Origin: Lepidodermella squamata | Lineage: Eukaryota; Animalia; Gastrotricha | Assembly: GCA_047495785.1 (NCBI GenBank) | Contig: JBLDXI010000110.1 | Coordinates: forward strand, 1 to 64,000 | Length of the DNA stretch: 64,000 nt | Direction of reading: 5' to 3' | Part shown: piece after piece, positions 1 to 64,000 of the stretch | How positions within the stretch are numbered: position 1 is the first letter of the stretch | Layout: each line of letters begins with the position of its first letter | Program-made: the position numbers and the translations under genes | The notes under the pieces: model-generated | Seen by the model: only the letters and a program-made list of their open reading frames with translations | What the model was told of the DNA's origin: nothing | Databases searched by the model: none

Positions 1-11800: not shown

Positions 11801-12552
11801 TTCGAACAATTTATGAATGCATGCAACCGGCAGCAAAAATATAAAAAAAAACCGAAAAAGCGCAAAAGCGCAAAATCATTACTATCGAAAAAAATTAATT
11901 CTGACCGTAAAATCTACCTGAATAAAATGCAGTCGCATGTGTTGCCGGCAGTCGAGACAACGACGTGGGGGGCTCGATCGGCCGACTAACTTCATCCATA
12001 GAAAATTCTGAACAGGGCGCCGTTGTCGCCCAGCATCATGCCACTGATTTGCTTCCAAATAAGGACATATCAGCCTCGATTATCCAGCGCATCGGGAACT
12101 TCACTTCGATTTTAGCGTTTAGTCGTTGCGGTCAGATCACCGCCCAAAGCCGTGCTAATTTTGCCGAATTAGAATCAGAAATTCGTCGATTCAGTCGTTT
12201 CGCGAGGCGGAGGCGGGCAGTTTTATCCGGCTTTGTCGTCGACGGCAGCTGAAATGCTGTTTCCTCTGGTTTTTGGAAGACTTTGGAACTTTGGAAGTAG
12301 GCGAAACCAAGCGATGGGCCACTCGCCAGCCATCGCCACTCACGCAAATAAAAAATTAATTCTAGCAAAATAAATAAATTGAACAAATTAATTCGACGTG
12401 GAACACCAACATCGAGGAGTGAGCGTGTGCCAAATGCGGCGCAAGTATTTGGCACAAGCCGTTGAGAAGTGCAGTGCTTTACGTTCACTCATTCAAAGCA
12501 ATAAAACAGCAACAGCAATAAAATGCGCGTAATAAAAATTGGCTGTGCGAGT

Positions 12553-12603
12553 GGGTCAAAGTCCACAGCGTTCAGTCCGACTGAACGCTGTGGACTTTGA
12601 CCC
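12553..12603. repeat. Perfect palindrome, 25-bp arms with a 1-nt centre
   Basis: GGGTCAAAGTCCACAGCGTTCAGTC-C-GACTGAACGCTGTGGACTTTGACCC. Confidence 0.97.
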
Positions 12604-12721
12604 GTACGCGTCCGTTAAAAACTCGCTCACTTTGCGAGTAATCAAAAAGCGACGAATAATTATCGTTATTATGACCTGCGTAACGGAAATGTTGTGCGCT
12701 AAATGGGCGAGTGAAATAGAG

Positions 12722-12800
12722 CAGTGTTTCTCAAACTATTTTCGCTCCCAGCCAAAGATTGCGACCGGATGCACCTTTCTGGCCGCATTGTCGCCTGAAC
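12722..12800 (+). mobile_element. hAT-like MITE left end (same family as 19876-20096; related inverted end near 11553-11569)
   Basis: CAGTGTTTCTCAAACTATTTTCGCTCC versus CAGTGATTCTCTAACTATTTTCGCTCC at 19876. CAGTG.TTCTCAA is a typical hAT TIR start. Confidence 0.55.
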
Positions 12801-13933
12801 CCTCCGCTGGTGTAGTGTAAAACGGACGATTCGGCGATTGGCGATGTAGGCGATGCTGGCGATTTGAGAGAAAGGCCGTATTTGATGTTTTCGAACCGAG
12901 TTGACCCCTCAACCCTGGGCTATACTATTGGAAGAAATACGGTATATTAGCACCTCAAAAATGGCGAATGTATTGTATGTCAAATTTCTAAAAAATGACC
13001 ATCCAAACAAAACATAATATTCCTAACCTAGAGCGAATCTAAAAAATCTAGGTCTAATTAATTCTTAATTTAACAATTTACCTTTGGCAACGTAATGTTT
13101 GAGTTGTAGAACAGGAGACTTGTAGCTCAGCGTCTTCTTACTTTCCATGCTGACGGGGTCGACTCGCGCCAGCACCGCATTTCGGCCGTCGTTGACTAGT
13201 TTCACGATGCGATACGGCCCGATATACCGCTTCGTCCAAACCTTGCCACCTTTTCTCCGAGGTTGCGATTGCGAGGGCTTCTGTCAGGTAAAATGGCTGC
13301 AGAACCATGCGATAGTTGGCAGCGGAATACCGGATGCGAAACATTCGTTGATCGGTTAACAACAACCTGGACCACCGTTTTATTCGCAGATCGCTCGATT
13401 CTTGGCGGTACTATAATGAGAAACATAACGCGAAATTAATGAAAAATCCACCTCAATGAATTCCAGATTTTGAATTTCTTTTGAATTTACCTGATTTTAG
13501 CGATTTTTTAATACGATTAAAAATATTTTTTTGAAACGAAGATATTAACAAAAAAACAAAAATCAGGTCAAACATTCGAAGTCAATAAAAAATACTGTAA
13601 AGCGGTACAATTTTGGACACTTGCTTCCACGCAAACTAACATATCGCGCCTGCGAATGGAAAATGCAATTTTAGTCCGGTTTTCGACGTATTTCGATCGG
13701 GGCCGTGCCAAGGATCATCCCCGTATTTTTAATTATTTTTTATTCGCAAGCGTAAGCTGTTTATTGTAAGGGGTACCCCAAAAGTACAATTTTGGACAGT
13801 AAGAAATTAGCAATAAAATTGATAATAAAAAATACACCTTAATATTGGCGTAACTATTTTTGAATCGAAAAATTCATTTCGTTCGTTGCGGATTTTTTTC
13901 ATTCCGAAATTTTTCAAATACGCTATCTCTGCC

Positions 13934-14250
13934 ATGGTTCGGAAACAGAAGAAAAAGGTTAAGCAATACACTGATGAAGAGATGATCGATGCGATTACCT
14001 TGGTCAAATCGGGTGCACATCCTTTACGCGAAGTTTACAAAAAGGGTCGAAAATTGGGCATCTCGTTGGGAACGTTCAACAACCGAGTCCTCCAGCGGCA
14101 CAGCGGTTCCATTGGCCACCCGACCGTCTTTTCTCCCGACTAGCTCGACTCGTTAGGGCCACTCAAGATTGGGCCATTCCGCTAACAAAGGAAGCGATGA
14201 TGGAAATCGGGTCTAAAATTGCTTCTATCGAGTTGGCGGATGACTGGTTT
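13934..14250 (+). pseudogene. Transposase N-terminus: pipsqueak-type HTH plus CENP-B/Tc5-type HTH, disrupted
   Basis: MVRKQKKKVKQYTDEEMIDAITLVKSG...LGISLGTFNNRV...GHPTVFSPD* (TAG at 14141), then after a frameshift QDWAIPLTKEAMMEIGSKIA...ADDWF. Confidence 0.75.
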
Positions 14251-14781
14251 AACGTCACTCCCGAATTTCAAAAATATATCGATGCGGCGTATGTCATTGA
14301 AGATGTGCAATCTGACGGGAACTGCTTGTTCCGCGCCCTTAGTATCCTGCTTCTAGGAGCTCAAACTCAACATTCCGCTGTTCGAGCGGCAGTTGTGAAG
14401 TACATCAAGGAAAACGAAGATGTGCTCTTACCGTTAAACGACGAAGAAGGCGACATTTCCGTGGAGGGTTTCGTCACAGAAGTGGAGCGACTGGCCAAAG
14501 CGGGTGAATGGGCCGGCAACAGCGCCCTCGTTGCCTGTTGTGAGGCCTATGATGTGAAAATCAGGGTGTTGCAACCAGACTTCTACCAGCCTGGGCGTAT
14601 ATTCGAGCCATCTGATCATTCGATCAGCCCTACAGAGCTGACTCTGGCCTACGTGAACCGAAATCATTACTGGGCGCTGAAACGAAAAGCACCCGAACGA
14701 CGACAGTTTTCTCCTGCCTCGATCGGTCCTATGTCCGATTTCAGCCAAAGCCGCTCAAATTGCCGCAGAAGTCGCTTGTAA
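14197..14781 (+). CDS. OTU-family cysteine protease (deubiquitinase) domain, in frame with the end of the CENP-B-type HTH
   Basis: VQSDGNCLFRALS (Cys at 14323), H.AVR..VVKYI, EWAG, LAYVNRNHY (His at 14665). No stop within the domain. Confidence 0.85.
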   Translation: MMEIGSKIASIELADDWFNVTPEFQKYIDAAYVIEDVQSDGNCLFRALSILLLGAQTQHSAVRAAVVKYIKENEDVLLPLNDEEGDISVEGFVTEVERLAKAGEWAGNSALVACCEAYDVKIRVLQPDFYQPGRIFEPSDHSISPTELTLAYVNRNHYWALKRKAPERRQFSPASIGPMSDFSQSRSNCRRSRL

Positions 14782-15904
14782 GAAAAAGCGAGTCGCAAAA
14801 GATTAAGCCAAAGTTCTTGCTATGCCTCATAACCAGCTATTTGGTGTTTGGACCATTCCTATTATTTTCGAGTTTCAACAATAAATTCTCCACCATGTGT
14901 ATGAAAACCTATCGCTAAAAGTCCTTCTTTGAGAAATAAAAATCTTGTGTTATCATATATCAGATATCATCAGTTGCCGAAACTAAGTTGACAGCGAGAG
15001 GTGTGGGTGATTGAAGTTTAAGATAATCACAAGGTTAGATTTTCTATCAAAAACGTGAAAAAGTCCTCCTAAATGGGTGTCCAAAATTGTACCACTGTCC
15101 AAAATTGTACCAAAACGTGTCCAAAATTGTACCGCCTACCCTGCCTACTTTGCTCGCATGCCACGCAATAACCGCCTTATAGAAGCTCGCGAGCGTTTGG
15201 GAATTTCATCTTCTAGTCGAGATCTTCAACCCTGTCGCTTTTTACACACGTAGCTGCTATAGTAAAGGCGGGGCGACGTCTCAAAATTGCAATTTTCGCT
15301 GTTTTTTCCGGATTTTGTATAAAATCAACCATGATGGTTGCAGTCTCAACAAAAAATTTGGTGGTAGCTATCAGTGCTGAGTATTTTTAGAAAAAATCCT
15401 AGGTCTGAATTCCTTATGGTTCTTGAGATAAAGCGTTGTGCGTGAATTTTTCAAATTTGTACCTGTATAAAATTGTACCATTTTACGGTAATTCAAAATT
15501 TAAATACCGTATTTTTTCGAATAAGGGCCGCAGCGACTATTTTCCTGATATTTTGAAAACGGCCTAAAAACGCGGCGATTATTTGGGTGCGGTCTTTAAT
15601 CGGATGCGGCCTTAATTTCATGGTTCAAAGTCCAGTCTTTTCAGTAAAAGTTTTGAGCAAATTAAGCTGAAGAATCATCATTCAACAATAAAACCTGATC
15701 GTATCCTCCGAGTCGTCCTCAGCACACTCAACTTGGCGCCAAGCGGACTTTATAGGGTCGTCGCTGAATGCTCTAAAAGCAGATCATCTAGGGCCGGGCA
15801 TCCAAGGATTGTAACCTAGACTGGTCAACGATCTCAGAACCGAATCCAGAGCGACGCCGAAAGGACTTGTTTAAGGCCCCGCCCTAGCATCACGAAACGG
15901 AGTG

Positions 15905-16650
15905 CTAGGGTTCGGGCTTAAGCGAACTCTGACCGAAATAAATAGATTCGATACCGGCCCGTTTGCGAAGGTCATCGGTATTGTGCCACGGCGGAAGGCG
16001 CAGGGCAATTCTGAGAGCTTGGTTTTGTATCACGAGTTTGTTTTGAGGCGAGCCATTGATACCGACCCAAGCAAGGCTGCCGAATATTAGCACGCTTCTT
16101 ATGCAGGCTTTGTAGACTGTTACGGCCGCTTCTTTGCTTAGGCCGAAACTTCTCCTACAGACGGCATGCAGTGCCACGAAACGCTGCGCCGCCTTTGCGA
16201 TAGCCAAGTCGATTTGCTTTTTGAATAGCAGCTTCGAGTCAATTGTCACACCCAGGTATTTCACCTCGTTGTGCCATTTCAACTCTGTGTCATCCAACTC
16301 AATAGCTGACTCGGGGGGGTTTGACGTGTTCGAAATTCGAATCGCTTGGCTCTTTCCGGCATTCGCTTTCAGCCGCCATTTCTTGAAGTAAGCCGAAACT
16401 TTCGACATGCCTTCGTTAAGGTTGGCGCGGGCGACCTCGCCTTTCTTGCTTTTTGAGATAAGTGCAATATCATCGGCGAAAAGGCAGTTAGACACCGATT
16501 TCGGCAGGTCCCGCGGTAGGTCGGCCGTATACAGAAAGTACAGTATCGGGCTCAGTGGTGAACCTTGCGGGACACCGCCGGTGATTTGCCGTACGCTACT
16601 ATGGCCGTTGCCTACCCGGCAGCTGAATTCGCGGTCGGTGAGGAAGTCCG
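15905..16650 (-). mobile_element. 5'-truncated LINE (Jockey/I-group-like) RT C-terminal half
   Basis: DFLTDR...GVPQGSPLSPILYFLYTADLP...LFADDIAL...KWRLKANAGKS...KYLGVTIDSKL. Confidence 0.9.
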
Positions 16651-17115
16651 CACTCCATTTGATATTCGGATCCTTCGCCTGGTCCAGCACTTCATCGTCT
16701 TTGTACCAAACAATTTCAGGCGGCGGGTGCCGAGAAGCCGGGCATCGCAGTACAGCGGAATTATTGACAATAGCCGCCACATTTTTCACAACTGCGATTG
16801 AGTCGATAACAGGCGGGACTAGGACGTCGAGTTTGAACAGCTTAACCAGCCGACCAGCGGCGTTAGCGGCGACAGGCGTAAATCGCCGAATCAGATCGGG
16901 CGACTCGGCTGATTTTCAACCGGCGGCCGTCGCTTTCAATCCGGACTTTCGTTGTGTTAGTCGGCGGCGGCGGGACAGGCGCGACTAGGCTGGGCGCCGG
17001 GGTGAAGTCGTTGTTCCAAGCCAGGTCGTTTTTGAACCCGCTGATTTTCGGCGATGGGAAGCCCTCGGCGTCGCAGTTGAATTCCATCGTGTTATTCACG
17101 ATGATTTCGAAATTT
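16651..17115 (-). pseudogene. Hemicentin-like I-set immunoglobulin fragment (about 1.5 domains)
   Basis: FNCDAEGFPSPKISGFKND...LKISRVARSDSAIYAC (frameshift) NAAG...KLDVLVPPVI...VLRCPASRHPPPEIVWYKD. It has a W-to-G substitution and a frameshift near 16865. Confidence 0.8.
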
Positions 17116-17667
17116 CATCCGCGTTTTTGATCGAGGGTGGTACGTAAACTTCGAGGGCGATTTCTCGTGACACAGCTCCGACACTTCATTTTTTACCACC
17201 TCGAGCTGCCAGAGCATTCCCATATAAAAGTCATTTGGTGCTCTTGGAACCGCAGTCCAATTCTCTGGGTTGCCTTGAGGTATTTTTCCATACAAGTTAT
17301 CGCACAACTTTCCTAAAAAACGACCAGTTTTTAATCGAAATTTTCAACATCTATCAAAATTATACCTCATTAATGATCTATTTAAGAGTCGAACAGTTCC
17401 TAGACAGTAGACAGTTTTACTTCAATTTTTTGAACGACATGAAGACATGAAAACATAAACCTTAAAATAACACGGTCTGTATCATTTCTTTTAAAAACCG
17501 GCCAGCCTATAAGAAGGATTGGCAAGTCAAGAAGCGTGCTACACCTAAGCGTGTCAGCAATATATCTTCGTCATTTCATAGGTCGGGCCGTGCAACCATA
17601 ACCAAAATAATAAGAAAATACTGTAAATAATCACGACACGATCTATATTATCTACGGCATAATCGGG

Positions 17668-17970
17668 TCAACGCCACGTTTCACGAACATTCTCATGACA
17701 TTTCGGAGGCCGTATTTCAACGCAGGTCAGGTAACTCGGGTCAAACGGAGCTCCATTCTGCAGCAGAATTTTGATGATTTGCCGATTATCACGACGAAGG
17801 GCGTGCATCATTGGGCCCTCGTAGTGATGGTATGTCTCCGGATCGTCACAATGATCAACGTAAGCTGGTTTTTCGACTTTAGTGCCTCGCAGCAGATCGG
17901 GATCTTGCTCAAAAACCGCTTTGACTTGCTCGATGTTCTTCTGGCAGATACTTAGGCCCAAATTCATAAC
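17668..17970 (-). CDS. Exon-like ORF with an ankyrin-repeat-like motif
   Basis: GPMMHALRRDNRQIIKILLQNGAPFD, preceded by a TTTTTTTTAG acceptor at 17971. Confidence 0.45.
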   Translation of the reverse strand, partial: VMNLGLSICQKNIEQVKAVFEQDPDLLRGTKVEKPAYVDHCDDPETYHHYEGPMMHALRRDNRQIIKILLQNGAPFDPSYLTCVEIRPPKCHENVRETWR

Positions 17971-18116
17971 CTAAAAAAAATTAATAAAATTTACTCTCGG
18001 ACGTGGGGGCGGGTGACTGATTCTTTTGGTTTGCCTCGTCTTCGCCCTCCTTAAAACCCGAAACGGTACACATACGCTCAGTCGCGGGAAACGTAAAAAA
18101 CTTTCAATTTCAATTT

Positions 18117-19247
18117 TCAAATTTTAAAACTGAAACGCCAATAAATAAAAGGAACACAGTAGCTGAGAGTGAACAATTCCAAATGTCTGTCATTTCCTCT
18201 TACACCTTTTTGCCAAATAAATACATGATTACTTACAAGTTTGTTAGCTTTAAACAAGCTCGGAAAGACGGCACGGATTTCGAGACCAAGAAGCTCGGAA
18301 TTCGACGCTAAATACCTTACGCCGGCAGGGTACTCGTCCACAATTACGCTTTGAATCGTATTGCAACCATCGTCTGCTGGTTGGAACTATAAAATGTGAA
18401 TGAAACTTGAATGTAAGGTATGCGGCGAATAGTTAGCAACACCACCTCAAAAGTGTGGATGATCTGTAGCTCGGAATCGAGAAAAAGAACAGATCGATCA
18501 GTGCCCTCTGCCCATTTCACGAAAATTTGGATCGGAATCCGCAAGATGTCAAAAGCCTAAGAAAATTTCCTGAAATAAGTAGCTAATTCGACTCTAGCTT
18601 ACCGGTATGCTACCAACTGGCAGTTTTAGAAGCCAGCAGCTACACCACCAATTTTTCTCGAACGAAGTCGGGCATTTGGAGAAATTACATTCAGGTTCCA
18701 TGATTTCCGAGATTGCAACCGGTACAGCTCTTAAAAATTCATCCAAGCCAACTTTTGACTTCCGTCTAAGTTTATCATCAGCCTCAGGGTCGACTCTCCG
18801 AGGTGGAGCTGTATGGCCAGCCCGATAATTGGGCACGTATATCGGCACATCGCGTATTAAAGGGTTTCTAGCCCGGAAAATTGTCTTGGTTTTCAGGTCG
18901 TACTGAAATCGATGAAGAGCTTCTTTATCACACAGAAATAGCCTGCATCTATCGGCCGGAAATTCTCGTTGGATGAAACCATCCCAAAAGAAGTCACATT
19001 CAAGATATTCTTTCCACCTATATCAAACATATTAGCAAAGAATCGCCAAATTATAAATTGCCTACTGTTTGCAAACGAGAGCGCAGCGTAGAAATAAGTC
19101 TCGATTTCTCAGGTAGAGGAAAATTTGCCTAGTCATCAGAGTCGGTAACGAGAATAACAGCTCGTTCGTGAGTTGGTCGCAATTTCGAGTTTCAGTCGGC
19201 GGAGCATCTTCGATTGGGTCAACATTTTTTCGTTTGCGAAGTGGCAT
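18117..19247 (-). CDS. Spliced F-box protein with a divergent FBA-like C-terminus (exons about 19247-19066, 19017-18603, 18556-18446, 18386-18117)
   Basis: The F-box LFSLPTLMTRQIFLYLRNRDLFLRCALVCKQ/WKEYL...FW is restored by removing a 48-nt GT-AG intron. Further 46- and 59-nt GT-AG introns keep the frame. EYPAGVRYL and CPTSF..W resemble FBA motifs of the FBXO2/6/44 family. The 3' end is uncertain. Confidence 0.7.
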
Positions 19248-19875
19248 CAAATATAATATCAATAACCTTCAACATAAAATGGCGAATATTGTTTCCAGCA
19301 ATACATAGTAAGGCTTAAATAGTTTCCTAATTCCTGATGAGCTTCACAAACATTATCTACAAGATGATTTTTGAACAAATGGCCAATTAATCTATCGGTT
19401 AGAAAAATAGAAAAATCAAAGAGTGAGAAATTCAGTTCAACTAACGTGACGCAAACAAGCCAGTCGTGTGGGCCGAAATCGCCGGATTTTGTGAGGTTTC
19501 CTTGCCATTCCCAGCCACGGCACGTCTGCGACGAATTCGGAACTCAAGGTTCCATCTTGATGACCAATGAGCACCACAGCGTGATTAGCAGCATATCAAC
19601 CCCTACTTAAAAACATAAAATGAAAATAACTTGAAATAAACAGACTGAAGAAAACTAGGGAAAATTGCAAAGGATCAACTTATGATTACAAGAAAACCTC
19701 TATTTTATTGCAGAATAATGGCTTATACTGAGTAACTCGAGAATCGGCGTGTAATACTGCTTGTTTGAAAGCACTACGACGTACAATTCGATTTTTCCTT
19801 GTTTTCCCGAATTTTTGGATAATTTTTGCAAAGGAAAAATAAGGGGGAGGGACATTCAGATTTGATGTGCCAAGC

Positions 19876-20096
19876 CAGTGATTCTCTAACTATTTTCGCT
19901 CCTGGTCAAAAATGGCGGCCGGCCACATTGCGGAAACCCAGGACTATTACCCTCGAACGAGCCGTCCGACCGCACGCAAAGCAAGAGATAGGCGGACCTC
20001 TGCCGGTCGCCAAAGTGGGCCTCGCCGGCCGCGTGTGGCCGAAAAAACGAAAATGATGATGAGCATGTGCACAGTGGGCACAGTTCTGAAACCCCA
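19876..20096 (+). mobile_element. hAT-like MITE, GGCCG-rich
   Basis: Left end CAGTGATTCTCTAACT and a degenerate right end CAGTTCTGAAACCCCA. Confidence 0.5.
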
Positions 20097-21751
20097 AGTT
20101 TAAATCGGCACTAACTGATAACGGAATTTTGAATGAGCGGCGGATGATAATATCGAAATGGGACTTTCAGCTATTACCGAACAGCCGGATTTAGCATTGA
20201 GCCGCAAGGTGGTGATCGCGATTCGCTGTTTCAGTCTCGCTGTTTTCTTCAAGAGCAGCGGGCATTTTTCTCAAGAAGTGCGCAATAACGGGTGCTTTTA
20301 TGTAAGTCAGGCAACTATGAAAAAGACATTGAGATATTATCAGTATTTTCTTCAATCTTCAATATTTAATCTTCGCGATCAGCAGTGGCGAAATATCATT
20401 TCAATCAGAAATAATGTGTGTTATTATATGTAACAAATGTTTAGGCGCATCACTACCGAAGTAAGATAGTTTTGTTAAGATCAACGTAGAAATAGTAAAA
20501 AATTGGAAAAATCAAGGTCCAAGCTTAGCACATCCTATAGCACATAGTCAATAGTCAAAGGCACATAGTAGTCAAGCTTCGAATCAGGCGATGTTCTTCA
20601 AGATTCTAGAGACCCAATTTTTGCAGTCTATCTTCGTAGTTGAAACCGTTATCAAGATAAACATTTTTCCAGAGTACAACAAACGCTTCGTCAATTCAAC
20701 TTGCACATTTTCAATAAAGTCAATATCAGAGAGTGATAGAGGAGAATTCAGCTAAAGAGCTTGAAATCAGCTATTGAAGCAAGGACATTTTTAGAATTTT
20801 TCTATTAAAATGGGGCTTTATGGAAAAGCGTCGGGCTTGGGCCCCGCCGGCTACATGCGGCCGGAAAAAGCTGGGTTGAGGACCACAGTAAGAATCTCAT
20901 CGCCGATTTTTTTAGTCAAATTTGACCGGCCCTTTGACAATCCTCATCACAACGCATTTCTTGGAAAGCAGTTAGACCAGAGTTGTCCACTGGTCGAAAA
21001 ATCGAGGCTTGACCCGGCCCGTCAATATATATCTCCAAACCCGGCAAAATAAAAATATCACAACCCATTTATTCATTCCTGCTTATTTCTCATTGATCAA
21101 CGACTTGAAAGGTACTTCAATTTAAAAAAAAAGTCGTCGTTAGCGCGGCAAAAATAATTTGTTATGCCTGCCAATATACTAAAAACCGCATTCACCAGGA
21201 ATCAGAAGTCCTATCTCTACTCCCGTGGATTTTCTCGATTTTTTTTCCACACAGAAAAGGCTCAACTCCATGGCACGAATACGAATAGGGCACCAGAAGT
21301 GGTATATGCACCGCAAAAAATTATTCAATCACGACAAAAAAGTGTGATGACTCGAACAAATTGCAAGCAAAAAATAATACTTTACGTTCACACCTTTTGA
21401 TCATTAACACTCTATGAGATAGGAATTTTAGCCGCACAAACGCTAGCTTGAAGAGCAATACAGAGTACAGTCATCAATGGAATGAACTATTGTGTGAAAT
21501 TTGGTATCGTCGGCAAAACATTAAGCAACAGAAGATGATGTAAAGCCTTCACTCGAAGTTTCATTTTTCATCAATCATACTTCATCTCTAATTTCATAAG
21601 AGGAGTATACGCAAATTTTCGAAGAATACAATCCAATTTTGAGCGATGTCGAAGGCGCCTTAACCAAAATATAAGCATGAATACAAGAAACGATGAGTAA
21701 TAATGTCACGCCATTTGAGAATCAACAATCAAGTAAAAAAGGTGAGCAGTG

Positions 21752-22134
21752 TTAAGGTAGCTGGGTCTCGTACCAACTTTTGAAGGCTTCGGTCTCCCTG
21801 ATTTTTTTCAATGGCTTTATCAGATCGAGCATAATTTCCATATTCAGGGGTAAAGACAGCAATCTTTGAAAATTGGAGTAGAAATCAGAAAATAGAGTGT
21901 ATTGGTATATCCTAGTTTTCTTAAGGCCGAACTTTTGTAAGCAAAATGGGTAAAAACCTTTAGCTGAATCAGGGAAAGTCCTTTTGATAGATTGCAGATG
22001 GCAGCCGACTTCGAAAGCTTGCTTTAGCTTGCTCGCTGCATACGTATGTTGTTGCTGAAGCACGATGAGCGTTTCGGCAACAAGAGCTTCGCGGCCAGAC
22101 TCGACATCGCCGGACTCGGTTTCTGCGGCATCTC
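21752..22134 (-). CDS. Terminal exon of an unknown helical protein with a DUF3102-like pattern
   Basis: Acceptor ATTTATTTTAG at 22135, then an open frame containing AFEVGCHLQSIK...GFYPFCLQKFGLKKTRIYQY. The family resemblance is by eye only. Confidence 0.45.
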
Positions 22135-22396
22135 CTAAAATAAATATTAATAGTATGAAGTAAAATTTGAGAAATATTTGCGACTGTTGTTGTTGCTGGC
22201 CGGTAAAAATGTTCGAAATCCCATACCGACAACGTTGTAACAAACAGCCATGTTGACAATTAAAAAATCTGAAGTACAGCGTGTCCCATAAGTAGCGCAA
22301 GCAAAGAAAAATACACGGAAAAGGGTTCAGAAACTCTAAAAATTGAGACGAAGTCACATCTAATGGCCAAAGAAATTGTAGACAAATAAAAAATCA

Positions 22397-23121
22397 CAGG
22401 GGTGTATTTTTTTTTATTTCCGCCTTGCTCGGGGCAGCCCGCCGGAAATGCGGAATAATTATTGAATGTTATTGGGTGATTGTGGGAGAAAAGTTGGTGG
22501 ATGAGTAGACACGTGCATTTCTAACGCTGTGAATTTCATCTTTGATATCTATTTTGGTATCAAGTATCATATTTTATCGAATAGTATCCTTCGTCTAATA
22601 ACAACCCAGTCGGTTTCTTTCCTAGTTGATTTTTAGGGCGGAATTTCGGATTTTGACGATACTAAAATTCATAAATCTGCCCATTTTGCTGCAATTCTTG
22701 TAAGATAAAAGACGATCAAACTTTGGCTCGGTTCGGATCTTGACTGGCGCTTTCAATTTATCACCCTCGAATAACGATCACCGCGTTATTAGCCCTTATT
22801 CGTACCCCCGGAATATTAATTCATCGCAAATTTGAATTCGGCATACCCTGATCACCAAGCGATCACAGCTAGGTAGCTTTGATGATTCATCGCGGGATCA
22901 AGTTATTAATGCAGTCGTCACGGTATTATTCGTATGATTTTTTGTCCAATTTTTGCTGTGAAATCGCGCCAATTACTTTTTGCTTGATCGCCCGGCTTCG
23001 CCAAAAGTCTCAAAAGGCCGGGCGAGTCGGGCTTTGCGGGCAGAATAAAAAAATGTATATGGGCAGTGCCCGGCTTTTTTGCGTTCAGGCAGGCCGGGCT
23101 GAATATAAAAATACACCCCAG
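22397..23121. mobile_element. TIR-bounded non-autonomous DNA transposon with a nested Tc2/pogo-like MITE fragment (about 22565-22810)
   Basis: CAGGGGTGTATTTTT and AAAAATACACCCCAG are inverted at 14/15. The internal ATTTTATCGAATAGTATCC is shared with the MITE at 32401. Confidence 0.6.
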
Positions 23122-23696
23122 GGATAGTAATCAAGTATGCCACTTGTGAATGGGATAAAAAAGTTCGGAGAAATATGGTCCAACCGGGTTTTGTTTTATT
23201 TATAGCATATTTTCGGCACCACACAGATGTTAACAGTGGTGGCCTAGATTGTTCATCTGATCGTTAAAAAATTCTATATTAACAACGTTAGGGAAGACGT
23301 CTCTCCGGATGTTATTCCATTCAGGGTAAAATTCCGCAAATTACCGAGCCAGTTACCATCGGGTTTTTCCGGGTTTTCTCCGGTAACTTTATTATTTATT
23401 CGGTTAAATCGCGAAAAAAAAGGTAAAATATTCTGTCAGTAAGCTTAGCTTAGTTTGGTTTTCTTAGCACGGACCGGTTTGGCTACGCAATTTTGGACCC
23501 GACGATATCTCTGAGCCTAGGTTTCAATTTTGTGAACAGGGACAACGTCGAGACAAAAACGAAGGAGTCAGATATTATTTCGATGTAAAGTTAAATTCTA
23601 TCGAATCTCCATTGATGTTATCAATTCCTTATTATTTGAAAGATATCTCGAAACGAAAGAGCCTGAATATGATTTTCTGTTTGGACTAATCGTAAT

Positions 23697-24209
23697 CTAA
23701 CGAAAATGTAACCAACCTTCGCCCTCCTCTTCCGCTTCGCTTTCCTCTTCGTTTTCTTCTTCGTTGACCGACAACAGGCTATTTGTGGAGGCAGAGTTTT
23801 CGATTTGATCAGCAGCAGTCTCGATACGACCCTGAATGAGAGCGGTACGAGCTGCGTTCAGCAAGCCCATGAGAGCGTCAGAATTGGTAATATCGAAGCT
23901 GAGGCCATCAAACTTGATGATGATCGACTTTTTCCGTTTTGCTGTGGATCTCTGTCCAGAACGGCTTTCATTCGATCGTTTTCTCTTAGCTTCCGACGGG
24001 GATTTTTGAGCGACGAAATTGAGCGAAACCGGCATTTTAAGGAGGACGCGCGCCCGAGACTGAATCTCAGCCAGGTCAACCACAGAGCTCGATACGATGT
24101 CTCCTAGCAACCTTCGCATCAAATCGACGTTTTCGCTGAATGCTTTCGCCCGGGGTAACACTGCTTCTTCGACTTCAACGTTAAATGCTTCATTAATATT
24201 TGATGCCAT
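23697..24209 (-). CDS. Unknown 170-aa protein with basic NLS-like clusters and an acidic tail
   Basis: Open ORF from ATG with KRKR and KRKK clusters and an E-rich C-terminus. TTTTTTCTTAG lies directly before the ATG, and a paralogous start occurs at 25592 (+). Confidence 0.5.
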   Translation of the reverse strand: MASNINEAFNVEVEEAVLPRAKAFSENVDLMRRLLGDIVSSSVVDLAEIQSRARVLLKMPVSLNFVAQKSPSEAKRKRSNESRSGQRSTAKRKKSIIIKFDGLSFDITNSDALMGLLNAARTALIQGRIETAADQIENSASTNSLLSVNEEENEEESEAEEEGEGWLHFR

Positions 24210-24494
24210 CTAAGAAAAAATCAAAATCTTAACTAGTCAGTATTTTCTTTGAAATCAAAGTGGTTCTTTTCAACCGTTTCACAGCAAATATTCAAGAGGT
24301 GATTTTCAATCAATAATTGACAATGAATAATCATATCAAAGCATGATCAATACAGCCATTGGATCAAGATGAAATTGTTCATTGAAAGCAAAACACTGCG
24401 ATGCCGTCAAAAATGGTCGGTATTTTGCATTCGAAATTTGTGGTCTGGCGTTGACGTTATTATAGGGCTGAATTGATTGATGTTCGAGTGGCGG

Positions 24495-25070
24495 TTATCT
24501 TTGTCGGATGTGGACGGTGCTGGTCCGGTTTATTGGCGGTGAAGCGATTCTGAACGATTCGGGCAAGCCTGACGTGCTTGGGGTACGTTTTCGCGGTACC
24601 GGCGTTGTAGTCGACGGCGTTGTACTTGCGGTCGTTGTAGTAGTCGGTGTTGTGGTGGGTGTCTGGCGAAGATCAGGCAATGGCGGCGGGCGGCCGCGAC
24701 GCAAATGAAGCAGGCGCCGTCTTGGCCGGCGCAGTAACCTTGGCAGCGCTCTGGGCCGACCGGGGGTCAAATGCGACCATCGCGAATCGCGCAACCAGGT
24801 CAACTTGAGGCGGTTGCTAAGGGCAAGGATATCATGGCCGGGTAAGTCGAATAAGCGAATATCGTAGGTAACAGGCGAAACCCGAGCCACGACGGGATAG
24901 GGACTCTTGTAGCGAGAGGCGAATTTCGTGATCACATCGGTCCGGTTACTTGGCACATTAAGGCAGTCGTGATCGCCGATATCAAACGGCTCGCAATTCC
25001 CTGAACTGCGGTTGTAGCGCTCTTTCTCCAGAGCACGGGCGAGTTGGAAACGAGTCCGAACGATGGGCTC
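24495..25070 (-). mobile_element. Gypsy integrase C-terminal (GPY/F) remnant
   Basis: EKERYNR...PFDIGD...KFASRYKSPYPVVARVSPVTYDI...NRLK. Confidence 0.75.
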
Positions 25071-25522
25071 CCACTACAAGATTTTCGGAAATCCCTGCAC
25101 CTTCAACAGCTAAAATCCAAGGGAAAATAATGAAAAAATTCCGAATTCCTCTGACATATACTTACGGCATCCATGCTGAAAACGACCCGCATGCTGGAAA
25201 TCACTTGGTTTTGAGCAGGTGGTAGAATTGTGGTTGATGTTGGAATTGTTCGCCGATTACCGCCTACAGGTGATTATTAATTATTTTGCACGAGTCCAAA
25301 TAATAAATCAATACTAATTAATTAATTCGGTTATCTCAAGAATTCGGCGTCTACGTTGACGAAAACGGGGCCCAGTTTATTTATGAGATTTTGCGTCTTC
25401 ATGCGTCGAAAGGACAACAATCGAGGTACGATCTTCGATGAAAGATACAAAAGCAACATTTTGAATTTTAAAGATGACTTGTAGCGGGTTGTAGTCGGAT
25501 CGATTGAATTCATTTTAATCGA

Positions 25523-25660
25523 TTGAAAAAACCGCGTGGTTTTGAAAATATACTGACTAATATACTGACTGATATCGATTTTTTCATAGACATGGCTTCA
25601 AATAATATCAACGAAGCTTTAAACGTTGAAGCTAAGGCGAAGAAGAGAAAAAACAGTTCA
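25523..25660 (+). pseudogene. Inverted partial paralog of the 5' end of the 23697-24209 gene
   Basis: MASNNINEALNVEA.AKKRK versus MASNINEAFNVEV...AKRKR, with similar upstream DNA. Confidence 0.6.
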
Positions 25661-26280
25661 AAAGCCGAAATCTGTGAAATCTATGCCAACAAAGTTACTA
25701 CGCATGCAACTTGCCATCTACCATGCTGTGGGAACCTGCGCATCTGTCTATGGGGAAGAATAAAGAAGACGTCGCAAAGGCCTTGCTCAGTGCAATTTTT
25801 AGAAACAACCCATAGCTTTTATCAGTTGAAAGCATCTAGCGTCTGATTGTAGTTCTTGCTGCGGTTTCCCATGATTTCTTCTTTTGTCGATGTAATATTC
25901 CTCTCCTCTGTGAAAAGGCTATCTTCATTCGTTGTACCCGTTTTCGAAAGTCGATGTCATCAATTTTAGGCTGATAGGTAGAACTTCTACCAATACGGTA
26001 TATTCAGTTTTTTAGAATAATGGACGTTTTATTTTAACCACACTCCACTTTATTTAATTCGGTAGAGAGGATCGTTTTAAGTTCTTAGGGTGTCTGAGCG
26101 CCCTGAGGAGGCTCTTTGTCGCAGTTTGCCGATTTCGGAAGCTCTTACTTGTTTTGTGACAAATTATGCTTTGAATAAAATAAGAAAAACTACCAACTGT
26201 CGAATTTTCCAAAACCTGTTTTCAGGATTATTATTGGTTTCTTTGTTTCTTTGATAGGCTTCTTTAGTGTTTTTTTAAAC

Positions 26281-27015
26281 ATGGATACGGCTGGCGAAGA
26301 CTTGGCGATGGTCGCTATCGAAGCCGCGAGAAACGGCAATGTGAAGACTGTGAAGCGCTTGCACGAGCAAGGCTTCGATTTCAGCTCCAGCTTCAATGGG
26401 AAAACAGTGCTGAACGAAGCGGTTTTGAGCGGAAATTTGGAAGCCATCCATTTTGTCCTCAAACATTATCCTGAAGGGCTGAACGCTGCGTCAGGTCGCT
26501 TTGGTGGCGGGACGCCCTTGAACTGCACGATCGGCATGTCGAACGAGCATGGGACGGAGCAAGCCCTGCGTGTCGTCCGCTTCCTCGTCGAGGAATGCCA
26601 TGCCGACTTGGAGGCACGCGATCATGACGGATACACACCTGTGGCTGTCGCTTGCTTTCAGGATTCCACGGCGACCCTTAGATACCTTATTGACCTGAGG
26701 GCCCGCTTCCGAGGCAGCAACCTGCTGCCCTTAGTGTGCGCGGAAGTTGGGTCCAAAAAATCCGCTCGCCTGATTTTGCGGAACTGCCCGGATTTATTGA
26801 ATCAAGTGACTGCGGGCGACGGAAAGACGGCACTAGAAATCGATTGCCGGCTCAAATTCCAAAGCGTAGTTGAATTCAAGGTCGATGTCCATGTCGGATC
26901 GCCTATTCTATCCTGCGCGGGTTCAGCGGCATGCGCGCAGATTCTGGTTGAAAATGGGGCCGACCTTGGAGAGACAGACGTCGGCGGCACCAACATTCTA
27001 CACTTACTGTTTTAG
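26281..27015 (+). pseudogene. Ankyrin-repeat gene, internally deleted copy
   Basis: AARNGNVKTVKRL, GKTVLNEAVLSGNLEAIHFVL, GGTPLN, DGYTPVAVAC, AQILVENGADL. It has a 12-nt deletion relative to the copy at 34.6 kb. Confidence 0.8.
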
Positions 27016-27625
27016 CGCAGACATTCCCACTTCGAAAATCATAGGTGTGGTCGATTTCGCCTAAGGTCTAGGTTTAGTTGGTTTAGGTCAATGCTAATAT
27101 TTCCCAGATTGAAAATTAGTAACGAATTTCAAAAAAATTGTTTTCTCAATTTTCCATTGGTGAGGAAAATTGCAGCCATCCATCATCTCAAATATTTTTA
27201 TTATTTTCCCTGTTTTTTAGCCCTAGCATTTCTTTCAAAGAAATCGCCCTTCTGCCCAAAAGAATGAATTCATCTGCTTCTTGCGATAAAAATTGAAAAA
27301 TAACGGAATTGGGTTCAAATGTAAGTCGTTTTGGCCTAGTTTCAGTCAAACCGATTTTGCCCGATTTCCGCATTTTTAATTTCCGATTTCTTGGAACCAT
27401 CGGATAGCCCGTGAAATTCTAAGCACGCCTTTTTGTCTTTTTCAAGGCATTAGGATAACGAAAACTGAAAATTTAAGGTGGATCTGTAGGGAATATAAAA
27501 TTCGAAATTTATGACTTAAACCGCATTGCAATACCGGTAAAACAATAGCTTTTGATGAACTCGATACTTGATTTTCACGATACTACTCTTCCCTTTACAG
27601 CGATCGAATAAAATAAAACGCATAC

Positions 27626-27945
27626 CTTGCATTCAGCAGCGTAAGATGGGACGCGACACGATTGACGACCGACAGACTTGCGTACGCTCTGCCTCTCTTC
27701 CAAGCCCATCGCAAATCCACCTTCTCTGCATCTGCCTGCTGACGTTCCATATTCTTCCAGTCCACCCTTAGAGAGGCCGAGTGCCATATTGACCATAGAA
27801 AGCGCTGAAATGAGTGGGTGTTGTCGTGAAAAGTCGACCACGGCTTCGATCGACGGCGACTGGGGTTCGTCAGACTCGCGTTTGCCGTCGTAATACCCGT
27901 CATCATCATCGGCCGTTTTCTGCCACTCGGTAATTACTTTCGAAT
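27626..27945 (-). pseudogene. Degenerate second copy of the myotubularin/FYVE exon
   Basis: DNA is similar to 35757-36130 (ESDEPQSPSIEAVVD; CRSCRVP...AE.K|GTA). Confidence 0.75.
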
Positions 27946-28089
27946 TTTGATCATCGTGGTTAAGGAAGAACCGCTATGGCAGGCGGTGGACTTCCAACTA
28001 ATCGGTCAGAGATGATGAGAATATAGCGCATTCCTTGACGAGACGTGGGGTAAAAGCCGGCTAAGCCCCAGAACAGAAGCCCATTCACG

Positions 28090-28910
28090 TTATGCGAAAA
28101 GATGGGCTCCATTAGGCGCTATCACATCTTTGCTACGCTGCTTCTGATTGAGATGAAGGCGATGTTTCTTATAGCGACGCCAATGATCGGTGGCTGGCGC
28201 TGAAATTAAAACAGGGCGCATCAAGTTAACACAACACCAGGGCGTGAGAGAGCGGAACGGGTCGCCCTCCTGGTACGCGTTTTTGTCGACTACAGCGTCG
28301 TCATCAAAAGTGAGATCGGACACATCGCATGAGTCGAGCCGCGGCGAGTTATTATATTCAGCGTAGTTGTGTAGCTTGATAATCGACCTCCGGTGTCCTT
28401 CCAGGTATTCAAAGCGCGAAGAGCAGCGGCGTCAGTAATAGCGGTGGTAATTAATTGAATTCAAACCCGGCGAGATTTATAGGATTAATCTGCTTCAGCC
28501 GGTACAAAACGGCAATAACTTCACGTTTACGGCTAAAAAGTTGCACACGGCAGATTTGAAAACCGAAAGCGACTGGTCGGCGAGTAACATCGTCTTGGTC
28601 TTCGAGAGCGCCACCCAGACCGGACGCATCAGTCGGTAAAATACATTTCTCGTCCAATAAGACGAAAGGCCAAACATGGCGGCCTTTGAGCTCAATGAAA
28701 GCATTTTCAGCATCCTCATTCCAGTAGAAGTAAGAAGCTACCACCATCGCAAAATTCTTGATAAAACGTCGATAATAAACGGCTAATGAGGTAAAAGCTC
28801 CAAGTTTGCTAACCACCGTAGGGACGGGAAAATTCTGGACCTTCGAAACACGGTCGCGAGAAATAGATAAAGAATCCCGGCTAATAGAGTGACCAAGATA
28901 GGCGGTAGAG
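28090..28910 (-). mobile_element. Decayed Gypsy pol (RT end, RNase H)
   Basis: YLGHSIS...NFPVP...YYRRFIKNFA...WNEDAENAFIELK...TDASG...RPVAF. Confidence 0.8.
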
Positions 28911-29713
28911 CCAATGGTTGAGCCAATGGTTACATGATGAAATCCTCCTTAAAGACATTTTTAAACGAATATCCATGTGATCGAAAAAATTGAGCGAGCA
29001 GTCAACGGAAAGAGACTACGTCAATGTCTCATTGAGATGACGAGACAATCTCAAAGCTTTGGAATTGTTCAAATCGATCAAGTTCGAGATTCAAACGTCG
29101 GTTAAAAACGAAGTTTGTCATGGGTTTGTATTAAATTGGGGACCAAGCCAGATATTAGCCATCAAATCGCAAGCTTGTTCAGGTAGTTGTAACGCTAGCC
29201 AGGCATTGATAATCCGTCAAATCCGCAATATTTTCACGATCGCTGAGGTCGACATCGGTACCAGGAGCCATAATAGAACGGTAAAGCGAACCATAATTTT
29301 CAGAATCGCATAATGACGAATAGCGCTTTTGAAATTTCATTAAACTGGGACAAACATTTTCCGGTCGAAAAATTTGGCCACCAAAGATGATTTGAGCTCA
29401 AACCATGACGCCATCATTCGACTTTGCTATATCGACCTTTGCCGAAATACTCGGCGCATTTTCAAACCACAGTCAATAATTATCACCAGCGTACATGGAA
29501 AATGAGTCGCCAGCGGAATTCGTAGTAGTGCACTGGAGTTTCTAGCCGTGAAATTACCGCCGATTAGTATTCCGCGTCGTTTTCCAGTCTTCCGTCAACA
29601 CTGCTTTCCTCCTTGAATAAAGGGCCATTGAAACATTCGTTGCAGCTAGTTAATCAAAAATTGATAGCATTTTGAGGTAAGAAATAATTTTCAAATTCTC
29701 ACTTGCAGAACTT

Positions 29714-31564
29714 TCAGCTGTACAACATGCGTGCAATAAAGTCGTTCAACATTTTGATGACTTCGATCTTCTTCCTCTTCAGCGCCAAGTCGTAAGCGGT
29801 TAACCCAGCCGAATCAGTGGTGAGAAATAACCCGGGCATTCGACTGAGAGCAAAGCTGACCACGTCGACTGATCCACAAGCACAAGCAATATGGCACAAC
29901 GTTTGGCCCAAATTATTTGTGGCTCGATTGTTTGCCCCGGCAGAAGCCAAATACTTGAAGACACGGATTGAATTCTTCTCCGCAGCCAGCAGGAGAGGAG
30001 TTATAGTTTCCTTGGAACAGCACTCTAACTTGGCGCCATATTGCACTAAGATCTTAGCCGCATCGATATTGTCATGAGCGGCAGCTTCATGAAGAGGCGT
30101 CCGTAATGTACGGCCTTGCATGGAATTGACTAGATCTGGGTAAGCTTGAGCTAGGAATCCCGGCGTTTTCTTGCAGTTGTGCGAAATAGCAGCATGCAAG
30201 ACTGTCGCTTTGCTACTCGTCCTAGCATTAATTTCAATGTTGAATTTAGCGATGATGAATTTAAGCAGGTCGACGTTATCCGAGCAGGCTGCGGCGTGAA
30301 AAACTCTGATACCATTTTTGGTCCAGAGGGCAATTCTTCGCTTCTCATTTGGTGACAAGTTACCCAGTGCTGATTGCAGTTGTTTGAAATGGGTCAAATT
30401 GCCTTTCATTGCGGCCTCGTGCAACTTCGGCAGCAATTCATTCACGTCAACGGAAGGTTTTATAGCCGCCGCAGTGATAGAAAACGATTTCGATATATCT
30501 TCCACATTTCGCTCTTCGCGCTTTTTGGCTTGAACCCTGGCATTTTGAACGATTTCAGGAACCTGCCTCGTCGACTTCGACTTCGACTTCGCTATCCAAA
30601 CAAGAGCACTTTCAAGTGGCGAAGTTGAAAAGCTCTCGATGAGCGGATTCGGCAGGATTTGCTCCGAGCCAATAGTCAACTCAATCGAAGACATTTTCGA
30701 ATCGAAATCGTTCAATTCCCTCAGCAATTCATCGTGCGTAGAAACAAGACGATAGAGATCTGAGACTTCGTTCAAATTCATGTTAAAAGCGGATTTCTCT
30801 CGAAAACTCTTCACGAAATCATCGCTCCAGGAAGTTTCACATAACTTGGCGGATATCTCTTTCAATTGACGAAGTTTATCCGTAGTCGCAGCTTCAATCA
30901 ACTGATTTAATCGCCGATATTTGTCATTCATTATCGCTTCCAATTTTTTCGCAATTTCCTTGCATGCCAAGCCAGCTCGAATTTTCGTTAGATTGCTGTT
31001 ACCTTCGATGGTTTTCCGAACTCTTTCAAGCGTCTCACAAGTATTCGGACCCGAATAACTCGTTTTCTATGAAAAATCGGAGGTGCATAGAAAATAAAAT
31101 GACAAAAATAAAACCAACCTCGTTAATAACCGAAAGAATTTCGAGCTTAATTCGCTCTTTGTGGGCAATTTCACAGCGACTGCAGAACTTCGAATCGCAA
31201 TGACTGCACCAGTTACCCAGCGGGCTTGAATGCCAACAAAAGCGACCAGTTTCGGCGGGGCTTGACTTGCCAGAATCATTATCGCCATCGAAATTCTGAA
31301 GGCTTCGACAGTTCTCTGCAATTTCGAATTTGTCAACAAATTAAACGCGTCACCATCTAGCCAGTTGGTTTTTCGACATTTTGAACAGGTAACTTCGCCA
31401 TCTTCTGAGGCAGCAGATTCGATACAACGAAGGCACATTGAGTGACCACATAATGGTAAAATTTTCGGAAATTTAAACAAATCGCAACAACTTTGACAGG
31501 TCAAGGCGCTGATAAGCTCCGAATCGGCAGCGGAAGATGATAACAAAGCCGTAGGCGAGATCAT
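29714..31564 (-). CDS. RING-B-box-coiled-coil-ankyrin (TRIM-like) gene, 2 exons (31564-31119, 31066-29714), one frameshift near 31290-31310
   Basis: C3HC4 RING (CQSC..CGHSMCLRC..CSKC). In the shifted frame, B-box-like CWH......WCSHC....CSRC...H. A 52-nt phase-0 GT-AG intron joins to a 450-codon exon with a helical region and about 6-7 ankyrin repeats (TPLHEAAAHDN, TPLLLAAEKN). Confidence 0.8.
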
Positions 31565-32400
31565 TTTATTTCAAAAAATATTCAGCCTAGATGAAAAAAA
31601 TTAGCAGTTGTTTTAATAATTTTTTTAATAGCCGAAATCACAGTAAATTTTTCAACTGAAAGGTTAGAAAGTGGCATTTCGATATCAGCGAGTTGGATTT
31701 TTAACAGAAAGACCGAGTGGTTTAGAAGAGCAGAATTCTTAATACAAAGTCAATAGTTTTTCAGGGAGAAATAAAACGGCATCTGATACCACGTTATCTC
31801 TAATCAACCGCCGCATCCTAATTATGGCATTTTCGAACTCAGAAAGCCTCATGTTAGCTTTGAAAAGTGAGGCCAGGTCATTTGTTGCCTCTAAGGCACG
31901 AGATTTACTGATTCAGAAAAAAACACATCGCATCACCGGAGATTTGCTGCCTCGCCTAATGAACGTAATTAAACAATTAATTCGAACAATAAAAACGAGG
32001 AACTGATTAAAAAGAGTAAAAGAAGTGATATGAGACATAAACGCAATTTTTTTTCTTTTATTCGCTGGTCGAAAATTGGTAATATTTTTTCATCATTCGA
32101 AAGAAAATGTTCAATACACGCAGGCCTAGTTAGTATTCACCGAATTCTCAATTATTGAGTGCCTCAGCGGGCAGATTTCCCAGTCGAAGCGCAATTTTTA
32201 GCCTCAATTCGTTCTTCGTGGTTCAATTCTCGGTGACATTTGCTCGGCGCCAGAGGATACGGTGGAAAAATCGGCAGTTTTTTACTTTCTCCCAGCTTAA
32301 ACAGAATAGAGATATAAACGACAGAGAAATTCCTGCATTTTGCCGCAGTTAAGTGTCAAGTTAAACGCACGAATATCAAAAAATACAACCAAACGTGATC

Positions 32401-32870
32401 TACCGCATTTTATCGAATAGTATCCAACCTCAAATAATAACGCCCTCGAATAATAGCCCCAAAAATTAACTGAAATATTGAGTCTAGAGGTTAATAATAG
32501 CCCACCTCGAATAATAGCCACATAACAATAGCGATAGGCCCATGATCAGCTGATGGATAAAATGGGGAAGGCGTCTAGCGTTCAAGAAGATGTTAAAGGA
32601 CAAAGACAGGAAAACTGCGGCAACAAAAACGATAGCGACAGCAAATTCAAGCTTGGCTGCAGCGACGCAGATAATGGGTGCATATTTTATCAATGTCGTG
32701 TGATTAAGGTGTTTAAGTGATGATGTGACGTTCCAGGATGAATAATAGCCTGCCTTGATTAAAAGCCACCTCGAATAATAGCCCGATTTTTCCCACCATT
32801 TTTCGAGTTCGGAAACAAATAGTATCCCAGGATATTATTCGATAAAATTCGATAAAAATAAAATACGGTA
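32401..32870. mobile_element. Tc2/pogo-like MITE (orphan ends of the same type at about 12914-12944 and 15505-15540)
   Basis: TA|CCGCATTTTATCGAATAGTATCC at the left and GGATATTATTCGATAAAA...AAAATACGG|TA at the right, with internal GAATAATAGCC repeats. Confidence 0.75.
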
Positions 32871-33829
32871 TACTCTAAGACAGTGCGTACGCAAATGACG
32901 GACAAGCAAGTTTACAAGCTAGGCGATCAAGAAATAACGGCGAAAAGATCGAGCATCGAAAAAGAAGAAAACAGGGATACATTCGAGGTCTTGCGAGCAC
33001 AATAAGATTCGATTTGAACTTAAAATAAAATAATTTTCAACGCGTTATCACACAAAATAAAGGATAGAGGATACCACCACACTCAATCTTTCGAAGGTTA
33101 TTTCGATAACAATTTCGAGGGAGAACGACTTCCTTCATTTCTTTCGTCATTTTTACAGCAATTGAGAATTTCATTAAAAATGCATTTTTCAGATAAATTT
33201 TGGACACGCGCACCTGAGCGATTTTAGAGTAAAAAAATAATTTCGAATTGAGCCTTTTATTATCAAGTGAAAATTCCCTCATCAACTACAGCCAAAACTA
33301 CACGAAATTACAAAAACAGTAAGAAAAGAGAGCAATGGCTTCACAATTCTCGAAGGAGGTCATGTCAAAAATATTTCGAATATTATTCAGTAGGCCAACA
33401 CAGGCGTTTAAAACGCGAAAATGTATGTTCTAGGTACAACATTAAAAACCAAGAGAAATGAGGCTTTTAGTTCGCACATTCTTCCAAGCAGTTGAGCAGT
33501 ATGGATGCGGTCAGAAAACGGAGAATTCCAATATTGAACAGTCATCGGATTTCGAAGGGGCGCGTTCCCAGACGGCTTCGCTTTGATTATCTCCAGAAAG
33601 TTTGGCAAGTTCTCAATTTTAGCCGGGATTTGTGAATGAAACGCCACTTTCAGCAGTTACCATGAAATGCATGTCGAGTCGAAAAATCCACCTCCCGAGT
33701 CGAGTGCCAAATCGACGAATGAGCTAAAATGAAAAGTATACAAATTAATAAGTGGCTTTTAAATTATTCAAAGTTCAAAATTTCCAATTTTCAATTTTCA
33801 ATAACAGTATACCAAATACATATACTTGG

Positions 33830-34560
33830 CGAGCAACTCGCCAAGCCTATTATTGCTAAATGCGTCGCAGAGCGACGAGGCCCTACCCTAGCGGATCTCA
33901 ATGAGCTCGAGCAGAGGGAAGCCGACCTTCGCCTCTTGCCTGTGCGCTTTCTGGACCGGCACGGCAGAACCCGTCGGGCAGTCCTGAGCTACTGCCGCGA
34001 AGCTTATCTCAACCGACGAGTGTCTCTTGCCTGTGCGCTTCGGGTGCAGCTAAGCTACTAAACCTCAACAAAACTTAATAAGGCTCCACCAATATATATA
34101 TATATATTTTTTTAATTGTTACTCCAGAAAAATTCAGCCGTCCCCGGTCGCACGTTCATGGACTAACGAGGAGAAGCGATGCATTCCTCAATCGTAGGGA
34201 CGTGGCGGTGGCCAGGGCCCGTCAGCGGGAGCTGGACCAGCAAGTCGCCAGGTTGGCGGCAGAGCACGCCGAACTCGGTGACGTGGCCGATGCGGTGGCA
34301 CATGCTGCGGAGGACGCTTGGGCCCAGTTCCAGGCTAATCCCAGCTAAACCCGTCTGTACCTGTTACGCCGCTTGGAAGAACAAGCTCGACTCCGAGCAT
34401 TACAGCCTCGGCGGATACTTGTTCGCAAAAAACTCAACAAAACTTATTCTCAACGAAAGAAGTGGCCATAATGAGCGAGGAGTATGAGAGGCTTGACCGC
34501 GTGGCTGCACGCAGCTACTTGTTCTCCACAAAACTTAATAGGGCGGGCTACAAGCTCCAC
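33830..34560 (+). pseudogene. Fragments of an unknown coiled-coil gene family (paralog of 36661-37580)
   Basis: PIIAKCVAERRGPTLADLNELEQREADLRLLPVRFLDR.GRTRRAVLSYC.EAYLNRR and downstream segments are similar in DNA to 36765-37235. Confidence 0.7.
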
Positions 34561-34638
34561 CAAGATCTCTTTTTTTTTAATAAATTTTATAAATTTTGTC
34601 CTTTTGAAACCACGATTTTTTTCATACATTTTTTTCAG

Positions 34639-35115
34639 GTCGTTTTGAGTGGAAATTTGGAAGCCATCCATTTTGTCCTCAAACATTATCCTGAAGGGCT
34701 GAACGCTGCGTCAGGTCGCTTTGGTGGCGGGACGCCCTTGAACTGCACGATCGGCATGTCGAACGAGCATGGGACGGAGCAAGCCCTGCGTGTCGTCCGC
34801 TTCCTCGTCGAGGAATGCCATGCTGACTTGGTGCCGTCATGACGGATACACCCCTGTGGCTGTCGCTTGCTTTCAGGATTCCACGGCGACCCTTAGATAC
34901 CTGATTGAGAGGGGGGCTGACCAGAGGACCCGCTTCCGAGGCAGCAACTTGTTGCACCTAGTGTGCGCAGAAGTAGGTTCGAAGAAGGCCGTTCGCCAGA
35001 TTTTACGGAACTGTCCAGGTTTATTGAATTAAGTGACTGCGGGCGACGGAAAGACGGCACTAGAAATCGATTGCCGGCTCAAATTCGCAAGCGTAGTTAA
35101 ATAGCTAACCGAGGA
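34639..35115 (+). pseudogene. Ankyrin-repeat pseudogene, duplicate of 26422-26872
   Basis: Long near-identical DNA, with a frameshift near 34835 and stops at 35030 and about 35102. Confidence 0.9.
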
Positions 35116-35756
35116 AGTCGCCCATGAAAACGGCGCGCGCACGATGGCTAGGAGACATTAATCGGTACTCGGTACAAAAATCAGGTTGTGCCACGAAGCG
35201 AGACGTGGAGTTTTCAACAGCTTTTGCAATTTTTTGGTTCTAACTTCACTACCCAATAATTATTTCTGAGCCTTAATTTAGGACAAAACCCGGATGGGAT
35301 TCAACCAATAACTCCTTCTTAAATTTGTACTTGAAGACGAGCAAAATATGCCCGTGCTCTCATTCAAACAAAAATTCGTGCGCAAAAATTCAAAACGTTA
35401 GAAGGATTTCAATTCGAATAGGTGAAAATGTTACCAATTAAATTAAGTGAATTAAAATTTCGGGTACAAATTTGTATAATTAAAAAATTAAGTGACCGCG
35501 TCGAATTGCAATTTGCATCTCTTTTTTTTTATAAATTTTTATAAATTTGTTTTAAGAGACGCGAGAACAAGAAATACGGCGCCCAAATTAAGTGACCGCG
35601 TCGACTTGCAATTTGGCGAATTTTATCTTGGGCCATAAAATCGCGAGGTAAAAAATTTCAAATAAAATTTTCCAGGAAAAATGAAGATAATTTTGAAAAA
35701 TCGAAATGGAAATTTTCGCATAACAGTTCACGGCGAATCAGGGATAAAACACGTAC

Positions 35757-36424
35757 CTTGCGTTCAGCATCATGAAATGGGACGCGACACGATCGACAAG
35801 CGACAGTTTTGCGTAGACTCTGCCACTCGACTGCCAAGGGCGGTCCACTTGTCGGCGTCGGCATGGTTGTCGGCATTGAAACAGTAGGCGACGGCAGGGG
35901 CAAACTGGCGGCTGACTCCAAGTCGAGAGACGGCGTTTTCGAGCCAGCCCCGTTAAGGCGTTGCTCATTCGACCTCGTTTCCGCCATCAGCGGGTGCTGT
36001 TGCGAAGAATCGACCACTGCTTCGATCGAGGGCGACTGCGGTTCGTCCGACTCACGATCGCCGTCGTAATACTCACCGCCAGGCGAGTCGTCGTCGTCAT
36101 ACACCGTATTCTGCCGCTCGGTGATACTTTCCAGTTTCGACAAGGCCAGCGACGCACTCGCAGTCATCGAGTTGGACAGGCCGAAAGATGACGGGAAGAG
36201 CTGGGATAATTGAAGGGCCGATTGGGTGGATTGGGGCCAACTTGCGCCGAATCACGTATTTCGCAGGCGGCGAGTCGCCATCGCCTCGTTGTCCCGGTTG
36301 TACATCGGGTACAACGTAGTCGCTGACGTGTTGCTGCACGAAGCCCCAGAACGCTCGCCCAACCGCAGGTCGAACCAGTCCTTCTCGCAGTTGCCAAAAA
36401 ATTTGCCAAATCGACAGGAATGGG
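35757..36424 (-). pseudogene. Myotubularin-related (MTMR6/7/8-type) C-terminal exon fragment plus the start of a FYVE domain
   Basis: HSCRFGKFFGNCEKDWFDLRLGER/FWGFVQQHVSDY/PMY across frameshifts, then EWQSLRKTVACRSCRVPFHDAERK|GT. Bounded by an AG acceptor and a GT donor. Confidence 0.8.
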
Positions 36425-36552
36425 CTAAAATAAAAATACAATTAAATGAGATGATATTAATTTGTCTGATGAATTAATATATATTCCTATAAATATATTA
36501 TTCCTAGACTATTATTTTTCGTTTTGGTTATTTTTCGTATTAAATTTTCGTT

Positions 36553-36709
36553 ATGGAAAACTACTTGCACGACGGCGAAGGCGACGACCAGCCGTTGGTC
36601 CTTTAAATGGAAAACTACTTGCACGACGGCGAAGGCGACGACCAGCCGTTGGTCCTTTAAATGGAAAATTACTTGCACGACGGCGAAGGCGACGACCAGC
36701 CGTTGGTCC
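36553..36709 (+). repeat. 54-bp tandem repeat x2.9 (triplicated first exon)
   Basis: Units start at 36553, 36607 and 36661: ATGGAAAACTACTTGCACGACGGCGAAGGCGACGACCAGCCGTTGGTCCTTTAA. Confidence 0.95.
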
Positions 36710-37580
36710 GTAAGTTTTCTAGTATTCATCATTCAATTGATTGCTACTGTACATATTCTACTAGGTCGACCATCGACTAACGAGGAGAGGCGAGATGTCG
36801 AGCCGATCATCGCTCGATGTGTCGCCGAGCGCCAGGGCCGAGGGAGGCCGACCTTCGCCTCCTGCCTGTGCGATTTCTTTACCAGCGCGGCAGAACCCGC
36901 CGGGCAGTTCTGAGTTACTGCGGCGAGGCATATCTCAATCGGAGGGATGTGGCGGTAGCCAGGGCCCGTCAGCGGGTGCTGGACCAGGAAGTTGCCAGGT
37001 TGGGGGAGATGCACGCCGAACTCGGCCGCGTGGCTGTTGAGGCGGCACGTGCTGCGGAGGACGCTTGGGCCCAGTTCCAGGCTAATCCCAGTTAAAACCG
37101 TTTCAATCTGTTACGCCGCTTGGAAGTACAAGCTCGACTCCGAGCATTACAGCCTAGGCGGTAACTTGTTCGCAAAAACTCAACAAAACTTGTTCTCAAC
37201 AAAAGTGGCCATAGTGAGCGAGGAGTATGAGAGGCCTCCTGCCTGTGCGATTTCTGGACCGGCGCGGCAGAACCCGGCGGGCAGTTCTGAGCTACTGCCG
37301 CGGAGCATACCTAAATCGTAGAGATGTGGCGGTAGCGAGGGCCCGTCAGCGGGAGCTGGACCAGGAAGTTGCCAGGTTGGGGGAGGTGCACACCGAACTC
37401 GGCCGCGTGGCGAGACAGCCGGCAATAGCTGACGGAGGGATGTTGAAATAGTAATGGCCCGCCAACGGGTGCTTGACGAAGAAGTGGCATTATTGAGGGA
37501 GACGCACGAGAGGCTCGGCCGCGCGGCTGCACAGGCGGCAAATGAAGCAGCGGACATCTGGGTTCAGTACCAGGCTAAGT
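36661..37580 (+). pseudogene. Unknown coiled-coil gene (exon 1 36661-36709, 55-nt intron, exon 2 from 36765) with internal tandem duplications
   Basis: The GTAAGT...CTAG intron restores MENYLHDGEGDDQPLVRRPSTNEERRDVEPIIARCVAER. A deletion causes a frameshift near 36840. The module ARQR.LD.EVA.L.E.H..LGR.A occurs three times. Confidence 0.65.
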
Positions 37581-40500
37581 GAACCTGTTCCGTCGCTAGA
37601 AGAACAAACTCGACGCTTGGAGGTGCCCGGGCTGAGGCGGCGGATGAAGATTTTGATCGGTCGAGGTTCGCCTTGGAGCGTCGAGGAGGACTCAGCCACT
37701 GAGTCAATCATTTCTCGATGAATCGCAGCAGGTGTTGGAAGCTGAACTCGCTGAAGTGAAGGCGGAATCGAAACCTTGCTCGGTTGTCTTGTCTTCATAT
37801 CAGGCGTTTCTCCGGGTAAGAAGCCGATGGGCTTGTCGTATCACCATAGTTTAAAGCTGAAGACTTCGTCGCGGCCGCAGTATAGCTCAAGCTTGGAGCA
37901 AGCCGTCGACAATCGAAATGAAAACGAAGATCTCCGCCACATTCGTCAAGAATATGACCAGTGACGATAATTTTGCGCACAACTTATTTTTGAAATTATT
38001 CAATTCGAAAATTCAGAAAATTAGAAAAATATTCTACTAATTACGAATGATTTTGCTATTCCGTCAAGTTATTCGAAAAATGGTAATCCAGATTCTGAGA
38101 TTAGTGCTTTAAAAATCAAATTTTGATCTGCAACAATCAAATAATGAAATTTAGCGAAAATCGGAAAATATTGAACGAAAAATTTTGATTCGCACGATAC
38201 CAATCATCGTTCATCGTTCATAAGCGAAAATAAACCAACCTTAATATCATTTCCCACAGCTTCATTATTGACCTCGTTCATCGTCGAGTTCGCCACGGTA
38301 TTCGATTCCGTGTCCATTCGGGCAGCAGATATGAAGTTTGAAGTAGTGATTCGAGTCCGCCGGCGGCGATATAGCTTTACAGCCGATCCATGTTGAGCAT
38401 CGAAAAAGCTGCACGAAACCGTGACCACGATAAACGAGATAGTCATAGCCACAAATCGTCATCAGCGGATGTAATAGAGGCGTTTCGGTACCAAGGAAGA
38501 GCCATCAGCTTGGGGAAATCGCACTCGGATGTCGCCTCGACCGAGTGGGCTTGCTCCTCACAGAAGGTGGTGGGTTAATTAACACATCTCCGCAAATCGA
38601 CCATTGGCTGTCTTGGTGTACGATTTTGAACGCTGGCGAGTGTACTTGACTTCCAAATAGGGTATCGTTGTAAGTTTAGAAGCTCCGACAACGGCCCTCG
38701 TCAACGAAACAGAGGAACCATCCAGGTCAGCGCTAGAGCCCTGTAAGGAAACAAAATTCCAATGGTTATAAGGCAAAATAACAACCGAGGCTTTATGCAA
38801 ATAAGAATCGGGCTTTTGGTTCGAAAACGATTTCATAAAATAGCAACAGCAATGAAGCATTCGTTAAAATGATGTTTCTCTAAATTTAAGGGAAAAGGCG
38901 GAATTATTAATTTTTCGAAAGCCCAGAATTAAAAATGCTACTTACGAAGTATCAACTGAGCCTGCCGATAAGTGCTTAGATGTGGCTGGCATTGCGAATT
39001 TCGACAGATCAGATCGCATTGGGTTTGAGCTGGTGAGCATGGCAAAGTCTGGATGGACCGAATTCAATTCGAGCGCTGAGAGAAATTTAAAAATCTATAA
39101 AAGAAAAGGTTATTTGTATAATAATCAATTTCATGCAACAGCAAATTTATCAACGATAAATAATTAAAAAATTCCAGGCGGATGCGATAGGTCGGGCGGC
39201 GAGTCTTATTGATAAGAATTCCTTGATGGCCTGGTCGATGGATGATTTCAAACAGACGAGACAAGAGATACTATATGATGGATGAACTGCTGAAACATTA
39301 TCAAGGAGAGAAATAACTAATAACTGAGATCAATGATCACATTTCGCAGCACTGCAAAATAATGCGATAATTGCAACTGTTTATCGAATTGACCTCGTGG
39401 CGCTTTGATCACACCACTGCGTAGCGTGCTAAGCATGCCGGCGTGTTTATCAAACGCACTGCGTCGTCGTTGTGCCACGTGCCGACAGAAAAAAACTCAC
39501 ACCGCACTAGGTCAAACTCATTAACCTCATTTTTACATCTAATAAATTCTGAAGGGCGCTGCGAACGATTTCTTGCAATAAAAAGCCAGAAGAAGAAGTT
39601 TATCATGGCTCCTGGCTATAGAATGAAATGAGAATAAAATAAATCGAATAAATCAGAGAATAAATGAACCGGGAGAATAATGACAACAATTTTCACTGAG
39701 TGATGGAAGCTGTTTTTAAGAAAAAAAGAATCGCCAGCCAACAGCGAACAAAAACTTCGTAAAATTGAGCGACGAGATGCGTTAAATTATGTAGACGGAT
39801 GAGCTGAGAAAAAGTCAATATTTTCAACGATTGCGGGATTTTTGAAACCTCCCGATACCGCAGGCCTAGTCAATAATAGCGACTTCCGCCAAAATAGCAA
39901 ATTTTCTATTTTTCCAACTTACAGTATCCGCTCACATTCACAACAATAAAATCAAGAAAATTTGCGAGATAACATTGAATAATTCGTTTTTCGTATAAAA
40001 AAAATATTCGATAAGTGACCGGAAACCGAAATTAAACTTGCGAGTTTCTCATTGCGAATGACCTTGAACCCTTCGAATAGGTTCGACTAGTGAAAATTTT
40101 GCAGGAGCCTCAAACAAAATTTTTCAAGAAATTTTCAACACAGGCATCACCACTTTTAACTTGATTCCAGTTTAACAAGGCGACGGCTCGTTTCGCAATC
40201 AGCTATAATCATCGGTAAAAATCGCCGTCACAAAGATATCAGAAGAGGGAGAGAGAGAGAAAGGGCATTAAAATTGGCGATACAACGCTTGACGAAAAAA
40301 TTGGTTGAAAATGAGTCATTTTTTTACGAAAATGTTCGCCGTATTTTTCAGCTTCGGATGGCGCCAAGGCAAATGGCCGTTACACACCCGCCTTTTCGAA
40401 TGGTTCAAACCCGTATCTAGCTACAATAAAAATGCTTCGAAGAAGTACAGCCGGTTAAAAGTGTTGGCAAAAAATGAATGGGTGGTTTTACTCAAGAAAA

Positions 40501-41339
40501 GAGCGCTAAAACACGAATTAGAAAAAATCCAACAAAAAGCGCTTTCAATCAATTTTTCAATCGCGAGTATCATCGCTAATTCCCTAGTTCTTCATGGTAG
40601 TCGGTAAAATTCAAGTTGCGCATCATCACCCAAACTAACTACATATACGAACTAAATAAACTAAAACGCGGCCGATCATAGAGATAACCATTTTTCCGAA
40701 CATGAACGCTAACAAACAATTGTTACGCCCAACAAACGAAATTTCAACATATTTTCCGTGATTCAAGCAAAACCCATGATTCAAATAATACCAGGAATAA
40801 TCTCAATAGTTCAAAGTTCAAATCAATATTGCATATTCACTTATAATTCAAACACAGTAGCAGATGTTTTATCGCGCAGATTTTATATACAAAACGTGTT
40901 TTTAACATGAGAACGCGGGGAAAGGTACTTGTAAGAAAATTAGTGAAGGCACAGATATAATACAAAAGCGGAGGTTTCATGCATCGTCAAACACGGGAAC
41001 ATATAAACATTTGACGCAAGCAGATGAGCCGAGCTGGGAACGCGCTCAGTAACTGAAGTCTTGGATGCAAAACGGTTTCCGGATTTGAGGGGAACGAATT
41101 TTAGGCCGGCTTCTACGACTCGCCATATACGCCAGGATTTCCGACGATGCTTGTCTGGAAGGATTGACACCATTCTAGACTGTATCCGGCTCGAAAATAG
41201 GCGTATCGCTTCGAGAGTTGTGTCGAATACAGATTTTTTCAACTTGACACCAGAAAAAATTCGCTTCGGGCTCGGGACAATAATTTTTGATTCTCGATTT
41301 TCATCTCAATTACAGCAACGAAGAGCTCGCCATGCCTTA

Positions 41340-44300
41340 TTTCAGCGTTTCCAGGTTCCGTCGGGGTTCTCCTGGAAGAGCACGAGCGCAAATGAAAGTT
41401 GGCGTCACGACACCGAGGACCGTTCGTAGTCACCAACTTCAATGAGGCCAACAACGACTACCAGTTGGTAGCGGTCGAGGATTCCGCTACGACACTTCCG
41501 TGGATGAACCGGCGTAAGCTGGTCTCGTTTCCGGCGTCGAACTCGTCCCAGGCCTCCACGGCCCCGTCGGAAGTGGCACTCGACGCTCAAGAAAACATTT
41601 CTCTCTTTTTCAGCGATCAATCGACGGGCATCCTGCTCGAGCAGCCACGGCTATCGTCTATTTTCAACTGGTGCACCGTTGTGCCTCATTCTACAATATT
41701 TTCATGCGGTTTGGGCTTGAATCCAGTTGTTGAACTTTGATCTAGGAGTGAGTTCCTAGTCTGAGGCACCCAGGAAAGTTTTCAAGGCTTAGATTTGACC
41801 AAGAAAGCGTCTCATCCCAACTTCAAGGACCAAGCCGGCGTGTTTTACATGTCGGTGGATGACCGGCTCTTCCCTCGGCTTTGTCTCATTCTTCCGGCGG
41901 TCCACGTGCCGCAGGTGATCCACCTCGTTCATGCCGCGCCTGGTCTGGTCAACTCGGCCGGTTCAAGGCGCTGGAGAGGATACGAGACTATTGCTGGTTC
42001 CCGGGCTGCTACAGCGCGGTGCGGCGGTATTGCCGAGATTGTGATATCTGCAAGGTCCGCAAGACGGCGAATCAGTCGACGACCGTGCCCTTGGTACCGA
42101 TCAGACACGCAGATGAACCTGTTCGCGCTGGTTTGCATGGATCTGGCGGAGCCGATCGACTACTAGCCGAGCTGCTAACCCTGTATGACGCCTTTCGAAG
42201 CTGCGACAGCCTCGGCATAGGGATGCTCCGAACCAGTCGGTATAGCCGCGCCTCGCTGATATCATCGCCACCGCCATCGGCAAGGCCAACCCGCGCTCGT
42301 GGCTTATTCAGGTGTTGTGTGCCCTCTGAGCTGACAAGACGGCAGTTCATGAGACGGCCGGCGTCTCGCCGCACGAGCTGATGTACGGCTGACCGGCCCG
42401 CACGGCTATCAAGCTGCTCGCCGGCCCGCAAACAGGACCAATCGACGCGCCCACTGGAATGGCAGCATGCCTCGTCGAACCTTGACCGCGCCAAAGCGGA
42501 CGAAGCCCAGGTCTAAAGGCGTGACGCGGCCGGTCGGCGAGGACAAGCGAGGCGAAGAGTCGGGCTCGAAAGGCGCCCAGGTAGCACTCAGCATTGACAA
42601 GCACGCCGGGGTAGCCGTCGAAGTCGGCGCGCTGGTGCTGATTCGAGCGACAGTCATGTGTCCGTTGGAGAGTACTCCGGTATCGAGGCCGGACAGGTTT
42701 TCGACGCAGACGGAGGACAAGCGAGGACCGGCGGGCGGCGTAAGGGTGATGGGCAACTCACAGGTTTAGCCCACATACATGAGGCGACGTGGTCAATGAT
42801 CGCCTGGTGCCGGAGAAGCCAGTCCAGACCCAAGATAAGGTGGTGGCTAGAATTGGACAGTACGAAGACGCGGCGAAACTGGAATTCGGCCCGAGGAAAC
42901 GGCGAGTGGCAGCGAGGCAGTGCCGAGGATCGACAAGACGCCCATCGGCAGTGCGCTTAACGACTTTGTGTACCAGCGGCTGTATGGATAGACCGAGAAA
43001 GGTGCAGAGTTCCGGCGTAACGATGGGCCGTAACGAGGGCGGTCGTTCCTGGAACGCATGCATGTTGTAGCCCTCGGCCATGCCAGGTTGATGGGCGAAA
43101 TTGGGCGGCTGCTGTAACGCCTGTATCGCCGGATGCTGGGCGTGCGCGGCTTGGCTTTGCCCGTATTTTGGAGGCGGCGGTTGTGAGGAACCCGGCTGGT
43201 AGGGCTGAAACGATCCGGCAAACTGTTGTTGAGCGTGTGGCGGCCGTCTTTGTTGCGACTGGCGCTGCTTAGGCTGGTTTGCGCCCCTGTGCCGAAGCGG
43301 CCTCATTACATTCTCGCTGGGCGCCACTTCTACCGGCGCGATGTTGATGGTCGGCTTCGACTATGTCTTCGTATCGTCGGCGCGTTTGAGACGCAACTCG
43401 GCTCGTTCAACGGCTGCGGCCCAGTTGACCAGTACCGGTAGCTGCGGCGGGTAACCAAAGTCCGCCTTAAACTCCTCGAACCGTTGAAGAGTTCGGTTCC
43501 GGGATTCGCCGGTGCGAAGCCCATCGATGAAAAGCTGGGCGGCCAACTCGTCGACGGCTTCCTCAGGGAGTTTCGGGTGAGTTTGCTTCATGTGGCGCCC
43601 GCACGTGTCGTCGAAGATAACAACCGATTTTTCGGTGCCCCGTTTCGGCCGTTCCCCGAGGGCTGTAGACGGGAAAAATCGCGCCGTTGAAGCTCCTTGA
43701 AAAACTGGTCGATGGTTAAAGGCACCCGAGATGCGGCGAGAACGCTACTACATGCAGCCGTGCACTTCTCATTCAGCAGCCCATGAATCTGTTTGATTAC
43801 CACCGGGGTCGATTCCGGGTCAAGATCCTTCAGGGTCTCCCGGCATCGAGGTGCGAAAGTGAGTAACGGCTCGTTCACCCCCTGCTTCTCGAGCAGGTCC
43901 TTCAGCTTGATCGGCGCCGCTAAGGCCGACGAAATGCTCGACGGGGCGAAGTGGACCCGAGACGACGGGATGGTTGCGTTCGAAGCTGAGTCGTAGGCTG
44001 AGTCATGTCGGGTTGAAAATCCGGATTTCAGCGAACTGGATCGTGGCCGTTGAGGCGAAAGGTCGCGATATTGCCGATCCAACGTGTCAATGGCGAGCAC
44101 CCGCCCCAGAAGCTCGCGGTCTAGGGCCTCGTCTTTCGTTCCTGAAGATCTAAGAGGCGATGGTAGCGCAGCACCTGGCCCTCGGAGGCCACCACGACCC
44201 CCGCGAGCGCTGCCTCGGGATCCTCTGCGACCACGGCGACGGAACGCCCTTGCCGCTGCGAGTTGTTCTGCCAATTGAAATTTCCCGGCCGATGCACCAG

Positions 44301-45413
44301 TGTAACGGGGATGATTGGGTCAACAATGAAGAGACTCACGTCCCGTATTCGTCCTTTTATTATGCAAAGGTAAGGCTCTGTACAAAGCAAAGGTTTAGAG
44401 AACAGTTCAAAGGAAATAAACAGATCGGCTTACCATGTACTCGCCCTGCTGACGCCGTCAGACTTGAAGGAATTGGCGGCGAGAAGGGAAACGATCAACC
44501 GGCGATATCATGCTCCGCTCGGTTCGTGAATAGCAAATACTGCCTAGAAAGAGAGGCGGTGACTTTCTCGCCGTCGACATTGAGTATTGAAAGAAAGCCC
44601 AAGGTATGAGCTCGACCCAGGGTAAGTAAATGATACGAACACAGTGTCCGACGTGGAGCCGACGTCGACAAGGCGGTCGTGAGCAATGAGACACCCGACA
44701 AGAGCGGCTCAACGGCTAGCCCAAAGCTCAAGTGAGATAACCGAAAAATTTGCCCCGGTGTCGATAAAACCATGATGATTGACAGGGCGAAACTGGATAA
44801 GCGTCGACGTGACCCTTTTGCCCTATTAGCTTGGCCAATTCCACTGCGGCAAGAGACAGAGCAGGTCTCGGTCGAGGCCGTTATTGCGGGCAGGGTCCGC
44901 GGAGCCTCTGCGCCACCAAACGCCGATCAGATTTTAAAAAGACATCTCCCGGCCAAGCAATAACCCATCCAATATCTTCGTGAGCAATAACCCATTCGAG
45001 GGTGGTGCCAACGTCAGCGCGAGGAACCGCTTGATGTCGGAAGCAGGATTGCTTTCGCGAGGCGGCGAGGCCTCTATAGCCCGGTTAATTTTGTATTATA
45101 CAAAAAGGGTGAACCTGCCAACAATAAGAACAGTGAAAATGTGGCTGAGCGGAGGCAAGATTTGCATACCGGGTTCGTTAAACTTCGAGGTGGCAGACCG
45201 GGTTGAGCGAGTCAGGTCGGTCCTAACGAGAAATCATCACGGTAAAAAAAGTAAAAAGTCGAGGGTTATAGCTTACCAATTCCTGCAGAGGTAGATTGGC
45301 GGATCGAACTCACAGACTCGCGGATGACTGTGTGATCACCAGAAGCAGGCGCCTTCGCATCAACAGCGCTGCATTGCAACTTGATACCGGCCGAAACTGG
45401 AGATCGCTTTGAC
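41340..45413 (-). mobile_element. Rearranged, decayed Gypsy element: 5' LTR, gag and protease on the minus strand, integrase pieces inverted on plus
   Basis: LTR end ...GTTACA at 44301, then PBS, gag-like frames at 44274-43000 and a protease-like TADG..V..LG region. Integrase HHCC and core (VH....GQLG..CDIC, LVCMDL, GVSPHELMYG) lie on plus at 41795-42400, and the GPF segment on plus at 41340-41560. The outer LTR boundary at 45413 is a guess. Confidence 0.75.
44282..44299 (-). promoter_or_regulatory. Primer-binding site complementary to tRNA-Gly(GCC)
   Basis: TGGTGCATCGGCCGGGAA, 1 nt from the LTR CA end. It matches the 3' 18 nt (TTCCCGGCCGATGCACCA) of invertebrate tRNA-Gly(GCC) as recalled. 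Confidence 0.8.
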
Positions 45414-45661
45414 ACCCAAATTCGCCGGGCTCAAACTCGCATCAAATTTTCTGGAATATTATTTTCTTTTGAGCTGAGACCAAGTTGCCCATCTAAAATA
45501 GTCAAATATTGATGAATGAGATCTTATGAACCAAAAAATTTCGCTTAATTCGGAGTAGCCTGAACAGACAGACATACGGAAAAGAAACGAATCGAGAAGT
45601 AGACTGGTGGTTCGATTCTAAATTAAAAAAAATGAAAATTAGTACCATTGCTCGTTTCAAT

Positions 45662-46719
45662 TAATTACCACTGTCGGCCTGCGGCCTTTGACAGTTGACG
45701 GGGAACTCCGTGACTTTCTCGAACACGTGGGCACGTGTGACCTTGAACATGCCTAACCTAAGACCTAAGTATAACTTTCTTGGACATCCGTGACTTGCTG
45801 CCCAGCTTTGCGCATAACCACGTATCGTGTCACCCATGCGCGACGACGGCGACGACGGGATGGAGATGATCATTCATTTGAGAGTCATTCCGTAAGCGCC
45901 ACCTACACTTATTGGCATCAGGGTCCATATCACGCAGGCCGAGCTGTTATTCGAGATGGGTTGCAAGTTAATGTATCGTTCCTCAGGTGGGCTTCAATTC
46001 GAGCTACAAATCACGAATTTGAATATCTACGTGGTAGTAACATTTGCTTGTTATTCGGTAAAAATAGCGAACATGCATAGCGCACAGCGTGAAAGTTTTT
46101 ACGAAAACGTGAGCGGGTCTGGGAATATGCTATTGCCGTTAGTCTCAGGTCAAAAGTTGCCAGTCGTACATGCAAAATAGTACGAATGCACGAAATGTAC
46201 GGGAACTTTTCATTGGAGGATTGAAAACAGGCGATTTATGACGCCATGTCACGAGAGTCAGCATGTCATCGGATGCTGCGCGTTGATGTCGTGCGCACAC
46301 CGCGGTTATCGACAGCGGCACAGCGCACGCGGCATCGGTTGGCGACTGCACAGGGCTGTAGTATTTTACCGTGTAGATTCGTCGTGCTATACGAATAGCA
46401 CGTTACATGGAGAGCGTGAAGATAGCGTGAAGATTTTCGCACGTCGCCGTGTGGCAATCTTGAACACACCTTTTACATCCTTCTTCAGTAATAACAATAA
46501 TCAATAGTCGATGGTTGTGAGACAGTTGGACAGTCTGTTTTTTTTACGTACACCACTATCCTCCTTCACGATACACCTAACAACGGAATACAGCCTGCAT
46601 GGGGTAACTGTGACTACACCGCTATTTTTTATAGGTACCCCACTATCCTCCTTGACGACCGACAGACCGACAGACCGACAGACGGAACACGGCCTACGAC
46701 AACGGGAGTTCCCCGTCAT
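45662..46719 (-). mobile_element. DINE-1/HINE-like non-autonomous Helentron
   Basis: Perfect 14-bp subterminal inverted repeats TGACGGGGAACTCC (45696-45709 and 46705-46718), a (GACCGACA)3 microsatellite near one end, and a terminal stem-loop ACTGTC-GGCC..GGCC-GACAGT outside the other. Confidence 0.75.
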
Positions 46720-47397
46720 AGAAATAACTGAGTTTAAAGTTGGAAAAAGCTATTCGATACATTTTTGAATTTTTCCTCGTTTTTCAATCAGCAATAGTTT
46801 TAGAAGAAATTCTGGCTAATGGCGAATGAAAAATTGTAAGTACTTTGCAAGTACGCGGCCCTAGCAATTCAATACGCCGCTTTCAGCTACGATTCGGCTG
46901 CTTCGTCTGAGTTGACCTTTCTCCAACTCCATTAGCCTCTGGACGTTCTGCTTTTGAAACTCAACTCGAGCAGCTCATAAAACTAAAAATGAGATAAAAA
47001 TGATACTTATTTTTCTCCTGAACTAGAAATCTTCCATTGCTGAGCACGTGCTTCTAACGGCACGCAATACTTTGATAGGAGGCTGTATGATATATCTTCA
47101 TCTTTGAATCCCCATCTTCAAAATTTATTTAAATTAGTCTTAATCAAATTCTGATCGAGATGAATGGCCAACAATGCCCCCACCATCGCCTGTATTTAAC
47201 CCTGACGACCATCAATCATGTGAAGATTCAAGCGATAATAAGCCCGCTTGAGATGGCCGTGATACAACATCGTTAATCGTCGCTTGATTAACGAGAAATC
47301 TTTGACTAAGAGGGACTACAGGAGGGTGAAGCTCACAAGCTCCACCGCCGCTACCACTCAGTATCGGTACCTGTCTATAGTGCACTCTGTAGCGAAG

Positions 47398-48860
47398 ATG
47401 GGGAAATGGAGTGGCAAACTGTCAACGACACGTCCAAGTCCAAGTTCCGCATCGTGATAGTCGACGGAATTGAGGTGGATGAAGCACCAGGTGCCAAGGC
47501 GGTAATGCAGGCGCAAATTCCAAGCGGCGACCAAGCGGCACGCATGGAAGCGCGATCGAAACACCTTGACGAAGACCGGCGTAAAGCCGTGTGCGTGAAC
47601 TTCTTCGACGGCGCTACTGTTGACGACATCCTTGACGGCTGGGAAGACGTCGTAGACCAGGTCTGGCCTATCAAAGGCACAACGACGTGCTTCGGGGTTC
47701 TCTGCAAATCGGTACGCCTCTGCGAGGAACTCGTGGCCAGAGGGCGCGACTTCCTTGGCCTCCGCATAGCCGCAAGAGTGTGGCGCTCCGACCCAGAGGT
47801 CGAGATATGCAACAGATGTTTGAATATTGGCCATTATACGGGGAACTGTCGAGCAGCTCTCCGGTGTTCTATCTGTGGGCAAGAAGGCCATGATAGTAGT
47901 AGTTGCAAGCAACTGGCGAAGAGGTGCGCCAGGTGTGACGGTATACATTCCGGATTCTACAGAGGCTGTCGTATAGTTAATTAAGGCCGAAGCGGAGCGT
48001 CGACGCAAGGCCGAAGCTAGGGCTGAAGCTAGGGCCATCAGAAACCGAAGCGCCGGTGACGCCACCCTCCGAAATGGCATGTCGTTCGCAGGAGCGACCG
48101 GAGGAAGACACTTCCATCACCAAGCTCCACCACCAGTACCGCCACCAGTACCACCACCAGTCCCACCACCAGTACCGCCGCCAGCACCACCAGGTTTTGA
48201 GTCAACTCAACCGAACCCAAGGCCGACACTTCGGAACAGTCAACAGAACGAGTCAACACTATCATCGGATGAAAGAACCGAGTTGACCACCTTGCGCTTC
48301 AGCGTAGCCGCACAGGCGGCTGAAATTGACCGATTGAACACCTCCGTCGAGCGCCTCACAGCCGCACTAGAGAGGCTGATGAGTCAGGGTCTGCCAGTGC
48401 CACCAGTAGTCGCAGCCGCAGCACAGCCTTTTCCAATCCAATCTATAGGTAGCATCGAAAATCCAACCTCACCACCCTTTCAATGGGACGTTGGTCAACT
48501 CGGCAAACCGATGATTATCCAATCGCAGTTTAGCAATCAGCCTTCCTTAGCACAGCGACAATTTACTGGAGTGCCCCACCAATACTCCAGTAATGCCTAG
48601 TCTTAGTAAGTTCAAAAAGAGTAGAATCACAGTAGTGCAGTGGAATTGCCAGGGCATCAATGCTTTCCGAGTTGATAGATTAGGTGCGTACGGGCCAAAT
48701 TGTGGCGGCATCGCAATCTTTATTAGTCAGCAAAAGCCAATATTAGATTTTGCCGAAGTGAAGTTTACGCCAGCTTCTAGAGGCGAGTGGCTTGCAGTTG
48801 AGCTACTAGCTTGCGAAGTCAACGCCTCGACGAGACTTACGACTGCCACAGGGCACAATC
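47398..48860 (+). mobile_element. Jockey/I-group LINE 5' half: frameshifted ORF1 with three CCHC knuckles and the deleted start of the ORF2 AP endonuclease
   Basis: CNRC....H....C, CSIC....H....C, CARC...H......C. A frameshift near 47980 leads into an SFA and Pro-rich region. ORF2 at 48593 reads VVQWNCQGI/FRVDR...GGIAIFI. Confidence 0.85.
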
Positions 48861-50649
48861 CTTGTAGATTCAGTCAAAATTCAACCATCAACCGGCTCAC
48901 GTTCAACGACCATTTTCTGGAGTTCCTCTTCAATACTCTAATAATGCCTGGTCTCAGCAAATTACGAAGAAGCAGATTTTATCGGTGGCCCGTGTGCTGC
49001 GGTTGCTTTATGGTTTAGGCGACGGGTGTCGCTTCTGAGAGGCTGTTTTGACGTTTTTAGATAATAATTTTCAATTGTTGTCGGATTACACTGGATCTGC
49101 TTCCTAACTCGATCTGTTGCCGCCCGCATTTAGCCTACGCGCTACGTGCTAGGCTGGGTGATTGTTGAACTTTTTCGAGCAATAAAACAAAACATTCCTC
49201 CCGTGGTCGCGTTAGAAAATTTTTAGAATTTTTGCTGCGTACGCGATATCATCGAGGACCGTTTTAACTGTTTGCAATTCTCCTTCAATAGGATGAAGAA
49301 CGAAGCAGCACTTTATTCTTAAATCAAATTAAATTAAATTTTGTTCAAAATCTTGATCGCGTCGTGGATTTTTTAAACGCATTAGCGAAAAACATTCTTT
49401 AAAACCCGAAAATTGATTTGCTAGACTTACGAATAGTGGCAGTACTCAAGATGATCTTCGTCCCCAGTCGAATAAAATCATTATTGACGCTTAGCTCCAG
49501 TCCGAATTGAGCGCCATTTCAAATAGTTATTGAAGGAGTTGAGAATTAATGGCAAATCAGCGCGGCCCATCTTTCCAACAACGAGTTCCAAAATGACGTG
49601 AACATGTGGCAATTGATTAGATATCAAATAATGATACCCCATCACCTCGATTTAAGTTTCCTTCGAGTATCGCCCAGAATCAGAATCTGCTTCAGGTCTG
49701 GCGATGTTTACACCGATCCCAAGATAAGAATCGTAATTACCAGGAGCGAAGTTCGCTTGAAGTCGACCAATTGAAACGGTCAAACGCCAGCTGAAGGATA
49801 ATTGATCCACAAATTTCGACGGCAATATCCCTAATTTTAGAACAGTGAGAGCCGTGGCCGACAAAAAAATTCGAGTCGAAACTTGTGAGCATTAGAGGAA
49901 CGGTATAGTAACTAATTGATTTCCAGCTATGTGACTTGTAGCATAAGCCATTTTGACTCAGCTTTGCTTGAATCTTCCGGATGAATTCGCTGCCTGACAT
50001 TCCGTTGTTTTGCGCTTCTTGATATTTCGAGGAGACGACCAGTCAACACAGATCGTTGCTCCGATGAACGGATGAGATTCATTCTACGGCGACTGACCAG
50101 GGTCGAGAAAAACACATCACCGAGTTTCCAATATTACTTCAATGCCGAATTCGGAATTTCCATTTTCAACATCTTTAAATTCTAGAATCATATAACAGAA
50201 CAACTATAATATTTGCCGTAGAAAAGTTGATTCGCAAAGTTGCGAGGCAGCAAAATCAAACAGGTAACATTCTCTCGCGCCATTACTAGTCGTTGAAGCT
50301 CTGCCGCAACAAAATGTGCCGAATATGATGGGAAACTTTCGATCGGAGGCCGTCGAATTCCAACTTGATGAAAAACGATCAAATAATCTGTCGCACATTA
50401 TTTCTATTCTCAGGTTGCGCTCAAAAGAGTGATCACGATCATTCTGATCCGCTCCGGGTTGTTGCAACACAGCGTAGACCGATTACAATGGAGACATTGA
50501 AAGAGCATTTCAATTTGATCCACCCTACTTCATCCGGATCTCTTGTCGACAGGACACAGATATATTCGAGTTATTGCAGCAGAGCCTAAGTCGAGAATGA
50601 AGTCAGAAGTAATTGAGTTGCGAGTTTACAAGGCTGTTTAATACAGCTT

Positions 50650-52040
50650 TACATTCAGTTAGTAACATTATTAGCTAGGTACGAAGGGCGTGGTACCCGC
50701 TACCTGCATTTACTGTGGACAAATCCTCCGTGTTCCTCGAAACCCAGGCAGCTGTCGGCTAAAATATTACGCAGTACTTGGTATTCATTTTTCATGGCGA
50801 TGTTCCACTGCTCCATCGCTTTTTCGATTGTTTGGGAGCTGTAGCGACATTAGCGACTGGCGATTCAATTCCGTATTATGGGCATTCAATAGATCGGTGA
50901 TCGAGTGATTGTAGTTCCAAGCGCCAACCCGGTTGCAGATGGAGAAACAACATGATCAATGTATCCATTCACCATTGAGTCTTCAGCACTCCAATTAGGC
51001 TGATTATTATTTGATAAGCTTGGTTTCATGTTCCGCTCACATCGACAGCCGGTAGCTCAGCGTCTATAACACTCTTTCAGCATTGCAGCTGTTGACATCA
51101 GACACTGTAAAGCCCATTTCATTTCCTCAAGTGATAACTGGTCATTAATGATGACAACGACGAGAAATCCCGTGGAACTAAGGAGTTTCATGCGGGAACT
51201 CACGAGACATCAATTAAAAGGAGGTCCATGTGCAAGGTTGTGAGCAATGCATAGCTGGAGTGCACGCTTGATGGATGAGGGCCAACGAACACGCACTTCG
51301 CAGTCATCGGACCAAAAGAATTAAGCATTTGCCATTTCTCGTTAAACTTCAGATAAGTAATTAGTTGACAACCATTATACACAAAACACCAATTCAGAGG
51401 CGACTGGTTTCTTCCAAGTCCTAATATTCACCAGTAATGATCGCACAGTCAAAAATCCATCAATCCTTTTCCAGTATTGCATTGCTGCTGTTCGAAAAAC
51501 AGGTTTCGCGTCTTCAGTGTTGATAAAATCGCGCATGTTGCGATGTCATAAAATATAAAAAAAGCAGTGGTGGTGGTGGTCGATGGTAATTCCGTAATAT
51601 AGATCGGTACACAAGTAACATGTAACAAAGGCCAAGGTTGCCGCACCTAGCTTCAACGACATGGCCGACATAAATTCCTATTAGATAGATGAGCCGAGTA
51701 CGGTTGCAGCGACAATTTCCTTTGGGCTTCAGATCTGCGAAATATCTGCGAGGCAACGTGAGTAAAGAGGGTCGTAGATAATCCCTAGAAGCCTCCATTT
51801 GATGCAATGAAGCTCAGAACTTCGAAGTCTGGAGTTAACCATGGAGATGAAAGCTGATAAGAGCCCATATTTGCACAGGAGGCACAGGAGGCGCCGAAGG
51901 TGGACGGCGGAAGGAATTTTTTGCACCGTGTACTTCAAATCAGTGGGGTCAAAGCTCGCAAAATCTCGAGTCAACCGTCGGAGTATAAACTGGACAAAGG
52001 AGTCAACGCGTAATCGCTTAATTGGCTTTAAATCCAATTA
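50650..52040 (-). mobile_element. Possible highly decayed LINE remnant
   Basis: Only scattered weak motifs (FVQ....LTR; EQWNIAMKN..QVL). Confidence 0.3.
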
Positions 52041-53329
52041 GCTATTGTCGTGCCGGAGTAAATGAGTCCGTCGTCAACGTTTTGCCTCAATTGCTTCAAA
52101 TGAAAGAAACGATGCCGAGACACGAATGACGTATAACTAGTTCTGCGTTCTGCCACATAGCAGAAGTAAGTAGCAGTCGATAGAATAGCTTCACACTGGT
52201 CCAAGTGAACAGCCTAGGTCCCAACATCTAGCTTCCCCTTGAGTGGAGGTGATGATGATGATGACGGCTTTCCATCCCGTTCACGGTTTTGCCGCTTGCA
52301 CAGTAGAGGCACAAATTCTTTCGACTAGTTCTCGCCACCAGATTCTGTTGCTGTCCAGCTCCCCCAGATGGACGAGGTCTTTGTGGCAATTCACCGGAGG
52401 GCTGGGGAGCCAGGGCTGTCTCTTAGGTTGAGTTGAGGTACCATTTTGAACATATGAAGAAGCAGCGCGCGCAAGTTCAAAAAACGCCATGTCAAAGCTA
52501 TCAGCAGCAAATTTTAATAATGTAAAATTTCAGCAACAAAAAATTGTATAAATAAATTTTGTAAGTTAGTGATACAAGATTAAGTATTGTTTTGCCGCAT
52601 GTATTTTTGAAAAATGTTTCGGTTTTGAGTTTCGGTGACTCTGCTTACGTCGCCATCACCAAACCCAGCAAGCCAATGTCCCCCGTGTCCATCCACCGAC
52701 CTGAATAATTTCTCCTGCGGGTGCAAAAACACAGCGAAAGACTGCAACCAACACTGGTACATACCGTACCGTCATGATCGACAATGTCCGTCGGAATCTC
52801 AACCGGTTCTTACCCGACCGGAACCCCAACTCAATTAGGCTGTCGCTCGGCTTCATTCCGAAAACTTTACTCACTGATAATGGCGGCAAGACTTCTGCCG
52901 ATTCTCAACGCCTTTTCGACCGCGATGGGTTTGACTCTGAGGCTAACCGTGACTCCGCCTTCCGTGTTCACCGTCGTGGCCAGCCAGATCCTCAGGTTAT
53001 CTTTTAATGAGCAAAAAACGTTATTTTTCGCCGAACTCGTGCATCAAATCAATGCGATCAGCTCATGACTAGTCCGACACGTGACGCAGAGATTTTGGTT
53101 AAAGCCCCGGCGTCCTGGCACGTCTCGTCACGCAGGCAGGGCTCAGGGCTGGCTTATTTATTTAATCCGTTTGTAGAGCACGTTAGAAAGCTCAAGTATA
53201 GAAGGACAATGGATTCGTTAAGGTTTCATCAAACTGTACATAATCGGCTTGAAGTGCTTGTCCTTCCGCGACACGAACAATTGTTTACTGTGAGGGACGC
53301 CTGTCTGAACTGTTCGAGGAAAAAGAGGT

Positions 53330-54310
53330 TTCTACAGCCACCGTCTTCTCCGGCTTGAAAACGCTTTAGCTGAGCTCACAGGCCTTGTCCAGGCGATGAT
53401 GCGGCCGTCTCCTGCTCCCGCTACGGGCGAGCCTCCTGCTCTGGCTCGTCCTGCACGTCCAAGATAGACGTGCCGATGATCACCCGCAAACGGTTGTTCT
53501 GCAGAACGATGAAGTGCTTTTTCTGCGCATACGACGCGCCCAACCAGGTCACGCAAGAGTACTCCAGAACCGGCCTCACCATCGTCAAGTACAGCAGCTT
53601 CTGCGTCAAGCGCCACGCCAAGGTACTTCGCCGTTGCAACCTTCGGCAGCTTCTCGTTTCCAACGGACAGCCGGTCGTCGTCGTTGACTTGTCCTCCAAA
53701 CCGCGGCATTTGGCACTTCGGCTGGCCAAGCGGCAACTTCCAGAGTCGGCTCCACCAAGAAAACCGAATCAGTGCCGTCTGCACCCGCTGCTTCGTCATA
53801 CCCGTGAATCGAGCAAGCCACAGCAAACTAGCACGTCGTCAGCAAATTAGGCGATGAAGGCCTTGCGCTCGTCCCTGTTGTTATCCGGCATTAGGTCCGC
53901 TGTAAAAAGGCAAAGAGTATTGAGCTTTAATGAGGACCCTTGCCCCTTGCCCTTGAGGGAGCCCTGAGCCGATATCTGCCGTCTGACTGAAACAACTACG
54001 CACTTTTCGGCCAGTCAGGAAGGATGAGACCCGGCGCACCATAAGCCTTGGTACTGCGACGCACACGCGCGCAGGGAGTTGTGACCACCGCGTTGAAGGC
54101 GCCTTCGAAGTGCAGCAGTGCCGCGATCATCACCATCTTCGTTCGACGACGCCGTGCCATCGCTGTGGCCTGCGAGAATCGGAATGTTTGATCGCTCGTC
54201 GATCGGCGTACAGTAAAACCTGTTATCTCCAAGCTCGAAGGCTCACGGCGCGACTCGACCCCTTTTCGACTTCCAGGGAGATTCGAGATAGAGATAGACC
54301 GAAGAAAACA
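53330..54310 (-). mobile_element. Decayed LINE RT fragment
   Basis: RRSTSDQ, LHFEGAFNAV, SSFLTGR, GLPQG, FADDV, KYLGVALD, VRPVLEYSC..W. Confidence 0.85.
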
Positions 54311-54368
54311 TAGGAAATCATGAGACGTAGCTACTCATGAAATAGCCCCACGCGTTTATTTCATCGGC

Positions 54369-54538
54369 AATTACAAACTGACGGCCTGACGACACTTGAA
54401 AGTGACGGAGAAACTCCCCGTATTTTATGCGTCCTCTCTTATCCTCCTTGACGTTATTTTACGCGCATTACCTCCTTGACGTTCGTACGGACGGATGGAC
54501 GAAACTCGCTCCACGACAACGGGGAGTTTCCCCGTCAT
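54369..54538 (-). mobile_element. Short (about 170 bp) member of the same HINE-like family
   Basis: Inverted repeats TGACGGAGAAACTCCCCG and CGGGGAGTTTCCCCGTCA (17/18), GGAC/GGAT repeats, and the shared TCCTCCTTGACG motif. Confidence 0.75.
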
Positions 54539-54940
54539 TGGTTTCAAAACGATAATCAATACAATCAATATTTTAATGTAAAGGGAATGACCTGGTTCGC
54601 TATGAGCTATTAAACTGAGAATATGCCAAAAAAAATAATAAGTTGAGATTAAAAGACTGAATTAACCGAGACTGAACACTTTATTCCTTATTTACAGCAG
54701 TTTAAATAGAGCTAACTCCCGCCATTATTATTCATAATAACAATCACTCCACGCGATCTCCGAAGCACGCGATCTTGGTCAGGGTGAGAAAATACGCTTG
54801 GCTAGAGACCAACCTCACATAATGAATGCTAGCGCTGGATTTAAAATAGTGGGTGATGCTAGGCTGCCTAAGGCAAGCTGCGCGCTTTTGGTGAATTTGA
54901 TTTTCACGTGAGAGTATCGCCCAGCTGAATTCCGGAAGGA

Positions 54941-55555
54941 TTAGATAAGCGCTGTATCAATCGCTGTCAAAGCGTCATCGAGCGTAGGCGGCTCGAGAAC
55001 AGGAACGCCGTCTATTGTCTCTTCGAGCACTTCGATAGCCCCAGCGTTTTCCGCGACGCTTTGAGCGGCTTCTTCTTTTCGACGTTCGAGCACGAAACGC
55101 GCGACATCGTCAGCGGTTTGACCTTCGGGTTCGTAATGAACTGGCAAATCATGGTCGAAGTCGACGTTTTCAAGATTTAAATCACCGGAAATCGCGGTCC
55201 TTAATTGATCGAGGCCAACTACAAGGCTTGACAGCAGGATTTCGTCCTCAGCAGCTGACTGGCGGGCGATATGCCGCTTTTCGTAAAACACTTTACGAAT
55301 GTTTCCTGCCTGATCAAATTCCACGACGCATTTATCCAGTTTACGGCGTCGTAAAGTGATCCTTTTCTTGAAATCCGAAGCCGTCTCGAAGCTGTCGATG
55401 CGAGAAACTCGGCGCTGAAGCAAACACTTGTGAAAGTGCAATTTACCATTGTGAATAAGGCCTTGGTCGAACGGCTGGGCTTCACACTTGTGGAATTAGG
55501 AGGCAAAAACACCAGATTGATGTTCGACATTTCAATTTCGACAATTCAACTGTCG
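54941..55555 (-). pseudogene. pogo/Tigger DDE transposase C-terminal fragment
   Basis: SNINLVFLPPNSTSV/QPFDQGLI...KLHF...AVNWINASWNLI..ETFVKCF.KSGI across frameshifts. Confidence 0.85.
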
Positions 55556-55562
55556 GAAAAAG

Positions 55563-55790
55563 CTACACGGGACGGTAAACTGACCGTTTCGACAAGTTCT
55601 TCCCTGACCTCGGAAGCGGGACAATTACTGCCACCTTCCACCTCTCCGACACGAACCCACAAGCCAGGCTTGTACAAATGCCGCAAATAAGCCCAAAGCA
55701 CTGGAGCGCCTTCCTGATGAGAACGCTCGAGATCTCATCGCGCCCTAGAGCCTTGAGATTCAAACGCCGCACCGCGCTTCTCATGAGATT
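55563..55790 (-). mobile_element. LINE ORF2 pre-RT fragment
   Basis: KALGRDEIS...WKVAVIVPLPRSGK......YRPV. Confidence 0.75.
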
Positions 55791-55918
55791 ATTACTTTCA
55801 CGTGAATTTCGATCGGGTTAAAACAATTCCCGATCTTCTCGAACAACCCTCTCCTTGATCTCCGTGATGTGCCTTGATCTCCGCATCTTTCTCGACCTTA
55901 GAGTTAAGGTTCAACTGA

Positions 55919-56161
55919 GAAAAACGGTGGCTTGCCAAATCATGCGGTTGTGATGGAGAAGTTCAGAAGAATGAACTATCGATACTCATTTGTGCGACGT
56001 GTGCGTGCTGCGGGGAATGACGGGGAACACCCCGTTTTTTAAGCGGGCACTCATAACTCACTCATACCGCCGCACGCAAACGTCGCACAAATGAATATCG
56101 ATAGTTCATTCTTCTGAACTTCTCCATCACAACCGCATGATTTGGCAAGCCACCGTTTTTC
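55919..56161. repeat. About 100-bp inverted duplication of the CR1 ORF2 3' end with a 41-nt spacer
   Basis: 55919-56020 is the reverse complement of 56062-56161, with 1 mismatch in the outer 82 bp. Confidence 0.92.
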
Positions 56162-58818
56162 GATATAGTGAAGAAACGAGAAAATTGTTCGTCCACCATA
56201 TTCAGATAAAGCTTATGGCAGAGAGCTAGATCGTGCAGAAAACGACGCATCTCTAAGGATAACATTCCTAATTTCCCAAGTCTTTCTTCATATGAGGCAC
56301 CTTCAATTGTCGAGTAGTATGAGCTGCAATATAATAATCTTTTCGTGAAACGGGCTTGTACAGATTCTAATGCCTGAATATCCTTGAGCAGATATGGAGA
56401 GTACACAGAAGGGCAGTAGTCGAGTCTTGACATTGTGTAGGTCTTATAAGCCTTGAGGCGAAGGGATTTGGAACTAAATGATTTACAGATTAGGCCGTTC
56501 ATACGATGGCACTTTAATGCGAGTGCTTCACAATGCTCAGAAAAATTCAAATCCTTGTCAACAATTATTCCAAGATCCTTCACAGATTCAACGACATTTA
56601 GTTCGACACCTTTTATCCTGAATTTAAAGGAGAGACCTCTGCTACCAAGCCAAAGTACAACACACTTCTTTGAATTCACGGATAGGCCGTTTTCTTCAAA
56701 CCATTCGATGATTTTGTCCAGGTCCCGCTGCAACTCAATGCAATCGGCTAGGCTGCGAATGGCGTGGTAGAGCTTCGTGTCATCTGCGAAGAATTTTGCA
56801 AGGGACGTCTTGATCAGCTCATTGACATCGGCAGTAAAAATCAGGAAAAGCAGTGGGCCCAAAACCGAGCCCTGAGGCACGCCAGAGGTAACAGATGACC
56901 AGTCCGAGACGCTTGAGTTAACAACAGTTCTGAAGAAACGATCGGAAAGGAAGGCTTTAATCCAATCGTGAAGCTTGCCACATATGTTGATATCGCGTAG
57001 CTTAGACAGTAATAAAACAATCGGAACAACGTCAAAGGCTTTTGATAGATCGAGATATATCACTATTATATCCAGCATCTGGTTGAGAATTTTCAGCCAG
57101 TCTGCTATGCATGATAGTAGTTGCGTTTCGCAACTTCGACGGGATAAGAAGCCGTACTGGTTTTTAGAGATCAGGTTATTTCTGTATAGATATAGGAGAA
57201 GATGTTCCTTAACAATGGTTTCCTGCGTTTTACAAAGAATACAAGTCAGACTAATTGGGCGATAGTTTCCAGCACATGAAGCATCACCGTTACGCTTGAA
57301 AATTGGTGTAACATTGGCGTGTTTCCAAACTAAGGGTATTTCCCCACTGTTTAACGAGAGGCTGAAAATGAAAGCAACAGGAATCGATATAGAACAAGCA
57401 AGTTTCTTAATTAGAACCGCCGGTAGATTATCAGGCCCGCCTATTGGCTTTTCTTTCATTCCACACAACACAGCATAAACACACTCGGGCGAAAATTCAA
57501 TATTCTGCAAACAATCCGATACAGCCTTGAAATTACTAGTAGGCTCAAATTTTTCTTTGTTATACGCACCAGCAAACTGTTTCCTGAAAACTTCAGCCTT
57601 TTCCGAGTCGCTAACAATTGGTTCGTTTTCATACACGATGGCAGGTATAGCAGGACGAGAGCTAAATCGAAGCGAGAAGTAGTTGTATAAATCATTAATT
57701 TCACTATTTGACAGTAGATTGTCTTCATAACTACGCCGGGCCTTACGGTTTTCGGTGTCGTAAAGGCTACTGGCAGTTTTGTAGCGAACATAGTCAGATG
57801 ATGTTTTCCCATTTTTTACCCAATTGGCAAACAAACGACTTTTACGGTTAGATAGCCGCACAAGTTCAGAGGACATCCACGGCATTCGACGCTTCTTTCG
57901 TTTGCGCGATTTACGCCGAGGTACAAACAGCAAGATTCCTTTATAAAGAGCATGAAGAAAACGAGTATAGCAAAGGTCCACAGATAGATTAGCGAATGTC
58001 TCTATCCAGTTAATAGAATCCAGGTAGTAAGAGAAACTGACGTAGTCACATTTGTTAAAGCAGAATACGCTTTTTATCGTTGATTTTTTCTCGACAGCGG
58101 AGAGACGAATATTAATCCTGAATTGTACTACATTGTGATCACATTTCAAAGCAAGCGGCTCAAGAACTTCAACATTAGAAATTATATTAGCTCTGTTAGA
58201 TATTACCAGGTCAAGAATATTATCACCTCTAGTCGGTTTGTCGACGTATTGTATTAAGGCATTAGTCACCATGAAGTCAGCGAATGATGTATAAAGAAAT
58301 TTACCCGGATTCCTAAAAGCAACCCAGTCGAATTCTGGTAAATTAAAGTCACCGATTAGCACGCATATGATGTTAGTATTTAACTGGGACTGAAGATATT
58401 CAACGAGATTAGTGATTGAATTAGTCGGAGAATTAGGTGAACGGTAAACAGCGATGATGCGCAAGGCAACACCATCAACTAAACACTGACAAGTAACACA
58501 TTCAATAAATCCATCATACGAGTAGCTGCTTAGTTTACGTGGATTAAGTGATTTGTGGATGAAGCACGCAGACCCACCACTTTTCAACAGAACTCTATCC
58601 TGCGTGAACGATATATAGCCAAGATTTTCCAACGTATTTACATTTCTATTGTCATTTGTAAAGCCTGATTCCACGACTACAATGATCAGCGGAATAATCT
58701 CAGATATTTTGGATAGCAACTTATCGATCTTATTATTTAGCGAATTGGCATTACAGTAGAAAACTGGAAGGTATGGTTGTATTTGATGCTGCTCTTCCCC
58801 AGTGGGGGCGCCAATGAC
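56062..58818 (-). CDS. CR1-like ORF2: AP endonuclease plus reverse transcriptase
   Basis: FYCNANSLNNK, YRSP, GDFN, PTRGDNILDL, CDH; YRPISLT, YLDLSKAFD, GVPQGSVLGPLLF, FADDTK, DLGI. More than 900 codons open. Confidence 0.93.
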   Translation of the reverse strand, partial: VIGAPTGEEQHQIQPYLPVFYCNANSLNNKIDKLLSKISEIIPLIIVVVESGFTNDNRNVNTLENLGYISFTQDRVLLKSGGSACFIHKSLNPRKLSSYSYDGFIECVTCQCLVDGVALRIIAVYRSPNSPTNSITNLVEYLQSQLNTNIICVLIGDFNLPEFDWVAFRNPGKFLYTSFADFMVTNALIQYVDKPTRGDNILDLVISNRANIISNVEVLEPLALKCDHNVVQFRINIRLSAVEKKSTIKSVFCFNKCDYVSFSYYLDSINWIETFANLSVDLCYTRFLHALYKGILLFVPRRKSRKRKKRRMPWMSSELVRLSNRKSRLFANWVKNGKTSSDYVRYKTASSLYDTENRKARRSYEDNLLSNSEINDLYNYFSLRFSSRPAIPAIVYENEPIVSDSEKAEVFRKQFAGAYNKEKFEPTSNFKAVSDCLQNIEFSPECVYAVLCGMKEKPIGGPDNLPAVLIKKLACSISIPVAFIFSLSLNSGEIPLVWKHANVTPIFKRNGDASCAGNYRPISLTCILCKTQETIVKEHLLLYLYRNNLISKNQYGFLSRRSCETQLLSCIADWLKILNQMLDIIVIYLDLSKAFDVVPIVLLLSKLRDINICGKLHDWIKAFLSDRFFRTVVNSSVSDWSSVTSGVPQGSVLGPLLFLIFTADVNELIKTSLAKFFADDTKLYHAIRSLADCIELQRDLDKIIEWFEENGLSVNSKKCVVLWLGSRGLSFKFRIKGVELNVVESVKDLGIIVDKDLNFSEHCEALALKCHRMNGLICKSFSSKSLRLKAYKTYTMSRLDYCPSVYSPYLLKDIQALESVQARFTKRLLYCSSYYSTIEGASYEERLGKLGMLSLEMRRFLHDLALCHKLYLNMVDEQFSRFFTISKNGGLPNHAVVMEKFRRMNYRYSFVRRLRAAV

Positions 58819-59496
58819 CTATTCACGGAAGATTTCAGAAAACATAAGCGAGTCACATATATTCACGTGCGAGTCAAGAAGGTGTATGAATTTCTCATAC
58901 GATGGCGCAGATTTTTTTACGACCATCTCTTGTTTTTCAAGCATCCTTTCAAACTTCATATTAAAGTCAGTACAAAATGTCTCGAAGCTCGGGGCTAATG
59001 ATGGCTGATAATTTTTGCTGGTCTTTGCCGGACGATATTCGCAGACTTGAGCTACACTTGGCATAACTGAAAGGAGATGGTGAGAGAACGAGGGCGTTTC
59101 AGGAGGCTTGTCAACTTGTTTATCGCATCCGCAGAAATAACCCACATTACTGTCTATTTTAGCAATCAATATCAACACATTTTTGGGCAATTTCGAACAT
59201 TCCGAGTGGACACTACAGCCGCATAGCCGACATGCGATAGCCGATTGGAAATTTTTAATCCCACAGTCACATTTAACACACATGGATTTCTTTTGGTTAT
59301 CGAACCCTGATATTGCTTCGAAGTCCTTCACGTTGATCGATGTCTGTCCATACGGCAGGTTAAGACGATTGAGTAGCACTGTCGGTACCAGCTTGTTGCT
59401 GTCTGCACGTGCTGACGTTTCGTTTGCCCTGGAGGTCGGTGCTTTACTAGCGCGTGCCGCTCTAGTGCTGTTTTGCTGGCTGGCACGCGTTGACAT
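58819..59496 (-). CDS. CR1-like ORF1 with a PHD finger
   Basis: CVKC...IACRLCGCSVHSEC...YFCGC. Confidence 0.8.
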   Translation of the reverse strand: MSTRASQQNSTRAARASKAPTSRANETSARADSNKLVPTVLLNRLNLPYGQTSINVKDFEAISGFDNQKKSMCVKCDCGIKNFQSAIACRLCGCSVHSECSKLPKNVLILIAKIDSNVGYFCGCDKQVDKPPETPSFSHHLLSVMPSVAQVCEYRPAKTSKNYQPSLAPSFETFCTDFNMKFERMLEKQEMVVKKSAPSYEKFIHLLDSHVNICDSLMFSEIFRE

Positions 59497-59977
59497 GATG
59501 GTGTGGTAGGTTGAAGTCCGGAAAATTTCAAATTTCAAATTCAAAACTTGGAATTTGGACCCTTGACCGGGCACGGAAAGCGGCTTGTCGATGCCCGGTT
59601 AGTGAAAATAGGCGATTGGTAAAAAAAACAGGTAATACTTGCTTTTTGGTGACGCGGTGCAGTCGGCGAGAGTCAGTTGCAGTCCAACGCCAGAGCCACC
59701 ACGACACAGACGGATTGGATAAAAATGTTCAATAGTAATTTAACCGTGCTAGCGCTGTCGAAACCGGGTGTTAGGAAACCCGGTACGCACTACACGTCTC
59801 CTATCTTAGAATTCGAAAATCGATACGCAGATATTTCGACTATATGTCAGATATTTCTGGACTACTAGAAGCATTGTCTGTGAACTAGAACAATATATGC
59901 TGTTTCAGGGGTGAGGCGCATCGGCCCTTTTTAGTTGCTAAACGTCGCGAGACAAAATGCAAAAATAAATCAGTGTA

Positions 59978-60470
59978 TCAGTGTATCAGTGAGACTTGTA
60001 GTAATCGCGGGGAACAACTCGGCTCGGTCAGGGTACGGATCGTCGGTCCTGGTGTCGACCCACTCTCTGCTGTGATCTCACGAAACGCCCCTGAATCTAC
60101 CCTTCTACACTTTTCCATCCGCTGGAGATTACGCGTGTGCTTGCGTTCCTCAGCTAGGGCTGCTAGTTCCTTGAAAAGAGCGTAGAACGCATCCGCCCTG
60201 GATCGATACTCAAGATTTCCCGTCGTAGAACGGTACTGGAGCAACGCTCTATGTCGGTGCTCGACCAACGCAGCCATCTGCGGAGTCGAACTATACTTCT
60301 TCAACTGCATCGCTAAAACTATTGGAACTGCCCTATCTCTGGACTCCTGGATGGCCTTGCAGATCTCACAAATGAACCTTGCTACCTCTTCTTTGCGTGC
60401 GCTATCGTAGGCTGCTGACTCTTCAGCAGCTTATTTTCAAAACGGTCTGATAGAACCTTTCGTTGTTCAT
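59978..60470 (-). CDS. Unknown antisense ORF in or next to the Gypsy 5' LTR
   Basis: 150 open codons from 60430 to 59978. A 1-nt shift near 60431 would join it to the ATG at 60470 (MNNERFYQTVLKI). Confidence 0.4.
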
Positions 60471-60712
60471 CTTTGTAAGGGTGAATAACCTTTGCCCTCG
60501 GCCGTCGCCATGTGAACGCGTGCGGCCTGAGTCACACTGGGGCGGCGCCCGCTGCGCCCGGCGACACGCGCCCAGTGGGCCTTTATTAACCCTGACCAAA
60601 CGTCAGTTGGGTGGATTTGCATTCGCAATAAACTAGCTATTGGAAGAACCACGCCTTATTGTTATAATAAAGAGTATCATCTCGGTCGTTATTTACTAGA
60701 GTACCGTCTCAT

Positions 60713-60727
60713 TGGCGCCGAGACCTG
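60713..60727 (+). promoter_or_regulatory. Primer-binding site (primer tRNA uncertain, Phe-like)
   Basis: TGGCGCCGAGACCTG, 1 nt after the LTR CA end. Confidence 0.65.
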
Positions 60728-61042
60728 TAGCTTAAACTTGTAGTGAAAACATCATTCGTGTCAGCACTCGATCGAGCGAACAATCGAACGGCTAATCGCG
60801 GTCAAGCTGCAAAGCGGTCTCAGCAACTTTTAAACAGTGTTGTTAACTCTAGGGTCGACTCGAATCCATTTGGATTTTATTTATCTTAATAATTTTTCTT
60901 ATTTTCAAATTGTCAGAGTGCACCGCGTGCAATCCCGCCGTGCGATTGGCATTACAATTGTTTGTTTGTTTTTGTTTTTCAAAAATCACCGTAGCACATC
61001 CACACACCCCATTCATATAAGCCAAAATCACCGTAACCCACG

Positions 61043-62467
61043 ATGTCATCGCGCAGGAGCCGTAAATCAATGTTCGACGCGGTTACTTTGGATTTGCGCC
61101 ACATTAATAGCATTCCGTTCAATCGCAACAACCACACAATGGCAGGTTATATTAGGTCAGAGAACCTTCGGTTTAACGCGGCCAACTTGCAGGGCCACGA
61201 AAGAGGCACGCTGCTTAGGATGGGTCTGACTAGCGGGGGTTTGGGCGATCTTTTCCAGGCATGTGAGGACGAACTAGCAACCAGCCTGAGTTGGGAAACT
61301 CTAACAAACCTTTTGATAAAGAAATACGACGGCGAAATCCACACCCACCAGGCAAAACAGTTGCTTAACAACTGCTCACAGGGTAACAGGCCCATGTGGG
61401 AGTTCATAGCAGAAATGAATAAATACGCGGAGATTGCGTGCCCAGGGGAGGACGCGAGAGCGATCGAAATTAGGGAAGGGGCGGTTATGCAGCAGCTCGT
61501 GCAAGGCATGACTAACAGGCGTCTGGCCCAGGAAATCAGCAAGAAGCAAGGGCATAATAAATTGACGAAAATGAGCGAGGTCCTTAAGTGGATCGAAGAA
61601 GAGAACGCGGCAGCCTCAAGATTGGCGGCAACGGCACAGCCAGCCATGGTAAACGCCGTAGAAACCACGAAAATCGCAGAACAAGAAGCTTTCGCGTTGG
61701 GGTATCAAGAAGCCCTGAAGCAATTCCAACTCCAACAGCATTTCCAGGCACCAGTAGAGACGCTTCAAGCCCCTACACCTCAGCCACAGATGAACGTAGG
61801 GTACAGCCACACCTCCAGTTTCATCCCAAGATACGAGGCCACACCTTTCACAGGGAATCAGCAAGCGGAGACGCCAAGACTACAGCCGGTAGAGACTCCG
61901 AGACCCTCAGCGAGACTCACGTCATCAACGACCACGATAAACGCGGTAAGTAGGAGTGAGCCCGACCTCCCAAAATCAGTCCTAGAACGATTTGCAGCGC
62001 AGGACAAAAAGTTCGAAGATCTGCAAGACGTGCTGGAGAAGTTAATCAGGGTGGTACAGCCCATTGCAGCATCTTCGCCAATGCCGGGAGCGCCAGGGGG
62101 AGGATTGCTCCGCAGTAGATCCCCAGCCCCTCGGGAGAACTGGAGCAACGAATCATCGAACAGAGCACCGGGCGTAACCGGAATCACGAACGCACCCGTG
62201 AAAGCGGCGCTAACCAGGCCGGGAGATCAATCGATCAGGAACATCGGCGACAGCCTCCGAAGGATCTCATTCTCGCCGAATCGCAACCAGCGCAGCGTAT
62301 CACGGGACCGCAGCCAGAACAGGGGTTGCAGAACTTGTGGCTCAGGAACCCACAGAGAGCAATGGTGCCCGCAGACACACGAAGGATTGAACGAAGTCAG
62401 TTGCTTCGGATGTGGAGCTGACGACCATCTGTCGTCATCATCATCCTGCCCACGAAAAAACCAGTAA
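61043..62467 (+). CDS. gag: Gypsy Gag (474 aa)
   Basis: Capsid-like helical region (W..L...L...Y; QG......F) and two C-terminal knuckles CRTC....H....C and CFGC....H......C. Confidence 0.9.
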   Translation: MSSRRSRKSMFDAVTLDLRHINSIPFNRNNHTMAGYIRSENLRFNAANLQGHERGTLLRMGLTSGGLGDLFQACEDELATSLSWETLTNLLIKKYDGEIHTHQAKQLLNNCSQGNRPMWEFIAEMNKYAEIACPGEDARAIEIREGAVMQQLVQGMTNRRLAQEISKKQGHNKLTKMSEVLKWIEEENAAASRLAATAQPAMVNAVETTKIAEQEAFALGYQEALKQFQLQQHFQAPVETLQAPTPQPQMNVGYSHTSSFIPRYEATPFTGNQQAETPRLQPVETPRPSARLTSSTTTINAVSRSEPDLPKSVLERFAAQDKKFEDLQDVLEKLIRVVQPIAASSPMPGAPGGGLLRSRSPAPRENWSNESSNRAPGVTGITNAPVKAALTRPGDQSIRNIGDSLRRISFSPNRNQRSVSRDRSQNRGCRTCGSGTHREQWCPQTHEGLNEVSCFGCGADDHLSSSSSCPRKNQ

Positions 62468-62505
62468 ACAGCAGACGGAAGGCGAGCGACACCGCACCCG
62501 TCTGC
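62455..62505 (+). promoter_or_regulatory. Programmed -1 ribosomal frameshift signal (gag-pol)
   Basis: Slippery heptamer A AAA AAC in the gag frame (62455-62461), a 9-nt spacer, then an 8-bp stem GCAGACGG/CCGTCTGC. pol is in the -1 frame. Confidence 0.8.
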
Positions 62506-64000
62506 GTAGTTAGGGAAAACGGACAGCAAAGAGAATTAGATGAAAATAACTTAGTTAGTGCGAAACGAATGCTGTCCGCTACCGTTGAATTCCGTCGCGG
62601 CAAAAACGTTGAGATCGCGTCAGCGTTAATTGACACAGGGGCCGCAGTCACTATCATGAACAAAACAATTTTCAGTAAATTAGGGGGCCAGCTGGAACAG
62701 CAAAATTCGAGATTGGCCGGTATAGGCGGCAATGAATTAAAAACAGTTGGCCGCAGCAATCAAAGATTCCACCTCAGCAACCTACCGTTTACATTTGATT
62801 TCGTCGTAGTCGAAGGAATTGGCCATGAGATCGTTATCGGGTTAGATTTCTTAGTGGCACACCGTTGTCTCATCGATTTGGACGACGGCATGTTAATATT
62901 TCGAATCGGTTCGCAGCATTGGAGTGTCAGATTACCTAGAGTCGAAGAAAAAAGGATCTTACACGATGACGAATACTTCAGCAAAAACCAACCTTCCGCG
63001 CTCCCGTTCTTACACTACCATGCAGAAAGTTGGCATAACACCAGAGATGATATTTCCGATGATGAAGGTTTCGAAGAAGATGAGAGAAAGTTCGTCCCCA
63101 TTCCCGATGATAAGCAACTCAACGAAGAAGAAACAGCGGAGAAGGTCAGCAAATTCATATCAGATCCGGGATTCGCTGAGGGCCTGGAAAAAGAGGGCGA
63201 CAAAGAAAGTATGCGCAACGTAGTGAAGGACTTCAAGGATTGCTTCTCTTGGGATGGGCGAGTCCGGCAAACACACCTCAGAGAGTATAAGATCAAACTC
63301 ACGAATGAGACGCCGTTCAAAGCCAAACCGCGGCGAAAGCCTCAGAAGCATCAGGACCTCGAGGATGAGTACGTCGAGAAAATGTTAAAGGCGGGGGTGA
63401 TCGAGGAATCCGAAGCTGCGTGGTGTACACACATGGTGTTGGTCCGAAAGAAGGGAACCAACGAACTTCGCCCAACCATGGACTACCGCGGAGTTATCAA
63501 GCAGACAGAAGATGAGATGAGCGTGATGCCTAACACAACGGAAATACTTGAAATGGCCGCAGGGCATAAATTCTATGCAGTACTAGATTTGCACAGCGCG
63601 TACTGGTCTATTCCGATCAACGATGAACTGACAAAAAACATCACAACGTTCAAAACAAGGGCAGGATGCTTTCGGTTCCGGGTTTTACCATTTGGCCTTA
63701 AGGCCGCGCCGAACGAATTTACAAGACTAATGAACCAAGTTCTCCGAGGTTTAGTTTGGAAAATTTGCGGCCTACTAATCGATGATTGCCTGGTCTGGGC
63801 CGATTCGATAGAACAGCTAGAAAGGAGAATCCGCAGAGTCATGCAAAGGATCCGAGAAGCGAACTTGTGGCTCAAGCCAGAAAAGTGCCACTTTGGAGTG
63901 ACTGAAGCTGAGTTCCTAGGTTTTGAAGTGTCCGAGAGCGGTATCCACGCAACCCCCGATAAACTCGAGTCATTGCGTAATTACGAGAAGCCGAAGACGG
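62461..64000 (+). CDS. pol: Gypsy Pol (aspartic protease plus RT), partial, no stop to the window edge
   Basis: LIDTGA (DTG at 62632-62640), IGLDFL, DYR, LDLHSAYW, LPFGL, LIDD (63775-63786), KPEKCHF, FLG. Confidence 0.93.

What the first reader, a model, noticed from the sequence alone, without database searches (positions are those of the whole stretch)
13595..15488. pogo/Fot1-type DNA transposon with an OTU deubiquitinase where the DDE domain should be
Seen: a TA-flanked element with TIRs and five copies of a 15-nt motif that could be transposase-binding sites. Its coding region runs psq-HTH, then CENP-B-type HTH (..DWAIPLTK..DDWF), then in frame straight into a complete OTU domain (DGNC Cys at 14323, HY His at 14665), with no DDE core. 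The HTH part has a stop and a frameshift, while the OTU part is open and has its own ATGs at 14197 and 14200. The residue two after His is W rather than the usual D/N. Known: OTU domains occur in some Helitrons, some LINEs and viruses, and Ulp1-type proteases occur in Mutator-like elements. I do not know of OTU as a regular pogo cargo. Inference: this is either a deletion derivative of an autonomous HTH-DDE-OTU family or a non-autonomous element that captured OTU. A TIR-binding deubiquitinase could act as a sequence-targeted anti-silencing or transposase-stabilising factor.
Basis: partly seen in the sequence, partly recalled or inferred. Interest (0 to 1): 0.78.

Follow-up and report, generated by a model that had tools for sequence, protein, structure and literature searches.

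The report
Broken pogo-like transposon carrying OTU protease
This is a real but decayed 1.9-kb cut-and-paste (pogo-like) jumping gene that has lost its DNA-cutting domain and instead runs its DNA-binding remnant straight into a complete ubiquitin-removing (OTU) protease domain; the pairing is unreported for pogo in the papers I could search, but it fits a known habit of transposons.

Summary
Window 13595-15488 is a TA-flanked element with 25-nt TIRs (20/25). The motif GTACAATTTTGGACA occurs 5 times exactly and once degenerately (0.15 expected). ORF 14197-14781 is an OTU domain: Pfam E 5e-10, OTUD3 fold TM 0.83, Asp-Gly-Asn-Cys and His-Tyr motifs aligned.

The upstream HTH is too diverged for Pfam. 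A language-model search and a weak fold match both point to psq-type HTH. Contigs of one public run hold a sister copy in which a 13-nt stretch and three further bases restore one open frame, reading ...PTVLSPEEEENLARLV...DWAIPLTK..., a pogo-style linker by my recollection. The same run holds shorter MITE-like derivatives cut just inside the inner motif copies.

No DDE domain is present here. No pogo-OTU fusion appeared among 1.84 billion representative proteins, where the best hit is 34% identical. The OTU lineage is unplaced.

Most likely this is an internally deleted, non-autonomous member of a pogo family with an OTU tail. Earlier notes of this scan report pogo transposase-OTU fusions on other DNA of this genome; I could not fetch them, so the link is untested. 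The window copy is broken, and a TIR-targeted deubiquitinase remains speculation.

The parts
13593..13594 (.). left TA target-site duplication
   Evidence: read directly from the sequence; matches the TA at 15489-15490
13595..13619 (+). 5' terminal inverted repeat, holding the outer copy of the 15-nt motif (13605-13619)
   Evidence: (I2, I4, I8)
13784..13798 (+). inner copy of the 15-nt motif, 179 nt from the outer one; candidate transposase-binding site
   Evidence: (D4); the MITE-like joint 13799>15059 lies just inside it
13934..14143 (+). N-terminal ORF remnant (69 aa) with a psq-type HTH, ending in TAG at 14141-14143
   Evidence: three helices predicted at pLDDT 56; Pfam and PDB sequence searches blank
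14139..14142 (+). break point: a 13-nt stretch present in the sister copy is missing behind 14139, and 14142 reads A where the sister copy has C; together these create the frameshift and the stop
   Evidence: smaller differences at 14040 (2 nt) and 14049 (1 nt) blur the psq helix
14143..14259 (+). remnant of a second, CENP-B/pogo-like HTH (ARLVRATQDWAIPLTKEAMMEIGSKIASIEL) and the junction segment (ADDWFNVT), in the OTU frame
   Evidence: motif resemblance only; no Pfam or Atlas hit; AF2 gives a helix at residues 16-31 with pLDDT 65-75
14197..14781 (+). open 194-aa ORF starting at ATG 14197/14200; OTU domain about 14260-14690; Cys codon 14323-14325; His codon 14665-14667
14880..14885 (+). AATAAA, 99 nt after the stop codon; possible polyadenylation signal
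   Evidence: read directly from the sequence; not tested
15078..15132 (-). three inner copies of the 15-nt motif (15078-15092, 15096-15110, 15118-15132)
   Evidence: (D1)
15464..15488 (-). 3' terminal inverted repeat with a degenerate motif copy (15464-15478, 2 mismatches)
   Evidence: (I2)
15489..15490 (.). right TA target-site duplication
   Evidence: read directly from the sequence

Best explanation
Window 13595-15488 is a non-autonomous, internally deleted and further decayed copy of a pogo-superfamily DNA transposon whose transposase carries a C-terminal OTUD-type OTU domain.

The deletion removed the end of the second HTH, the whole DDE core and any linker or intron. It joined ...IGSKIASIEL(ADDWFNVT) in frame to the start of the OTU domain (PEFQKY...).

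The element keeps both TIRs and all copies of a 15-nt motif. The motif is arranged as an outer and an inner site at each end, like the IR/DR layout of some Tc1-type elements (layout recalled from my own knowledge). These are the likely binding sites through which a full-length relative could move the element in trans.

This copy later lost 13 nt and gained a stop, so it can no longer make an HTH-OTU fusion. At most it could make a 194-aa OTU-only protein from ATG 14197/14200.

In the parent family, by analogy with Ginger1 and Helitron OTU domains, the OTU would remove ubiquitin from the transposase or from chromatin or repair factors at the transposition site.

Shown: the element's anatomy, the OTU fold and catalytic motifs, the breaks, a sister copy with an intact N-terminal frame, and MITE-like derivatives. 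Inferred: pogo parentage, the deletion origin, mobilisation in trans and the OTU's role.
For: - TA TSDs, 25-nt TIRs and the motif enrichment (7 found, 0.15 expected).
- OTU domain by Pfam, PDB sequence search and predicted fold.
- D58, G59, C61 and R81 are invariant, and H175 and Y176 nearly so, among 66 relatives.
- psq-type HTH by the Atlas feature search, with a weak LCoR fold match.
- The sister copy in run X1 restores one frame of 111 aa with PTVLSPEEEENLARLV...DWAIPLTK. My rebuilt contig is 500 nt long, the same as the record.
- Contig joints 13799>15059 and 13740>15289 show that internal deletion is the normal fate of this family. The first joint keeps every motif copy.
- Contig depth at the element's ends is 2-8 times that of the interior. 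This is weak evidence, since the tool warns that depth cannot rank parts of a stretch.
- Earlier notes report pogo transposase-OTU fusions elsewhere in this genome (leads only, untested here).
- Transposase-OTU fusions are documented in Ginger1 (PMC2836005).
Against: - No DDE-bearing copy with these TIRs or this OTU was seen. None is in the window.
- None of the 20 longest of the 150 best OTU relatives, scanned with Pfam, carries DDE_1.
- The best OTU relative is only 34% identical and is a host-type oomycete protein. The tree places the window OTU on a long unsupported branch.
- Pfam does not recognise either HTH piece, so pogo parentage rests on weak evidence.
- The sister contig stops at 14251, so it is unknown whether it continues into OTU or into a DDE.
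- The earlier notes call the OTU of the full-length elements 'spliced', whereas here the OTU is contiguous with the HTH.
Confidence: 0.6

Rival explanations
1. HTH-OTU is itself the working product. A non-autonomous element family encodes a roughly 287-aa protein with the transposase's DNA-binding head and an OTU protease. The family keeps this protein because it acts at the family's own ends, as a repressor in the manner of the P-element KP protein or as a targeted deubiquitinase. The window copy would be a dead member of that family.
For: - The sister copy has an intact 111-aa N-terminal frame up to the contig end. If it continues as the window does, the ORF is 287 aa with a single terminal stop.
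- Two OTU variants occur in X1, one identical to the window and one with 12 substitutions and a 3-letter gap total that would keep the frame if it is one indel (records 5 and 6).
- Their depths (41 + 69) add up to that of the single N-terminal contig (111). This is weak, given the tool's warning about depth.
- The OTU catalytic motifs are intact.
Against: - The junction in the sister copy was not observed.
- No RNA run holds the stretch.
- The window copy is broken.
- The substitutions between the two copies in the coding N-terminus are mostly non-synonymous, as expected for neutral decay.
- No homologue with this architecture exists in either protein library.
Confidence: 0.2
2. Gene capture. 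A pogo-type non-autonomous element picked up a fragment of a host OTUD-like gene or its cDNA, and the in-frame fusion is accidental. No full-length family with DDE plus OTU ever existed for this lineage.
For: - The nearest solved and database relatives are ordinary host OTUD3/OTUD5/OTUD1-type proteins.
- The OTU segment has no intron, as a captured cDNA would.
Against: - Identity to any known OTU is at most 34%, so there is no recent host donor in the libraries.
- Fusion exactly in frame behind the HTH, and the reported recurrence of pogo-OTU in the same genome, fit a family trait better than a one-off capture.
Confidence: 0.15
3. The element is not of pogo descent. It would be a TA-targeting TIR element of another Tc1/mariner-group family, or an unclassified one, whose N-terminal helices only resemble psq/CENP-B HTH.
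For: - Pfam and PDB sequence searches give nothing for either HTH piece.
- The fold model is of low confidence, pLDDT 56.
- The TIR starts CTGT/CCGT rather than the CAGT I recall for many pogo and Tc1 elements (from my own knowledge).
Against: - Atlas features point to HTH_psq and CENP-B_N clusters only. All ten of the best hits that carry a family share a family or clan.
- The top fold hit is a psq-type HTH.
- The restored linker PTVLSPEEEE followed by a second helix-rich block is typical of pogo and Tigger transposases (from my own knowledge).
Confidence: 0.05

Closest known systems
pogo superfamily DNA transposons (pogo, Tigger, Fot1, Passer; reviewed in PMC7386202 and PMC7325037)
   Same: TA target-site duplication, short TIRs of 40 bp or less, an N-terminal psq-type HTH followed by a second HTH, and non-autonomous and MITE derivatives.
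   Different: There is no DDE_1 catalytic core in this copy, and an OTU domain follows the DNA-binding remnant. Neither survey mentions OTU, protease or ubiquitin. Repeated inner and outer motif copies are not a feature I know for pogo.
Ginger1 DNA transposons with a C-terminal OTU or Ulp1 domain on the transposase (PMC2836005)
   Same: A cut-and-paste DDE transposon family whose transposase carries a Pfam OTU (PF02338) domain at the C-terminus. The role is proposed but untested.
   Different: Ginger1 uses a Gypsy-integrase-like DDE with long TIRs, not an HTH head with TA targeting. Here the DDE is absent.
Helitron/Helentron OTU and VTD deubiquitinase domains (PMC4224331, PMC9741609)
   Same: Transposon-borne deubiquitinase-type domains. 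Two of the 150 nearest OTU relatives are Helitron proteins (P0007, P0012).
   Different: Those are rolling-circle elements with Rep-helicase. The tree gives no supported grouping of this OTU with them.
Human OTUD3, OTUD5 (DUBA) and OTUD1 catalytic domains (4bou, 3tmp/3pfy, 4bop)
   Same: Best sequence and fold matches. The DGNC Cys motif and the HY His motif align.
   Different: Identity is only 20-27% in the Foldseek alignments. Trp replaces Asp two residues after His. The setting is a transposon.
P-element KP repressor (an internally deleted transposase that keeps the DNA-binding domain; from my own knowledge)
   Same: An internal deletion derivative that would keep the transposase's DNA-binding head.
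   Different: KP has no added enzyme domain. No repressor activity is shown here.

Membership tests
pogo superfamily transposon | TA target-site duplication | tested here: met
   TA at 13593-13594 and 15489-15490 directly outside the TIRs.
pogo superfamily transposon | Terminal inverted repeats, mostly 40 bp or less (PMC7386202) | tested here: met
   25-nt TIRs matching at 20/25; I2 gives 30 nt at 80%. The contig joints keep both ends.
pogo superfamily transposon | N-terminal bipartite DNA-binding domain: psq/CENP-B_N HTH plus HTH_Tnp_Tc5 | tested here: inconclusive
   Pfam is blank for both pieces. The Atlas feature search points to HTH_psq/CENP-B_N. The LCoR psq HTH is the top but non-significant fold hit. 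The second HTH rests on motif resemblance only.
pogo superfamily transposon | DDE_1 catalytic core with a DDxD triad | tested here: not met
   No room and no match. The HTH remnant runs into OTU within about 30 nt, and nothing else in the element scores. This copy can be only a derivative, not an autonomous member.
OTU (ovarian tumour) cysteine protease, OTUD type | Papain-like OTU fold | tested here: met
   AF2 pLDDT is above 90 over most of residues 41-185. Foldseek finds OTUD3 at E 2.9e-10, TMt 0.83, rmsd 2.5.
OTU (ovarian tumour) cysteine protease, OTUD type | Catalytic Cys in the D-G-N-C motif and catalytic His near the C-terminus | tested here: met
   D58, G59 and C61 are invariant and N60, H175 and Y176 are nearly invariant across 66 relatives. 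The His aligns with the HYD motif of OTUD3.
OTU (ovarian tumour) cysteine protease, OTUD type | Acidic or amide third residue two positions after His | tested here: not met
   Trp stands at that position. Relatives show N, S, D, E, C, T, A or V there, so it is not strictly kept. The Asp of DGNC, which I recall is annotated as an active-site residue in OTUD proteins, is present.
OTU (ovarian tumour) cysteine protease, OTUD type | Deubiquitinase activity | not testable with these tools
   This needs a Ub-AMC or di-ubiquitin assay.
Transposase-OTU fusion elements (Ginger1-like arrangement) | OTU on the same polypeptide as a DDE transposase | tested here: not met
   This copy has no DDE. Full-length pogo-OTU fusions are reported only in earlier notes of this scan and were not verified here.

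The most novel reading that the evidence does not exclude
The intact sister copies encode a roughly 287-aa protein that joins the transposase's sequence-specific DNA-binding head to an active OTU deubiquitinase. It is carried by a non-autonomous element and kept by selection. It would bring deubiquitinase activity to the family's own 15-nt end motifs, to counter ubiquitin-dependent silencing or transposase turnover, or to act as a KP-like regulator.
Probability: 0.12. Interest if true: 0.8.

Novelty: new variant of a known kind. Interest (0 to 1): 0.5.

Why it matters
Deubiquitinase-type domains recur in unrelated transposon groups such as Ginger1, Helitrons, Mutator-like elements and some LINEs. 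[quoted passage not shown]

A pogo lineage with OTU would add the most widespread and most easily assayed cut-and-paste group to that list. Pogo and Tc1-type elements work in cell-based transposition assays (PMC9976928, from its abstract). A small element that pairs only a DNA-binding head with OTU would offer a natural minimal construct. It could show whether the protease acts at the transposon ends.

This particular copy is broken. Its value is as a pointer to the family, not as a functional gene.

Tried and rejected
- Pfam at E up to 10 and PDB phmmer on the two HTH pieces gave nothing usable.
- The word-indexed protein search found no homologue of the 212-aa HTH-OTU piece or of the 69-aa N-terminal piece.
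- The exact look-up of the 194-aa ORF is not on record.
- The metagenome scan had no tblastn-confirmed hit.
- The phage megablast search was irrelevant and blank.
- The Atlas feature search on residues 1-40 of the second HTH gave no usable hit.
- The Atlas fold search returned only generic OTU clusters.
- The OTU tree has the window row on a long branch (1.56) with no supported clade, so the donor is unresolved.
- The search for long subterminal inverted repeats beyond the TIR and motif gave only a weak gapped alignment. I rejected the idea of long TIRs.
- I considered a 3' end at 15135, as in another reading of this stretch (s1-395205). I rejected it because the 15464-15488 end keeps the terminal TAC(T/C)GTAAA, and the MITE joint 13740>15289 includes DNA beyond 15135.
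- N-terminal parts of C-terminal-OTU relatives (P0095, P0117, P0137, P0080 and others) show no transposase domain.
- I tried to identify the organism through the ankyrin ORF and found only generic ankyrin hits.
- The findings look-up by sequence was blank.
- I did not send the rebuilt 111-aa sister-copy N-terminus to Pfam or to structure tools. It has no reference and would have had to be typed, so that step is left out.
Full report
**What is there**

The window is TE-rich animal DNA. It holds LINE RT/endonuclease ORFs, a gag ORF and ankyrin and RING ORFs.

The element spans 13595-15488 (1894 bp), with TA at 13593-13594 and 15489-15490. Its 25-nt ends match at 20/25 in inverted orientation. 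The repeat finder reports 30-nt arms at 80% (I2).

The 15-mer GTACAATTTTGGACA is exact at 13605 and 13784 on the + strand, and at 15078, 15096 and 15118 on the - strand. A 2-mismatch copy lies in the 3' TIR at 15464. Counting one more 2-mismatch match outside the element at 52438, that makes 7 matches in 64 kb against 0.15 expected, and no shuffle reaches 7.

Each end therefore has an outer site inside the TIR and one or more inner sites 180-390 nt inside. This recalls the IR/DR layout of some Tc1-type elements (my own knowledge). I found no long TIR beyond these sites.

**Coding part**

From ATG 13934 a 69-aa frame runs to TAG at 14141-14143. A second frame is open from 13978 to the stop at 14779-14781. 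The ORF 14197-14781 (194 aa) starts with two ATGs.

Evidence for the OTU domain:
- Pfam OTU scores E 5.4e-10.
- phmmer finds OTUD3 (4bou, E 1.3e-9), then OTUD1 and OTUD5, with the window's NHYW aligned to OTUD3's EHYD.
- With an alignment of 65 OTU domains, AF2 gives pLDDT 82.6, above 90 for most of residues 41-185.
- Foldseek returns OTUD3 (TMt 0.83, rmsd 2.5), then DUBA/OTUD5, OTUD1 and nairovirus OTUs.
- D58, G59, C61 and R81 are invariant, and N60, H175 and Y176 are nearly so.

The Trp two residues after His is real. Relatives carry N, S, D, E, C, T, A or V at that position, so it does not disqualify the domain.

High-confidence OTU structure begins at residue 41 (PEFQKY..., nt 14263). The junction therefore lies somewhere in 14236-14262.

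**The HTH**

Pfam (E up to 10) and PDB phmmer see nothing in either piece. The word-indexed search is also blank.

The Atlas feature search places the 69-aa piece among HTH_psq clusters: score 0.92, 181 shared features, 17 of 30 hits. CENP-B_N clusters follow. Single-sequence AF2 gives three helices at low confidence, pLDDT 56. Its best Foldseek hit is the HTH domain of LCoR (2cob), which I recall is psq-type, at a non-significant E of 1.6. These are two weak but concordant leads.

**A sister copy explains the breaks**

One public run (X1, Logan contigs, organism coded) holds half of the stretch's sampled words. It may be the sample the window was assembled from, so it is not independent support.

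Contigs cover the left flank with 1 to 5 differences each, and one spans the flank/TIR junction with a single difference. A 500-nt contig covers 13768-14251 with these differences from the window:
- 13 substitutions;
- +AG behind 14040;
- +A behind 14049;
- +13 nt behind 14139;
- C for A at 14142.

I rebuilt it from these edits and obtained exactly 500 nt. From the same ATG it gives one open frame of 111 aa. That frame reads ...GISLGTFNNRV...GHPTVLSPEEEENLARLVRATQDWAIPLTKEEIMEIGSKIASIELADDWF and then reaches the contig end. By my recollection, the PTVLSPEEEE linker followed by a second helical block is the usual join between the two HTH motifs of pogo and Tigger transposases.

So the window's stop and frameshift are secondary damage: a 13-nt loss plus one substitution. 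If the sister copy continued as the window does, it would encode 287 aa. The contig does not show that.

The OTU region occurs in X1 as a contig identical to the window and as a variant with 12 substitutions and 3 gap letters (records 5-7).

**Derivatives**

X1 also has contigs that join 13799 to 15059, just inside the inner motif copies on both sides, so every motif copy is kept. Others join 13740 to 15289 with 31 other letters between.

Summed contig depth is 2-8 times higher over the ends than over the coding part. I treat this as weak, because the tool warns against reading depth this way. Internal deletion that preserves the ends is thus the usual fate of this family.

**Relatives elsewhere**

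The exhaustive search of 1.84 billion representatives gave 1539 OTU hits. The best is only 33-34% identical: tandem-OTU host proteins of the oomycetes Lagenidium and Pythium. Of the 25 listed hits of 440 aa or more, I scanned 20 with Pfam, and 5 of these again by their non-OTU parts. None has DDE_1 or a pogo HTH. Two are Helitron proteins.

A quick ML tree leaves the window OTU on a long branch without support. The metagenome scan, the exact look-up and the Atlas fold search added nothing.

**Earlier notes of this scan**

Notes s1-391705, s1-429988 and s1-422684 report pogo elements elsewhere in this genome whose transposase is spliced to an OTU domain, some with a HIRAN gene. So the scan has found pogo-OTU before, on other DNA. 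I could not fetch those sequences, and the look-up by sequence is blank, which is uninformative. Whether my element derives from them is therefore untested.

**Literature**

OTU on a cut-and-paste transposase is documented for Ginger1, and OTU is also documented in Helitrons (PMC2836005; PMC9741609). The two large pogo surveys contain no mention of OTU, protease or ubiquitin (PMC7386202 and PMC7325037). Four further full-text searches found no pogo-OTU paper. Repbase and Dfam could not be queried.

**Reading**

Most likely (0.6) this is an internally deleted, non-autonomous and now broken derivative of a pogo family with an OTU tail. It would be moved in trans through its motif-bearing ends.

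Rivals:
- A maintained HTH-OTU product (0.2).
- A one-off capture of an OTU gene fragment (0.15).
- Not of pogo descent (0.05).

The OTU's role is inferred by analogy only. It might protect the transposase, or act on chromatin or repair factors at the ends. No RNA data were available.

Profile and structure searches of the rebuilt sister N-terminus were not run, because that sequence has no reference and would have had to be typed.

Noticed in passing
window 15491-16000: The right flank of the element is itself a high-copy repeat. Summed contig depth in run X1 is about 900-2000 per bin, against 85-180 for the left flank. Loose ends suggest other copies begin near 15539 with CAGTATAAAGGCCGC..., so the element sits next to, or inside, another TIR-type or MITE repeat.
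   Followed up: no
window 15905-16786 (-): A 293-aa ORF starts with about 46 residues of an immunoglobulin I-set domain (Pfam E 2e-5) and continues in frame into the C-terminal half of a reverse transcriptase (RVT_1, E 5e-20). This looks like a LINE fragment fused to, or inserted in, an Ig-domain exon.
   Followed up: partly
window 56062-58716 (-): An open 884-aa ORF has an endonuclease (Exo_endo_phos_2) and a reverse transcriptase (RVT_1). It is an apparently intact non-LTR retrotransposon ORF2. An unannotated 250-aa ORF lies next to it at 58819-59571 (-).
   Followed up: partly
window 26251-31561: Ankyrin-repeat ORFs lie at 26251-27012 (+) and 29714-30967 (-), next to a RING-finger ORF at 31067-31561 (-). 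The nearest database ankyrin proteins are only about 30% identical.
   Followed up: partly
window 61043-62464 (+): A 474-aa ORF has a retrotransposon gag domain (PF03732, E 4e-6).
   Followed up: no
window 42001-44000: A local GC peak (0.61, against 0.40-0.50 elsewhere) overlaps unannotated ORFs at 41881-42381 (+), 42758-43327 (-) and 43588-44274 (-). The last of these has no Pfam hit.
   Followed up: no
protein P0003 (ENA, 486 aa; third-best OTU relative): It carries two OTU domains behind a 2A-like 'DIELNPGP' motif. This suggests a LINE or virus-like polyprotein context for that OTU.
   Followed up: no
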